Shown here: piece after piece, positions 1-64,000 of the stretch | Numbering within the stretch: the first letter of the stretch is position 1 | How the letters are laid out: each line of letters begins with the position of its first letter | Assembly (NCBI RefSeq): GCF_016097555.1 | Contig: NC_054708.1 | Span: 62,396,537 to 62,460,536 of the forward strand | Length of the DNA: 64,000 bases | Reading direction: 5' to 3' | Origin: Gigantopelta aegis | Lineage: Eukaryota | Program-made: the position numbers and the translations under genes | Notes under the pieces: model-generated | Told to the model about the DNA's origin: nothing | What the model saw: only the letters and a program-made list of their open reading frames with translations | Databases searched by the model: none

Positions 1-261
1 CCATTGATAAATCCGTAAAGAAGCTAAACAAATTATTCAAGGAGGTGCATCCCCCCCACTCAGATTAAAGATAAAAAATAGAAAACTTTCGTCACTGAGA
101 TTTTTTATTTGTTTCTCGTTTCAGCCAGTGCACCACGACTGGTATATCAAAAGCCGTGGTATGTCATGGGCATACATAGGGGGGTTCGATGGGTTCGACT
201 GAAATCGCTTTTTTTATAATTTAATATATCTGACATTATTATATTTACTCAACATAGAAAT

Positions 262-1765
262 ATACTCTTCAAAAAAAGAAACGCAAAAGGGTACAAATGG
301 GTTATAACTCCGATTTTATGTTTCCTATCGGTTCATGCTTTGTGAATATAAGGTCATTGCATGTCCCAAACACATTTCCACGGTTACATTCGATAAAACG
401 CAGCTACTGTACAATAAAGTTCCAAAATGTGAATATTCGCAAAAACGCAGCCACGTGCAAACCATGTCACCACTGCACGTGCGTTGTCTGCACGTGCAAC
501 ATGAACACCGACAGTATAAAAGTGCAGGGTGTTCGCTTGCCTGGCCTCTGTATCTGGCCGACAGTTGACAATCCAGGACATGCCACGTCTCAGTGAACCG
601 CAGAGAAACCATGCCATCGGCAGACTAGACGCAGGCGAATCCAGAACGGCCGTTGCCAGGGCATTCCATGTGTCCCCAAGCACCATCTCCAGACTGGGGG
701 ACCGTTACCAGCAACATGGATCAACACGTGACCTCCCTAGATCCGGTCGACCACGGGTCACTACCCCCGGGCAGGACCGCTACATCCGGGTACGCCACCT
801 TCGGGAACGATTGACTACTGCCACCTCCACAGCCGCAGCAATACCAGGTTTGCGCAGGATATCCGACCAGACCGTACGGAACCGCCTACGTGAGGTAGGA
901 ATTCGTGCCAGACGTCCAGTTCGAGGTGTCATCTTAACACCACAACACCGTCGACTCCGACTGCAGTGGTGCCAGATTCATCGACAATGGCCTCAACTGC
1001 GATGGAGACGGGTGTGGTTCATTGACGAGTCCCGATTTCTGCTCCGACGTCATGATGGAAGATGTCGCGTGTATAGGCGTCGTGGTGAACGTTATGCGGC
1101 AAACTGCGTGCAGGAAGTGGACAGATTCGGCGGGGGTAGTGTCATGGTGTGGGCAGCCATCTCACACACTGGCAGAACTGACCTGGTCCACGTGCAGGGC
1201 AACCTGAATGCACAGGGCTACATTGACCAGATCCTCCGGCCACACATCGTTCCAGTTATGGCCAACGCCAACGCAGTGTTCCAACATGACAACGCCAGGC
1301 CTCACACAGCACGTCTCACAACGGCTTTCCTACAGAACAACAACATTAATGTCCTTCCTTGGCCATCGATATCACCGGATTTGAACCCAATTGAGCATCT
1401 AAGGGACGAGTTGGACCGACGCCTCCGACAGCGACAACCACAGCCCCAGACCCTGCCTGAGCTGGCAGCAGCCTTGCAGGCCGAGTGGGCCACCATCCCC
1501 CGGGACGTCATCCGTACTCTGGTTGCTTCAATGTGCAGGCGGTGCCAGGCAGTTGTCAACACACGCGGAGGCCACACCCGGTATTGACTCCAGATGACCT
1601 TGACCTTGGTGGTGTGTCCTATCACTTGCTCACAATGGACTAGAGTGAATTGTGAACAATCCTGCAACATTTGGTAATTATCGGACTCACCATTCAATAA
1701 TTAAATCAATTCTCCAAATGTTACGACAATGTGGTTTTGCGTTTCTTCTTTTGAAGAGTATATAT
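262..1765 (+). mobile_element. Tc1-like DNA transposon (copy A), apparently full-length with TIR-like ends
   Basis: Shared terminal motif atatactcttcaaaa(a/g)aagaaacgcaaaa at 263-291 and inverted at 1739-1763. Internal intact transposase ORF. Length about 1.5 kb. Confidence 0.7.
529..1587 (+). CDS. Tc1/mariner-superfamily transposase (DD34E), intact 352-aa ORF
   Basis: N-terminal paired-like HTH (HVSPSTISRL, SGRPRVTTPGQDRYI). Catalytic motifs WFIDESRF ... FQHDNARPHTA ... SPDLNPIEHLRDEL. No internal stops. Confidence 0.9.
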   Translation: MFACLASVSGRQLTIQDMPRLSEPQRNHAIGRLDAGESRTAVARAFHVSPSTISRLGDRYQQHGSTRDLPRSGRPRVTTPGQDRYIRVRHLRERLTTATSTAAAIPGLRRISDQTVRNRLREVGIRARRPVRGVILTPQHRRLRLQWCQIHRQWPQLRWRRVWFIDESRFLLRRHDGRCRVYRRRGERYAANCVQEVDRFGGGSVMVWAAISHTGRTDLVHVQGNLNAQGYIDQILRPHIVPVMANANAVFQHDNARPHTARLTTAFLQNNNINVLPWPSISPDLNPIEHLRDELDRRLRQRQPQPQTLPELAAALQAEWATIPRDVIRTLVASMCRRCQAVVNTRGGHTRY

Positions 1766-2460
1766 GCCCAATATCTCTGCAATCTATTTTGGAACCCCCC
1801 TTTTCAAAATCCTATGTACGCCCATGTATGTGCTATCATGTCTGGGATGGTGCATATAAAAATAAATCTCTTGATACTAATGGAGGAATATAGCGGGTTT
1901 CCTCTCTAACATTATATGTAAAAGTTACCAAATGTTTGACATCCAGTAGCCGATGATTGATAAATCAATTGCTGTAATTGTGTTGTTAAACAAAGCAAAC
2001 TTTGATGGGTTGTATTATGGTATGGCATCATCCGTCTGTCTATAAATGTTTTTTTCCCAGAGCATATCTTTATCAATTCATATAGGGTCATAAAAACCAT
2101 GCATTTAAGTATAACTTGTAGCATGTACCATAACTAGGTTACCACAACCTACTTTTCATTGATTACTGCAAATTAAAGGAAATCCTTGTCCAGGCCATAT
2201 CTTCCTTATCAGTTCATATAGGATCGTCAAATTTTGTATACAGGTACAACTTAAAATGGTGATGTGTTCATTTACCATAAATAGGTCAGTGCGATCTACT
2301 TTTGACTGTTACTCAGCAGTACATGTACTCTTGTTATATACTGATAGAAAGAAATAAGGGAACAGTATTACAGATCAAACTAAATTAAATACTAGCATAG
2401 TAATGTCTATATTACAAAGATGTAGTATGGAAGTGAATGTCTGTAACACTTAACTTATTG

Positions 2461-3966
2461 ACACAATGGATGAACGTTCTAGTTGTCACTCTGCTGTTAG
2501 TAGCAGGATTTAGCTCAGTCAGTCGATCAACACAATGGACGAACGTTCTAGTTGTCACTCTGCTGTTAGTAGCAGGATTTAGCTCAGTCAGTCGATCAAC
2601 ACAATGGACGAACGTTCTAGTTGTCACTCTGCTGTTAGTAGCAGGATTTAGCTCAGTCGATCAACACAATGGACGAACGTTCTAGTTGTCACTCTGCTGT
2701 TAGTAGCAGGATTTAGCTCAGTCAGTCGATCAACACAATGGACGAACGTTCTAGTTGTCACTCTGCTGTTAGTAGCAGGATTTAGCTCAGTCAGTCGATC
2801 AACACAATGGACGAACGTTCTAGTTGTCACTCTGCTGTTAGTAGCAGGATTTAGCTCAGTCAGTCGATCAACACAATGGACGAACGTTCTAGTTGTCACT
2901 CTGCTGTTAGTAGCAGGATTTAGCTCAGTCAGTCGATCAACACAATGGACGAACGTTCTAGTTGTCACTCTGCTGTTAGTAGCAGGATTTAGCTCAGTCA
3001 GTCGATCAACACAATGGACGAACGTTCTAGTTGTCACTCTGCTGTTAGTAGCAGGATTTAGCTCAGTCAGTCGATCAACACAATGGACGAACGTTCTAGT
3101 TGTCACTCTGCTGTTAGTAGCAGGATTTAGCTCAGTCAGTCGATCAACACAATGGACGAACGTTCTAGTTGTCACTCTGCTGTTAGTAGCAGGATTTAGC
3201 TCAGTCAGTCGATCAACACAATGGACGAACGTTCTAGTTGTCACTCTGCTGTTAGTAGCAGGATTTAGCTCAGTCAGTCGATCAACACAATGGACGAACG
3301 TTCTAGTTGTCACTCTGCTGTTAGTAGCAGGATTTAGCTCAGTCAGTCGATCAACACAATGGACGAACGTTCTAGTTGTCACTCTGCTGTTAGTAGCAGG
3401 ATTTAGCTCAGTCAGTCGATCAACACAATGGACGAACGTTCTAGTTGTCACTCTGCTGTTAGTAGCAGGATTTAGCTCAGTCAGTCGATCAACACAATGG
3501 ACGAACGTTCTAGTTGTCACTCTGCTGTTAGTAGCAGGATTTAGCTCAGTCAGTCGATCAACACAATGGACGAACGTTCTAGTTGTCACTCTGCTGTTAG
3601 TAGCAGGATTTAGCTCAGTCAGTCGATCAACACAATGGACGAACGTTCTAGTTGTCACTCTGCTGTTAGTAGCAGGATTTAGCTCAGTCAGTCGATCAAC
3701 ACAATGGACGAACGTTCTAGTTGTCACTCTGCTGTTAGTAGCAGGATTTAGCTCAGTCAGTCGATCAACACAATGGACGAACGTTCTAGTTGTCACTCTG
3801 CTGTTAGTAGCAGGATTTAGCTCAGTCAGTCGATCAACACAATGGACGAACGTTCTAGTTGTCACTCTGCTGTTAGTAGCAGGATTTAGCTCAGTCAGTC
3901 GATCAACACAATGGATGAACGTTCTAGTTGTCACTCTGCTGTTAGTAGCAGGATTTAGCTCAGTCA
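2461..3966. repeat. 69-bp tandem array, about 22 nearly identical copies (one 65-bp variant)
   Basis: Unit is acacaatggacgaacgttctagttgtcactctgctgttagtagcaggatttagctcagtcagtcgatca. The unit 3' part matches a SINE tRNA-like head (ggacttagctcagtcggtcaagtgg at 53298). The array runs straight into a SINE body at 3962. Confidence 0.95.
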
Positions 3967-5281
3967 GTCGATCAAACTACCTTGGTGGATCCAGTCAACT
4001 GATTGTTTTTTTCTTGTTCCAACCAGTGCACGTCAACGGCCATCACCTATGGTATGTGCTTTACTGTCTTTGGGAAAGTGCATATAAAAGATCCCTTGCT
4101 GCTAATGGAAAAATGTAGCAGGTTTCATCTGATGACCGAGTCAGAATTACCAAAATGTTGGACATTCAATAGGTGATGATTAATTAATCAATGTGCTCTA
4201 GTAGTGTCGTTGAACAAATCAAACTTTTTTCTTTGCTGTTACTATTTATGTGATCCCCTATTTCTTTTCATCACTATACTCAACGCATAAATCAATGAGA
4301 TCCATCAGAACAGACAAATTACAGGAATCAGTTTAAAAACATGACTAGCTGATCCTCGGTAGCGAAAAGATGGGGAAACAATGGTATAGAGAATTTAATA
4401 ACTGCTGCTACCAAAAGGACTACCCTTAGCTCTTATATCAGTCTATTAACCAACATAACAAAACAACATATATATACCTTTCATCTGCATACAAGTCGGT
4501 AAAGTAATAATTTAAGAACCTATAGAAAACCATGTTAAATTATTTATTTACATTTTAAATTTTTTATGGTAAAGTGCGCGGTCTGTCTGGGATCGATCCC
4601 TGTCCGTGGGCCCATTGGGTAATTTCTCATTCCAGCCAGTGCACCACGACTGGTATATCAAAGGCTGTGGTATGTACTACCCTGTCTGTGGGATGATGCA
4701 TATAAAAGAACCCCATGAAGTAGCAACAGTGGGTTTCCTCTCTCAATATCTGTGGTCCGTAATCATATCTGGCACCATATAACCGTAAATAAAATGTGTT
4801 GAGTGCATCATTAAATAAAACATTTCTTTCTTTTTTTACGTACAAAAAAGAGCACGATTAACGTGCATGCACACACGCACAAACGGCAGGCTGAACGTGT
4901 CCGGCTGCACGTAGAACTGGATTCAACTAGGTTAAGTAATAATTAAGCCAACCTCTGGATGGCAAAACATGCGACAGTAGGCCCTTATACTGTTTTGTTT
5001 TGTTTGTTTGTTTGTTGTTATTTTTTGTGGGGTTTTGTGTTGTTGTTTTTTTGTGGGTTTTTTTTTTTGTGGGTTTTTTTTTTGGGGGGGGGGGAGAGGG
5101 GGTTATGCTGTACATTAAACCGAATGACCACTTTGCGAACCAGTCAAAATAATTTGCAAACGTTTAACGAAAAACGACTGGCTAGCCGTATGCCACATTT
5201 GTGACGCTGGAAAACATGTCAGTTTTCAAACCGAGTATTATAGCTTCTAACCCGTCTAAACTCTTTCCCCTGCTACCGGCC

Positions 5282-5650
5282 TCGGTGGCGTCGTGGTTAG
5301 GCCATCGGTATACAGGCTGGTAGGTACTGGGTTCGGATGCCAGTCGAAGCATGGGATTTTTAATCCAGATACCGACTCCAAACCCTGAGCAAGGCTCAAT
5401 GGGTAGGTGTAAACCACTTGCAAGGACCAGTGATCCATAACTGGTTCAACAAAGGCCATGGTTTGTGCTATCCTGCCTGTGGGAAGCGCAAATAAAAGAC
5501 CCCTTGCTGCTAATCGGAATGAATAGCCCATATAATGGCGACAGCGGGTTTCCTCTCAAAATCTGTGTGGTCCTTAACCATATGTCTCACGCCATATAAC
5601 CGTAAATAAAATGTTGAGGGAGTCGTTAAATAAAAAAATTCTTTCTCTCC
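5282..5650 (+). mobile_element. tRNA-derived SINE (head type 2: GGCGTCGTGGTTAGGCC...GGGTTCGGATGCC; shared core; tail ...ccgtaaataaaatgt...ttaaataaaa)
   Basis: Near-identical copy at 10990-11345. Core ggtttgtgctatcctgcctgtgggaagcgcaaataaaagacccc and ...gggtttcctct are shared with the other SINE types. Confidence 0.8.
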
Positions 5651-8600
5651 CCTGCTAAATTCCATGTACACGCGCCTGATAATAATAATAATAATAAATG
5701 GCGAGTTCATGTTCAGACTGTTTATTATTTTATTTCAGCGTATTTGCAGTTATTTTCGTCATGAAATAATATATATTTTAAAATTATTTTATTATATAGC
5801 CGGCCCTCATTTGCCAAGTCTCTATACACGAACGTTTATATAAAATTCTAAAATACATTATATGGTTGTCGTATATACAGCCTCATCACTACGAGTCTGT
5901 TTTGCCGTATTTTTATGACTTTTCACAAGAAAACTTCAAAATTTTAAAAATGAAGCGTGTCATGGAATTCCCTCGATTGTAGTTCAATTAAAATGTTTTG
6001 GATCATACAATAACTAGGTTTGGTATTCCAAATGAATGTAATTTCCATTTATAATCCATATTTAGAGAAATAAAGCCCACTAAATCCGTGATTGAGCACC
6101 TTTAAGAACTCGCTCTGGGTTGGAGTCGGTACCGGGTTGCGAACCCTGTACCTGCCAGCCTGTAGTCCGATGGCTTAACCACTGCACCACCGGGGCCGAT
6201 TATGGACATACATGTACTATCAGTGGCACCTGTTTGGAAATGAATATCAATTGAATGTAGTCGATGGTAGGTGTACTAGACTAATATCAATGATGTTTCC
6301 TGCAATACTCTGACAAACAAGGATATCCTCTCGGTCATAAAATGAAAGAGTCTGACAATAACAAATGTGATTGCTGCACAATGAACATTGTACAGAAAAA
6401 TTAATTTATAACAAACAATACTTAAGTAAAGAAAATATTTATTAATGAAGTAACCAAATGACTTGTAGTTTTTCCAAAAACGTTAGTCAAGGCATATTCA
6501 ATTTTACAGGACAAAGCAACATAACAAAGTGGATCCATATCAAAAACTCCAAGGAGAAAACCACCTTTTCAAAACAGTAGGTCCAGGCAAAATACCCTGG
6601 AAACTACTGTTTGGAGCTTTTGAGACTTTTTTTTTCTTATTGATATAAATTTATGTTGAGAATTCCAATTACAAAATTACTACCTTACATTTAGGATGCA
6701 CATGTTGAATGGTGTATTTACAAGTACTATTAATATGCAATGTTATGAATACAGTAAACAACATAAGCATACAGGGCAAGGGTGGGCATGGTGATTTTTG
6801 CATAGTTAAATGAAAATACCCAAATCTTGATAACAATGTTTATTCATATTTCAATTGGTACCAAACAGCTATATATGGTTTCAAACAAATTACTACACTT
6901 TGTTTACATGGATTACAACTAACATTAGTTGAAAATACATGGTGAAAATTTTACGGCCACCTCATTTTGGCTGAATGTCCTTGGTTTTTGCCTGAATAAA
7001 ATATTTCCTCCAGCATTGGGGGTGGTGGTGACTGAGCCCCCACCTTGTATGCATATGGTAAACAATTTACATGTAAACATCACAGATCATACAAGATTTT
7101 GTAATCATGGAAATTGCTTGCATTCCACTTGACTATACAAAACTAATATCTGTTGCTCTATATGTCTGATCAAAACTGAACATTTTAATTAATTTTGGAA
7201 ATGATCTGAAAGGATTTGAAACAACAGCAACAATATAATGTCATTAAACATTGGTCTACATTCACATTTTAAATCTAAAATAAGATTTCCATATCTACAC
7301 CAAAATACAAAAGTACATAAAATAGAAATAAATTCTTAGAAAGACGAGTAACAGACTGAGCAGATTAAAATGTCTAATGAGTGCATTATTTTCTTTCCTA
7401 CATGCCCGTTGTATCACAAAGACTTGAATTTCTTTTAAACCTGATTTTTGAGGATATGTACGAAATAGAATGCTACACTCATGTGCATTAGATACCATTT
7501 ACCCTAAAAGTAATTTGCATTAGATACCATTTACCCTAAAAGTAAATTTTAAAAAGTATCCAACAATTCATTGTACGGTAAATGGTATCATGTAATATTC
7601 TGTATTTAAATGAGTTTAAGGAGGAAAGCTTTACTTGTGGAACTTTAATTAAATGTTTTTGTCCATATGAATGGACTATCTCAGGCCCTCAGACTTCACG
7701 GAAACGGTTGGTAAAATAATTGAACCAAAATTTTGTTTCCTATGATTATTTTATCAAGTACAACTATTTAACGAAAATAACATAATTATATATAATTATA
7801 TTTTTAAAACAGTTTCCGACGGGTTCCCATGATCACAAGGCATGGAACTGAAAAAGTGTTCCCCATGAAATCTGAAATCCTATGGCCTGGTATTTTAGGA
7901 AGATGTAAACATTTAAAAGCTTTTATCCTGCAACTACTGTTTATACAAACAGATTATGATGGTCAATTAATGTTATAAATAGCTGCTAGCATAAAGTGAC
8001 ATAAATCCTAACTTGGCTCATTTACTCTGGTCTAGGTTTTCCAAATGCATAGTTCTACCTGAATATTATCTGAGGTTTTTAAGTAACAAGTCACAGCCTA
8101 GTAACCTCATGAAAATCGTTATAATAAAATATATACACTTGTGAAATAAATAAAATAATAACACAAAACCTTACAAATAAAGAATATACCTGGTAGTTTA
8201 AGAAACTGCTATAGTCATCTAATTTGTTAGGTCCCAAAACCAATTTTTTTTATTTTTTAATTTTTTTTTTAGAAGGATCAGTTAATAAGCACTACAATAT
8301 TTGTAATAGACCTGATTTTTCAACCTTTAATATCCAAAGTAAAAATCTGTAAGTAATAAGACATTCAAATTCATGGCTCTGAGAATTGTATTGCCTGTAA
8401 ATTAAAATGTCCAAGTGCTGGACTAACAGAATGATTATTTGTGTAATTATCAGAGGCTGAAACTATTATAACATTCTCTATTACGTTATTTTAAGTAACA
8501 TGATCTGCCAACAGTTGACCTAAAACATAACATTCCAGTAACAAGACTATGAAAGCCCAGAAAATTAAGTAACCTCACTGAGGGTAACCTCTGCAACATG

Positions 8601-9707
8601 TAGGGATAGTTTACTTAATGACTTATATTCAATTTTATAATGTTATGAAGAGAAACAAATGTAAAAACATTACCATAGACTAATGAAATAACAGACAATC
8701 CAGATCATTAAATATTTTTAAACACAGCAAAACCATACCCATATTAAATGCAAAACATTTGTTCTTGTCCATATAAACTATGATGTGATATGACTTTTAT
8801 AAAATTTACAAAACATATAAAAAGAAACTGTCAGTTCTAACAGCAGATGATAAGTATTCAACACTGTGATTATCTGATTATTGTGTTTACACACATATTT
8901 ATCAATACAGTTCCGGTGAACTCATAGGTGGACATTTATCAACTGTATAATGCTCGGTGGGGTGTGTGATATGGAATGTGTTATGTTTGTGGTTAGTATT
9001 AAAAGTACATGGGAAGGTGGGTAAAAAATTACCACACTACATACAGTAGTTATTGAATGGATCCTGAACCATTAGAACAAAATCAACATTAAAACTATAA
9101 AAGCATTTCTATTGTAAACAGTAAAAAACATCACAGCCTTCCTCAATCTGATCTTGTATAATAAAAAAATCACAATCAGCATCACAAGTTTAATTGAATA
9201 CACGAATATCATAATAAATGACATATCATTTTATTAAACTAACCAATTTTTACCAATTATTTGTAAAACAATTTTACCTGACAACTACCTCATATTTTAC
9301 AATTATACTAAAAATAAGAGTACTTACTGTACTACAATTTGACACTAACAGATTTTGTTCTTGGAATTAAAATTATAGTATGCAATATAACCAATCCATT
9401 TGTGAATTCAAAATCACTTTACTCCACTGATTTTTAATACCATTTCCATTATAGGGAAATGTAACAGAAAAAAATAAATATTTAATAACTTTACACAAAC
9501 ATGAAATGATCCAATTCTTAGTCTACTCCTCAACATGTGGCCTGGTTTCTTGCTTATCTACTAATATTATGGCACTAATCTGTGACCAGAAAAAAATATA
9601 TGTTGAAAGATTGTTATATTATGCAGTTGATATCGGAGTATTTTGTATCTATCTGTATCTAATATGTTTTGTTTGTAAGTCTGTTTAAACAGTGGAAATA
9701 ATGTGAA

Positions 9708-9815
9708 TTAATTTGTGCTGTCGATCAGACTGCCTGAATTGGTGAAAAGGTTGATGGGATTGCTTGCATCAGCGAACAAGACATCTTTCACTCCAAGGGC
9801 CTCCAAGAACTTCAC
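9708..9815 (-). CDS. MVP: MVP last coding exon (VKFLEALGVKDVLFADASNPINLFTNSGSLIDSTN*); stop TAA at 9708-9710
   Basis: Matches human [32 protein letters not shown]. Acceptor ttcttcag. A possible poly(A) signal (AATAAA on the minus strand) lies near 9228. Confidence 0.85.
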   Translation of the reverse strand: MKFLEALGVKDVLFADASNPINLFTNSGSLIDSTN

Positions 9816-10833
9816 CTGAAGAAGAGAAAACAGAAACTGATTATTTGACAGTTCAATGCATCCTTTAAGCTTCACCATTAGATTGCAGAGATAAAAGTGA
9901 CAACGAAAACAAAAACATCCAGCAAAAAACGATTTTGATTTTTTTATAATGTTAATTAAAAGAAAACAGAAATATACTAATAAGATATGAACATTAATGA
10001 TGATGATGATTATTATATTAATCAATATGTTGCTGTATGGTTTGTGACCAACATTAAAACAGAAAATTTGTTATCATGAAAGAATGAATGAATGAATGTT
10101 TAATGACAAAAATACACACCAGCTACTGGGTGTCAGAAAATGTATTGTGGTCAGAGTCAAATTTATTTGTTAATTGAAGCAAACTGTTTTAAGTACCGTA
10201 CCTCTAATGTGGTCACAAGCTATGAGGTGGGTTACTGATTTAATTGTCTGGTAGACTCCAAAACATAGTGCACACATATTATGTGAAACATCTCCGTAAA
10301 TACTAGATGAGCAAAGCTCATCTGATTTAGAGTGGAAAAGGAAAGTTATAATAAGCTAGCACTTTATTATATAAGATAATGTTAAACTGTCTAGAACTGT
10401 AAAAGGAAAAAACTGTTGTTGCCACATAGGCATAAACAGCATTTTTAATAACAACTCTCCAGTAGAGTGCATGTAATAGTTTACAAGCAGAAGGAAAGAA
10501 TGGATGAATGAATCATTAACAACACTCCAGCACAACCCCCCTCCCACTACCCCTTAGCCCCCCAAAACCAACAACCTCAAACAACATTGGCTATTGGGTG
10601 CCAAACAAAGGTAAATAAATATATATATATATGACTAAATTTATGAGGTAAGAAGAAAGCTTTTGGTAGACACTCCACCAATGAGGAGCTGAAGAATACT
10701 GTCACTGTAAGTCATTTTCATTCACCAATTGGTCCAGCAAGGGAGGTCACTCCTACAAGTCAGTGAGGAGAGTTCTCTATCACTGTGGTACAGTTATACG
10801 AGAAGATAAACTACTAGAGGTTAGAGTTCTTAC

Positions 10834-10914
10834 CTTCAGATCAGGTCCTGCTCTAGCCATGGATGCCAAGGTCTCGGATCCCATACAACCTACCATTTCT
10901 CTTAGTCGGTTCAC
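10834..10914 (-). CDS. MVP: MVP exon (VNRLREMVGCMGSETLASMARAGPDLK)
   Basis: Matches human [24 protein letters not shown]. Acceptor tgacag, donor GTAAG. Confidence 0.8.
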
Positions 10915-10989
10915 CTGTCACAGAAACACAGTGGGTTTACTAAGCAGATTATGTTCCAACTGCCAAGATACAAGCCACAAAATTAAATC

Positions 10990-11345
10990 ATTAAATCCAT
11001 TTACTGGCGTCGTGGTTAGGCCAGTCGAGGCATGGGATTTTTAATCCAGATACCGATTCCAAACCCTGAGTGAGTGCTCCGCAAGGCTCAATGGGTAGGT
11101 GTAAACCACTTGCACCGACCAGTGATCCATAACTGGTTCAATAAAGGCCATGGTTTGTGCTATCCTACCTGTGGGAAGCGCAAATAAAAGATCCCTTGCT
11201 GCTAATCGGAAAGAGTAGCCCATGTAGTGGCGACAGCGTGTTTCCTCTAAAAAAACTGTGTGGTCCTTAACCATGTGTCTGGTGCCATATAACCGTAAAT
11301 AAAATGTGTTGAGTGCATCGTTAAATAAAACATTTCTTTCTTTCT
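10990..11345 (+). mobile_element. tRNA-derived SINE (head type 2)
   Basis: About 90% identical to 5282-5650. Confidence 0.8.
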
Positions 11346-11674
11346 TTTTTTTAATATCCATTTGTTCTTTAAAAAGCAATAAAATATGTTTCAATCAATC
11401 AATTAAATTTTATTTTAAACCACATCTGTATAAAGGAAAAATGTGGCAGAACCACCAGGCATAAAATAATCATTTGAGTGCCTCCCATAATTAATGCCCC
11501 ATGGGATCAATTCCAGAACAGCTCTTAATAGGACAACTCAAAATGGCTTGGTCAATACAGATAGTGTTAACAACTCGGCTGAGATTATACAAATTCTATT
11601 TTATACTTGACAAACAGTTATAAGGAACATGAAACAATTTACATGTACTTGAAGAATCCTGAAAGTAAACAAAC

Positions 11675-11755
11675 CTCAATTTCTGCTTTCTGCTTCTTCA
11701 TGAACAACTCAAGTTCATTCTGACGTCTGAGATATTTGATCTCATTTGATCTGAC
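11675..11755 (-). CDS. MVP: MVP exon (VRSNEIKYLRRQNELELFMKKQKAEIE)
   Basis: Matches human/sea urchin ...REAEINYAREQNELEISKAKEMADIE. Acceptor ctgacag, donor GTTTGT. Confidence 0.8.
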
Positions 11756-12237
11756 CTGTCAGTAAAAAGAATATTGTAGTTACATTTATCCTATAACTTA
11801 CATAAACCCATTTGTTATTTATCATTATTAACAATGTTAATATTTTTTTTGCTGTCAATGGGTCATTTGTTTACAAGCCAACAAGACCTGTACATTCATG
11901 AGTGTAACGTTTTGATAAAATTTAGTTTAAGTGTGCTATGATGATGATGTCACAATTACTGATGATGGCAACTTTAGAACTGTGATTTACTAAATATCAA
12001 ATTAAAATGTTATTTTAGAAGTGTTATAGGATAAACAGAATTTTCTACTCATGATTTTTAATATGTAAAATATCAAACTTGCCATTAATATCAATTTGTC
12101 TTGGTAGAGCCTCAACAAATACTGATTAACATGACTTGGTGAATATTTTACATACTGATAAACACTCATGAAGAATCCTATGAAACTACTTTTAGTAAAT
12201 TAATAACATTATCTCATTTAAAATACTAAGCATAATT

Positions 12238-12556
12238 CATGGATGTGAGAGCTACGCGGAAAAGCATAAATGCGCTTTTCCATTTCGTCTTAAAACACCC
12301 CCCCCCAAAAACCAGATGCACCTTTTGGCGGACAGAGACTGTCGCGCTGCGCACAAGAGTTAGATCGCAAGTAGTATCGTGTGATCGCAAGTAGTGTTCA
12401 CGAATAGTACATTCCCATGGCTGGATTTCATCAGCTTTGCTGCGATTGGCCAGTTTTGTCTAAACCAGGATATGCTATTTGAAAGCCTTTGTTTGACTTG
12501 GGAAGAAAGAAGGTGAGCAGTAAGCTGTTTTGTTTCAGCCCCTCTCACATCCCTGA
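12238..12556. mobile_element. Possible MITE with 11-bp TIRs ggatgtgagag ... ctctcacatcc
   Basis: TIRs at 12241-12251 and 12542-12552. GC-richer interior than the flanks. Confidence 0.35.
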
Positions 12557-13462
12557 TAATTCTTTGGTGTCATGTTTTGTTTATGAATGAAATATTACTG
12601 TAAATCAGGAAATGTTAGTGAGCATAAAATGTTAGCGAATTTAGTGAGGTCATACAAGATGCTAATATTTGATGACGCTAAATTTAAAGAGACATACAAT
12701 GGATTGTTCCAATAACATCTGTAATGAACTGAATTCGGAACAATGGTTACATGCTATTGATTAAATCAAAAAGATAGCAAACAATAGTTAGTTAGCATGC
12801 AAATTACTGCAATGTTCTACTAAATTCAAAATGTTTGTAAGCTGCATAATGTCAAGATTCGTCAAAAACATTATTTCAGCTGATCCTATAACTTAAGCTT
12901 TTTCTTTTTTTTAGTTTCTGATGTCGCTTATTTGAATTTAGCTAAATTTTAAGATAACTAATATTTTATGATTTACAGTATTTTGATAATTGCAATCTGT
13001 CATTGTGGGTTTTTTTTAAATGCTTCGATGATATTAACTTAAAGATAGTGTTGAAATTTGAAAAGTTAACAACAGAAAAGACTTGAGCATACTGGAATGT
13101 AATACAGAAGCATGATACTTTTAAAATATCTTATTGGAGAAAATAAGATATCACACCAACACTAAGAGCAAAGAGTGACTGCAACCAAAACTCGCATCCA
13201 GTTTCAGGAAGCTAACCATATTCAATCCCACAATTTTATATTTTATTCAAACATTTCGACATGTATAGTGAATTAAATTTGGTCTGCAATTCCAAGTGTT
13301 CCCTTATTTCTTTATCTCAGTATTTATTAATTTTATATAACTTTGCAGTTGAAACATTTTCAAACCGATCTCAATTTTGCTGAAAAACCCAACAAACCCA
13401 CCCTCCAACAAACACAGAAGGAAAAGAATGGATGACACTCAACATAATTCCCACACACTGAC

Positions 13463-13527
13463 CAGGTTTTGTGACTCCAAGTTGGCTTCATGCTCTATTT
13501 CTTTTGCTTCTGCCTTCAGTGTTACAG
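13463..13527 (-). CDS. MVP: MVP exon (A-VTLKAEAKEIEHEANLESQNL)
   Basis: Matches human [26 protein letters not shown]. Acceptor ttttgcag, donor GTCAGT. Confidence 0.8.
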
Positions 13528-13729
13528 CTGCAAAATATAACGCAGTAAAAGTATAGGATTGTAGTGCATATAAAAAGTCAAAGAAAAGTAAGCATAATAC
13601 GAATATGATTGTAAAGCATGTAAAAAAAACTACTTCTCAGCAATAAATATTTGGTGGAAGTGAAACTTTTGTCTCGTTTTGTAAACACAAATAATTATAG
13701 GATATTAAATAAGCTTCCATTTAGTAACA

Positions 13730-13870
13730 TGTTGCATGTTCCTTGTGAAATAATTTTCATTGTCACTCGCTAAAGCTTGTGACAACTGAACATTATTTCA
13801 CTCGTGACATATTTAGCGAGTAACAATGAAAATTATTTCACATAATATGAAATGGTAGCGAGTTTAGTAT
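13730..13870. mobile_element. Hairpin MITE (gtgaaataattttcattgtcactcgctaaag / inverse); related copy at 44560-44690
   Basis: Arms at 13748-13778 and 13803-13838 are inverted. 44568 gtgaaataattttcattgtcacccgctaaag. Confidence 0.55.
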
Positions 13871-14017
13871 CCTATTTAATACCCATAATTGATCTTAATT
13901 TATATTACTCAACTTGTGTAGTTGACATTCCTGTAAGGTAGTGCACCAATCAATGATGTCATCGTGTGATGTCAAAGTGATACGTCCCACGTATCACTTT
14001 GATATGTACCAAAATAT

Positions 14018-15620
14018 TTTTAATAATATGTGATTATTAAAGCCCGGTTTATGTTTCCCTGTTCAACCCATGCAGCCTGTTTACCTTCAATCTCACTGTT
14101 ACAAATAATATGTGATTATTAAAGCCTGGTTTGTGTTTCCTTGTTCAGCCCGTACAGCCTGTTTACCTTCAATCTCACTGTTACAAATAATATGTGATTA
14201 TTAATGCCCGGTTTGTGTTTCCTTGTTCAGCCTGTGCAGCCTGTTTACCTTTGATCTCACTGTGACAAATAATATGTGATTATTAAAGCCCGGTTTGTGT
14301 TCAGCCCATGCAACCTGTTTACCTTCGATCTTGCTGTGACAAATAATATGTGATTATTAAAGCCCGGTTTGTGTTTCCTTGTTCAGCCCGTGCAGACTGT
14401 TTACCTTCGATCTCACTGTGACAAATAATATGTGATTATTAAAGCCCGGTTTGTGTTCAGCCCGTTCAGCCTGTTTACCTTCGATCTCACTGTGACAAAT
14501 AATATGTGATTATTAAAGCCCGGTTTGTGTTCAGCCCGTGCAGCCTGTTTACCTTTGATCTCACTGTGACAAATAATATGTGATTATTAAAGCCCGGTTT
14601 GTGTTCAGCCCGTGCAGCCTGTTTACCTTCGATGTCACTGTGACAAATAATATGTGATTATTAAAGACCGGTTTGTGTTCAGCCTGTGCAGCCCGTTTAC
14701 CTTCGATCTCGCTGTGACAAATAATATGTGATTATTAAAGCCCGGTTTGTGTTTCCTTGTTCAGCCCGTGCAGCCTGTTTACCTTCGATCTCAATGTGAC
14801 AAATAATATGTGATTATTAAAGCCCGGTTTGTGTTCTGCCTGTGCAGCCTGTTTACCTTCGATCTCACTGTGACAAATAATATGTGATTATTAAAGCCCG
14901 GTTTGTGTTCAGCCCATGCAGCCTGTTTACCTTTGATCTCACTGTGACAAACAATATGTAATTATTAATGCCCGGTTTGTGTTTCCTTGTTCAGCCCATG
15001 CAGCCTGTTTACCTTTGATCTCACTGTGACAAACAATATGTGATTATTAAAGCCCGGTTTGTGTTCAGCCCGTGCAGCCTGTTTACCTTTGATCTCACTG
15101 TGACAAACAATATGTAATTATTAATGCCCGGTTTGTGTTTCCTTGTTCAGCCCGTGCAGCCTGTTTAACTTCGATCTCACTGTGACAAATAATATGTGAT
15201 TATTAAAGCCCGGTTTGTGTTCAGCCCGTGCAGCCTGTTTACCTTCGATCTCACTGTGACAAATAATATGTGATTATTAAAGTCCGGTTTGTATTTCCTT
15301 GTTCAGCCCGTTTACCTTCGATCTCACTGTGACAAATAATATGTGATTATTAAAGCCCAGTTTGTGTTCAGCCCGTGCAGCCTGTTTACCTTCGATCTCA
15401 CTGTGACAAATAATATGTGATTATTAATGCCCGGTTTAAGTTCAGCCCGTGCAGCCCGTTTACCTTTGATCTCACTGTGACAAATAATATGTGATTATTA
15501 AAGCCCAGTTTGTGTTTCCTTGTTCAGCCCGTGCAGCCTGTTTACCTTCGATCTCACTGTCACAAATAATATGTGATTATTAAAGCTTGGTTTGTGTTCA
15601 GCCTGTTTACCTTCGATCTC
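14018..15620. repeat. 74/81-bp intronic minisatellite, about 21 copies; the unit contains the MVP exon 21 end plus its splice donor
   Basis: Unit (minus strand) is ...atttgtcacagtgagatcgaag|gtaaacaggctgcacgggctgaacacaaaccgggctttaataatcacatatt. The first unit overlaps the authentic exon end TGTCACAGCGAGATCGAAG|gtaaacagg at 15601-15629. Confidence 0.9.
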
Positions 15621-15837
15621 GCTGTGACACTCGATGATAACCCGCTCGGCCTGGGCCTGAGCCTCGGCTTTAGCCTGGCCGCACGACTCGATAGCCGCCG
15701 AGATCGCCTGCAGCTCCAGCAACTTGGCGCGCTCCTTCTCAGACTCCTTCTCATTGAGGAGTTTCTGTCGCTCCAGTTCACCACGCGCTATCTGCTCATT
15801 TCTCTCTGCTTCATGAAATGCGGATGCTTCAATGGAC
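15611..15837 (-). CDS. MVP: MVP exon 21 ([76 protein letters not shown]-)
   Basis: Matches human ...[69 protein letters not shown]. Acceptor tatcacag, donor GAAG|GTAAAC. The last 19 nt plus the donor are copied in the downstream array. Confidence 0.85.
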
Positions 15838-16513
15838 CTGTGATAAAAATGTGGGTTTTTTTATTTTGTTTAATTATTATTATTTTTTAAGAAATTGTGT
15901 TTGGATTTTACAATTAATAGATATCAGTTGTAAAAGTCAAGCATTTCAAGTATGGTGTAACTGTTTAAATAAGGTATATATCAGGCATGGCAGAAGCAAT
16001 TAGACATTGGGAGGTGGGGGGCTGACTGAGATATGGGTGTTCGGAGATATGCTCCCTCGTAAAATTTTGAAAACTAGATGTCCTGAAATGCAATTTCCTG
16101 CATTCTACAATTAAAATTCATATCTGCCAATTACTACCAATAATATTTTTGATTCAGAATTATTGGGGGTTCTAGAGCACCCACCCCACTCCAACGTGTC
16201 TGTATATATGCCTAGGATATTTTGTGATATTCATCTACACTGAGGATATCTAAAATACTTTAATTAATAATAATAATATGACAATGAAAAGACTAATATG
16301 TGACTCATATATTATACAGTCATGTACATGTAGTTGAATTGATCTTCAGATTACTCCATCTTACTACACTTGGTGTGCAGGATTCAGTCAAAAGTTTTAA
16401 ATTCAAGACTTTATTACCCTGACATATTTTAACAATATATAATATGGTGGTAGTCCTCGAGCACCATGATTATAAATAATTTGAAAATACATTTTTAAAA
16501 CGTCAGAAATCAC

Positions 16514-16614
16514 CTAGTAGATATTTCTATTGCCAGCTGTACAGACTTGCTGAGGCTGTCTCTCATCTTGGGGTCCGAGGGTTCAATACTCTGGATGTCT
16601 ATGTTGGTGACCAC
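16514..16614 (-). CDS. MVP: MVP exon ([33 protein letters not shown])
   Basis: Matches human [33 protein letters not shown]. Acceptor aaatttcag, donor GTGATT. Confidence 0.9.
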
Positions 16615-17439
16615 CTGAAATTTCATCCAAAATCTAACGTGTAGATTATAATGTGCTGAGGTGTGACTGAAAACAATTTCTTCTACAATTCTTGAAACAT
16701 TATTAGCACAAGGATTTTATCCATCAATTTTTATTTTTAATATTTTGGCCAATAATGGCCATCACAATTAAACCTTCACCTTCAGAAATGAAAATAACCC
16801 TGAACAAAACAATGCAGAAAACTTTAATTTGTGTCTAAACAAAATTCAAATAGAAACTTGTAAGATAAAAGTTTGTTTTGTTTATAACGACACCACTAGA
16901 ACATATTGATTTATTATCATCGGCTATTGGATGTCAAACATTTGGTAATTTTGACATACACATGTAGTCTTAGAGGGGAAACCCGCTACATTTTTCCATT
17001 AGTAGCATGTGATCTTTTATACGCACCATCCCAGACAGGATAGCACATACCACTGGCTGACCCCATAAGATGACAAGTAACATATCTTCTATATAGTGGT
17101 ACAAACAACTACATGTACATGTAATAGTGTAGTTTATAATGATGCTAAGAGGGTTAAGAGTTAGCCTCTTTAAAACAACTGATTGCTTAATACACATCTC
17201 TCTGTACTCTATTAGATGATTCAGGCTAATAGTAAACTGATCTCTTGAGGTACATGTAGGTACAAAGATGTAACTCTCCAGACTTTAATGCCAACCGAAA
17301 AGTGTTTCTGACCATGTTCTGTGACAAAAAGCTAGCAATAACCCATTCAACACTACTTTACTACACCCAGCACATTTTCTATGTGACAAAAATGTTGTAA
17401 TTTTTCCCAGCATAAAGGCTTAAAGTGACAGACCCTAGT

Positions 17440-20200
17440 TTTTAAACACTACAACATATTTTCACTATTAACACGTTGACTGCTGCCCACGAGTATATTC
17501 GTATGCTGAGCGCACCAGATTTTGCCACTACGAGTTTACTCGTAGTAAAACCAGTGCTGTGTCGTATTAAATTAAAGTTGTCAGCAATGGCAATAACACA
17601 ATTAGTAACCTTTCTGGCAATGACTAATAACAAATTGATGTAATAATCAATGAAATTATTTATTAATTAATGTTTGAATGATTTTGATTGTGAACACAAG
17701 TCACAGCATTTCATAATGGAAATATCTTGACACATATCTCTTTGACTAAATCATTTATAGTTATAATGTTAAAAATCAACATAAATACAGGAACAGATTT
17801 ATTCCTAATGTTTCAGAGCAATTTGGACTATGTTTGAAACATTCATATAAATGATGAATCAATGATCGTCTTCATTGATGAAAGTCAAAACTATAACACA
17901 GCGATCAAAAGAAAAAACCGTTTTGCCATGTATAATGTGTCTATGCTTGAACTATTAATAAATGTGGGTTTATTGTCAGTGTCATATTGAATTGGTATGT
18001 CCATTATTCTGACATGTGATAAACTTTGAAACATTTTCCCACACAAACAGCTGGCTTCCTGGGGCAGACTTCACAGATGTAACAGGATTCCCGTCTTGTA
18101 CCGGCCTTTGTGCACACTCGGCAAGGTTTGGTAGGTCGCTCTTTCTTCTCTGTGGGAGGCAGTGGTGCAAGGTAATGGAATGTCTCATTTACTGGAGCCT
18201 GGGAATGTGCTGGGCCGTGGTCATGTAATTTGTCATAGACATCACCAAGCAGGTGAATTGTAATTCTAGGATATGCAGGACAATCTTCTTATACCACCGG
18301 ATTGTCTTGCGCAGCGCCGGGTAGTAAGACAGCATTTGATCTGACCTGTCTACTCCAGCCATGCCATTGTTGTAATCTCGGACTGTGTTCGGCTTTCTTG
18401 ACAGCTTGTCATTCCGATTTCTAACATCAACCATCTCAATTCGATGCATGTTGCTGATTGTAAGAACTTTGCATTTGTCTTTCCATTTGCAAACTACCAC
18501 TGATTCAGACCGCTTCCAAACATGTTCCCCCTTCTTCAACTTCTGTTTGATTAAATCTTTTGGATTTTCTTTTCTGTCAAATCGCAGAGTTCCACAAAGA
18601 TAGGTTGATCGGTTTGTCATCTTCTTCACCAGACTCACAGAATTGTAATAATTATCTGTGTACACCACATGGCCTTTGTCTAGGTAGCCGTCCAAGAGGT
18701 CTAGAACAGTTGCAGCAACTTGACCATAGCCATCATCATCAGTTAGGTGGACACCACTGTATACCCAAATCTTCAGAACAGTGCCTCAAGGCTTGCACAG
18801 TTCATAGAGTTTGATTCCATATTTATGACGTTTATTCTTGATATACTGGCGAAACAGCAATCTGCCACGCCAAAGTACCATGGACTCATCAATAGAGAGA
18901 TCTTTCCCTGGATAGTAAATAGCCGGCATGACATCGTTGAAATGATCCAGAACAGTGCGTATCTTGAACAAGCGATCATCATTATGTTGATCATTGTCTG
19001 CAAAATGCCAGAAACGCAAAAGTAGTTGGAAATGGTTGCGGCTCATGACACCACCAAAAAATGGTGAACTGTATAGAACATCAGTACTCCAGTAGTGTTG
19101 TATAGTAGGCAAGGTTTTTGGACCCATGTGAAGCAACAATGCAATGAACTGTTTCATTTCCTTAGCATCCGTGTCCTTCCAAGATTTCAAATGTGATTCT
19201 CTTCTTAAAGGACACTGCTTGTTTATTTCCACTGCAGCATATCGATTTGTTTCTGTAACCATTTTATCTATCAACTGTGGTGTCAGAAATAAATCAAAAT
19301 ATGCACCGGGCGATGTATCCTGTAAGTCCATTCTAAGACCAGAGTTTTCAGTGAAAGCAAAGTCAGGTGGATCTTGGGCAACATCTAACCATGTATGCAC
19401 TGGGACAGCACAATTTCCACGCCCATCTGCTCCATTCCGTCCTGTGCCTGGTGCTGGGCTGGAAACTGCTTGTCTATTAAACAAAATTGCAGCTCTACCT
19501 TGACCACGATATCGTACACTTCGACCTCTAGCTGGTGTAACCGCACCACGCCTACCACGGCCATCACCGCTTCCAGGAGTTCCACGACCACGAGGTCCTC
19601 GAGTGCGAACACCACGAAATCTAGACCTACCACGTGTTGCCGGTTGTACCCCATCGTCACTTGAAACATACGAGTCTGATGAAATCATTGTATCACCTTC
19701 TTCACTGCTCCAGTTAGTATGAAGATCTAGTGAATCAGTATCACTAATATCCATATCAGGATCATCACTTTCCTCATCTGTTTCCATCATCAAAGCGGCA
19801 ACTTGCTCAGCAGAAAGGTTTCTAGTCGCCATTTTGGAAAGTAGCAAGTACTGAGTATCAAAATTACGTAACAAAAACCAATGACGCAATAAAATCTGGG
19901 AGGCACGTGACTCGTAGCTGGCAAATACAATACAGTGATTGCATAATGTTGCCAAACTACGACTTGTACTTGGCATACCAAATAAAAATGTTATATTTCA
20001 TTGCCAGCTACGAGTAATTTCATGTCACATGCTCTTCCATAAACGTACTAAGTAATATGCATAAAATAACTTAGAAATAACATTTATGGGTAAATAAAGG
20101 AAATGCATATCTTTATATGACTTGGCAAACTGGACCAGCCGCCATTTTGTTTACGGCACTCAACGTGTTAAAGACGTTTCTGATAATTTAACTTAGAAGT
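17440..20200 (-). mobile_element. piggyBac-like DNA transposon relic inside an MVP intron (boundaries approximate)
   Basis: ccctagttttTTAAacac at 17444. Subterminal inverted repeat ttaacacgttgac (17468) and its inverse gtcaacgtgttaa (20163). Repeated ctacgagt subterminal motifs at both ends. Confidence 0.5.
17982..19976 (-). pseudogene. piggyBac-type transposase (DDE_Tnp_1_7-like) broken into three ORF pieces (396+168+68 aa) by two frame disruptions
   Basis: Peptides SPGAYFDLFLTPQLIDKMVTETNRYA, YYPGKDLSIDESMVLWRGRLLFRQYIKNKRHKYGIKLYELC, HVVYTDNYYNSVSLVKKM and CGTLRFDRKENP are piggyBac hallmarks. C-terminal Cys-rich piece CLPQRRKSDLPNLAECAQRPV. Confidence 0.8.
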
Positions 20201-20975
20201 ACTTACGTTTTATTATTTAGAATATTAATTTTCGTACACCTGAAGTGGTTCTGGTCATCCAGTTTTTTGCAATACCCCAAAATGCATTTTTCATAATTCG
20301 AAAACTGTCCGTTCGTCTGAGAAGTAACCTTTATCGAGACAAGCTCTAGTTAATTTTACAGTATTTCCAATTATAACTTTATCCAAATGTGTGTTGCAGG
20401 TTTGTGGATTAACTACTGTACAATACTTTATTTTCGCGGGATAAAATTTTCGCGATTTAATGAAAATGGGTCAATTCGCGAACATTTATTTTCGCGAATC
20501 TCCCAACCCCATCAATAAAAAAACGAAGTACAGATGTCAATAATTTTGTTTTAAAAACGGAACTTAGTTTTGCCGGTTGTTACGCTAATCTGTTGAACTA
20601 ATCCTACATGTACACACAAGTGCTATACACATAAAACAATAGTTTTCCTGCTTTAACCAATCAAGACTATTTGTTTACAAGTTAATAAGCTTACAGAAGG
20701 TGCTTACTGCGTGCAGTTTTTCGTAATCCTTATATTTGTTATAAAAACAAAAACCGAAAACAAACAAAACGAAATTTGAAGGCACAAGCTACTAGTACTC
20801 AGTAACTTAAGTTTGATTGAAACAATATTTATTGCCGTCAAAATACTAGTTCAAAACGGTTTGTGATTGGCTAACAGGCAAAACCTTTAGAGTAAAGTAG
20901 CGACGTGTACTATGAGTATAGTACAAGGTCTGTACATTCATTTTGAAATTATATCTGTATTGATAAAGTTCTAAA

Positions 20976-22262
20976 ATGTCGTTGTTAAAGTGGCTGAACA
21001 CAGTTCAGAAACCAAAATTATCGGGTTTACCAAATCCTAAAGAATGTTTGTCTGCAGAACAAGTGATGTCTTTTGAAACTGCCAACAACGCCACCGAACA
21101 GATAGAGACTAGTAAAGTGAACCCAAGAAAACGTAAACACAGTGATTACGGTCTACATGTATATACTGAAGAAACTTGTGCTAAGTTTTCCCGTTATGCA
21201 ATCGATCATGGAGCGGCTCGCAAATTTACTGTTGATCTGGGTAAAAAACTTAATGAAAGCACTGTTAGAAGTTTAAAGGCGTCATACTTAAAAACAACAA
21301 GGATCACCAATGATGGCAGTTCATTAAAGTCATTGCCGAAAGGTCAACGTGGACAGCCCCTTATGCTTTGCAAGTACGATGACTTGGTGAAAGAATGGGT
21401 CAAAACCATGAGGATTCATGGGGGTGTCATCACCACTGCCACCGTGACCGGTGCCGCGATCGGAATTGTGAAGAAACTTGAACAATCAAAGTTGCGCGAG
21501 TTTGGTGGGCCACTACAAATCACAAACACTTGGTCGAAATCATTTTTATCCAGGATGGGCTATGTCAAACGGAAAGGGACGAAAGGAGTAAAAAAAAAGT
21601 GCCCGGTGATTTTGAAACGTTAAAATCACAATTTATCGATCGTGTGAAAAAGGCTAAGAGTGAAAATAACATCCCTGATGAACTCATCATCAACTGGGAC
21701 CAGACGGGTGTCAACCTTGTACCTGGGGGCGATTGGACATTTGAAGAAAAAGGTGCCAAACAAGTGACCATCAGTGGCAAAGATGACAAGCTCCAGATTA
21801 GTCCTGTTGGCTGTCTCGATGGCTGAAGAACTTCTCCCACCACAGGTGACATATGGTGGTAAAACTGACAAGTGTCACCCGCATGTGGAATTCCCGGAAG
21901 AATGGAATGTTACACACACAGAGTCACACTGGATTAACGAAAATTCAATGTTGGAATTCTCTGAGGAAATTGTAATTCCTTACATGGATAAAATGAGAAC
22001 AAATCTCAAGATGGCAGATGATCAACGATGTATTGCTATCTTTGACGTGTACAAGGCACACCAGTGTAAAACATTGCTAGACAAACTGAAAAAAGCTCAC
22101 ATTCAGGTGGTCTTCGTTCCTGCTGTGTGCACCGATCAGCTACAGCCGCTGGACTTAACGTTCAATAAAAACTATAAGATGGAACTAAAAAGGTGTTTCA
22201 TTCACACGCGAAATAAAGCATTCTACATTTTCACAGGCTGTAACAAGGGTCTATGCCTTTAA
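20976..22262 (+). pseudogene. pogo/Tigger-like (DDE_1) transposase relic, split across three frames
   Basis: psq/CENP-B-like HTH region (AIDHGAARKFTVDLGKKLNESTV). Tc5-type HTH (ITNTWSKSFLSRMGYVKRKGTKG). DDE_1 motifs NWDQTG ... FDVYKAH ... TDQLQPLDLTFNK. Frameshifts near 21620 and 21780. Confidence 0.6.
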
Positions 22263-22333
22263 CATATGTAACACTAATTTAACATACGCATAACACCTAA
22301 GTGGCCCGATGGTACAATAAACACATAAGTTAC

Positions 22334-22476
22334 CAGATTATTAGCAGGAAACTTGAGCTGACGATGGAGTTTGCCATCTTCGTCCATCCCGAACACGGCA
22401 GTGTGAATGACCTTGACCGAATGTCTGTGGAACTCGTCAAATGGAACAAAAGCAACGGCAGCTCGGATCTTGCTAC
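22334..22476 (-). CDS. MVP: MVP exon (SKIRAAVAFVPFDEFHRHSVKVIHTAVFGMDEDGKLHRQLKFPANNL)
   Basis: Matches human [57 protein letters not shown]. Acceptor ctaacag, donor GTAACT. Confidence 0.9.
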
Positions 22477-22975
22477 CTGTTAGTTAAAAAACAATCTTTA
22501 AGCAGAAATGTCTCAGTATGTTGTCACTTATTGTTAGCTAACAGGTGTTAGACACAAGGTTACTGTATGAGATGAAATCTACTGCTGCAACATGTCTTCA
22601 GCTGAGCTATTTTGATTTCCCAAAATATATTAAAATTATTTATTCATAAATGTAAGACAGACCAGGGTTTAAACTGTCTTTTGCCAAATGCAATTAAAAG
22701 TTGAATTCAGTGAATATATTATGTAATTACATGTACTAATTCGCCGAAAAAGCTAATTCAAAAACTGTTTCGTTTGTTTGTGTATAGCTATTTTAAAAAA
22801 TAATTCTGTTTAGCTACATGTTACTTGAATTTGGCTTCGCACTTTCTGATCAAATTCGCCAAATTGCTATTAATGTTTGGTGTCTACCTTAAACTCTTAC
22901 AGACTGCCAATTCATAAAATGTAAAATGGAGAAAACTTGAGGTGTTTTCTCTTTTTTTTATAGATGCATCACCTG

Positions 22976-23123
22976 TCCTCAAACTAGTGCATATTCCCCT
23001 AAGAATAGTAGTCTGGTTCGAATATCCCAACAGCCAATGGGATGGCCTAAAATTCTTCTTGTTGGGATGTTCAAACCAGACTACTATCCTTAGGGGAATA
23101 TGCACTAGTTTGAGGACACGTGA
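22976..23123. mobile_element. Perfect-hairpin MITE (about 148 bp palindrome)
   Basis: cctcaaactagtgcatattcccctaagaatagtagtctggtt ... aaccagactactatccttaggggaatatgcactagtttgagg. Confidence 0.8.
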
Positions 23124-23331
23124 TGTTGAAAAGAAAATAGTTTCCTGACTTGTAAAGAGAGTCTAGTTTCTACTCCATTATGGCTGCAATTTCAGGTACA
23201 TGTAATTAATGACAGATTTCAAAATTCAAGAAAGCAAATGGACATTTTAGGCATAGATATTTAAAATACACTAAGTATTATAATTTTTATGCCTTGCAAT
23301 CTGTATGAGCAACAACAGTAATGAAAATTAC

Positions 23332-23410
23332 CTATTCGTTTACATGCAAATCCAATAAAATCTGGAACGGCAAAGAGTTTTGCCTCACTGGCCTGGTCTC
23401 CTTTCACATA
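23332..23410 (-). CDS. MVP: MVP exon (YVKGDQASEAKLFAVPDFIGFACKRI-G)
   Basis: Matches human [24 protein letters not shown]. Acceptor aattttcag, donor GTAATT. Confidence 0.85.
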
Positions 23411-26010
23411 CTGAAAATTAACAAAATCCACATGCAATTACATAGATACCACTTTAGTGTTAGTTTAATGTACAAAATGTTTTATGTTAGTTCACTCTGT
23501 AAAGGTGATAAAAACAACTATTATTAATGAAGAGTAATTGTGACGGGGGTTTTTCGCATTCAAAGTGTCAATTTTTTTTTTTTTTTATAAAAGCTCAAAT
23601 TTGTATTAAAATGTTTGTTCTCGAAAATTATTAAAATTTAAGCCCTGGGATTAAAGATGAGCTGTGCTGGTAATCTTGTAGGCTACAAAAATAAAATCAA
23701 TTTTAATACTGACACATGTAAAATAAATCCTTTTGTCTTAACTCCCCTTGTCACCTTCTTCAGTTACGGTGAGCCCATTCGGTACGTAGATCTCCTATAC
23801 AAGTCATGAGTATTCTGCTATGAGTGCTATGTAAACTGGACCCTGATCGAAACTGTCAAATGTCTATAATGGTTTTATTCTGCTGTGTATGATTTTCTCA
23901 AACAACGATTTTCCCCAAATAGAATACAGTGAAACCAGTCTAAACCAGATCATTCCGGGGACCTAATATTTATCTGATTTAGACAGGATCCAGTGTTTAG
24001 ATGGTCACATTTTAGTATTTGGAGAATTCGGGACCATGAAACTTGGCCAATTTTGACAGGATTCCAGTTTGTTCTAGGTCCAGTTTCGACAGGTTTCACT
24101 GTATTTCAAAACGACAATGATTATTTTATAAATTTATTATAACCAGTGCCAATGTCCATCATAAATCTAAATGTACTCACCTCAAAACGACAATGATTAT
24201 TTTATAAATTTATTATAACCAGTGCCAATGTCCATCATAAATCTAAATGTACTCACCTCAAAATGATTGTTGAAACATATTCTCACTCTCAGTCTAGCAT
24301 GGTCAGATGTTTCAACCTAGCAAAATGAAAAAGAGACAATGAAGTATTTTATGTATGCCAGGGCTTCTAGATTATGGTAGCCCCACTTCCATGGCTAGTG
24401 ATATTCAATGCTGGGCTAGTAAATAACTACTATTGCCATGCCCGACGGCTAGTGAAAAGAAAGAAAAAAAAGAGTCTAATGCTGCAGTTAGGTCTATTTT
24501 GTAAATATATATATACCCACACCACCACCACCACCACCAAGTGTTAGTGTTTTTAAGCTCTATCTTCCTGTTTAGGTGTCATATCTGATTACTATTAATT
24601 AGTAAAATTATATTAACTTAAAGTAAAGTAGGGCTAGTGAATTTTTAATCGTGGCTAGTACATTTTTAAAATCACTGATCCCATGACTAGTGGATTTTTA
24701 TAAAATTCTATAAGCCCTGTGTATGCACTAATCACCTGTTAAATATATTCTTATGACATGTTTGTCCAATCTGTTTTAAAATATGTTCAACATACATGAA
24801 TACAATTATTTGTTGAACATGTATTTAAATATATTTATAATGTTCTTGTTCATTAGGATTTTTTGTGTGAGCACGCACTTTAAAAACCAAAACAAAATGT
24901 TGTTAAAACAAATTGCTCTTTTAGTACTGGATGGGTGTAGCAATGAATACTCTTTGTAATTTGTATATGTGTGAAAATGTTGATAATAAGTAGAAATTCA
25001 ACATGCATCAAAATAAAATGTGGTACATCTTGTCAGTGGCATTCTAACATACAGTGGTTATAATTTACAGAGATATGTGTGTGTGTTTGGGGGGGGGGGG
25101 GGGGGGCGCTCCAAAGTGCCCCTATTCTTTAAAATTGAATGAATTAATATAAATTTGTTTTTAAGAGAGGATGGTTGTAATATGTTAGTTGGCTGGGTGT
25201 TTTCAGGATGGAATGGCATATAAATAATGTTAGTATAGTTTAGAATAATAAAAATGTCCTCACTACATTTGTATTTTTCAAATCTATATACCAGCTGCAT
25301 AAAACATGCATGCATTCATTCCTGTTATTAAAAGCATGCTTGGTAAAAAGTATCAAAATCATACTTTATACAAACTTGGTAAAAAGTATTAAAATAATAC
25401 TGTATACAAGTGTGGTAAAAAATATTAAGATCATACTTTATTCACATTTGCTCAAACAATATTAACAACACATATACATATACATGCTTACTAAGGCTCA
25501 TTTTCTATTTGTTTACATGATTATACTAAATGGTGTTTCAAGCTATTTCAGCTATTTAAACTGTCTATCTAGATAAAATCTGATAGCCAAATTACTAGCG
25601 GTTAACAAAGGAATGAATGTTTATCCACACCCCAGCATGAAAAATACACTGGTTATTGGGTGCATGGTTAAAGAGACAGAAATCCATGTAAAGATTACAT
25701 CTCTCCACTGATATGAAGCCAGTACTGGAATACGAACCCAACACATACCAAATGTGGTTTTTTTTTAACTGACCCCAGATCAATAATAATGTCAGGGTTG
25801 GGGAGCCTTGTATCACCACCGTACAATACAGTTTTAATTACACCAAATATATCCAAGTAAATGAAATATTAGATAAAACAAAATCTTAATACTGATGGCA
25901 ACCGTAAGCCGGTAGCATGGTGGTTAAGCCAGGGCATAAACCTGCACAATATCTCATTTTGTACCACGGGACGATATTTAAACATCTTAGGTAACCGGAA
26001 TTCAATTTAC

Positions 26011-26055
26011 CTGATTTTGATCTACATAATAGGTAACACAAATTACATCTGCATA
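26011..26055 (-). CDS. MVP: Probable MVP exon (YADVICVTYYVDQNQ)
   Basis: Lies between flanking exons in the correct phase (0 to 0). Acceptor attcag, donor GTAAAT. Weak similarity to sea-urchin ...RLSLQLSYNWQFKYD. Confidence 0.45.
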
Positions 26056-27232
26056 CTGAATATCAATGATTGTGATTTTTGTAACATTTAATTTCAGAAT
26101 GCAGCGGATCACCATGAAACTGACTGTCGGCATGTATTTAACGCTTCGTAACCAACATTAAAACAGAATAGAATGACAATTCATGAAAAATATTATGTCT
26201 TGCTATAGTGTTGGCTATCAGTTGGAATTTCATCATTGATCATTGGGTTATAACTGATTTGCATTAACCGATCAATGCTCTATTACACAATAGTTTAGAA
26301 TTATATGCACTTAAGAATGATGTGTTTTATTAAGACTATGCACCGAGGGTGTACTTTTTCTATCCCACATGACCACATATGATGGGAGTCTATTATTCAA
26401 TATCAGTTTTCTTTACTTACACATGAAACCAAACACAAACCCATGAATTACAGCAGTTTCATTGTTTAAACTGAAGAAACCATTACAGTTAATATTATCA
26501 GCAACTATAGATTATAGATTACGAAATTTTAAATCGATCATCACATCAGAAGAGCCAAACTGATCAATTTTCCATTATAATCAGTTATTGGAACATCACT
26601 ACCCAGCCGTACAGTATATCTCACTTTGTACGTGACTTAAAAGCTTTACTCAATACCACTATCTACATGCTGATTATTAATTGTACAATTTCAGGGTTTT
26701 ATCACTTATGTTTCTAGACTCCGATAATCGACACCATTACCCAAAGACTATCATGTTGTTTTTTATTCCCAAGTTTGGAGTATCAATGAAACTAATTAAC
26801 ATGTTTTATTATTAAAGGCATATTTTAAAAACAATACATAACACTTGATATTAATTTGAATAAATACAAGTATATGTACAGTATTAGTCTTTTCGAATCT
26901 AACAAAGCTTACTAAGATGTTTTTTAAATGAAACTGAAAATTCTCAAAATTTTATAAACAACACTAAAATTCCCAAAGTCAAAGCCATGGGTGTAAAGTA
27001 AAATTTTAGAAATAAAATGCTGAACGTACCTTATTTCAAACATGCTTGATTAGGAAATCACTTGATACATGCTTGCTATAAACTGTACAACATTCCTTAA
27101 GTTACATGCTCATTAAAAATGTACAACAAACCTCAATGTCTCAGTGCAACTCGTGCTATACAATCCTGTGAACAAGTTTTCAAAAACTCTCACACTTCCT
27201 ATAATTGCTCATTTTAAACATGATCAACACAC

Positions 27233-27312
27233 CTCGAGGATATCAGTAATAAAATCGGGTCCCAACATCAGGCACAGAGATTTAAGAGCATTTTCCTTTT
27301 TCGGTTTTCCAG
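27233..27312 (-). CDS. MVP: MVP exon (A-GKPKKENALKSLCLMLGPDFITDILE)
   Basis: Matches human [29 protein letters not shown]. Donor GTGTGT. Confidence 0.8.
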
Positions 27313-27414
27313 CTGGAAATAGAAATAAAACAATATTAATGACATTTCTAAATATTTTTGTTGTTACCCTTTTGCTAACAAACATATTATACAGAAAACA
27401 AAATCAATGGATTC

Positions 27415-27530
27415 CTATATTAATCGAGACCTGGGCCCTGTTTCACAAACTGATCTTAGTTCATGCACGTGATTAAGGCGATTTGAGCACTAAGATTGCT
27501 TCATTAAACACGGCCCTGAACAGGTCCCAA
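27415..27530. mobile_element. Hairpin MITE (cctgggccctgtttcacaaa...tgagcactaagattgcttcattaaacacggccctgaacagg); related copy at 49235-49350
   Basis: Self-complementary arms. Shared motif gatcttag...cactaagattgcttc...ggccctg in both copies. Confidence 0.55.
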
Positions 27531-27877
27531 ATGCATAAGGAAGGATTTTCAGTTTCTAATCTTGGCAAATTATCTTTCTGATTTTTATAAAAACTTTCAA
27601 ATTTGTATCAAGAAAGCATTATTATTATTATTATTATAGATAATGTGACATATTTACCCCATGCAAATTAACAGATACACCTGATGTACCATGAATACTA
27701 CGACAATTAATAGCCTTCAATATATATATATATATATACCATCTGTTTTTGACAAGGATAAATTCTTCAACCTGTTATATCTCAAGCAAGTGCTCTTTAC
27801 CACTGAGCTAAATTAAGTTCCTTTTGAATAAAAGATTGAAGTAAACATAGCAACAATATTTCCAGGTAATGACCTAC

Positions 27878-27974
27878 CACTCAAACTCAACACATTGAAC
27901 TCGTCATGTGGTCCCAAAACAACGAGATCCGGTCCAAACAGAATCCGCTGAGTCTTCTTCATGTAGTTATACAC
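27878..27974 (-). CDS. MVP: MVP exon ([32 protein letters not shown]-)
   Basis: Matches human [32 protein letters not shown]. Acceptor gtattgtag, donor GTAGGT. The phase 1 end gives GCT=A with the next exon. Confidence 0.9.
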
Positions 27975-28624
27975 CTACAATACATAGAACACTGTACAAC
28001 TACATGCAACTCACTTCATTAGTCTAAGAAAACATGTAGTAGGGATGCAAGGTTAATCATACCCTAACAACTTAACAACTGACTCTCCAGTTAACCCCCC
28101 CCCCACCCCCCCCATCTAGTGACTTATTTCAAACTACCATCATATTCATGTTAAACTTAGTTTTTCTAGTAATTCCTCAAATGACTAATGAATGAGTAAA
28201 TTTTATCAAACCTCCACAACAAAAAATACATTCAATTTGGCTATTGGTTGTCAAAACAATAGTAAATATATAAATGACCAACATCAATATAAAAATTCAA
28301 AAGTTAACTTAAGACAGTGTAAAGAGCCCTGCAAAAAATACAAATATGACAGGTAAGTAAAATTAAAATTTAAAATTAAATTGGGTATCTCTGAGAAAAT
28401 GCACAAATGATGTGCTGACAGGAATGGATCTAAGTATTGGTACTAAATATGAGCTAAGTACGAAAGCGATAATGCTGGTAGGTATATACATGTAAGTCTG
28501 GAATAAGGTAGCCAGTACCTGTACTTGCCCACTCTCTCAAAGTGGTTATATGTTATTTCACTAATGGAGTATGTAACCTACATGTAATGCATATGATGAC
28601 AAGACAATATTGACTTGTACACAC

Positions 28625-28681
28625 CTGAACAGCAGTGTTACCGGGACAACGGTATGTTATCACCCGAGTTTTGTCTCGACC
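28625..28681 (-). CDS. MVP: MVP exon (GRDKTRVITYRCPGNTAVQ)
   Basis: Matches human RNKTRVVSYRVPHNAAVQ. Acceptor ttgcag, donor GTGTGT. Confidence 0.85.
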
Positions 28682-29104
28682 CTGCAACAAATCAAAAACG
28701 ATAAGAGCCAGACTAAGAGAAGAAGAATAGCTATTTTAAAACAATATATTTGAAACCACTCATGACTACACTATAAAAGGTTACAGGACTGATATAACAT
28801 ACTAATATTTAAAATAGTTCAGTTAAAAATATTGTTTAAAGGAATGAAAATAGGGCTGTAAATCAGGAAACACAGTCCAGTTTTTTTTTTTTAAAGTTGT
28901 ATGACACTCTGCACAACATTATTTCTTTTTAAAATGTATTTAAAAAATATATATATATTTTTAACAAATCAAGGTTGTTACCTATTACATCTTTGAATCA
29001 TGAGTTGAAAGTACAATGTACTTCTAAAATTACTACCTCTTAACAACACAATACAGAAACGTGACTACAGAGATTCAATAAATAAGTGAATTGTGACCAC
29101 ATAC

Positions 29105-29183
29105 ATCAACAATATCCGGATTGATGGACTGTGCAAAGTAGGCCAGCTTTCGGATGTCTCCTTCACCAATACCCCCTCCAGCC
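29105..29183 (-). CDS. MVP: MVP exon (AGGGIGEGDIRKLAYFAQSINPDIVD)
   Basis: Sits in the position of human NKGQDPLADRGEKDTAKSLQPLAP. Similarity is weak, but phase and splice sites (tgtttgtag ... GTATGT) are exact with both neighbours. Confidence 0.6.
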
Positions 29184-30169
29184 CTACAAACACAACAAAA
29201 ATCACAGTTACTTCTAACACGAACCAGTCAGTGTAATATCTCATCGTATGTAAACAATCAGCTTTTAACTGGGTTTTTTATTTTTATTTGTTTTATTATA
29301 TCATTATGTTTTGAAGATTACAAAGACTTCAAGTATTACATCACTCTATTTTTCTGAATCTGTATACAATAGTGATTATAAATATCATTGGTTCCAAAAA
29401 TTAACATGAAATTCCCACAGGACCTATTTTTGCTCCATATGCCACTACACTATACATTATTGTACAATGAACCCTCATGATAATTATGGTGTCATAGGAT
29501 GTAGCAAAGTGTTTCACAGCTGGTACATCAAATGTTATGTGGTATGCACTGTCCTGTCTCTAGGTTAGTGCATAAAAAACTCCTCCTTGCAGACATTCAG
29601 TAGTCTATATACTGACAGCAAGTTAAGTTCAGTCCAACGCTTGTCATTAACATTCGCTAAACTCGTTTTTATGCTACACAGTAAAATGAATGACCACTTC
29701 GGGAACCAGTCCAAATAGTTCGCAAACGTTACCGAAAAATGGCTGACTGAACTTGGGGCAGGTTTCTTTTCTCATTTGCAATTCGACATAAAATAGCCAT
29801 TAATTAAACAATCTCAATCAATTTACATTTTCCATGACTTGCTATGACCCAATTAAAAATTCCATGACTTTCAAAGCCTGGAAAATGACATTTTCTAATT
29901 CCATGACTTTTAAGGATTTCCAGGACCCGTATCGGCTATTGGATGTAAAACATTAGGTAATTCTGACATATAGTCTCAGAGAAGCAACATGCTATATTTC
30001 CCATTAGTAGCAAGAGATCTTTTATATGAGAACCCACTGGCACAGTCAGAGGACCACCCATGGCACCTACGCCCCAATCAAACTTTTTTTATTATTAAAC
30101 TGTATTAAATTTAATGAAATCATGCATACATATAGTGTGGGTTGGTCCACCAATATAAAATCCTGGCTA

Positions 30170-30822
30170 TGCAATCATCAAGCTTTAACTGTAGAAATGT
30201 CGAGATAGATGGACATGTGGATGATTAGTGCCCAATGGGCCCACTGAAGGGGATCAACTTATGAAACAATTCATCCAGCTTTAACTGTATGCACCATCCC
30301 ACAGGCAGGATCACACATACCACGGCCTTTAATATACAAGTTGTGGTGTACTGGCTGAACGATAAGTTGCCCAATGGGCCCACTGAAGGGGATCGATCTG
30401 CCTGTTACTGAAAGAAACAATTCATCACAGCTTTAACTGTAGAAAATGTCGAGATAGATGGACATGTGGATGATGAGTTGCCCAATGGGCCCACTGAAGG
30501 GGATCGATCTGCCTGTTACTGAAAGAAACAATTCATCACAGCTTTAACTGTAGAAAATGTCGAGATAGATGGACATGTGGATGATGAGTTGCCCAATGGG
30601 CCCACTGAAGGGGATCGATCTGCCTGTTACTGAAAGAAACAATTCATCACAGCTTTAACTGTAGAAAATGTCGAGATAGATGGACATGTGAACGATAAGT
30701 TGCCCAATGGGCCCACTGAAGGGGATCGATCTGCCTGTTACTGAAAGAAACAATTCATCACAGCTTTAACTGTAGAAAATGTCGAGATAGATGGACATGT
30801 GGATGATGAGTTGTAAACACAC
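30170..30822. repeat. 114-bp tandem array (about 4 full copies plus degenerate ones) derived from the SINE core and tail
   Basis: Unit is gttgcccaatgggcccactgaaggggatcgatctgcctgttactgaaagaaacaattcatcacagctttaactgtagaaaatgtcgagatagatggacatgtggatgatga. Ends 1 nt before the MVP exon donor at 30823. Confidence 0.9.
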
Positions 30823-30917
30823 CGCAGTAACTCCTCTTCAATGGGACGAAGTGGCTTCTCCCACAGTTCTTCATCTGCCGTCAACATGTAGGCCCGTGGG
30901 CCTAACACAGCACGCAC
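30823..30917 (-). CDS. MVP: MVP exon (VRAVLGPRAYMLTADEELWEKPLRPIEEELL-R)
   Basis: Matches human [30 protein letters not shown]. Acceptor tatttttag, donor GTGTGT. The 114-bp tandem array ends about 1 nt from this donor. Confidence 0.85.
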
Positions 30918-31930
30918 CTAAAAATAACACAGTACTAATATTATATTTCCATTACAACAAAAAGTTAAATTTTGTGAGGTTTAACACCACCACTGCAGCA
31001 CACTGATAAACTGCCCATCTGGATGTCAAGACACGTGGTCGTCAGAGGAAACACACTACAATTTTCCATTAACTGCAAAGGATCTTTTACAAACAGGACA
31101 ATACATACCATTGCCTTTGATAGACATGGGGCACTAGTTGAGTCATATACAACAGGTCTGATGCTAAACTTTGTAATTTCATTTTATCTTCAGTGTCCTG
31201 TCCAGGACAGTGGGTTAACAGTTAGTTACTATGGTTAGTAAGACGGATGTCCATGTAATGGTTATTAAAACTCACTTTTGATGTGAGTCAGGACAGTGAG
31301 TTAATGCTTAGTCACTATGATTAGTAATGGCTATTAAAACTCACTTTTGGTGCGAGTTGGCACCGAGTTGCAGATCAATTACCACTGTGACTGTGATTGC
31401 ACAAAAAGAGGCTGGTGATATCTGTCAATCATTCATTCATTTATCCATTCATTCATTCATTTAGAGTTGTTTTTGTGTTATATTCAATGAAGATTCAAGC
31501 AGATTGTCCTGGGTACACATTTCAGCTGTGCTGTCTGTCCAGGACAGTGGTTAGTGGTTAGTGGGTGAGCAGTCGGTATAGTGGTCTTATTCACAGAGTC
31601 TTTAAACTCGCTTTGAGTGGGAGCCGGTACCGGGATGTGAACCCAGTACCTACCAGTCTTAAATCAGATGGATTAATCACTGCACCACGAGGCTGGTGAT
31701 ATCTGTCATTGGAAGATCACCATATGTATGTCTATTGTCATACTAGGCAGGCCACAAATTTGTTACAACTTTCCAACTTGAATCTCACTAAATAAACCAG
31801 CTATGTATAAAACATGAAATCTTATGGATTTTATTCTTACATTTTGTTAATATGTAACTAAACAATGTCACCTCTGATAAAGCCACATATATATGTAACA
31901 AGGACCACATGCACATACTAAATGACTTAC

Positions 31931-31991
31931 TTGACCAGTTTTCAGATCTTGAACATAGATTCCTTCATTCTTGTTCAGTGCTATTCTTCTC
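31931..31991 (-). CDS. MVP: MVP exon ([20 protein letters not shown])
   Basis: Matches human [20 protein letters not shown]. Acceptor tatttcag, donor GTAAGT. Confidence 0.85.
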
Positions 31992-32335
31992 CTGAAATAA
32001 AAATAAAGTATAATTTCTCTATTACTGCTTATTTTACAATTTTTAAAATTTATTTTACTTCTCTTTTAACGTATAATAATTAGAAATAAAGAAACACTAT
32101 TTTTAATTTACTGGCAAAATCACGAATATGAGTATGTTTATTTGGATTGCCAATCATTTCACAGTGTGTTCCACACATAAATACATTACAATGCATATAT
32201 ACATAAATAGGCTACACATCTAGTTTACTGCGTGTCAAGTTCATGACAAACCCGACTTGTAATAATTTGGACACTAGGAAACATTAATTTTGTTATATAC
32301 AAAGACAATATACTGTCCACTTTATAACTCCTGAC

Positions 32336-32426
32336 CTTTTCTTTAAAATGGTGACCTCAATGGGAGGAATATATCTGACTGGTCCTGTGATGAGCCACCG
32401 ATCACCTGGGTTACGCAGAGGTGCAC
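32336..32426 (-). CDS. MVP: MVP exon (GAPLRNPGDRWLITGPVRYIPPIEVTILKK-R)
   Basis: Matches human [25 protein letters not shown]. Acceptor ttattcag, donor GTCAGG. Confidence 0.8.
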
Positions 32427-32519
32427 CTGAATAACACAAACGGATAAAACCTAAAATATTTGTGGCCGGGGCGAGGCTGGAACCACATTTATTGAATGAT
32501 GCTAGCTGAAATATAACAA

Positions 32520-32770
32520 AAGGAAGGAAATGTTTTATTTAACGACACACTCAACACATTTTATTTACGGTTATATGGCGTCGGACATATGGTAAAGGAC
32601 CATACAGATATCGAAGGAGGAAACCCACTGTCGCCACTTCATGGGCTACTCTTTTCGATTAGCAGCAAGGGATCTTTTATATGCACCATCCCATAGACAG
32701 GATAGCAAAATACCACAGCCTTTGCTGTATCAGTCATGGTGCACTGGCTGGAGCGAAAAACAGCCCATAA
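32520..32770 (-). mobile_element. tRNA-derived SINE fragment (core plus type-2 tail), minus orientation
   Basis: Reverse complement matches the 5282-5650 core and tail. Confidence 0.7.
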
Positions 32771-33389
32771 CAAAAGAAACACCTTACTGGTTGAAAATCA
32801 TCTACAGCTATAATGTGATATCATAAAACCGTCATATGATGTCACAATGGCACACGCCATACCCTATGACGGCTTTATGATATCATAGCGCTAAGATAGC
32901 TTCGAAAATCTGGGCCCTGGGCTTCAACTAGCCACATGGTTGAATTCACTGAACATTCTTTAAGTCATTTAAAAAAAAAAAAAAAATCAATTTGAGATGT
33001 AACATGTATAAAATATTTGGGTAGAATACTTGGCTAAAATTTAATCATCAAGTTTTGTTGTCTAGAGTTACAAACGTTTTCAAGAACATCTGAACTTACC
33101 GTAAAAATGTCTTCAAACCCAACACAAAAACACAAAAACGGCTTGGATAGGTGGGAGCGAAAAGAAGAAACTGTCCAAATCATTGAAGCAGAGTGATAAG
33201 GATGTAACTATCACGTGACCAGAACAGGATGCCATGACTCAGTGGAAGATTTTAGCCATCTGATTGGCTGTCCACAGAACTAGGGGTAAAGTATCATAGG
33301 TCAGAGGTCAGCTTATGTATGAAAACAAAAACTGTTATGCAGTCATGCAAAAATCATAGGGTGCTCTTGCAAAGATGGAAAGGAAAAAA

Positions 33390-33690
33390 AAAGGCTTATT
33401 TAAAGACGCACTCAACACATTTTATTTTACGGTTATATGGTTTCGGACATATGGTTAAGGACCACACAGATATTGAGAAGAAACCCGCTGTCACCACTTC
33501 ATGGACTAATCTTTTTGATTAGCAGCAAGAGATCTTTTATATGCACCATCCCATAGACAGGATAGCACATACCACAGCCTTTGTTGTACCAGTTGTGGTG
33601 CACTGGCTGAAGCGAGAAATAGCGCAATGGGCCCACTGACGGGGATCAATCCCAAACAGACCGCGCATCAAGCAAGCACTTTACCACTGG
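33390..33690 (-). mobile_element. tRNA-derived SINE (type-1 head GGGGCAGGACGTAGCCCAGTGGTAAAG + core + type-2 tail), minus orientation
   Basis: Head with A-box TAGCCCAGTGG and B-box-like GGGATTGATCCCC. The minisatellite starts 7 nt beyond the head. Confidence 0.8.
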
Positions 33691-33696
33691 GCTACG

Positions 33697-36600
33697 TCCT
33701 GCCCCTGCAAAGATGGGAGTCGTAATGCATACTGGTAATAATAATGGCAAAGATGGGAGTCGTAATGCATACTGGTAATAATAATGGCAAAGATGTCGTA
33801 ATGCATACTGGTAATAATAATGGCAAAGATGGGAGTCATAATGCATACTGGTAATAATAATGGCAAAGATGTCATAATGCATACTGGTAATAATAATGGC
33901 AAAGATGTCGTAATGCATACTGGTAATAATAATGGCAAAGATGGGAGTCAAAGCATATGGTAATAATAATGGCAAAGTAATGCATACTGGTAATAATAAT
34001 GGCAAAGATGGGAGTCGTAATGCATACTGGTAATAATAATGGCAAAGATGGGAGTCGTAATGCATACTGGTAATAACAATGGCAAAGATGGGAGTCGTAA
34101 TGCATACTGGTAATAACAATGGCAAAGATGGGAGTCGTAATGCATACTGGTAATAATAATGGCAAAGATGGGAGTCGTAATGCATACTGGTAATAATAAT
34201 GGCAAAGATGGGAGTCATAATGCATACTGGTAATAATAATGGCAAAGATGTCATAAAAGTAATAATAATGGCAAAGATGTCATAATGCATACTGGTAATA
34301 ATAATGGCAAAGATGGGAGTCATAATGCATACTGGTAATAATAATGGCAAAGATGTCATAATGCATACTGGTAATAATAATGGCAAAGATGGGAGTCGTA
34401 ATGCATACATAATGGCAAAGATGGGAGTCGTAATGCATACTGGTAATAATAATGGCAAAGATGGGAGTCGTAATGCATACTGGTAATAATAATGGCAAAG
34501 ATGGGAGTCGTAATGCATACTGGTAATAATAATGGCAAAGATGGGAGTCGTAATGCATACTGGTAATAATAATGGCAAAGATGGGAGTCGTAATGCATAC
34601 TGGTAATAATAATGGCAAAGATGGGAGTCGTAATGCATACTGGTAATAATAATGGCAAAGATGGGAGTCGTAATGCATACTGGTAATAATAATGGCAAAG
34701 ATGGGAGTCATAATGCATACTGGTAATAATAATGGCAAAGATGTCATAATGCATACTGGTAATAATAATGGCAAAGATGTCATAATGCATACTGGTAATA
34801 ATAATGGCAAAGATGGGAGTCGTAATGCATACTGGTAATAACAATGGCAAAGATGGGAGTCGTAATGCATACTGGTAATAATAATGGCAAAGATGGGAGT
34901 CATAATGCATACTGGTAATAATAATGGCAAAGATGGGAGTCGTAATGCATACTGGTAATAACAATGGCAAAGATGGGAGTCGTAATGCATACTGGTAATA
35001 ATAATGGCAAAGATGGGAGTCGTAATGCATACTGGTAATAATAATGGCAAAGATGGGAGTCATAATGCATACTGGTAATAATAATGGCAAAGATGTCATA
35101 ATGCATACTGGTAATAATAATGGCAAAGATGTCATAATGCATACTGGTAATAATAATGGCAAAGATGGGAGTCGTAATGCATACTGGTAATAATAATGGC
35201 AAAGATGGGAGTCATAATGCATACTGGTAATAATAATGGCAAAGATGTCATAATGCATACTGGTAATAATAATGGCAAAGATGTCATAATGCATACTGGT
35301 AATAATAATGGCAAAGATGGGAGTCATAATGCATACTGGTAATAATAATGGCAAAGATGTCATAATGCATACTGGTAATAATAATGGCAAAGATGGGAGT
35401 CGTAATGCATACTGGTAATAATAATGGCAAAGATGGGAGTCATAATGCATACTGGTAATAATAATGGCAAAGATGGGAGTCGTAATGCATACTGGTAATA
35501 ATAATGGCAAAGATGGGAGTCGTAATGCATACTGGTAATAATAATGGCAAAGATGGGAGTCGTAATGCATACTGGTAATAATAATGGCAAAGATGGGAGT
35601 CATAATGCATACTGGTAATAATAATGGCAAAGATGTCATAATGCATACTGGTAATAATAATGGCAAAGATGTCATAATGCATACTGGTAATAATAATGGC
35701 AAAGATGGGAGTCATAATGCATACTGGTAATAATAATGGCAAAGATGTCATAATGCATACTGGTAATAATAATGGCAAAGATGGGAGTCGTAATGCATAC
35801 TGGTAATAATAATGGCAAAGATGGGAGTCGTAATGCATACTGGTAATAATAATGGCAAAGATGGGAGTCGTAATGCATACTGGTAATAATAATGGCAAAG
35901 ATGGGAGTCGTAATGCATACTGGTAATAATAATGGCAAAGATGGGAGTCGTAATGCATACTGGTAATAATAATGGCAAAGATGGGAGTCGTAATGCATAC
36001 TGGTAATAATAATGGCAAAGATGGGAGTCGTAATGCATACTGGTAATAATAATGGCAAAGATGGGAGTCGTAATGCATACTGGTAATAATAATGGCAAAG
36101 ATGGGAGTCGTAATGCATACTGGTAATAATAATGGCAAAGATGGGAGTCATAATGCATACTGGTAATAATAATGGCAAAGATGTCATAATGCATACTGGT
36201 AATAATAATGGCAAAGATGTCATAATGCATACTGGTAATAATAATGGCAAAGATGGGAGTCGTAATGCATACTGGTAATAACAATGGCAAAGATGGGAGT
36301 CGTAATGCATACTGGTAATAATAATGGCAAAGATGGGAGTCATAATGCATACTGGTAATAATAATGGCAAAGATGGGAGTCGTAATGCATACTGGTAATA
36401 ACAATGGCAAAGATGGGAGTCGTAATGCATACTGGTAATAATAATGGCAAAGATGGGAGTCGTAATGCATACTGGTAATAATAATGGCAAAGATGGGAGT
36501 CATAATGCATACTGGTAATAATAATGGCAAAGATGTCATAATGCATACTGGTAATAATAATGGCAAAGATGTCATAATGCATACTGGTAATAATAATGGC

Positions 36601-37143
36601 AAAGATGGGAGTCGTAATGCATACTGGTAATAATAATGGCAAAGATGGGAGTCGTAATGCATACTGGTAATAATAATGGCAAAGATGGAAGTCATAATGC
36701 ATACTGGTAATAATAATGGCAAAGATGTCATAATGCATACTGGTAATAATAATGGCAAAGATGTCATAATGCATACTGGTAATAATAATGGCAAAGATGG
36801 TAGTCGTAATGCATACTGGTAATAACAATGGCAAAGATGGGAGTCGTAATGCATACTGGTAATAATAATGGCAAAGATGGGAGTCGTAATGCATACTGGT
36901 AATAATAATGGCAAAGATGGGAGTCGTAATGCATACTGGTAATAATAATGGCAAAGATGGGAGTCATAATGCATACTGGTAATAATAATGGCAAAGATGT
37001 CATAATGCATACTGGTAATAATAATGGCAAAGATGTCATAATGCATACTGGTAATAATAATGGCAAAGATGGGAGTCGTAATGCATACTGGTAATAACAA
37101 TGGCAAAGATGGGAGTCGTAATGCATACTGGTAATAATAATGG
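33697..37143. repeat. 3.4-kb AT-rich minisatellite of 40-bp and 36-bp units with higher-order alternation
   Basis: Units are ggcaaagatgggagtcgtaatgcatactggtaataataat (40) and ggcaaagatgtcataatgcatactggtaataataat (36). Roughly 88 units. Begins directly at the tRNA-like head end of a SINE at 33690. Confidence 0.95.
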
Positions 37144-37292
37144 CACAGTTGGCAATGTGCTAGCCAAACAAAGCAGTTTATCTGTGGTATTTCTTTAATG
37201 TTTACATCTGAAAAGTTCTTCAATACACTTGAGATTTATACGTGGTACCATACTTGTGATATCTGTGACATTAACAACATGCCTACATGTAC

Positions 37293-37394
37293 CTTTGAAC
37301 ATCTTATCAACACATTCACTGGTGCACTGAAGGACCAACGACTCATCAGCAGACAGGATGTGTGCCTTTTGAATTCCGTGTTCTAGCCTTTCAC
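37293..37394 (-). CDS. MVP: MVP exon (GERLEHGIQKAHILSADESLVLQCTSECVDKMFK)
   Basis: Matches human [30 protein letters not shown]. Acceptor gatttcag, donor GTACAT. Confidence 0.8.
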
Positions 37395-38261
37395 CTGAAA
37401 TCATTACACAAACTGTTATCAACATATTTTAACAATATTAGTAATACATCATAAATACATGTAGTGTTCACAGTTGTCAATAGAAATTTGTCATGGCATG
37501 GTAGACTAAAACACTTTTGGGGAATTTTCACCATTTTGAGGACACTTTTTTTTTCCATTGAAGACAAAAATATTATTGAAATAAAAATATAATTTAATGT
37601 AATTGATGTGCTTGCTTTAATAAATGAATGGCAAAATATATAACAGGCATATTTTACTAACTAATAATACATTTTCTAAGTGTTTTATAAAGGCAATTTT
37701 TAAATTAATTTCTGAAAATAGTTTTTTTTTAAATCTCAGGGCAGCATGGTGCTGATTAAGGCAAGATGGTGCTAGAGCAGTGAGGTAAGGTGCCACACCA
37801 TGCTAAAACAAGCTAGAGAAAACACTATACATGCCTGTGCCAAACCATCTGCAACATTTTGGTATCATAAATGAATAAGAACGGACACAGTGCAATTGCA
37901 ATTAAATTTATATCAAGTCAATTATAAATGCTTAATTATTTATATTTTCTTTTCTTTTTATTTTGGTGAGGGGAAGTATACTTAAACTTTCATACATTTT
38001 AATACACAGTAGATATAAAACAAATTGCTTGCAAAAAAAAAAACCCCACTGAAAACTAAATTAATTGAAAACCAAACAAATATGATATTATGAGATGGCC
38101 AATTTAGTTAGACCAAAAAACAAATATAGTCTCTCTGGTCAGACCAAAGCTCCAAAATTGATGTGGTGATGCAGATGTTTTTTTTTTTTTTAAATTCCTT
38201 TTTCTGAGTTTGTTTTTTGCAATCATGAACTGGAAACAAAAGGAGGGTATATTTTGTTCTT

Positions 38262-38345
38262 TTGCACCCTCCTCATTGGTCTTGCACCCTCCTCATTGGT
38301 CTTGCAACCTCCTCATTGGTCTTGCAACCTCCTCATTAGTCCTGG
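38262..38345. repeat. 22-bp tandem repeat x4 (cctcctcattggtcttgcaacc)
   Basis: Direct reading of the sequence. Confidence 0.8.
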
Positions 38346-39422
38346 TGCTCCCTCACTTGCTATGCTACATTAAGTGCTTTCCATTTCATTTTTCATATAG
38401 CCAAGGCAACTTTTATGTCTTCCAACTTTGTCCCCACATGACCTAATTTGTATCCAAAATGTCATGATGTGCCACAATATTATTAGTTGAGGTGGCATGC
38501 TATTATTTCTGGTATAGATGGCGCTGTTATAGATACTGTGGTAAATTAGAAAAAAGAAAGTTGGGTTGAAATCGATGTGCGCTGATCTGAGATGAGACAA
38601 GCAATGTTTGGCCTAACAGATAAAAGTATATATCATTTTAAAAATAATAATAAATTAAATTTTATTTTATAATAATTAAAAAAAAATAATGTAGGAATGA
38701 ATGAATGTTCAACAACACCCCAGCACAAAAATACACATCCCCTACTGGGTGTCACAAATAGGTAAGTATATGAAAGTAAAATAATGTAAGGATGCAATCA
38801 AGCTTAAATCTTGTTACTATTCCGGCAACTATCGATGACTTCCGGCTGCCATCGATGACCTCCGACTCCATCCGAAGTTGACGACCATCCCCCTCTCCAA
38901 AAGCTATGTCGGCTCCATTGTTACACTGGCTTTCAACACAAAGACGGACGCAGTGTGTAAAAGTTCTTTATTTGAAAGAAGGGTGTTGTTTCAAACCCTT
39001 TCGCTGTGGGCGATAAGGCGACAGAACATAGGTCGTCAATAGGGAATGTAGATATCAGCAGCTCAAAGATTTCAAGATGGCGTCTATTTCAGAGAATGAA
39101 AAGCATGTCCTTTCTGGTCAGGTGAATTTCAAAAAGTCATGAATCACCTGTTGGCTTAAACATATCAGTCAGTAGGTGAGTACTGGTCAGTGTCAAAGGT
39201 CAGTATTCTAAACATGAAACAAGCTACACTAACTGCCCTAAAGTATTGACACTTAATTAAAACCCAGTGTATGTGTGTATTTTGTACAGTGCAGTGCAAT
39301 AGCTTAAAATCATAAACATTCACCTGGTTACAGTAAGACGACAGTAACTGTAATATATAGCAATGGAGAAATGACATCAACTAAAGAGAGAGAGAACTAA
39401 AGAGATAGAAAGAAGACAGAAC

Positions 39423-39564
39423 CTGGGTGTAGGAAGAAAGAGCAACATCCTGTCCTCAGTTCTTTCATTCCCATCATAGGCTGACCATCACTGTTGACCG
39501 GGTCGAGTACCACACAGTATTCTCCTCTCTGTAGAATAGTCTTCTCAACAGTACAGCTCACCTC
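39423..39564 (-). CDS. MVP: MVP exon (EVSCTVEKTILQRGEYCVVLDPVNSDGQPMMGMKELRTGCCSFFLHPG)
   Basis: Matches human ...[37 protein letters not shown]. Acceptor ttttttgcag, donor GTTCTG. Phase 0 to 1. Confidence 0.8.
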
Positions 39565-39869
39565 CTGCAAAAAACACCAGCTGTACCCTATAAATCTACT
39601 CTACACTTTGCAGTCCCAATACTGAGTAAAGAGGGTTATTCCTACTTTTGCTTTCATGTACATGTAAGTGCAGAAAGGCTAAACTTGCCAAACTTTATTT
39701 CAAAATAAGGATGACATCTTTTAATTGTGGTTTAAACAATATGTTTTGCTGTTCTCTTTGCGGTCTGATGATTGGCCATTTTCTTGATCATTTTCAGTAT
39801 GTACATTACACAGGTAAAAAGATAAAAGTTTATTTTGTTCAACGACACAAGTAGAGCACATTGATTTAT

Positions 39870-40360
39870 TAATCATGGACCGATCTTGGTGGTGTTGTGG
39901 TTAAGCCAGCAGACATAAGGCATGTAGGTACAGTGTTCACAGCCCGGTACCAGCTCCCACCCAAAGCGAGCACCCTCTTCTCTCTCACTAACGACTATCC
40001 CATTGTTCTAGACAGATAGCCCAGATAGCTGAGATGTGTGCCCAGGACAGCATGCTTGAACCATAATTGGATATAAGCACGAAAATAAGTTGAAATGAAC
40101 TGAAATTAATCCTGGACTATTGGATGTCAAACATTTGGTAATTTTAACATGTATTCTTAGAGAGGAAACCTGCTACATTTTTCCATTAGTAGCAAGGGAT
40201 CCTTTATATGCACCACCCCACAGACAGGACAGCAAATACCACAGCTTTTGATATATATACCCATTCATGGTGCACTGGCTAGAATGAGCAATTGCCCAAT
40301 GGGCCCACCGATGGATATCGATCCTAGACCGACTGCAAGCAAGCGCTTTGCCACTGTGCT
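39870..40360. mobile_element. Two adjacent SINEs: type-3 (39880-40110, +) and type-1 (40100-40360, -)
   Basis: Type-3 head ggtggtgttgtggttaagccagcagacataaggcatgtaggtacagtgttcacagcccggtacc. Body ...gcccaggacagcatgcttgaaccataattggatataagcacgaaaataagttgaaatgaa. Confidence 0.7.
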
Positions 40361-40456
40361 ATGTCCCACACCACCCACTATAGAATGCAGCCTAAGAACA
40401 TGTATAGTGTGTGAGAAAGGATTGTAAAACAAGTACTTGTGTCTGTATTAGCTTAC

Positions 40457-40523
40457 CACACCGATCTCTGGGAAATATTCCTCAGTGTCGTCTCCGGTAA
40501 CCAGCCATTCATCACCGGCCACT
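40457..40523 (-). CDS. MVP: MVP exon (R-VAGDEWLVTGDDTEEYFPEIGV)
   Basis: Matches human [27 protein letters not shown]. Acceptor ttttcag, donor GTAAGC. Confidence 0.8.
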
Positions 40524-40587
40524 CTGAAAACAATTATCATAAAAATAAAACAGAGAACAGACATTTACCACCACTTACATGTTTTAC

Positions 40588-40630
40588 CTGCCATAAACAT
40601 ATTCGTAGTCACCGACAGCTGTATCCATAG
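40588..40630 (-). CDS. MVP: Probable MVP exon (..MDTAVGDYEYVYG-R); an upstream small exon (~16 aa) between here and 43274 was not located
   Basis: Aligns with human ...NFRDFRGVSRR before the next TGEEWL repeat. Acceptor aacag, donor GTAAAAC. Enters in phase 1 and leaves in phase 2 (AG+A=R), as the next exon requires. Intron to the next exon is only 64 nt. Confidence 0.45.
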
Positions 40631-42098
40631 CTGTTCATCTCAATGAATGTTAAAAAATTAAGAAAAAAATAAGTTTTAAAATATTAATTAAAAACTTCAA
40701 TTAAAATTTTAATTTAAGTAATTTCTTATTTTTTTCACATGCATTATGATGAACATCATTAGGTGCAACTATAAATGCATTTTCACTGATCTACGGTAAA
40801 TCTAAATAGTTTGTGAGAAATAAACTAAATGTATACAAAACTTAATTGTTGAGCTAAATGCAAGAAATGATGCTGTTGTCGCCACTGACGTAAACATGAG
40901 ACAAAAATACATACACGAATGTTCAGGCTTTCCTTCTTCTTTTTAAACCCAGGAGAGTAAAAAAATCACACCAAGCTGAACATTCAAAGGATATATTTCA
41001 AATTAAAATATTAATAAAATGTTAAATATGTGGCTATCTGATTTACCTTGTGAATGTATATTCATTAACAGCAAGGGACAACATTTCAAAAGCTTTAGGA
41101 AACCGGAAGTCAGTTCACATGAGTTTTATTAAGGTAACCGATGAGTTAGGCCAACCTAATCCTAAAACACTTGAACTACGGTTCTGTGCTACACTGGTGG
41201 TTCAAATGTATTTGAAAACAAATTGATTTTTACTTTCATTACTGATATATGGTACTTTTAATTTTAGAATGTAATTGTTCACCATGTAACCGATTGGCGG
41301 TTCTAGTGATTTTAAAGTTGCATAATGACACACGAACAGAACAACGGTTCTCATGAAATATTTTGCCCCGCAACAGTCACCAGTCTCACCTGTCAATCCC
41401 CCACACGTCTGTCACACTTTGAGTAGCTATCAAGTGCAGCCCATCTTTCAAGGTAAGAGTCATCTTTGTTTCCACTCCCACTATCTACAAGAGAAATTAG
41501 CCGTGAACCTCAACACAAATTGGACCTTTGTCCGATATATATATATATATAGGTTATTACCAGAGTGTTTTTCGGTATCGTCAATATCATATATTAGGAA
41601 TAAAAATTGTATTATGTGAGCCTCTGACGATACCGAAATACGAGGGTAATAATCTCTTTATCATATAAGCTCAAGATTAATACAACATGTTTTTGTAAAC
41701 TGTACACGCAACTTTAATTCCAGTCCGCCATTACTAGATATTCAAATGAGGTAAGAATATGTGGCGCAGTGTATTTTTGAATGGAAATGACGTCAAACTC
41801 GAATGACGTCATTTTGGATGTCCTTACATCAAAATAAAGTCATGCCTAACGTTTTTTGTTTTCTGAACGATGGACAGCTTTCAGTGTCAAATTGCCATTG
41901 AAATGTTTTTATTTGATGACTATGAATGCATACGTCAATCATGGAGTGTCACCCAAGTACGTTTGCTTAAATGTCAATAAACCTAGTGCCGAGACCTCGA
42001 CTAATTTACATCTAATTTGCAAAGTTATCAAATTCTTAAAGTATGTGATCTGAAAAATATCACATACTTTGATTGCACTGAAAATGTAAGATATTATA

Positions 42099-42142
<44 letters not shown>

Positions 42143-42279
42143 TTTTTTAAGATCTCTGCTACATAATACAGGTGTTAGTATGTATCCGGTAGTTGAAAAA
42201 TCTTATAGAGTGTTTGAAAAAACAAGTTACAAAAAGGTCATAAAATGGAGACAAATCATTTAGGTGTTGAAACTAAGGT

Positions 42280-42860
42280 CGACGATAAGTCACATTTCGC
42301 ACCCTTGTTCTGGCTACATACAAAATACATATAACATATCTCACCCTAATTTCACTTGAAATCCATATTTTGTAAAAGGTTAAAAATTTAATCACATGAT
42401 TTTCTTCAAAAACATTCGGGTGCATTAGTAATGTTAAAAAAAAAAAAATTCAATAGCAACCTTGCATTGGAATTTTTCCAATGTTCTTAAAATGGAAACA
42501 TCATGTATCCAGTTTATGGTTATTGTAAGAAGATGCAAAGTGACGTAATATTGGAATACTGGCATCATTCAAATTCAAAATTAGCTTTATTACTACTACA
42601 ATGCTTTGACAAATTAAAATAACCATTGACCCCTGTCAAAATTCTATAATGAGCAGACAATGCTGTTTACAGGTCGGTATGTTTTTATTTTTCCTAATTC
42701 TGGACAAAATATTGTTTAAGTTTTAAAAGATGAAAGAAATAAAAAGTACCTTTTGACAAATATATCATATCGAAAAATTATCATTGGATATATTTTATTT
42801 ACTGTGTACAAAGCCAAAACAAGGGTACAAAAAGTGACTATCATCATCGACCTTAATATT
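42280..42860. mobile_element. MITE family with about 35-bp TIRs (gtcac(a/t)tttcgcacccttgttttggct...); second copy at 54795-55385
   Basis: 42285 gtcacatttcgcacccttgttctggctacatac matches its inverse gtgtacaaagccaaaacaagggtacaaaaagtgac at 42810-42845. Internal gaatgacgtca motifs are shared with 55080-55130. Confidence 0.65.
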
Positions 42861-42999
42861 TACTTTCAGTGCTTGCGTTTTCGAACGATGTGGACAGATG
42901 AAGTAAAGTGTTAATGAAGATGATGATGTACCTGTGAAAATTCAATGGGACATATCACTGTGATCTCAGCTAAGATATTATTTTGAATTCAGTTAGTTT

Positions 43000-43255
43000 G
43001 TTTTATTTATTTAATGACACCACTAGAGCACACTGATTTAATAATCATCGACTATTGAATGTCAGACATTTGGTAATTTTGACAAATAGCCTTAAAGTGA
43101 AAACCTGCTACATTTTTCAATTAGTAACAAGCGATCTTGTATATGCACCATCCCACAGATAGGATAGCACCTACCATGGCCTATGATATATCACTTGTGA
43201 TGTACTGGCTGGAATGAGAAATATCCCAATGGGCCCATTGACTTTGAAATCATGG
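43000..43255 (-). mobile_element. tRNA-derived SINE (type 1) fragment ending about 20 nt from the MVP exon 6 donor
   Basis: accactagagcacactgatttaataatcatcgactattgaatgtcagacatttggtaattttgac ... cccaatgggcccattgac. Confidence 0.7.
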
Positions 43256-43274
43256 AGACAATCCTAAGACTTAC

Positions 43275-43344
43275 CTCCTCAAAAACTCGTGGAAGATAGG
43301 CCCCAGGTTTTGAAACTAGCCACTCTTCTCCTGTCACACGATGC
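43275..43344 (-). CDS. MVP: MVP exon 6 ([24 protein letters not shown])
   Basis: Matches human [22 protein letters not shown]. Acceptor gtgtttcag, donor GTAAGT. Confidence 0.85.
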
Positions 43345-43794
43345 CTGAAACACAAGTCCACGGATTCCACTTAAGAATTTTAAAATGTTTTTACTTTAGA
43401 CAAAATGCTCGCAGCAATTTTAAATCACAGGACATACAACGTAGGATGTCAAATTTCACAGGAAAATATTTTTGGTTCCATACCTTGTGAACCCATCGGA
43501 AAATTGTTTAAAAAAATAATTGGATAATATATGTATTATTTTTGTTGAATAGTTGCACTCAATATAACAATCATGGGACACAAAATTTCAGTTCTGTGAT
43601 TTTACCGATATGCTACTGACACAGTATCGGAAATGATCGTTTCCGTGATATCTGAAGGCCTGAACCAGTAACTTTTGTAACAAATATAAAAAACACAAAT
43701 TATTCCTTCAACGGACGGAAATAATTATTAATTTGTATCCAGAGACAAACAAAATGCCATTGGTAAAGCCACTATCCATGGCAATTCATATCAC

Positions 43795-44110
43795 ATCTAT
43801 GGCAAGTCATAGTCAGAGTTTCTGCCAGAGGGTAAAATGGGTATGGTGCCCATACTCAAAACAATTTTCAGATTTTTTTGTTTAAGTTAACTTTTTCACG
43901 AAATTAATTTCTTTTATCATTACTGTATGATTTTCTTAACGCTAACTCTAAACTTAACTAAAATAAAATAAAAAATCAACAACCCAAAAAACAAAAACAA
44001 GAACCAACTCTAAACATAACCCATTTTCCTTCTGGGGGTCGTACCCCATACCCCCCTGTTGACTGGTTGCATTCAATTCCATAGTACCATACCCAAAAAT
44101 ACATTGATGT
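43795..44110. mobile_element. MITE family with TIR ctgccagagggtaaaatgggtatgg(c/t)(a/g)cc(c)ata(c)(c/t)caaa; second copy nested in the SINE at 49505-49790
   Basis: Both copies begin tttctgccagagggtaaaatgggtatgg and end with the inverse ...ccataccc(aa)aaa. Confidence 0.6.
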
Positions 44111-44746
44111 CAGTAACTATACGGTAACTGCAGTAAGTGTCGTCATTAAGACCTGAAGTCTACAGTTAAAGTAAGAATGAACTTGAATGTCCTACCTAAA
44201 ATAAAATGATTTAGTGTAAGCTAATCAACTTATACCAATTTCTACAACTCACAAGAAATTCAATAAGAAATATAAAATACAATCTTCCACCAATTTGATA
44301 CAAATTGCATATTAAAAAAAAATCCTAAACCTAATACAATCCATTTTTATTACACATATGGTTAAAAATATCTTGGTACATATCAAAGTGCTAAGTCCTA
44401 CTAGAACGTCAAGTGGGACGTAATACCGTGATGTCACATCATGACATCATGCGACTGATGCACTACGACCTTATCGAAAAATTAAGTAAACAATTTTAGT
44501 AATGTAAATTGTAATCGATTAATGGATAATAAATAGGATATTAAACTTGCTACCATTTCGTATCATGTTTTATGTCCCTTGTGAAATAATTTTCATTGTC
44601 ACCCGCTAAAGTGTGTGCCAATTAAAAAATATTTTACTCGGGACATAAACATGATACAAAATGGAAGCTCATTTAATATTCTATAAATATGAGATATATG
44701 AGTTACTGACAGTTAAGTTACTATTCGATTTAAAAAAGATACTGAC

Positions 44747-44838
44747 TTTCCAGATTTATCAATGCAGTCTTCCAATGCTCTAAGACGGACCACATTTCCA
44801 TCTTCAATAATGATTGCCTCAATGGTTGAAACTATTTC
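44747..44838 (-). CDS. MVP: MVP exon 5 (EIVSTIEAIIIEDGNVVRLRALEDCIDKSG-K)
   Basis: Matches human [32 protein letters not shown]. Acceptor cattatag. Weak donor GTCAGT, but the phase (AA + G = K) fits exon 6 exactly. Confidence 0.75.
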
Positions 44839-46040
44839 CTATAATGAAAACAAAATATCATTAACTGAAAGCCCTATATAAACCTATATTTATATATCTC
44901 AGTTATGCATCATATCTACAGCAGCTTCTGACATTTAGGATGAGATGTTCTGATCGAGTGGTTACAGGAATAGCTATGTATATTATGCACCCTAGATGGA
45001 CTGTGTCTAGTCCAAGGCTATGTGACAACACCCACTGCCACACACAAGCTATGCTAAACATTGATTAGCAGCTAGAGATCTTTTATATGTACTTTCCCAG
45101 AGCCAGAGAGGATGATACATATAATGGCTTTTCACAATACAGGGCACAATGTTTAATTATTACAACTTTAAATTCACGTGAATTGCAAATCAGTTATGTG
45201 GTGAATGTTTACGTTCTAAAATTAAAACTTACACATTTCAGGATCATCTAAAGTTTATTTGTAAAGGTAATGATACTGTGTATTCGATGTACTAATCATT
45301 GTCAATTAAAGAAATTAGCTAATACATACAAAATGTCTACATTGAAGTAAACATTTAGTCCATGCATTAGGCCATATGCCAGGGCTAGCTCTGGGTAAGC
45401 AAAATAGTTCGCCAAATTGTGTATTAAACTTTAAAAATTGCAGAAATCCACAGTTATTTTGTAAACAAATGTCAATTATTACATGAAATTATTTTGCCAA
45501 ATTAAAATAAAATTCGCCAACTGCTTTGAAAATTGGCAATTGTCGAAGTTGGCGAGTGCCAGAGCTAGCCCTGATACGCTATGGCGTAGGATAAAGGCCT
45601 TGCTCTAACTGCTAAAATAATTGATGATCCCAACAATGTTTCATTTATATAACCAATAGGCCTACTGCAGATTTGCGATAGGCCTGCATAATGAAAGCTG
45701 GTGTCTTTAGTGAACTCTCCATATTCCCCGGCATTCAAATTTATATTTATTCAGATTACTTTCGTTTGGTCAGATACCATGGGAAGTTCACGAGCTTCAT
45801 AAAAATGATATCTAGTGAAAACTAATTTTATTTATTACACAATTTTTAATGACAATTACTTCCAACATAACTCAGTGAGACTTGGGAATATGCACAGAGC
45901 TACAACCAGGGGTGATGACGTCACTTACCAAAATGACGTCATTTAGAAACTAATATGAACCACCAGGTGTGTTTGAAATTTCTACAACCCGAAAATAGCC
46001 AGACTCCCCCACCAAGTAATGTAGATGATGAACTAATTAC

Positions 46041-46265
46041 CACTTCTGGTCGTGGAATGTATGTGAGAGGCCCATCCAGCTGCCACGTTTCTCCGCTCCG
46101 ACGGACGATCTTCCCATCCTTGTGATCGATGCTGCACTGGAGACGAATGGCGGTGTTGGCTTTGATCACTGGCAGCTGTTTAATGGCCTTTTTAAACCAG
46201 CCTCCTTCTATAGTCAATGGTGCTGCTCCTGATAATGATTCTCCTGGGTATAAGGCAAATGGCTC
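46041..46265 (-). CDS. MVP: MVP exon 4 (EPFALYPGE...DHKDGKIVRRSGETWQLDGPLTYIPRPEV)
   Basis: Matches human DPFPLYPGEVL...[27 protein letters not shown]. Acceptor ttttttgtag, donor GTAATT. 75 codons, phase 0 to 0. Confidence 0.9.
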
Positions 46266-46959
46266 CTACAAAAAAGGTTCATTATGAACATCGATTGTGA
46301 GACAAAACTATAGTCCATCCCATCCTCCTATCAAAAGTATATTTCAGTTTAGTTTGATTTGATTGAAAAGTGTTTTGGAAATAACAATAAATACACTATT
46401 TTTGTGTGCAATTTTGGTTTAAACATTTTTAAGCGTCATAAGGACTCCCTGTTCGCAAATCTTGAGAGCCCTCCACCAACCTAGCGAGCCCTAACATGTG
46501 TCTTCAGTACAACAGATGATACACTAAATGTTTTGCATAAAACCATGTATGTTGAATATGTTATTTCAAAGAATCCATGTAATTTGTACAAATAAGTTTA
46601 AAAGCCATGTGGGCTTGTAGCATACAAAAATAGCCAAGCTAGAGAGTCCTATATGATTTTTGCAAAACTTGGACTCCCGGACTCTCCTCAAAATCGCACA
46701 CTGAATACCATTTGTCAAATATATCATTATCAAATAATTACTGGTAGATACATTACATTTATTGTGTATGAAGCCAAAACAAGGGTGTGAAAAATGTCGA
46801 CCATAGTTATTAATAAATACACATTTATATAAGTCCCTCCCAACCAATAAAGATGTTTTTTTCAAAGAAAAATTTCAGTTTGGATTGATGTGAGAAGAAA
46901 ATTAATATTTATTTCGGAAATAACATTTTTTTTTACTAATTTTGTGTGCTAAATTGCAC

Positions 46960-48110
46960 ACAAAATATTAGAACAATCAGCTCAGAAATAAGTAACATGA
47001 AAACCATGGTCGCCAGCAGGGCCAGTTGAAGACAAATCTTACTGGCCCTTCTCAAATTCAACTAGCCCTCCAATTATCACATTGTAATTTAAATGCACAG
47101 CTAAAATCAAAACTAGAATATTTGTTGAATAATAATCATGTGCTCACCATATATAGTCTGTTTCCTTCAAAAGGAAACCAATGAATTGACTTGTAACTTT
47201 ATAATGAATAGAGTTAAAAGTCATATAAAAACATGTTATTAAGTTTTAAACCTATACCAACTCAAATAAAAAAATGTTTTAAAAAGAAAGGAGTCCAGTA
47301 TAAATAAAAAAGAATTCTTTACAAATCACCATTAAATTATGATTGTTAAATCTCATTTTTAATACAGGGGTGAAAACAAAATGCTAGAACAACCAGAGTA
47401 TATCGCTTGACTTGCATTGTCTATGAAGTAAAAACAAATAATGCATATAAACCCGGTCTCAGGTGGCAGTCCTCTTTGGCGATGCAAGAAGGGGTACAAT
47501 CTCCAGTATCAGATTTCCTCAGGAATGGATGAAGCACGCACACGTGTGCGTTAAATTTAGATATTGTAAATGCTACAGTAGTAGGCTACTAATAAAATAA
47601 ATATCAAAAGAAAAATAAATTTGTAAAAAATGTGCTCACGTTAGTGTGAGTTAAAACTGCAAGATAGATTTTGATTTTGTCCCAGAATAATGTAAGCTAA
47701 TTAAATATGATTCCTTTTTATCATAACATTGAATAACAACTGTCAAATACATGTAGTAGCTCTACTAGATAATTATGGCGTATCCAGTCCATTCTAATAA
47801 GCCAATGACTTCTAGATTTTCAAAATACATGCAATGTCTTCAATATGAGTTCTATTTTAACAAGACCTGGCTCAAAGTCACAGAACATGAATCTGGCACT
47901 GTTAAAATATAGAGCATGTTCTATGCCTTCTGCTGCTGTAGTTCGTGCCAACACAGACGCCATGTGTTTTGTCACATTCGATTCAGTTGGTATCATTCTC
48001 GCCAGACTCTAAAATCGATGGTCGCCTAACGAACTACCTTTGTAAAATTCTTAGCCGTCCATAGCCAATAAAGGTGACCATGGGCGACTGCTAATTTTTC
48101 AATCCTACTT
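46960..48110 (-). repeat. About 1.1-kb interspersed repeat (copy A, in MVP intron 3), inverted relative to copy B at 58180-59240
   Basis: Long matching blocks, e.g. 48000-48110 rc against 58190-58290 (gcgaccatcgattttag.gtctggcgag), 47150-47330 against 58420-58560, and 46980-47120 against 59095-59240. Confidence 0.7.
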
Positions 48111-49384
48111 GTAATAAATTCCATAGTATGAAAAAAGGCATTCCCTGTGGGAAGAACTATAAATCACTATACTGACCAGCATGTGCAGAGCTTGGCCATC
48201 AGAACTGGACTTGTTTGGTGCACTGAATCCCTGAAAATCAACAACAATAACATATAATTTACTCACTGGTCACCAGTTCTAAAATTAGGCCATTTAAAAA
48301 AAAAATATATATATATTGCCCTAACCAGATACCATTGTAACAAGTACAAATACATGCATGAAAGAAATTCCACAATTTGACTCACATGTCACGGAGAGAA
48401 CTGCATTACACATGTATTTGATAAATACATTTTATAAATACCTACATGTATGAGGAGTAAACATTACTGTAATGGTAATAATAATGATGGATACTTTGTA
48501 CCTGTAGATAAAAAATAATAATAAACTGCCCAATTAACAGCTATAATTATACCACTATCATATATTAGATTCTTTTATTTTTTCCTTTTTTACCTATACA
48601 TCATCATGTACACTGTACTTAAAACATTTTTTTTTTTTTAAATGCAATGACAAAAGTAACTGACAGACTGAGCCCATACATGTAGCTTTTGTACACAAAA
48701 TAAAACAGTAGTTGCTAGAAATCTGCATTAAGATTAAACTGTGACACATCTATATCTGCCCTCTACAGCAACTTTTCCATCCATTTTTATATACACATGT
48801 ACATGTAGATAGTATGAAATGTTTTAGTCGTCAAATGAAAGAAATGCTTGCATATGCAACCAAATCGATCTCAATGTAGAGGACTGTATATTCTGTTACA
48901 CATTCACATAATGTATGGGTAGTATGTACATGTACATTGTATATTGCCATGCTCATACTGGCAGTTTACATTGATAGGAAACTGATTCAATTCCTTAAAA
49001 TGGTTTAGCTGTTCAAACTACAGAGCTTTTAAACCAATATGAAACCATTTCACTTCAATTAATCCTACCTGAATCGTTTTCACACTGGTTCAGCGACAAT
49101 TCACCAATCATGATTCACTGTGTGAATCTTTTAGTGTGATTAAACAAAAACACATTAATAGGAAACAATTGTTGAACACCACCATAGTACAGTGCAAACT
49201 ATGGCAATTTCTCTCCATCATATGGTCATTTCAACATCAGGGCCCCATTCCACAAACGATCTTAGCCCTAAGATCACCTTAAGTGCATAGCTACCTTATG
49301 CACTAAGGTGATCTTAGTGCTAAGATTGCTTCGTGGAACAGGGCCCTGTTCAATAGAGGAAGAGATGAAACCCACTGCCATCAT

Positions 49385-49975
49385 GTGGGCTTCTTCTACC
49401 AATATTTAGGGCAGGACGTAACTCAGTGGTAAAGCCCTCGATTGATGTACGGTCGGTTTGGGATTGACCCCCGTCAGTAAGCCCATTGGACTATTTCTCG
49501 TTCAACCCACTGCTGGATTTCTGCCAGAGGGTAAAATGGGTATGGCACCATACCCAAATGTTTTTGCAGATTTTATTTTGTTTAAGTTGACCTTTTGACA
49601 AAATGTAGGACTCATCATTACTGTATGATTTTCTTAACCCTAACATTAAACCTAACCCATTTTCTTTCTGTGGGAGACCCCCATACCCTCAATCGACTTT
49701 GGTTGCATTCAGCACACACATTGTAAATATTCAATTTCACAGCACCATACCCAAAAACGTCTTTCTGGCAGAAACACTGCCCAGTGCACCACAACTGGTC
49801 TATCAAAGCTGTGGTATGTGCTATCTGTGGGATAGTGCATATAAAAGATCCCTCGCTACTAATGGAAAAAAGTAACAGCATAAAACTAGGTTTCATCTCT
49901 ATACAATAACCAGTGATTAATAAATCAATATGTTCTAGTGGTGTTATTAAACAAAACAAACTTTCTTCTACCAAT
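49385..49975 (+). mobile_element. tRNA-derived SINE (type 1) carrying a nested MITE insertion (49505-49790)
   Basis: Head ggcaggacgtaactcagtggtaaagcc... at 49392. Core resumes at 49790 (ccagtgcaccacaactgg ... gtgcatataaaagatccc). Tail ...gtggtgttattaaacaaaacaaac. Confidence 0.75.
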
Positions 49976-50794
49976 AAAGAAACAAGGGCTATATTATATG
50001 CACTTTCCCTTAGGAAAGACAGTACATACCACAGACTTTAATATGCCAGTTGTCCATCAATGGAGAACAATCCTGTAACCTATCTAACCTCAGGAAAACA
50101 CTCTACGAATGACCTACCCAAACATATAAGTTAAAGTTTGTTTTTGTTTAACGACACCACTAGAGCACATTGATTAATTATTAATCATTGGCTATTGAAT
50201 GTACAACATTTGGTAATTCTGACATGTAGTCATCAGAGGAAACCCACTACCATACATTTTTCCTAATGCAGCAAGGGATCTTTTATATGCATTTTCCCAT
50301 AGACAGGAAAGCACATACCATGGCCTTTGTCCAGTTGTGGTGCACTGGTTGGAAAAAGTAAAACCCCAATCAGTTGATGGGTCCACATTAGATGTATATG
50401 CATGTGCAGTGTGCATTTGCAGTGTCACCCAGGAAGTATTGCCACTGGTTTGACAACCAATGATTATCTTTTTTCTGTCAAAATAAGTAATTATCGATCT
50501 GAATTAATTTTTAATTTGGTGACATCAGATGTTTCTGTGTCATTTGAAATCTGACAGGCAGAGGATGTTGGAGGGCAGGGCAGCTGGGACAGAGTCCATA
50601 GGAACCTTCCAATTTAATTCCAGTGGCAGAATTGTGAAATGTTCGTGTTCGACAGAATTACGGAGTTGCACTAATAAAAAATCAAGACTTTATGGTACAA
50701 CTACTACTAGGCTGTTTCCAGCTTGAAAACACATTTTAATAATCATATTAGGATGATATCACTCTAAAATGATTTGTTTTAATGGTTTGAAATG

Positions 50795-51115
50795 AAGGGT
50801 TTTTTTGTTAATGAAACCACTAGAGCACATTGATTTATTAATCATCAGATGTAGGATGTCAAACGTTTGGTAATTTTGACAGATAGTCTTAGAGAGGAAA
50901 CCTGCTACATTTTTCCATTAGTAACAAGGGATCTTTTACATGCACCATCCCACAGACAGGATAGCACATACCATGGTCTTTGATATACTAGTCATGGTGC
51001 ACTACATGGAACGAGAAATATCCCAATGGGCCCACCAATGGGGATCGATTGCAGACCGACTCTGCATCAAGCAAGTGCTTTACCACTGGGCTACTTCCCG
51101 ACCCAGATTGAAATG
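50795..51115 (-). mobile_element. tRNA-derived SINE (type 1), full length, minus orientation
   Basis: Tail accactagagcacattgatttattaatcat at the low-coordinate end. Head rc(gggtcgggaagtagcccagtggtaaagcacttgcttgatgcagagtcggtctgcaatcgatcccc) at the high-coordinate end. Confidence 0.8.
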
Positions 51116-51830
51116 ATGTAAAAATGCATTTAGGCTACTTGACCGGCCTTGATGGCACAGTGGTTAAGCCATTGGACTATAGGCTGGTAGGTACAGGATT
51201 TGCAGCTCGGTACCAACTCCAACCCAGATTGAAATGATGTAAAAATGCATTTAGGCTACTTGACCGGCCTTGATGGCACAGTGGTTAAGCCATCGGACTA
51301 TAGGCTGGTAGGTACAGGATTTGCAGCTAGGCACCAACTCCGACCCAGATTGAAATGATGTAAAAATGCATTTAGGCTACTTGACCGGCCTTGATGGCAC
51401 AGTGGTTAAGCCATTGGACTATAGGCTGGTAGGTACAGGATTTGCAGCTCGGTACCAACTCCGACCCAGATTGAAATGATGTAAAAATGCATTTAGGCTA
51501 CTTGACCGGCCTTGATGGCACAGTGGTTAAGCCATCGGACTATAGGCTGGTAGGTACAGGATTTGCAGCTCGGTACCAACTCCGACCCAGATTGAAATGA
51601 TGTAAAAATGCATTTAGGCTACTTGACCGGCCTTGATGGCACAGTGGTTAAGCCATCGGACTATAGGCTGGTAGGTACAGGATTTGCAGCTCGGTACCAA
51701 CTCCGACCCAGATTGAAATGATGTAAAAATGCATTTAGGCTACTTGACCGGCCTTGATGGCACAGTGGTTAAGCCATCGGACTATAGGCTGGTAGGTACA
51801 GGATTTGCAGCTCGGTACCAACTCCAACCC
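51100..51830. repeat. 120-bp tandem array (6 copies) built from the tRNA-like head of a third SINE type; the SINE body follows at 51830-52015
   Basis: Unit is cccagattgaaatgatgtaaaaatgcatttaggctacttgaccggccttgatggcacagtggttaagccatcggactataggctggtaggtacaggatttgcagctcggtaccaactccga. The same head and body appear as a single copy at 39880-40110. Confidence 0.9.
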
Positions 51831-52094
51831 AGAGCGAGTTCTTAAGGGCTCAATGGGTAAGTGTAAGGCCACTACACTCTCTTTTCTCTCACTAACCAAC
51901 TAACAACTAACCAACTGTCCTGGACAGGCAGCCCAGAGAGCTGATGTGTGTGCCCAGGACATCGTGCTTGAACCTTAATTGGATATAAGCACGAAAATAA
52001 GTTGAAATGAATAAATGGGTTAATTGGTTTAAAATAAGTTCCAGTATGAACATATATAGATAACGTACAGATAGCATATGAAGGCAAAACTTAC

Positions 52095-52158
52095 AGCATT
52101 GTACCGCACTTCGGAGTGACCAAGTCTTAACTCACACACTTTACCAGCTTCATAATGA
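52095..52158 (-). CDS. MVP: MVP exon 3 (S-HYEAGKVCELRLGHSEVRYNA)
   Basis: Matches human ...FDVTGQVRLRHADLEIRLAQ. Acceptor ttgtttcag. Phase 2 from exon 2 gives AGT=S. Donor GTAAGT. Eight residues shorter than human here. Confidence 0.65.
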
Positions 52159-53264
52159 CTGAAACAAATTAAATAAAACCAATAATAATAATAATAATAA
52201 TAATGTGCGTACATGTACCTGTACCATATACAATACATACAAATATAGGCCATAGGATTTCCTTTTTTTTCTTTTCAATTCCATGCCTTATGATCAAGGG
52301 AACCACTGTTTTTAGGTTCCATGAATACAAGTCATGGGGTATGATAATCATGGGAAACAAAATGTTTTGGTTCAGTGATTTTACTGACATGTTACCGGAA
52401 ACAATTGTTTCCATAAAATCCAAGGGCCTGCAAATTTGTCTAATTATGTAAATTATATTTGTACGGTATGTGCACAATGTAATACTTTTATTGAAGAATT
52501 TACTTTATTTATGTTTGGGTTCATGAATGTAAGAATGAACCAAAAAAAACCCCAAACAATGCACACTGTATGATTTTGTTTACTTGCAGCTTAATTTTCT
52601 CAGTTCAGGACTATTTTACACTGTTATGGAGTGACAACTACATGCATTTATCAAGATGTGCATATATATTTCCACTTCCAGTGTTTGACAAATATTTGAG
52701 AAAGTCACAAGCCCTGACAGAAGCTTTGGCTAGTGCCCTATCTTATACATTAATACAGAAATACATTTTTTTTCTTCTTCTTTTTTTTTGGGGGGGGGGG
52801 GGAGGGAGGGGGGCTAAAAAATGTCATGTACAAAAAGAAAACAAAAACTAAAATAAAGTCCAAATGGGTCACATTAGAAGGTAAAGTTTTACTTGACAGG
52901 AAAGCAAAGAAATATTTGTTTAATGACACCTCAGCACATTTTAAACAACCAGTGGATGGGATGGAAAAAAAAACAAACCCAAGTACATTGAGGGTGATCA
53001 ATCCTGTGATTTATCACATCTTGGGCATAAACTACATCACCGAGTTACATCCTGTGCCATTTTGGAGCGAATGTTTGTTTTGGTTAACACCACCACTAGA
53101 GCACATTGATTTATTAATCAACGGCTATTGGATGTCAAACATGTGATAATTCTTACATATTGTCTTAGAGAGGAAACCAGCCACATTTTCCCATCAGCTA
53201 GTAGCAAGGGATCTTTTATGTGCACCATCCTAGAGACACTAGCTGGAATGAGGTTCCAATAACC

Positions 53265-53600
53265 GCTCTGATGGGGATCGATTCCAGGCTGGGGAGGGAC
53301 TTAGCTCAGTCGGTCAAGTGGTTGTTAGAGGTGTTTGTGTTACAGGATAGAACCACTTCAGTGGATCCTTCAACTGACTGGGTTTTCTCGTTCCAACCAG
53401 TGCACCACAACTGGTCAAAGGCCATGGTATATGCTTTCCTGTCTGTGGGAAAGTGCATATAAAAGATACCTTTCTGCATTAGAAAAAATGTAGCCGGTTT
53501 CCTCTGATGACGAGTCAGAATTACCAAATGTTTGACATCCAATAGCTGATGATTAATGAATCAATGTGCTCTAGTGGTGTCATTAAACAAAACAAACAAA
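53265..53600 (+). mobile_element. tRNA-derived SINE (type 1), full length
   Basis: Head ggggagggacttagctcagtcggtcaagtgg. Core ccagtgcaccacaactggtcaaaggccatggtatatgc...gtgcatataaaagatacc. Tail ...gtgctctagtggtgtcattaaacaaaacaaacaaac. Confidence 0.8.
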
Positions 53601-53666
53601 CTTTGATTCCAGACTGATCACAAATCACTGGGCTATGTCCCATCTAGCAAAACAAAGTACAATTAC

Positions 53667-53800
53667 CTGACAGGATTGAGCACAATGCAGTAGTTTCCTG
53701 GAGGAATAGTAACCATAGGTAGTGGTCCTGCAACTAACTTCTCATTTGCCAATAATGCTACAGACTTCGGTCCAACTTCAAGACGAGTAATATTTGTGGT
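53667..53800 (-). CDS. MVP: MVP exon 2 (TTNITRLEVGPKSVALLANEKLVAGPLPMVTIPPGNYCIVLNPV)
   Basis: Matches human [40 protein letters not shown]. Acceptor tatttcag, donor GTAATT. Phase 0 to 2. Confidence 0.85.
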
Positions 53801-54794
53801 CTGAAATAGTAAGTTTAAAGAGACTACTGAGTTGGTTGCCACTGGAACATGTTTCAAAACAATTTTATAGCCTTTTTAATGACAAAAACTACATATATAT
53901 GAAATACAATTTATTTAGAATATATCAGTGTCTGTATAATCAATGTTTCTGATCATCGTAAAGTTGTACACTTGTACGAAAAAAGAAAGAAAAAGGAAAG
54001 AAAATGAAGTTTTAGCTACTACAACCCCCCCCCCCCCCCCCCCCCTGTTTGCTGTGTAATTCTAGTTGTTAAAGAGGCTACAGTTTTAGTCAGGGAAATC
54101 TTATCAAAGGCAGCAACTCAAGACAATCTCTGTACATAACAAAGTTCAGACATAATGAGTGATATATGTATGGACGTGCACTAGTACAAATCTAGCCCAA
54201 GTACTCGGACAGTAAGAGAGCAAGATGGACATTTGGACAGTTATGATGCTCTCATTACGGCCAGAGAAAACTGTATATTAAAACTGCGCAATCGCTGCCT
54301 ACCAAACGGTAGTCAAAGCTCCCCACTCTAATATAACAACAATCCTGTTTGACGTAAATACTTTTACATCAATAATTTTCGACATCCCCGATGAAAAAAA
54401 AAATTCAATTATTAATCACTAATACACACTACAGGAAGAGACTCGTCAGCAAATAATTTTCTGTATAATAAATAATGTTCTAGTTAAATACATATTTGCC
54501 AACAAATTTCTTCCTGTAGTGCGTGCATATAAGTGAATAATATGTGAACATGTTTTTATCAGGGAGCTCAAAAATGATCAGTGTAAAAGTATTTAATGTC
54601 AAACATAGGATTGTTGTTGTATTAGAGCAGGAATCTTTGACTAGAGTCTAGTGTTTGGTTGGCATCAATTGCACAGAATTTATATGGATTGGTCCTAGTT
54701 TACCAAGGTCCATTTTTTTTTACATTTTGACATTTATTGGACCTCCGACGGCACAGCAATAAACATCACAATAATAAATATTGTGCCAGAGACA

Positions 54795-55385
54795 TTTATC
54801 TTGATGAACAAAGGTCTTGTTTTGGCTTCGTATACAATAAATAAAACATATCCAACAGTAATTTTTTAATATGATATACATGTATTTGACAAAAGGTACT
54901 TTTTATTTCTTTCATCTTTTAAAACTTAAAATTAATATTTTGTCCAGAATTATGAAAAATAAAAAAACCTCAACCTGTAATTAAACAGCGTTGTCAGCTT
55001 GTCATAAAAATGTGACAGGGGTCAAGGTTAGTAGACCGGTTTTAATGCGGTAAAGCATTGCAATAATATAGCTAATTTTGAATTTGAATGACGTCAGGAT
55101 TCCAGTGACGTCACTTTGCATCTCCTTAAAATAACCATAAACTGGGTAAACGATGTTTCCGTTTAGAGAATGCTGGAAAAATCCCAATACAAAATTGCTA
55201 TCAAAATTTTTTGTTGGAACTTTACTAATGCACCTGATAGTGTTTGAAAAAAAATATTGTAATTAAAAAATTGTACCTTTTACAAAATATGGATTTCAAT
55301 GAAATTACGGTAAGATATGCTATATTTATTGTGTACAAAGCCAAAACAAGGGTGCGAAAAGTGACTGTCATCGACCTTAAGATGG
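54795..55385. mobile_element. Second copy of the 42280-42860 MITE family
   Basis: cttgttttggcttcgtatacaataaa ... ttgtgtacaaagccaaaacaagggtgcgaaaagtgac. Confidence 0.6.
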
Positions 55386-55439
55386 GGGCCCTGACAGTAT
55401 GAGAGCGTTGATAACTGTCCAATTGTTTGTCTAGCTCTC

Positions 55440-56100
55440 TTACCGTCAATTGATAGGAGTTGCCTACTAAAGTCCGAACCAAAATGTTAACAACTACGAA
55501 AAATTGCTCTCCTACTAGTACCTTTATTTTTCGTTAGATTTTACTCACATTTTGTCCAGACAGAAATCTTGAAAAAACCATTACAATGACACAGATTCCA
55601 CATACTAGATAATAACCATGTCACCTATGTCGACTTCACTGAGATCGCATCAGGCAAAAAGCATGTAATTTTGTGCCGGCTGCCATTTTGACTTTTTATG
55701 GAATATTCTCCAAGAGGGGTGAAAGGATATAACTTAATCTAATGTCATAAAATGTTATGATATAAAAGCAAACATGATGACGTCATATTAATTTTATTAT
55801 TATTATTATTTATTTATTATTATTTTTTAATGATACCACTAGAGATCATTGATTTTATATTAATTATGTCATATACTTTGGAGGCTTTCACCCCTCTTGA
55901 AGAGTATTCCATAAAAAACCCAAAATGTCAGACGGCAGAAAACTGCATGTATTTTGCCCTATGCTATCTCAGTGAAGTCGATACTGACGACATCGTTACA
56001 GTCTCATATGTGGAATCTGTGTCACTGTAATGTTTTTTTCACAACTTGTGTCTGGACAAAATTAGGGGGAAACGGTAATTAAAGGTAGGAGAGTAATTTA
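55440..56100. mobile_element. Foldback (long-hairpin) element, copy 1, in MVP intron 1
   Basis: Left arm ...tccgaaccaaaatgttaacaactacgaaaaattgctctcctac... and right arm ...gtaggagagtaatttattgttgttgttaa... are inverted. Internal palindromes tggaatattctccaagagggg/ccctcttgaagagtattcca. Confidence 0.7.
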
Positions 56101-56329
56101 TTGTTGTTGTTAAAGGGACAGTCCTGAGTTTGCTGCATTGTAAGATGTTTCCGACTAATAAAATATTTCTATGATTAAACTTACATATTAAATATATTTT
56201 CTTGTTTAGAATATCAGTGTCTGTATATTCAATGCGTTTCTGGTCGTCTTAATATTTGTAAGAAGCCCAAACTGGATTTTGTCTTGAAATAATTTCATAC
56301 GTATGAAAAAATAACATTCTAGGAAATAT

Positions 56330-56990
56330 TTAAGGAAATTTAACCTATTGTCCGAACCAAATTGTTAACAACTAAGAAAAATTACTCTCCTACCTTTAAT
56401 TGCCGTTAGATTTCCTCCAAAGTTTGTCCAGGCAGAAATCTTGAAAAAACCATTACAATGACACAGATTCCACATACCAGATGATAACTATGTCACCTAT
56501 ATCGACTTCGCTGAGAGCGCATAGGGTAAAAAGCATGTAATTTTGTGCCAGCTGCCATTTTGACTTTTTTTGGAATATTTTTCAAGAAGGGTGAAAGGAT
56601 AGGACTTAATCTAACAACATCATAACATGTTATGATATAAAAGCAAACGTGATGATGTCATATTATTTATTATTATTATTATTTTTTTTTTAATGATACC
56701 ACTAGAGATAATTGATTTCATATTAATTGTGTCACATACTTTCACCCCTCTTGAAGAGTATTCCATAAACAAGCAACATGGCAGACGTGAGAAAACTGCG
56801 TGTATTTTTTACTATACAATCTCGGCAAAGACTATATCAGCGACATCGTTGCAGTCTCGTGTGTGGAATCTGTATATTTGTAGTGTTTTTTTGGTGATTT
56901 GTGTCTGGACAAACTTTGGAGGAAATCTAACGGCAATTAAAAGTAGGAGAGTAATTTGTTGTAGTTGTTAACAATTTGGTTCAGACAATA
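56330..56990. mobile_element. Foldback element, copy 2 (direct tandem with copy 1); almost the whole 650 bp is self-complementary
   Basis: 56340 ctattgtccgaaccaaattgttaacaactaagaaaaattactctcctac matches its inverse gtaggagagtaatttgttgtagttgttaacaatttggttcagacaatag at 56940-56990. Nested palindromes gacacagattccacata/tgtgtggaatctgt. Confidence 0.75.
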
Positions 56991-57434
56991 GTACAAATAT
57001 TAGAACCATCGCATCAGAAACATGTTTAATATACAGCCACTAATATTTTATGTAGCAAAATATATTTGATATGTAATTAAAATCGTTAAAAAGTCTCTGT
57101 TAGTCGATAACATCTTTAAAATTGCAGCAAACTCAGGAATGTCCCTTTAATAATTTGGTTCGGACTTTGGGGCGAGTTGACTCGATGATGCGCTGGTCCC
57201 ATTTGATTTGGTTACGGTTATTTTTAGTGTTAGGGTTAGCCTTTAGAGCCTTGATATAGAGGGGTACGGGTCGAACTCTTTCCTCATTTGGAACGTTGAT
57301 GGTAATTTTATTGTAAAAGAAAAAAAGTCCTTAAGTCTTTCCTCCTTTTGTGAAACTTGAAAGTGAAAGTGACAATTCTATTTGCAGTGAAAACAGCGTA
57401 ACTGCGTTTTAACATTTTCAATTTTACAACTCAC

Positions 57435-57488
57435 TTCATCCAGAATGTGGATAAACTGGTATGGAGCCAATCCGCATATTTGATTCAT
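57435..57488 (-). CDS. MVP: MVP exon 1 (MNQICGLAPYQFIHILDE); ATG at 57488; donor GTGAGT
   Basis: Matches the MVP N-terminus (human ...IRIPPYHYIHVLDQ). Kozak-like ATCAACATGA. Phase 0 end joins the exon 2 acceptor. Confidence 0.7.
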
Positions 57489-57970
57489 GTTGATGGTTTG
57501 CGTGACGCCTTTTGATTGTTTTTTCAACTCAAGTAATTGAAGTATAATCTGCGAAACAAGTTAACACTGTCAACAACAACAACAAAAAATATTACACAAA
57601 TATTAGAAACGCTTTTCATTGTTTACTACGCTGCTAATACTATTTTCCCCCACATGCAAAGTATACGTGTAAAACCTGTCTATGAAAAATCCGGAAACGT
57701 TAGACAAGTTTAGATGGTGGTTGGTCGATACAGGTTGTACTATACCAATTAAAATCCCATAGGCGACCATGTTAACGTTTATGTTTAAAAACACTATATG
57801 CAATATATCAACCAAACTATGACCCGTAAATATCAGTACTACAACCCCTACATTGTTACAACACCTATAGTTTCGCACAAAAGTTTAGTACTCTTTTTTT
57901 TTTTACCGGTACCCCATACATGTTTCAAGCACAAGGCTACTTGACAGTTGTGCACACATTTTTTGCCCAG

Positions 57971-58001
<31 letters not shown>

Positions 58002-58179
58002 ACCAACACACTCACATTTATTACCAATCACAGGACTTGTGTTGTTAACTTCTCTATCAAAAACCTCAAATTTTGTCCCAGCCGGAAGTTATTTAAATTG
58101 GTTTAGTACTACATGTAGCCAAAGTGGTGGCCATAACGCTGTAACACATTTTTTTCACTAAGAATTGAGATACCTTTGC

Positions 58180-59240
58180 AGGGACAACCAGGGTTGGAAA
58201 TTAGCAGTCACCCGTGGCGACCTTTATTGGCTAAGGGCGACTAACAATTTTAGAAAGGTAGTCCGTTGGGCGACCATCGATTTTAGTGTCTGGCGAGTAT
58301 GGTACTAGTTAAAAAAGAAACACACTGATACTGAATCGCATGTGGCAGAAGTCTATGTTGGCGCGAACTACAGATCTGGCAACAGAATACATAAAATATG
58401 TTCTATATTTTGACAGCGCCAACATATATAATGAATAAAGATAAGAGTCATATAAAAACATATTAATTTATTAAGTTTTAAACCCATACCGTCTCAAATA
58501 ACATTTTATTGGGGGGTAAAAATGCAGTGTAAATAAAAATAAAAATTATTCACAAATTACAATCAAACTGCATATGTTAACTCTTCTTTTGTGATTCAAG
58601 TTTCAAAGAAATTGATGGAACATCCAAGGTAATCTGAATAACACAACCATAATGCATAATCAGGGCCGTATCTCTGCACAAAGCATAGTCGAATGGACAT
58701 TTCGCAAAATAGTGGATGATTGCATTGATCTCCGTCTAGGAGAACAGCCGAGGAAATCATTTGCTAGGAATTTCACCCTTCTTGCATCACCACAAACTTT
58801 ATTTCATCTCTTGCATAGCCACAGAGGACTGCCACTCCCAGACTAGTTTACTAAAGCACGCGCATTATCTTTTACCCTGTATTAAAAATGAGATTTAATA
58901 TGTTTAATCTAATGGTACTTTGTAAACAAACATGTTTGTTTATACTGGATTTCTTTTTTAATTTTTAATTTTATTTGAGTTGGTATGGATTTAAAACTTA
59001 ATAACATGTTTTTATATGAATTTTTACTTTATTCATTATGACGTTAAACGTCAATTCATCGGTTTTCTTTAACGCAAACGGTTATTATTCAACAAAAAAA
59101 CCCAACCCTACTCTAATTTTAATTTTAGCTGTGCAGTTAAATTCCAATGTATTAATTGGAGGGCTAGTTGAATTTAAGAAGGGCCAGTAAGATTTTTCTT
59201 CAACTGGCTCTGCTGGCGACCTTGGTTTTCTTGTTAATTT
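58180..59240 (+). repeat. About 1.1-kb interspersed repeat (copy B, upstream of the MVP start), inverted relative to copy A
   Basis: See copy A. The internal region 58560-58900 is diverged. Confidence 0.7.
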
Positions 59241-60910
59241 TCAACCCTGGACAATTTCAATATTGAGTAATAAATATCTTTACTTTACAGAAACTATGTA
59301 ATAACTTTTACAGCTACAAATCAGTGTACTAGAGAGTAATATAGCTGTGATGCTATTATATTGTCGAGTGTCATGTCAAAGATATAATTTATATAAAATA
59401 AAAAAAAATGTCAGTGCAGTGAGATGCGTCATCATTTCAAAGTTTTCTTTTGTGTTTTTTGTGAACTATCTCTGTCCAACCTACAAACTAGGATTATACA
59501 ATAAGCTTTATGTTTTTCTCAACCAAAAATTCATTATTCATTACAAAATATTAGTTAATTTTACACATGATTGACACATGACAAATGGTTAACATAAGGA
59601 CCAGACAGGGAGGACTTTTAAGTATAATTTTTAACAGAAATAAGAAAACAAAAAATTATAAGGTTTATTACAAATACAATGCAAACTATATACTCAAATT
59701 AATAAATATAACCATATATGGGCAAAGCAAAATACTACATTTTATCAACAGAGTTCTTCAAACATTGCCGGTATACGCCAGTTCACTTCAGTATACGCCA
59801 GTTCAATTCTCCTTCTCCGAGCCGTCATCACTAGTTAGGGCTGTACAGATGGGCACACGGCTTCAGAAAATTGGTCGTGCTAAGGTCTTTGGTCATATAA
59901 GCATCCCATGCTTCTCCAAGCTTCTCCAAGCTTCTCCAAGCTTCTGTTCCAACTTGGTATATCTGGAATGTGTTTCTCTCTCAAGTCTTCGCAGGACACG
60001 TTGAGTTGTACCAACTCAGATTCTTTCCTTAATAAGGTAGCCATTTGGTAGAATCCGAGACCTGTTTGTCCTGCCCTTGTATTGAGTCTGTTGTGCCAAC
60101 TTGCAAATATAAATACATTATATCAATTGTTACATTTAATGTTGTAAAATGTACCCAGGGGCCTAATTCACTAAACTCACGCAACTTTGCGATCTCGCAG
60201 TGCAATGCTAAAAGACTTGCAAAGAGGATGCTTTGTTGTCTAGCAAAGCCTAAGAGACTTTTGTCAATTAGGCTCCAGGTCCTTACCGCTGGGTCTGCAA
60301 TGTGTATGTGTATTCATTCATGATTGTAATAAAATAAAAAATAAAAACTATTTTGTTTGTCAAGTTATGAATTTAATCGATAGTAACAATGTGTAGGCCT
60401 ACCTTCTACATCATTGTTCGTGCGAATGGTCAACCCAAACACACCACGATGACGCATCAAAACTAGGGTTCTTCATCCATTGCCTGTCCATGTAATAATT
60501 GGTTAACTCGATCAATGACCCGTTGTGTGCCCGAGCTGTCAGGACTGCAAACGTTTCCACGATGTGAACTGATGGTAGAAACGGTAGGGCCATCAGTTGT
60601 CTGGTGTAACTGTGGGCCACTTCTCGTTTCCTGTAACTAGTTCCTAAACCTAGCTCCTGGATGGTTGCGTCCAGTGAAAGTCACATCCCTTAATATCCAC
60701 ATCATTCTCCGATAGCTTGCCAAGCTCATGTAAAAAATTAATGATAAATTTGTTGAAACAAGATGACACACAATACGTAAGATAAATGGATATAAACATT
60801 GAAGCAAAACAAAATCCACCACCAAAGTCGACAACAAATGCCTCCACCACATTTCTCTCACTATTCTCTTTGACGGCATCCATGGTCTGAAATGGATATG
60901 ATTGTATTAT

Positions 60911-62529
60911 ATATACTACTCAAAAGAATTTAAGGGTCAGACGATATTTTCGACATTATTTTCTGAATGTCAATTATATTAGCTAGACCATAATGTCACG
61001 CATGGTATTGTTCCATTTTGACGAAAGTGGGTCTAAGCAACCCATAAATGAATTAAAATCCACTGTCATTGACACTGTCGACTAGTTCTAATGGCGAAAA
61101 CATGCTTACATTTGCACGTAAATTAGGGCGAAAGCGAAAGGTCTGCTAAGTGCCCATAACTTGCTTTTTCACAAAGCGCTTCATTTGCACGCTTTGCATG
61201 TGTATTCCATGTTCCCAATGCTGAATTTCCGTATAATTGGAGCTTGCGTTCGTGTACGGTGCACACTCCAAATTCGACAATGGTACGACGTCAGCTGACT
61301 ATCGAAGATCGAGGAAGGGCTATTGCTTGGCTTCAGGATGGCAATACGCAAAGAAATGTTGCTCTGAGACTTGGTGTCAGTCAGAGTGTCGTTGGCCGAC
61401 TGTGGCAACGGTACCAAGCAACGAATTCTGTTCGAAATCGTCCACGTTCGGGAAGACCCAGAAGCACTACAAATAGAGAGGACCGCTACATCACCAATAT
61501 GGATCTACGTCAACGCACAACCACTGCACGCCGATTACGTGACAATCTGCGGACTGCGACTGGAACTCGAGTGTCTGATTAAACCATACGCAATCGTCTC
61601 AGAGCCAATAATCTACGCTGCCGTCGCCAGGCTGTTCGACCACCACTCCTACCACGTCACAGAACGGTCAGACGTCACTGGTGCACGCTTCATCTGCGGT
61701 GGCAACGTGTTCAGTGGGGTCGAGTGATGTTCACTGATGAGTCCAGGTTCAGTCTCCAGTTCAACGACGGTCGGGTTCGTGTCTACAGACGTCCTGGGGA
61801 GCGCTTCGCTGACGTTAACGTTAGACAACGTCACCGGTTCGGTGGTGGCAGCTACATGGTGTGGGGCGGCATCTCTATCCACCACAGGACCCCCCTCTAT
61901 GTGGTGGATGGCAATCTGAATGGAATCCGCTATCTGAATGAGATTATTCGGCCGTTGGTTCTCCCAGGCCTTCAGCAGATTGGCGGCGGGGCAGTTCTGC
62001 AGGATGACAATGCCAGACCCCACCGCGCCAGGGTGGTAACGGACTTTCTCAGACAACAAGGTATCGCCAGGATGGATTGGCCAGCATATTCGCCTGACTT
62101 GGCCCCAATAGAGCACGCCTGGGACGAAGTAGGCAGGAGAGTTCGGGATAACCATGCCCCTCCGGCCAACCTTCATGATCTGGGTCAACTTCTTATGGCA
62201 GAGTGGCAGGCCATTCCCCAAGAGTTCTTCAGACGTCTGATCAACAGCATGAGGCAACGATGTGTCGAGTGTATTCGCGCCAGGGGTGGATTCACACACT
62301 ATTAAACGAATGTTCTAATGTGTAAAATCCATGTTTGACAACCTTCAACTTTGACAGCATGTCATGTGACTTTCTTGTATACAGTGACGTTTATTTGTGT
62401 TTTTTTGTAAATATGGAACAATAAATTAAATTTTTGGTGTAGTTTACATCATCAATCTAATACACTCTGAAACTTATTTGGTTATACATTTTTGACCCTT
62501 AAATTCTTTTGAGAAGTATATTAGGGACG
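60911..62529 (+). mobile_element. Tc1-like DNA transposon (copy B), about 1.6 kb with about 25-bp TIRs
   Basis: 5' end tactcaaaagaatttaagggtca (60916-60940) is inverted at 62500-62525. Its termini share atatact..tcaaaag with copy A. Confidence 0.75.
61244..62305 (+). pseudogene. Tc1-like transposase, collinear 353 codons but interrupted by a single in-frame TAA (61580-61582)
   Basis: ORF 61244..61582 and ORF 61724..62305 share one reading frame. Read through, the segment gives ...SD*TIRNRLRANNLRCRRQ...RVMFTDESRF... Copy A has Q (CAA) at the stop position. Motifs FTDESRF, QDDNARPHRA and SPDLAPIEHAWDE are intact. Confidence 0.85.
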
Positions 62530-62778
62530 GTCCATAAATGTCAATGGTTTTCATAATCCTAACAATGTTAGGATTGGGTTTGACCCCCTCCCCCCCTCCC
62601 CTAATCCTAACATAAAAATATTGATATAATGTGTACGAAGCATTGACCTTCGATGGACCGATGTTTTATCTGAAAAGCAATCCGAACATGGCTTTTACCC
62701 CCCCCCCCCCCCCCCCCCCCCCTTCCGAACATTGTTCGGATTGTGAAGCACATCGATATTTATGGACCGTCCCTTAGT
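62522..62778. mobile_element. MITE-like element (about 255 bp) with 17-bp TIRs agggacggtccataaat, internal palindromes and a poly-C tract, abutting the 3' TIR of Tc1 copy B
   Basis: agggacggtccataaatg at 62523 and its inverse cttatttatggaccgtccctt at 62757-62777. Internal aatcctaacaatgttaggatt and ccgaacattgttcgg palindromes. C30 run at 62691-62720. Confidence 0.6.
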
Positions 62779-63182
62779 GTGTTAGTTTATTCGTGTATTG
62801 AATGTTTGTGTGTGCGTTTCAAGAGATGCCGATATGATTGTATTATTATAGTCTAATTAGTCTTTTCATGTGCTGAATGTTCCAGAGATGAATTTTACAA
62901 ACTTTAACATAATCTTCCTTGCGCTTTCTGGATATTAAAGCTAAGACCAATGGGAACTGTTTTTGTTTTCCATCTTTTTGAACAAATGCATGTATGGACA
63001 TCAGCAGTCCTGCCGGTCGAATGGATTGCCAACAACTTGAAACCATGGTATTCCACAATAATTTTTTTAAAAATATATTTCTTTATGTATATTGAAAGAA
63101 AAAAAACATAATTTTACCTTCCATAAACATCGTTTTGCTTGTTGTAGAATATGTATGCATATTGAAAGAAAACAATGTTACC

Positions 63183-63326
63183 TTAAAGGTTCCACCCATG
63201 AACCATCTTTTTGCTTGTTGCAAAATATTTAGCTGGAATGGAGTAGCAAACACCAAAGTGTCGAGCGTCGTCCACACGGATTTCTGCTATACGAAAATCT
63301 TCACAATGGAGATACTCTGCATTCAC
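63183..63326 (-). CDS. Putative terminal coding exon of an unidentified neighbouring gene (VNAEYLHCEDFRIAEIRVDDARHFGVCYSIPAKYFATSKKMVHGWNL*)
   Basis: Open frame bounded by acceptor ctcaacag and stop TAA (63183-63185). Phase-consistent with the two upstream putative exons. Confidence 0.35.
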   Translation of the reverse strand: MNAEYLHCEDFRIAEIRVDDARHFGVCYSIPAKYFATSKKMVHGWNL

Positions 63327-63539
63327 CTGTTGAGAAAACAATTCATTATCAGTTATGTTTCTTTAAAAATAAACAGAAACTTAATTTGTTAAAAAAGAGA
63401 ATTATTTGGTTAATTTCTTTAGAAAATTAATAGTTTTTTTTTTTATGACATGCACAGCCAATTTACAATGAAATCCAAATCCTTTGGTTCTGCTGGCCTC
63501 TACTTAGACCTGTAACGGTTGAACTGATCTTTTAAACAC

Positions 63540-63650
63540 GTTTTGCTTTGGCGTCAGGAACAAGTTGTCCTGCTGTATGTTTTCTGTCATCACATCCTCA
63601 ATAACAGCCATCGCAGGGCGGTAAATCTCACCAGTTGCTTTCCTCTTCGC
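63540..63650 (-). CDS. Putative exon (AKRKATGEIYRPAMAVIEDVMTENIQQDNLFLTPKQN) of the same unidentified gene
   Basis: Acceptor catttacag, donor GTGTTT. 37 codons, phase 0 to 0. Confidence 0.35.
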
Positions 63651-63855
63651 CTGTAAATGAAATAAATAAATAAATATAAATACTTTAAAAACATATTTAT
63701 TTCATAGTAATTGACTTCAGCAGCTTCTGAGAGTTTGAAATATTTATTTAATTTAAATTATAGTGTTTATATTTGTAAAAATAAATTATAATTCATACAC
63801 TGTTTATGCCATTTATTACATTTGATAATGACTGATATAGTTCTAGCACACATAC

Positions 63856-63950
63856 CCTTTGAAGATGTCTCTGCTTACGCCTAACATTAGATGGATGTGA
63901 TTGATAGAAGACGAAAGTACCGATGAACTTGTTCGCGAGCTCTTGGCCCC
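63856..63950 (-). CDS. Putative exon (..GQELANKFIGTFVFYQSHPSNVRRKQRHLQR) of the same unidentified gene; the gene continues beyond the window end
   Basis: Acceptor acgtgttcag, donor GTATGT. The phase 0 end matches the next exon. Confidence 0.3.
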
Positions 63951-64000
63951 CTGAACACGTCAGTTGTCCAAGAGTAATGCCCGTCGAGACTTAAAATTAA

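Follow-up and report, generated by a model that had tools for sequence, protein, structure and literature searches.

The catalytic triad of the Sleeping Beauty transposase consists of D153, D244 and E279 (PMC4820933). Among Tc1-like transposases a "non-K248" group has been set apart by an Ala at the position of Sleeping Beauty residue 246 and by P, I or C, not Lys, at that of residue 248; it includes Minos, Tc3, Tc1-2Xt, Bari and Impala, and both Sleeping Beauty and Tc1 proper fall outside it (PMC6943129). The host considered here, the deep-sea vent snail Gigantopelta aegis, has a genome made up of 64% repeats and 32% DNA transposons, with TcMar-Tc1 as a main class (PMC7736800), an expansion of 342 transposase genes (PMC7895826), and a genome-wide GC content of 37.2-37.5% (PMC7895826, PMC7736800). 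Because this genome is so rich in repeats and in Tc1 elements, a Tc1 copy with an open reading frame is to be expected in it and is no rarity, and the statement in a preliminary description of the present locus that most animal genomes have few intact Tc1 copies is not valid for this species (PMC7736800, PMC7895826). These two published accounts concern the same host and the same element class as the present analysis, but they deal in bulk percentages and gene counts only, and the GC-rich, apparently low-copy family reported below is not described in them.

We analyzed a window of 64 kb of the Gigantopelta aegis genome, with a GC content of 36.5%, in which the preliminary description had placed a Tc1-like transposon at 262-1765. 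That a real, structurally complete copy of a Tc1-family (DD34E) cut-and-paste transposon is present at this locus is confirmed, but the boundaries first assigned to it have to be corrected: the element proper occupies 263-1760, a length of 1,498 bp, with a TA outside each end (261-262 and 1761-1762). Its features, in window coordinates and with residues numbered from the ATG at 580, are the following.

261-262, no strand: left flanking TA, putative target-site duplication, read from the sequence; an A precedes it, giving an inferred target of A-TA-T.
263-288, + strand: left terminal inverted repeat (TIR), TACTCTTCAAAAAAAGAAACGCAAAA, from the repeat search and motif count.
289-579, + strand: 5' untranslated region, read from the sequence, with a GC content of 43.5% (over 263-579) and a TATA-like box, TATAAAAG, at 515-522.
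580-1587, + strand: transposase coding sequence, 335 aa plus stop, free of introns, internal stops and frameshifts, from the ORF list, the homologue search (100% coverage) and the end-to-end alignment A1.
613-753, + strand: first helix-turn-helix (HTH; PAI-like), ending in the GRPR AT-hook at G56-R59 and carrying the private change W40G (codon 697-699), from Pfam HTH_28/HTH_23.
808-984, + strand: second HTH (RED-like), from Pfam HTH_Tnp_Tc3_2.
1009-1437, + strand: DDE_3 catalytic (RNase H-fold) domain, from Pfam, the alignment and the SB100X structure match.
1021-1023 and 1402-1404, within the DDE_3 domain: private changes S148I and W275R, respectively.
1024-1026, 1288-1290 and 1393-1395: catalytic D149, D237 and E272.
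G184-G186, within the DDE_3 domain: GGGS glycine-rich box.
1588-1734, + strand: 3' untranslated region, with AATAAT/ATTAAA polyadenylation-like hexamers at 1696-1705, read from the sequence and of putative function.
1735-1760, - strand: right TIR, with one A/G mismatch against the left, from the repeat search, the L008 comparison and the motif count.
1761-1762, no strand: right flanking TA, putative target-site duplication, followed by a T, read from the sequence and from the junction comparison.

The preliminary description had stated that both ends carry the same inverted terminal motif, and in this it was right: a repeat search recovered inverted arms at 260-288 and 1735-1763 that are 29 nt long and complementary at 28 of 29 positions, so the ends are indeed inverted copies of each other. 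When up to 3 mismatches are allowed, the whole 64-kb window contains exactly two matches to the 26-nt terminal motif, one at each end of the element and in opposite orientation, against an expectation of 0.00 from 100 dinucleotide-preserving shuffles. Since the same A/G mismatch between the two TIRs is present in the sister copy L008, described below, it is a feature of the family and not damage to the window copy. The motif TACTCT[TC]CAAAAAAAG[AT][AT]ACGCA is found, moreover, at both ends of relatives from other assemblies whose transposases are 70-76% identical to that of the window (L002/L003, L004 and L006), and this conservation across assemblies is much stronger evidence that these repeats are the functional ends than a single match of 28 in 29 could be.

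The junction A-TA|TACTCT is present at 10 of 10 ends from 5 independent insertions (those of the window, L008, L002, L003 and L004), from which we infer that the target is ATAT. These junctions are also compatible with a duplication of 4 bp, ATAT, in which case the first bases of the element would be ACTCTTC. Tc1 and Sleeping Beauty prefer AT-rich palindromic targets, and ATAT fits this preference. The 162-bp MITE-like piece that flanks the element has no other copy in the window, which therefore offers no empty site for the TA duplication. No second inverted block was found beyond the 29-nt arms, and on this ground ends of the IR/DR type were rejected.

Between these ends, the open reading frame 529-1587 is uninterrupted. 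Read from the GTG at 529 it would encode 352 aa, and read from its first ATG, at 580, it encodes 335 aa. The intact frame proposed in the preliminary description therefore stands, but its length of 352 aa does not, having been counted from a bacterial-style start; we place the start at the ATG because this is the eukaryotic start and because most homologues are 335 aa long. The TATA-like box, for which a promoter role may be proposed, lies some 60 nt 5' of this ATG. The protein has Pfam matches to DDE_3 (1.5e-15), HTH_Tnp_Tc3_2 (1.5e-10) and HTH_28/HTH_23, and its best match among solved structures is the catalytic domain of the Sleeping Beauty transposase SB100X (PDB 5cr4, E=2.8e-34). In the alignment to SB100X, D149, D237 and E272 fall in register with Sleeping Beauty D153, D244 and E279, the paired motifs being WFIDES/WSDETK, FQHDNA/FQHDND and NPIEHL/NPIENL (window/SB100X), and the 34 residues between D237 and E272 give the correct DD34E spacing. 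The catalytic columns are invariant or at least 90% conserved among the 115 sequences of alignment A1, in which the columns of SGRPR (residues 55-59) are likewise at least 90% conserved. The complete HTH region, the DD34E residues and the absence of stops, all read from the DNA at the outset, are thus upheld by the Pfam matches, the SB100X alignment and the uninterrupted frame, and Tc1-like identity is upheld by the Pfam domains and the same alignment together with the TIRs.

A protein search returned 3,291 relatives, of which the closest full-length sequence, of 335 aa, is 98% identical, with the next at 83% and then at 76% and below. Most of the closest relatives come from Logan and ENA assemblies, and the matches that carry names belong to molluscs, among them Littorina saxatilis, with proteins at 57-60% identity. 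L004 is a TARA metagenome scaffold that carries a related element, and the ENA assembly ERZ26168041 holds two further insertions, L002 and L003, at two sites, with the element at 1183-2682 in each. These two are 98.9% identical over 1,508 bp, have ends of the form ATA|TACTCTCC, and encode the same intact 335-aa protein, 74% identical to the window transposase; their family looks to have been recently active in another host. The differences between them (0 nonsynonymous and 6 synonymous) were left out as evidence of selection, because both contigs were retrieved through an identical protein and the argument would be circular.

The family of the window element looks to be low-copy. Its protein cluster at 90% identity has 2 members, and that of the other Tc1-like family present in the window has 143. 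Searches of the 64-kb window by blastn and tblastn found no other copy of the family, the only relative being one of 46% identity at 61295-62302. No record of the exact window protein (335 aa, or 352 aa with V or M as its first residue) was found in the gene calls of the public collection, and two other ORFs of the window, looked up in the same exact way, gave no record either. The exact 30-nt terminal sequence had 0 matches in JGI metagenome contigs and 0 in prokaryotic genome contigs, where host sequence might have turned up as contamination of symbiont bins.

One sister copy is nevertheless available for comparison. L008 (Logan, SRR30000411, 1,814 bp) is a full-length copy with flanks, 99.3% identical to the window copy, and L001 (Logan, SRR30000414, 1,382 bp), which is internal to the element, is identical to L008 over their overlap. 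L008 is bordered on its left by an (AT)n tract and on its right by sequence of no relation, flanks that are unlike those of the window copy, so that L008 represents a second insertion site and not the same locus. Two unrelated TE families of the window both have their best match, at 99%, in SRR30000411, and the two runs probably derive from the same species as the window, or from a sister species. The preliminary description had conceded that its case would fall if the genome held only a single diverged copy, and had advised a search for further identical copies with TA target-site duplications. The first is not what was found, L008 being full length, 99.3% identical and located elsewhere, and the search yielded one other TA-flanked site, in a run whose link to the window species consists of the shared 99% TE matches.

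The window copy and L008 differ at 11 of 1,498 positions (0.73%); copy-to-copy divergence had been put forward in the preliminary description as an estimate of age, and by this measure the copy is young. They fall evenly on both kinds of sequence, 3 of them within the 490 nt of non-coding DNA and the other 8 within the 1,008 nt of coding DNA, and none is an indel. Six of the coding differences are nonsynonymous (N11H, W40G, Q144R, S148I, W275R and G319C) and 2 are synonymous, which gives a dN/dS of 1.03 by the Nei-Gojobori method, compared with approximately 0.05 between lineages of the family. The probability of 6 or more nonsynonymous changes among 8 is 0.002 at an omega of 0.1 and 0.03 at an omega of 0.2, and the substitution pattern of the window copy is that of neutral drift.

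The direction of these changes was read from an 83%-identical outgroup (P0122) and from 113 further homologues in alignment A1. The state in L008 is ancestral at 5 of the 6 replacement positions (N11, W40, S148, W275 and G319); for the sixth, Q144R, which lies in a variable column and involves a CpG, the derived state may be that of L008. Two of the replacements on the window lineage stand close to catalytic residues. S148I adjoins catalytic D149 at a position that is S or T in 113 of 113 homologues, and W275R lies three residues past catalytic E272, where 112 of 113 homologues have W and one has R. W40G falls in the first HTH, at a position that is W in 77 of 113 homologues and where G is not among the residues listed. 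The catalytic triad, the GRPR motif and the TIRs are all free of substitutions, and the ends of the window copy are identical to those of L008. Among the columns with at least 90% conservation, the window protein deviates at only one, against a homologue median of 3, many of these homologues being genomic copies of unknown activity. We found no literature data on mutations at the equivalent Sleeping Beauty residues, S152 and W282.

The account that we consider the likeliest is that this is a young, structurally complete, low-copy Tc1-family copy in neutral decay, with a transposase of its own that is probably weakened or inactive and with ends that an L008-type transposase could mobilize in trans. 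The probable loss of function follows from S148I and W275R beside catalytic residues and W40G in the first HTH, and so from conservation, and mobility in trans would be retained because the ends match the sister copy exactly. Of the description "apparently autonomous" that was first given to the element, the intact reading frame and both TIRs survive; the family-invariant residues and the purifying selection that autonomy would imply do not, given S148I, W275R and a dN/dS of 1.03.

If the element works as its relatives do, transcription would begin downstream of the TATA-like box at 515-522 and end after the AATAAT/ATTAAA hexamers at 1696-1705, and the 335-aa transposase would use its two HTH subdomains, PAI and RED, together with the GRPR hook to bind the TIRs of ~26 nt. 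Acting as a dimer within a synaptic complex, it would then excise the element by means of the D149/D237/E272 site, with reinsertion at the TA within an ATAT and duplication of that TA. In the window copy, the activity encoded in cis is probably reduced or lost through I148 and R275, while a protein of the L008 type could act on its ends. Since its insertion the window copy would have evolved neutrally, to a distance of about 0.7% from a master-like sister sequence.

The same element can be viewed in terms of its origin. It is the innermost of a nest three deep, in which a SINE-like repeat was interrupted by a 162-bp MITE and the MITE by the Tc1 element, and its coding sequence has a GC content of 57.8%, a GC3 of 57% and a CpG observed/expected ratio of 0.84, compared with a GC content of 36% and a CpG ratio of 0.56 in the rest of the window. 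The 0.73% divergence, the innermost position and the foreign composition of the coding sequence together indicate recent insertion. Relatives that are 70-83% identical, from a marine metagenome and other assemblies and including the TARA scaffold, have a GC3 of 36-47%. Because the family is rich in GC, undepleted in CpG and low in copy number, and because its known copies are at least 99.3% identical, a recent and possibly horizontal invasion can be entertained. That the whole family is a very recent horizontal arrival in this vent snail, and may still transpose through master copies of the L008 type, seems to us a possibility on the unlikely side.

Also unlikely is a fully autonomous, currently active window copy in which S148I, W275R and W40G are tolerated. 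Such a copy would accord with the intact frame, the DD34E triad, the GRPR motif and the glycine-rich box, with TIRs identical to those of the sister copy, with the 0.7% divergence and a place in the youngest layer of a nested insertion, and with departures from conserved columns that are few relative to those of other database members. It would have to accommodate a dN/dS of 1.03 with private changes, an Ile immediately before D149 where 113 of 113 homologues have S or T, and an Arg shortly after E272 where 112 of 113 have Trp, and it would have to do so when the unmutated form is what the read data contain twice, independently.

A further, quite improbable, reading is that the 11 differences arose as errors of assembly or polishing, such as repeat-induced mis-polishing of a long-read assembly, and that the real locus is intact and of the L008 type. 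In its favor, transversions account for six of the 11, an unusual share among natural substitutions, and the exact window protein, whether of 335 or 352 aa, is missing from the public collection gene calls. Indels, the usual error type of long reads, are on the other hand absent, and coding and non-coding parts are affected evenly, with the density that TE copies commonly show once they have diverged. The other Tc1-like element of the window also differs from its Logan counterpart by 0.74% (11/1490), as real variation between copies predicts.

Finally, a domesticated transposase gene, co-opted by the host and no longer a mobile element, has the intact frame as its sole support and is effectively refuted: the TIRs are intact and bordered by TA, another insertion site carries a further copy, dN/dS is neutral and conserved residues have changed, and the element is nested inside other repeats with a composition foreign to the host.

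The window also holds a second Tc1-like element, a piggyBac element, the MITE, SINE-like repeats and satellite repeats. The MITE-like piece, 162 bp in total, is interrupted by the Tc1 element and so occupies 165-260 and 1763-1826; it has 16-nt TIRs (CATGGGCATACATAGG, 15/16), a subterminal inverted pair of GGGGGGTTC and an apparent 5-bp target duplication, TATGT, at 160-164 and 1827-1831, and occurs once in the window. The SINE-like dispersed repeat is ~240 bp long with an A-rich tail, and the window contains at least 10 copies of it, which are 73-92% identical. The copy at ~100-164 and 1827-2010, at the left edge of the window, forms the outermost layer of the nest, and others include those at 4050-4227, 16865-17050, 40105-40291, 43000-43240, 50133-50354, 50804-51018, 53070-53234 and 53384-53597. 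An ENA contig of 602 kb (L010) has the dispersed repeats of the window, and related SINE-like copies flank a Tc1 element there.

The second Tc1-like element lies at 60913-62519, with TA flanks and with TIR arms at 60911-60939 and 62493-62521 (29 nt, 28/29) whose opening motif, TATACT.CTCAAAAG, is similar to that of the first element; the proteins of the two are 46% identical. Its coding region (~61277-62305, + strand) is a 341-codon frame with a single in-frame stop (RVSD*TIRN). The best database match, P0271, is 99% identical and intact and belongs to a 143-member cluster from run SRR30000411; at the DNA level the element is 99.3% identical to L009, and its family is far commoner than that of the first element. 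A piggyBac-type transposase at 18189-19976 on the - strand consists of two ORFs of 396 and 168 aa, with Pfam PF13843 in homologues, and its ORF at 18786-19976 (-) is 96-97% identical, at partial coverage, to RefSeq proteins of Gigantopelta aegis. At 20976-22262 on the + strand, adjacent ORFs of 215 and 162 aa are putative transposase-type pieces, the second with a DDE-like FVPAVCTDQLQPLD region. Five long tandem arrays lie at 2461-3975 (69-bp unit x 22, 99% matches), 14022-15629 (74/156/230-bp units, ~1.6 kb), 30361-30813 (111 bp x 4), 33707-37152 (40-bp unit x 88, 3.4 kb) and 51098-51833 (121 bp x 6), and in the ORF list the arrays of the 69-bp and 40-bp units are spanned by long ORFs that are spurious.

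The analysis documents a single, well-preserved Tc1/DD34E family, hitherto without a name, whose ends have the form TACTCT[TC]CAAAAAAAG..ACGCA, whose inferred target is ATAT and whose transposase, of 335 aa, belongs to the A-x-P (non-K248) type. Its value is mainly for annotation, the genome being of a class already known to be dominated by DNA transposons. It also illustrates that an open reading frame taken alone overstates autonomy, since comparison with a sister copy reveals neutral drift and the loss of two near-invariant residues. A sequence of the L008 type, and not the window copy, would be the candidate for a test of Tc1 activity in molluscs or for a gene-transfer tool. The contrast in composition with the host offers a modest lead on horizontal transposon transfer among marine invertebrates, and a recent horizontal invasion that was still active would be of modest interest if true.

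The TLEWI, also Tc1-like elements of mollusc hosts, are described as having spliceosomal introns (bioRxiv 10.1101/656579), whereas the window ORF has none. An intron-containing element of the TLEWI type was rejected for this locus, the ORF being continuous and collinear with its homologues and with Sleeping Beauty.

It is to the Tc1 family, and to Sleeping Beauty in particular, that the window element is most readily compared. They share a single intronless transposase of ~340 aa with a paired-like bipartite HTH and GRPR, a DDE_3 domain of RNase H fold with DD34E, a glycine-rich box and the motif NPIE(H/N)LW, and an element of ~1.5 kb that is bounded by TIRs and targets TA. The ends differ. 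Those of Sleeping Beauty are IR/DR structures of ~230 bp, while the window TIRs are short and simple, at ~26-29 nt; the TIRs of Minos and Bari are likewise much longer. The termini of Tc1, Tc3 and Sleeping Beauty are typically CAGT, whereas that of the window element is TACTCTTC. After the second catalytic Asp, the window transposase reads D-N-A-R-P where Sleeping Beauty reads D-N-D-P-K. Within FQHDNARPH, A239 stands at the position of Sleeping Beauty D246 and P241 at that of K248, and all close homologues are alike in this respect, so that the residue criterion of PMC6943129, taken by itself, places the window transposase in the non-K248 group, with Minos, Tc3 and Bari and apart from Sleeping Beauty.

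Follow-up and report, generated by a model that had tools for sequence, protein, structure and literature searches.

Introduction

Minisatellites reportedly arise from short direct repeats separated by other sequence, through slipped-strand mispairing or unequal exchange (Haber & Louis 1998, Taylor & Breden 2000). Minisatellites of transposon origin are common, and the standard account of them has three steps, namely duplication, amplification and homogenisation (PMC9659126, PMC10702118). Microhomology-mediated tandem duplication is among the subjects of PMC8639346. Thousands of human minisatellites are transposon-derived (review PMC9659126), and the mammalian minisatellites associated with SINEs include human arrays in or beside Alu and a mouse B1-derived VNTR family (Armour 1989, Bois 1998, Ahmed & Liang 2012, cited in PMC9659126). 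SINE-derived satellites of squamates (sSats) were described by Vassetzky et al. 2023 (PMC10702118). In bivalves, tandem-like HCD-SINE structures are on record, and their authors stated that fragment-based arrays would escape their filters (PMC11481361).

The window analysed here is a stretch of 64,000 nucleotides of Gigantopelta aegis (assembly GCF_016097555.1, contig NC_054708.1, positions 62,396,537 to 62,460,536), and all coordinates below refer to it. A preliminary description had read four of its tandem arrays as products of a recurrent route from SINE to satellite.

SINE elements and tandem arrays of the window

The window contains about 30 SINE fragments, which make up 9.4% of its length and show target-site duplications of 9-14 nt and tails of (CAAA)n, TTTC-rich or (TGAA)n type. 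The elements with H1, H2 and H3 heads are linked by a common core (CCAGTGCACC...GCATATAAAAGATCCCTTGCTGC). The motifs A-box-like TAGCTCAGT(C/G)GG and B-box-like GGATCGAATCC are visible with a tRNA-like spacing. ARAGORN predicted 0 tRNAs in the window, and the Rfam tRNA model gave no match at E<=10 on the window SINE heads. A metagenome scan with a 23-mer of the SINE core led to contigs L003 and L004, whose use was limited to confirming the H2 head consensus; the Rfam tRNA model matched the L004 H2 head only weakly, with 17.4 bits (E=3.2). A literature search for the SINE superfamily (MESC, Meta, V and Nin-DC) returned sequence-string matches that were all irrelevant, and no central-domain consensus sequences.

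All four arrays of the preliminary description were found by TRF, two of them with a corrected unit length (111 instead of 114 bp, and 121 instead of 120 bp). Alignment of the units to the SINEs, which had been proposed as a check, gave scores above those of shuffled sequences for the 69-, 111- and 121-mers but not for the 40-mer. The parts of the units without SINE sequence do not belong to another repeat, as no second copy was found in the window. Folding of the array units was no better than that of shuffled sequences (z between -0.9 and +0.7); structure-driven instability is therefore not supported, given this ordinary folding and the weakness of the only inverted repeat between heads described below.

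The 69-bp array

Array 1 and its SINE show the following features, together with the copy used as reference:

About 2461-3975, plus strand: array 1, 69 bp x22.0 with 99% matches (TRF).
3934-3947, plus strand: 5' target-site duplication CTCTGCTGTTAGTA, immediately adjoining the SINE start.
3948-4224, plus strand: SINE with H2 head, shared core and tail A ending in CAAAC, running on from the last unit of array 1.
4231-4244, plus strand: 3' target-site duplication CTTTGCTGTTACTA of the same SINE.
53293-53602, plus strand: full-length H2-head SINE, the comparison reference and, with that at 3948-4224, one of just two H2 heads in the window.

According to alignment against shuffled sequences, each unit of array 1 consists of 42-45 nt of unique 5' flank followed by the initial 24-27 nt of the H2-head SINE. 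In local alignments, the SINE homology of the 69-mer is confined to GCAGGATTTAGCTCAGTCAGTCGA: the window copy at 53296 gives a score of 28 (matched by 0/200 shuffles), and the H2-type head of metagenome contig L004 one of 33, with 21/24 identity (0/1000 shuffles). The remaining 45 nt showed no SINE similarity, since 112/200 shuffles score equally well, and the homology to a SINE head that had been attributed to the unit thus extends over 24-27 nt only. The 69-mer has about the length of a tRNA, and a tRNA-like pseudogene was considered and ruled out, because ARAGORN and Rfam were empty and 45 nt of the unit are flank with the target-site duplication. The run of the array into a SINE body, as previously described, was confirmed by global alignment, in which the body of SINE 3948-4224 is 84% identical to the copy at 53293-53602. 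Compared with the L004 heads, the head of this SINE is shorter by about 30 nt, lost from the interval that separates the A box from the B box, and the same deletion is found in every unit of array 1.

The 14-mer CTCTGCTGTTAGTA occurs in 22/22 units, and the 5' and 3' copies of the target-site duplication match in 12/14 positions (reached by 6/2000 shuffles). As the 5' target-site duplication lies inside each 69-bp unit, this part of the unit is the original flank and the array post-dates the insertion. At the array edges, the direct-repeat homology is 1 nt or less, and the unit boundary lies 5-6 nt from the deletion of about 30 nt in the head.

The unit-by-unit listing shows 19/22 identical units, in agreement with the near-identity noted before. 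Units 1 and 22 carry a common T variant, and unit 3 is a 65-bp unit without AGTC, a deletion of 4 nt. The reverse reading, in which AGTC is a 4-nt duplication in the head part of the 69-mer, was ruled out: the L004 head likewise has AGTCAGT, so the 65-bp unit is the derived state. Such near-identity could arise by mis-assembly or consensus polishing instead of a real 22-copy array, and copy number in arrays of this kind is often mis-estimated; however, the unique flanks are clean, the T variants are ordered (first and last unit), a 4-nt deletion variant lies inside the array and the transition to the SINE is precise, with its target-site duplication. An assembly artefact is thus very improbable, and the structure is coherent although the copy number may be wrong.

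The translated peptide of the 69-bp array had 0 matches among 5.8 billion proteins, and its exact junction had 0 matches in JGI metagenome contigs, two collections which probably do not include this species, as the best identity of its major vault protein (MVP) there is 77%.

The 111-bp and 121-bp arrays

The second array is oriented on the minus strand, next to a piece of a SINE-1 element:

30361-30813, minus strand: array 2, 111 bp x4.1 with 97% matches (TRF).
30288-30398, minus strand: SINE-1 fragment, SINE positions 62-173 (BLAST 85% over 112 nt), into which the last unit of array 2 continues.

This array had been described as SINE core and tail; instead, each unit, read on the minus strand, is composed of 67 nt of non-SINE sequence and 44 nt that correspond to SINE-1 positions 62-105, which is the B-box region up to the body start (the 3' part of the head). 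The 111-mer reaches a score of 46 against the SINE, with a maximum of 30 for shuffled units, and the other 67 nt stay at null level (224/300 shuffles). The SINE is 5'-truncated and has no A box. One unit extends into the SINE body to position 173, where it is interrupted; a further diverged unit is found at about 30172-30287, and the remaining SINE core at 29931-30028. As a diverged unit interrupts the SINE at its position 173, array 2 has had a more tangled history than a simple model allows. Its edge repeats are GGATGATGAGTTG at 30801-30813 and the SINE-derived GAACGATAAGTTG at 30357-30369, which match in 10/13 nt, and both variants are present within the array.

Three features were located at the third array:

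51098-51833, plus strand: array 3, 121 bp x6.1 with 98% matches (TRF).
51746-52011, plus strand: full SINE-3b with H3 head, no shared core and TGAA-type tail, running on from the last unit of array 3.
50796-51104, minus strand: SINE-1 with H1 head and tail A, head-to-head with array 3.

Each unit of array 3 contains 33 nt of flank (TTGAAATG...CTACTT) and the initial 88 nt of the SINE-3b head. The 121-mer scores 63 against the SINE (null maximum of 29 with shuffled units), and its 33 nt of non-SINE sequence do no better than 210/300 shuffles. The former account of six SINE head copies followed by the body of that element is therefore right in the copy number (x6.1) and in the continuation into the body, but leaves out that 33/121 nt of each unit are flank. 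The SINE-3b at 51746-52011 aligns with the copy at 39872-40106 with a score of 163. The decamer CC(G/A)ACCCAGA is found at both edges of array 3, and the edge repeat CCGACCCAGA at 51098-51107 matches a SINE-internal copy in 10/10 nt. Both G and A variants occur inside the array; their difference is a CpG transition and could be an independent mutation. The left copy of CCGACCCAGA is formed by the initial 7 nt of the SINE-1 at 50796-51104 plus 3 extra nt, and this SINE-1 has its target-site duplication, TTGAAATGA, at 50787-50795 and 51108-51116 (33/2000 shuffles reach this match). The two heads form a weak inverted repeat (20 nt, 80%).

To judge by the sequence, arrays 1-3 must post-date a SINE insertion, because each unit holds a piece of SINE and the terminal unit runs into the element.

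The 40/36-bp array

The fourth array adjoins the 5' end of a SINE-1:

33707-37152, plus strand: array 4, 40 bp x88 with 91% matches (TRF); there are 89 units with the unit census.
33379-33705, minus strand: SINE-1 with H1 head and tail B, its 5' end 1 nt from array 4.

In the unit census, 61 units have 40 bp and 23 have 36 bp. The array does abut a SINE head, as previously described, but the gap is 1 nt and not 7 nt, as the head ends at 33705. It does not grow from the SINE, since the 40-mer has no similarity to SINE sequence (175/200 shuffles equal it). The target-site duplication of the SINE-1, TGCAAAGATGG, is perfect over 11 nt (33368-33378 and 33706-33716; 1/2000 shuffles), and its right copy consists of 1 nt of unique DNA and the initial 10 nt of the first unit of array 4. 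The direct repeat at the array edges is about 3 nt.

This arrangement is fully compatible with a reverse order of events, in which arrays came first and SINEs were inserted at or into them later, the repeats being tolerant targets; likewise, array 3 is bordered on its left by a SINE-1 with a target-site duplication of its own. For arrays 1-3 such an order is impossible, given the SINE sequence in every unit and the contiguity with the body at the terminal unit only. For array 4, it would require an insertion exactly within the 10 nt at the very edge of the 3.4-kb array, and the sequence past the left target-site copy of SINE-1 is not unit-like, which also ruled it out as a degenerate array 4 unit. 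Overall, that the arrays preceded the SINEs is conceivable, but less likely than not.

Arrays without SINE in the MVP gene

Arrays 2, 3 and 4 lie between MVP exons that were identified by exon translation, and array 1 lies below the lowest-coordinate MVP exon identified. The best homologues of MVP are only 55-77% identical. Contigs L001 and L002 have MVP exons in common with the window at 70-81% identity but neither SINEs nor arrays, and so were of no use as comparative orthologues. A fifth array, absent from the preliminary description, was used as control:

About 14022-15629, minus strand: control array, about 20 units of 74/82 bp (TRF).

Its unit comprises the final 19 nt of an MVP exon, a GTAAAC splice donor and the intron start, and the array has 20 copies of AAGGTAAAC. 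No similarity to SINE was found in the unit (58/200 shuffles do as well), and there is no SINE nearby. Four of the five arrays, namely arrays 2, 3, 4 and the control, are contained in MVP introns. A perfect 76-bp x2.1 duplication, with the 6 nt TCAAAA on its flanks, likewise has no SINE nearby. The same process acts on non-SINE sequence of the MVP gene, and in view of an array of an exon/intron junction and a 76-bp duplication, both without SINE, tandem duplication at this locus is not SINE-specific. Splicing of MVP might be affected, as the MVP exon located at about 30823-30920 has its probable splice donor about 9 nt ahead of the start of array 2, and the control array multiplies a donor about 20 times (at 14079-15605).

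These data bear on the recurrent route from SINE to satellite of the preliminary description, in which the process would be SINE-specific, the arrays akin to squamate SINE-derived satellites and similar arrays likely at other insertions. Such a route is consistent with three arrays that draw on three different SINE head types, with a longer terminal unit like that described for squamates (PMC10702118) and with an association with SINE 5' ends above a uniform null. Against it, 27-65% of the unit is non-SINE flank that differs at each locus, array 4 is free of SINE sequence, the MVP gene also yields non-SINE arrays, the junction and peptide of the 69-bp array were found at no second locus in databases that probably lack the species, and the arrays are short, three of the four being intronic, and not satellite-like. 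The claim of a recurrent route was not borne out, and we consider this reading unlikely.

Origin of the arrays

The arrays are probably locus-specific minisatellites that formed in place, in or beside the SINE-rich MVP gene. Unit size and confinement of each array to its locus are those of minisatellites, and the non-SINE parts of the units have no further copy elsewhere in the window. What the units are made of, their target-site duplications and edge repeats, and their passage into the SINE bodies are direct observations; the mechanism and the order of events would be as follows. For arrays 1-3, a stretch of 69-121 bp that by chance spanned the junction between an old SINE 5' end and upstream unique DNA would have been tandemly duplicated. 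In arrays 2 and 3, this initial duplication may have been seeded by short direct repeats located one unit-length apart, which would be the 10/13 match in array 2 and, in array 3, the perfect 10-mer with one copy contributed by the head of the second, inverted SINE. Expansion and homogenisation would come next, via unequal sister-chromatid exchange or replication slippage. The SINE would act as a passive substrate, the source of a portion of the unit and, in some cases, of one short repeat. Array 4 would be an ordinary minisatellite whose boundary is common to a SINE insertion, whichever came first. As array 1 has practically no microhomology at its edges, its first duplication would need another route, e.g., end joining or template switching. 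The SINE bodies are about 84% identical to their sister copies and the arrays are 97-99% homogeneous, so that expansion is much younger than insertion.

A purely passive role of the SINE may be incomplete, given the bias towards 5' ends. Arrays 1-4 are all at SINE 5' ends and none at a 3' end (post hoc p ~1e-4). Under a uniform null, applied post hoc and ignoring shared sequence preferences, the probability that at least three of five units span the 5' boundary is ~7e-4, and that four of five span or abut it ~4e-5. Other systems are known in which forks pause at tRNA genes, or in which non-LTR 5' junctions carry upstream target duplications. SINE heads might accordingly seed tandem duplication actively, either through a Pol III promoter at which TFIIIC or Pol III stalls replication forks, or through LINE-mediated 5'-junction repair (template jumping) that duplicates the flank and the SINE 5' end, with expansion at a later time. 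SINE 5' ends would then be preferred birth sites of minisatellites in this genome, by fork stalling or breakage or by such repair, and insertion would predispose the adjacent unique DNA to repeat. The contact of all four arrays with a 5' end and of none with a 3' end agrees with active seeding, as do the missing edge microhomology of array 1 and its unit boundary at 5-6 nt from the head deletion. However, the SINEs are far older than the expansion (84% vs 99% identity), unit folding is ordinary and the inverted repeat at array 3 weak, and the sample is of four loci picked post hoc. Furthermore, the head at array 1 has lost most of the B-box region and the SINE of array 2 has no A box, which makes binding of Pol III factors doubtful. 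Both active seeding and a preference of minisatellite birth for SINE 5' ends thus appear quite unlikely.

If formation in place on passive SINE sequence is correct, these are early-stage minisatellites in which one can still read the founder segments, the edge repeats and the target-site duplications. They would be a useful example of the onset of a tandem repeat, in a region where densely packed SINEs provide both the raw material and the short repeats. The 5'-junction bias would be important only if it were genome-wide, in which case it would tie SINE insertion to local repeat instability.

Comparison with described systems

Array lengths range between 0.45 and 3.4 kb. They are short single-locus arrays, three of the four intronic, and do not appear to be satellites in the multi-locus or heterochromatic sense; none shows the long heterochromatic, pericentromeric or subtelomeric extension of strict satellites.

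Like the arrays described here, squamate sSats hold part of a tRNA-related SINE in their tandem repeats, have a longer terminal unit that reaches the SINE terminus and originated independently from different SINE families, with a proposed course from duplication through amplification to homogenisation. Similarity between unit and SINE is likewise present in the 69-, 111- and 121-bp units and absent from the 40/36-bp unit, and the terminal unit continues to the SINE end in arrays 1 and 3, with array 2 stopping at position 173. In sSats, however, the units are internal SINE portions found at many loci, in up to ~1000 units and with a preference for subtelomeres (PMC10702118). The units of Gigantopelta do not derive from the SINE alone (45/69, 67/111 and 33/121 nt are non-SINE); they are chimeric, with 27-65% unique flank, at one known locus each, three of the four in introns, and in 4-22 copies.

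Mammalian SINE-associated minisatellites share an expansion that is locus-specific and starts within or beside a dispersed SINE copy. They differ in host and SINE families, and a consistent position at the 5' junction is not among the features described for them in the literature examined.

PcH-sat of the limpet Patella caerulea is also a mollusc tandem repeat with a partly SINE-derived unit (118/179 bp similar to Nin-SINE), but it is a major pericentromeric satellite of ~10% of the genome (PMC11121367), whereas the arrays of the window are small and single-locus. The bivalve HCD-SINE structures resemble them as tandem SINE structures in SINE-rich mollusc introns; these are whole-element multimers of at least 150 bp ascribed to recombination between target-site duplications (PMC11481361), in contrast to the repetition of the 5' 24-88 nt plus flank observed here.

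As in minisatellite birth from direct repeats, arrays 2 and 3 and the 76-bp duplication have an r-A-r-A-...-r form, in which the partial unit at the edge coincides with a direct repeat of 6-13 nt. Array 1 departs from it with an edge homology of 1 nt or less, and the mechanism is here deduced from structure only. A new pathway is not established. Mammals, squamates and molluscs all have documented tandem repeats of transposon and SINE origin, and the arrays of the window are local minisatellites of an already described, transposon-associated kind, and not a new pathway from SINE to satellite.

Tandem arrays and SINEs of the window

All four tandem arrays that the preliminary description had reported as growing out of tRNA-derived SINEs were recovered with TRF, together with a fifth large array that was missing from it:

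2461-3974, array 1, 69-bp unit, 22 copies, 99% matches
30361-30813, array 2, 111-bp unit, 4.1 copies, 97% matches
51098-51833, array 3, 121-bp unit, 6.1 copies, 98% matches
33707-37152, array 4, 40-bp unit, 88 copies, 91% matches (61 units of 40 bp and 23 of 36 bp)
14022-15603, fifth array, 74/82-bp unit, about 20 copies

BLAST with in-window copies found about 30 SINE fragments, which make up 9.4% of the window. These SINEs are mosaic, with three head types, H1 (GGGGCAGGACGTAGCCCAGTGG...), H2 (GGGAYTTAGCTCAGTC...) and H3 (ACCGGCCTYGRTGG...), a core (CCAGTGCACC...GCATATAAAAGATCCCTTGCTGC) common to most of them, and tails of three types, (CAAA)n, TTTC-rich and (TGAA)n. The SINE label is based on dispersal, target-site duplications and tails. 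A tRNA origin is suggested solely by A- and B-box-like motifs, and neither ARAGORN nor the Rfam tRNA model gave a significant tRNA match for the SINE heads. A nested insertion is found at 39828-40367, where an H3b SINE (39872-40106, plus strand) with a 12-nt target-site duplication, ATTAATC(A/C)TGGA, lies within the tail of a minus-strand H1 SINE with tail A (the type ending in CAAAC). Another H3b SINE (31441-31706, minus strand) lies between copies of a 19-nt direct repeat, GACAGATATCACCAGCCTC, which combines roughly 11 nt of target-site duplication with the SINE's own first 8 nt. This repeat resembles a product of microhomology-assisted joining at the 5' junction, or else the remnant of a junction-spanning duplication.

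As proposed in the preliminary description, each array unit, taken as a dimer, was locally aligned with both strands of ten SINE copies, its best score being compared with those of shuffled units. The match of the 69-mer is confined to GCAGGATTTAGCTCAGTCAGTCGA, with a score of 28 against the H2 copy of the window (0/200 shuffles) and of 33, with 21/24 identity, against an H2 head carried by metagenome contig L004 (0/1000 shuffles). The 111-mer scored 46 against H1 SINEs (null maximum 30). Its similarity is limited to 44 nt (element positions 62-105), reaching from the B-box region as far as the beginning of the body; the earlier reading of this unit as SINE core and tail was wrong. The 121-mer scored 63 (null maximum 29), with 88 nt corresponding to the H3b head. 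The other 45, 67 and 33 nt of these three units, respectively, were at null level against the SINE copies (112/200, 224/300 and 210/300 shuffles), and no second copies of the non-SINE unit parts were found in the window. No SINE similarity was detected in the 74-mer (58/200 shuffles) or in the 40-mer (175/200 shuffles), so the growth of array 4 from SINE sequence is not upheld.

Genomic context and the MVP gene

The window is AT-rich eukaryotic DNA with numerous transposon remnants, and contains most of a major vault protein (MVP) gene on the minus strand, at about 13461-53800. Pfam domains, translated matches and further recognised exons were as follows:

529-1587, Tc1/mariner-type transposase ORF, apparently intact, 352 aa, DDE_3 and HTH (Pfam)
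about 13461-13535, minus strand, MVP exon
15611-15840, minus strand, MVP match
about 16517-16627, minus strand, MVP exon
18189-19976, minus strand, piggyBac-type transposase (DDE_Tnp_1_7) in two ORFs (Pfam)
21774-22262, DDE_1 ORF (Pfam)
30823-30920, minus strand, MVP match
37290-37400, minus strand, MVP match
about 53600-53800, minus strand, MVP match
61244-62305, second Tc1/mariner copy, broken, two ORFs (Pfam)

The coordinates of the four MVP matches are approximate. Their best database hits are 55-77% identical, one of them being named MVP, and since the best identity is 77% the species itself appears to be absent from the protein collection. The exon positions place the 111-, 121- and 40/36-bp arrays in MVP introns, while the 69-bp array (2461-3974) lies below the lowest-coordinate MVP exon identified.

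Near-perfect palindromic hairpins at 13743-13843, 32816-32885 and 49251-49335 gave weak miRNA-family matches, well under gathering scores; two of these hairpins matched on both strands. All three probably represent MITE-like inverted repeats and not miRNA genes. Long G runs at 5080-5096 and 52790-52815, followed by GGAGGG-type motifs, stand beside T-rich or GT-rich low-complexity tracts.

Two duplications in the same gene contain no SINE. The unit of the fifth array (14022-15629, minus strand) consists of the 3'-terminal 19 nt of an MVP exon, its GTAAAC donor and the intron start. The array shows AAGGTAAAC 20 times: the authentic donor lies at about 15610, and the roughly 19 additional copies after it could act as decoy splice sites. 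A perfect 76-bp duplication of 2.1 copies (24106-24263), bounded by the hexamer TCAAAA and with no SINE nearby, is a two-copy, proto-minisatellite stage. Both cases show that tandem duplication in this region is not restricted to SINE sequence.

Structure of the array-SINE junctions

Global alignment confirmed that array 1 flows into a SINE, the head piece of its last unit continuing into a body and tail at 3948-4224; the body shares 84% identity with the H2 copy at 53293-53602. The target-site duplication of this SINE, CTCTGCTGTTAGTA directly 5' of the head and CTTTGCTGTTACTA 3' of the tail, matches at 12/14 positions (6/2000 shuffles), and its 5' copy is present inside each of the 22 units. 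The unit therefore combines 42-45 nt of the original upstream flank with the initial 24-27 nt of the SINE, so the insertion must have preceded the array. In relation to three full H2 heads, about 30 nt of the stretch separating the A and B boxes are missing from the SINE and from every 69-bp unit; the deletion junction (window 3960-3975) is 5-6 nt from the unit boundary. Head deletion and first duplication may have been one event. At the array edge there is at most 1 nt of microhomology. The reported near-identity of the copies also held, 19/22 units being identical; the first and last units carry T at a position that is C in the 20 inner ones, and one unit lacks AGTC. An old SINE body next to a near-uniform array points to recent expansion or homogenisation.

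In array 3, each unit joins 33 nt of flank to the 5'-most 88 nt of an H3b SINE, and the remainder of this SINE (to 52011) follows the last unit, in agreement with the preliminary description. The left edge adjoins the head of another SINE, an H1 element in opposite orientation with a target-site duplication of its own, TTGAAATGA (33/2000 shuffles). At this edge, the decamer CCGACCCAGA (51098-51107) is formed by 7 nt of the H1 head and 3 extra nt, and it is found again inside the H3b SINE exactly one unit-length rightward, which gives the array the form r-A-r-A-...-r. This form would be the product expected from unequal alignment between two short direct repeats. The G and A variants of the decamer fit the two founder copies and are both present within the array, a weak point because the difference is a CpG transition.

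On the minus strand, the sense strand of the gene, array 2 starts about 9 nt past a probable splice donor, CTGCG|GTGTGT (window 30813-30823). In each unit, 67 nt of non-SINE sequence precede positions 62-105 of an H1 SINE truncated at its 5' end. From the last unit, this SINE runs on to position 173 (30398-30288), after which come a diverged extra unit and then more SINE core at 30028-29931, so one duplication event is too simple a history for this array. At the edge near the exon the sequence is GGATGATGAGTTG; its counterpart on the side of the SINE, GAACGATAAGTTG, agrees with it at 10/13 positions, and both variants are found in inner units.

Array 4 lies 1 nt from the end of an H1 SINE (33379-33705, minus strand), which is located between perfect 11-nt duplication copies, TGCAAAGATGG (1/2000 shuffles). 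The duplication consists of 1 nt of unique DNA and the first 10 nt of array 4, and the DNA past its other copy is not unit-like (426/500 shuffles as good). Either the array was present first and the SINE landed in its outermost 10 nt, or the SINE was first and its upstream flank later expanded into the array.

Association with SINE 5' ends

Under a uniform null, with about 30 SINE fragments in about 57 kb and the arrays collapsed, at least 3/5 units overlap any SINE sequence with p of about 0.02, at least three units cross a SINE 5' boundary with p of about 7e-4, and 4/5 cross or abut a 5' end with p of about 4e-5; these values are post hoc, as the window was chosen for this feature, and ignore any sequence preference shared by SINE insertion and slippage. 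Folding of the units was not better than that of shuffled sequences, and the inverted repeat between the two heads at array 3 is only weak, so no structural reason for instability emerges. The 5'-end bias is an unexplained residue and not evidence for a mechanism.

Searches of public collections, which probably lack this species, retrieved neither the peptide encoded by the array nor the exact unit junction, and contigs with the nearest MVP homologues have no SINEs in common with the window. A scan with the SINE core retrieved contigs L003 and L004, whose related SINEs were used to define the H2 head. L004 (VAPF01050215.1) shows two equally oriented H2-head SINEs (1498-1808 and 1868-2056) separated by about 60 bp, a tandem-like pair from a related organism.

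Comparison with known systems

The SINE-to-satellite observation stands for the four arrays and for the SINE part of three units, but not for the 40-mer or the core-and-tail composition, and its interpretation is partly supported. In squamates, SINE-derived satellites with a longer terminal unit originated independently from several SINE families, and a model of duplication, amplification and homogenisation was set out for them (PMC10702118). In a limpet satellite, part of the unit is Nin-SINE sequence (PMC11121367). Bivalve introns contain tandem SINE multimers, in a study whose authors note that their filters would miss fragment-based arrays (PMC11481361), and, according to a review, thousands of human minisatellites are transposon-derived, many from Alu (PMC9659126). 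In contrast to the squamate satellites, the units described here are chimeras with unique flank, each known from one locus, and "minisatellite at a SINE junction" fits them better than "SINE-derived satellite". The arrays are a new example of an already known kind of feature.

Follow-up and report, generated by a model that had tools for sequence, protein, structure and literature searches.

A minisatellite reiterating an exon-intron junction of MVP, most likely a silent passenger

Minisatellites in which the first monomer spans an exon-intron boundary have already been described in human genes by Borensztajn et al. 2006, PLoS Genet (PMC1557585). In F7 IVS7 a 37-bp unit is present in 5 to 9 copies, the first monomer spans the exon 7/IVS7 boundary and only the authentic donor is used (PMC1557585). 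This array is polymorphic and its pseudo-sites work once the upstream sites are destroyed, 50 constructs having shown that they are functional but never compete (PMC1557585). The authentic donor is also the only one used in LMNB2 (100 bp, 10-15 copies) and in intron 4 of PDGF (PDGFA; 81 bp, 16-18 copies), whereas two pseudo-sites are used besides the authentic donor in CBS IVS13 (15-20 monomers), and in IFI6 (6-16), at the exon 2/intron 2 junction, the two proximal ones out of 25 pseudo-sites are also used (PMC1557585). The array described here, found in an intron of MVP, consists of tandem in-register units, has a first monomer made up of the exon end with its authentic donor and reiterates this donor in 19 of the 20 units that follow; its architecture is thus already known from human F7, IFI6, CBS, LMNB2 and PDGFA, and it is not a new element type.

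The closest likeness is to F7 IVS7, where the first monomer also straddles the junction and the authentic donor is followed by tandem identical pseudo-donors, both donors being modest (about 76 for the F7 site TGG/GTGGGT and about 81 for the MVP array, on a Shapiro-Senapathy-type matrix, on which all donor values in this text rest; outside parentheses, a slash in a sequence marks the exon-intron boundary). The MVP array differs in its larger unit (74/82 nt against 37), in its 20 downstream copies against 4-8 and in the 19 exonic nt that have been copied, against 4 in F7. The reading frame is kept by no MVP pseudo-site, against two in F7 that would keep it according to the authors of that study (PMC1557585). 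With IFI6 and CBS the MVP array shares a first unit that spans the junction and is followed by many pseudo-donors. The IFI6 unit, however, is 12 nt long, stays in frame and adds amino acids, while the proximal MVP pseudo-site shifts the frame to a stop. PDGFA and LMNB2 are similar to MVP in unit size and copy number and also have the donor reiterated in the intron, but they are other genes in another lineage with no sequence relationship to this array, and the mechanism has not been studied in them.

The locus lies on the minus strand of the stretch of DNA analyzed (64 kb in total, hereafter the window). Its parts, in the direction of transcription and with the evidence for each in parentheses, are the following:

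15611..15837, minus strand: MVP cap-helix exon (227 nt), ending in phase 1 with G (tblastn, translation and frame, alignment to PDB MVP, homologous ORF fragments).
15605..15613, minus strand: authentic 5' splice site AAG/GTAAAC, cut between 15611 and 15610 (boundary common to seven loci; the 15611-13527 join is ungapped against MVP).
15565..15629, minus strand: unit 1 (65 nt), comprising the last 19 exonic nt, TGTCACAGCGAGATCGAAG, and 46 intronic nt (unit alignment).
14022..15564, minus strand: units 2-21 (73, 74 or 82 nt), each repeating the final 19 exonic nt together with the donor, with 156- and 230-nt blocks of higher order (TRF, 29-mer scan, MAFFT, motif counts against shuffles).
15163..15171, minus strand: the sole inactivated donor copy, AAGTTAAAC, in unit 7 (29-mer scan, motif count, unit alignment).
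13528..14021, minus strand: non-repetitive remainder of the intron (494 nt), with the acceptor ...tatattttgcag (sequence, inverted-repeat search).
13463..13527, minus strand: next MVP exon (65 nt), in which CT completes the split codon G/CT (Ala), followed by codons for VTLKAEAKEIEHEANLESQNL; its donor is CTG/GTCAGT (peptide motif search, sequence, equivalent exons of loci L001 and L002, MVP alignment).

On the minus strand, 21 in-register units follow one another from 15629 to 14022, with lengths of 65, 73, 74 or 82 nt in the single assembly and haplotype that were analyzed, and the array accounts for 1589 nt of the 2083-nt intron. The units are arranged head to tail and their lengths fall within the 10-100 nt that define the class of junction minisatellites. 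TRF calls the array from 14022 to 15603, assigning it a basic period of 74 as well as the higher-order periods 156 and 230. A 29-mer taken across the exon/intron junction, TGTCACAGCGAGATCGAAGGTAAACAGGC, was found in 21 copies with 0-3 mismatches each in a scan allowing up to six, the first copy being the junction itself (15629-15601) and the spacing being 65 nt for the first unit and then 73, 74 or 82 nt. The 16-mer GAGATCGAAGGTAAAC (up to two mismatches) occurs 21 times in the window, always inside the array, against an expectation of 0.01 from shuffled sequences, and the intronic part of the unit has no match elsewhere in the 64 kb; since the unit is confined to the array within the window, it is not a dispersed repeat.

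Alignment with MAFFT gave unit lengths of 65 (unit 1), 73, 74 (eleven units) and 82 nt (eight units), with all 21 units being 93-100% identical to the consensus (TRF, MAFFT). Unit 1 is made up of the last 19 exonic and the first 46 intronic nt and agrees with the consensus at 62 of 65 positions (95%, MAFFT); it is without the 9-nt GCACGGGCT which the other units have, and a further 8-nt insertion in eight units produces the 82-nt type. The edges of the array are clean: it starts at TGTCACAG within the exon and ends between ...ATATTATT and AAAAATATTTT, with unique sequence, AAAAATATTTTGG, directly past its end from 14021 on. In the non-repetitive part of the same intron, a near-perfect palindrome of 17 nt (13969-14005, loop of 3 nt) is found 16 nt past the far edge of the array, and a 31-nt inverted repeat (97%) occurs deeper in the intron at 13744-13842; the latter may be a MITE-like remnant, and any tie between either of these structures and the origin of the array is speculative.

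These results bear on an earlier note on this DNA, which had pointed out that the repeat shares the sequence of the exon-intron junction, that the array has the authentic donor for its first unit and that the last six codons of the exon, CHSEIE, lie inside the repeated segment, all of which the scan, the translation and the unit alignment bear out. The note had put the homology at 28 nt with one mismatch; the shared stretch is there and the mismatch is a CpG-to-TpG change, but the homology extends over the whole 65-nt unit 1. The unit lengths of 74/81 nt given in the note have to be replaced by those measured here, and its figure of about 21 tandem cryptic donors corresponds to the units in all, the downstream copies being 20 in number, of which 19 are intact rather than every one carrying an identical donor.

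The host gene was examined by tblastn with human MVP as the query; the matches were colinear on the minus strand and extended over the window between about 57.5 kb and 9.7 kb. The spliced translation aligns without a gap to residues 634-792 of human MVP in PDB (E=5.9e-35), rat MVP in PDB was also matched (E about 1e-34), and Pfam MVP_shoulder was matched in the preceding exons (E=1.2e-19). These similarities support the assignment of the host gene as MVP on the minus strand, homologous across the shoulder and cap-helix domains, and likewise support the view that the exon adjoining the array encodes part of the cap helix, the coiled-coil part of MVP of which the earlier note had spoken. Up to and including this exon there are 20 tblastn-supported coding segments, to which at most three undetected ones may be added, making it, by this rough count, the 20th to 23rd of about 25 coding exons of MVP in the window; the earlier note had numbered it exon 21.

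The polarity of the duplication was addressed by comparing orthologous loci. The comparison set consisted of seven distinct loci (L001, L002-5, L006, L007, L008, L009 and L010), taken as teleost; since one sample yielded both L008 and L009, the species represented number six or seven. In a protein search with the exon translation, the ORF fragments read ...IEC(H/E)SEIE(G/C) and then diverge. At the nucleotide level the exon end, GAGTG(T/C)(CAC/GAG/GAA)AG(C/T)GA(G/A)AT(C/T/A)GA(A/G)G/gt, is common in position and phase to all seven loci (in L001, for example, ATCGAGTGTCACAGCGAGATCGAAG/gtaggc), which agrees with the proposed exon end ...ECHSEIE/gtaaac; a GT donor is found at the matching position in 7/7 loci and the sequence right after gt is unrelated. 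None of the seven loci has a junction-derived array in the equivalent intron, the orthologous introns can not be aligned with that of the window (best local scores 19-25), and nucleotide identity in the exon is 64-77%. In the homologue search no fragment exceeded 81% identity across the whole exon, and the best match to part of it, P0016, reached 87% over 60%; no second copy of the locus was found by exact look-up of two window ORFs, and a 42-nt unit pattern had no match in the metagenome contigs scanned.

Since the boundary is common to seven array-free loci, the exon end, its phase and the authentic donor are ancestral among the loci compared, and the array is derived, a tandem duplication over the exon boundary that is specific to its lineage. 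Five more distant homologues (P0019-P0023, 59-63% identity) continue in frame for about 13 codons past the exon end (...RIEGEAAVEQARLKADAMEIEA/V...), and their genomes appear to lack the array-bearing intron at that position.

We consider with good confidence that the array is a passenger minisatellite that arose by tandem duplication across the ancestral MVP boundary and whose downstream pseudo-sites are silent. A 65-nt segment straddling the boundary (19 exonic and 46 intronic nt) would have been duplicated in tandem and would then have grown to 21 units through slippage or unequal exchange, in part as multi-unit blocks, gaining small internal indels, one of 9 and one of 8 nt, that gave rise to the 74- and 82-nt unit types. 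The authentic donor is the most upstream unit, and the 19 intact AAG/GTAAAC copies are pseudo-sites. Whether by exon definition or by 5'-to-3' scanning, the first donor after the exon's acceptor would be chosen and the copies would stay silent, as in F7 IVS7, while any leak would lead to premature-stop transcripts cleared by nonsense-mediated decay. It is from this analogy that we infer the silence of the pseudo-sites, and the array is likewise inferred to be selectively neutral; the +65-nt donor may plausibly see some use, by comparison with IFI6 and CBS, where the first two pseudo-sites are used to a limited degree (PMC1557585).

The unit alignment has the marks of such growth: units 7 and 8 resemble units 9 and 10 (GCATTAATAATTACATATTGTT), and units 20 and 21 resemble each other, with the common variants TGTAACAG...GATTGAAG. 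Variants common to groups of units show block duplication, in agreement with the TRF periods of 156 and 230, and such duplications suggest ongoing unequal exchange. Much of the remaining variation involves CpG: the single C/T mismatch that sets the exon apart from the units is of this kind, and GATCGAAG changing to GATCAAAG or GATTGAAG likewise represents CpG changes. Among the 20 intronic units, varying cells make up 13% of CpG columns, 2.6% of other columns and 0.6% (1/180) of the donor 9-mer, although the difference between the donor 9-mer and the rest is not significant (Fisher p=0.11, with cells that are not independent). This pattern fits neutral, methylation-driven CpG decay, and column variation in these 20 units gave neither a clear sign that the pseudo-donors are constrained nor any sign of selection for their inactivation.

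With regard to the donor copies themselves, the exact AAGGTAAAC (AAG/GTAAAC) is present at 20 sites, comprising the authentic donor and 19 of the 20 downstream units, the exception being unit 7, in which the donor has GTT. The authentic donor matches the consensus at 7/9 positions, being without the +5 G and the +6 T, and has a value of about 81 against 77-96 for the other donors of this gene; it is an average donor and not a strong one, as it had been called earlier. Use of the first copy would add 65 nt and shift the frame, so that the next exon reads L-stop, and use of any later copy would include an in-frame TAA in unit 2. A premature stop therefore results from 19/19 intact cryptic donors and, as this holds for every one of them, no protein isoform can come from the copies. 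Transcripts with a premature stop and several exons downstream are likely targets of nonsense-mediated decay.

Two further motifs in the units resemble splice sites. A CpG-to-TpG change has made a second donor-like sequence, ACA/GTGAGA, in 16 units, which is weaker (value about 72 on the same matrix) and out of frame, and each unit has an acceptor-like TTATTTGTCACAG preceded by a branch-point-like CTTTAAT. Taken as splice signals, TTATTTGTCACAG and CTTTAAT would define a pseudo-exon of 11 nt, TGAGATCGAAG, or a site resembling those of recursive splicing, which was considered and set aside, its inclusion causing a frameshift to a stop on translation by hand; nothing in the sequence gave us reason to think that either ACA/GTGAGA or TTATTTGTCACAG is in use. 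Folding of the exon end with three units was no better than that of shuffled sequences (z=-0.91), and an Rfam scan of the window gave no match.

The most serious competitor, which we nevertheless regard as unlikely, is that the array is a working regulatory device, providing either alternative donors directed to nonsense-mediated decay or a U1 snRNP platform that alters splicing efficiency or keeps premature polyadenylation within this intron in check. That 19 donors of average strength are intact, each in 19 nt of authentic exonic context, would suit such a role, and premature stops throughout are just what unproductive splicing requires; the donor 9-mer also varies less than its surroundings, though not significantly so, and IFI6 and CBS offer a precedent for use of the first pseudo-sites (PMC1557585). 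However, the absence of the array from the other MVP loci examined means that this is not conserved MVP regulation, the variation looks like neutral CpG decay, and the identical pseudo-sites of F7 offer the upstream site no competition (PMC1557585). The more specific idea that the 19 donors capture U1 snRNP and that their tunable use diverts MVP pre-mRNA to isoforms subject to nonsense-mediated decay, or sets splicing kinetics, is somewhat less probable again; if it were true, array length would be a heritable dial on vault abundance in this lineage. The earlier statement that the locus is primed for alternative 5' splice-site use does not stand in any productive sense, given the premature stop from every intact cryptic donor and the silence of the F7 pseudo-sites (PMC1557585).

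That the array or its length is an artefact of assembly seems to us very unlikely. Tandem arrays are error-prone in assemblies, and the search for a second copy of the locus from the same species found none against which the array could be compared. The differences between units are nevertheless structured, with 65-, 73-, 74- and 82-nt types, blocks of variants and CpG decay, which is not expected from one repeated mis-assembled read, and several other well-formed minisatellites are present in the same window.

Of the two origins that the earlier note had left side by side, tandem duplication across the boundary is the one that stands. The other, in which a satellite unit already existed and the exon later recruited its end and donor from it, draws its sole support from the sequence shared by the exon end and the units; it is refuted by the same six codons and phase-1 boundary in seven loci without the repeat, the spliced protein runs ungapped through the boundary against human MVP, and the unit is absent elsewhere in the window, leaving this origin highly improbable. 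Finally, that the tandem donors yield MVP isoforms with insertions in the cap-helix coiled coil can practically be dismissed, for although cumulative inserts of 147, 828, 984, 1206 and 1362 nt are divisible by 3, the inserts beyond the first hold the in-frame TAA of unit 2 and the 65-nt insert leads to an immediate stop in the next exon.

A number of other repeats were observed nearby. A second junction-spanning tandem duplication in MVP, a perfect 76-nt repeat of 2.1 copies, is found on the minus strand at 24106-24263, where an MVP exon ends ...CATTTTGAG/GTGAGTAC at 24254/24253 and an identical TTTTGAG/GTGAGTAC follows 76 nt downstream; the duplicated piece contains a strong consensus donor with 7 exonic nt, and its 100% identity suggests that it is young. 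An array of 111 nt in 4.1 copies (97% identity, 30361-30813, minus strand) starts 11 nt past the donor of the MVP exon at 30917-30825 (...CTGCG/GTGTGT) and has an acceptor-like tgtttctttcag in each unit. Large minisatellites are also present in MVP introns at 33707-37152 (40 nt, 88 copies), where the array is the cause of the strong GC skew at 34-38 kb, and at 51098-51833 (121 nt, six copies), and another (69 nt, 22 copies, 99% identity) lies near the start of the window at 2461-3975, the density of tandem arrays in the window being unusually high. In L001 an unrelated 37-nt minisatellite of 143 copies (96% identity, 11191-16471) begins about 18 nt past the donor of the next (65-nt) MVP exon, and in this region of the MVP genes compared, introns seem to have acquired arrays close to their 5' ends on more than one occasion. 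Frames resembling transposases were noticed by eye among spurious tblastn matches, one piggyBac-like within an MVP intron (18918-19154, minus strand) and one Tc1/mariner-like (61673-61795, plus strand).

In conclusion, nothing in the array points to a function in MVP; a functional reading would amount at best to unproductive leakage and, by the precedent of F7, probably to silence, so that the array is most likely a silent passenger. It offers an example, with clear polarity, of a minisatellite born from an exon boundary, and makes the MVP locus a natural case in which 20 identical 5' splice sites face one acceptor. With 19 exonic nt, its pseudo-sites have far more context in common with the authentic donor than is the case in human F7, where 4 nt are shared, and they lie in a non-mammalian gene; for these reasons the locus could be used to test 5'-to-3' scanning against exon definition outside mammals.
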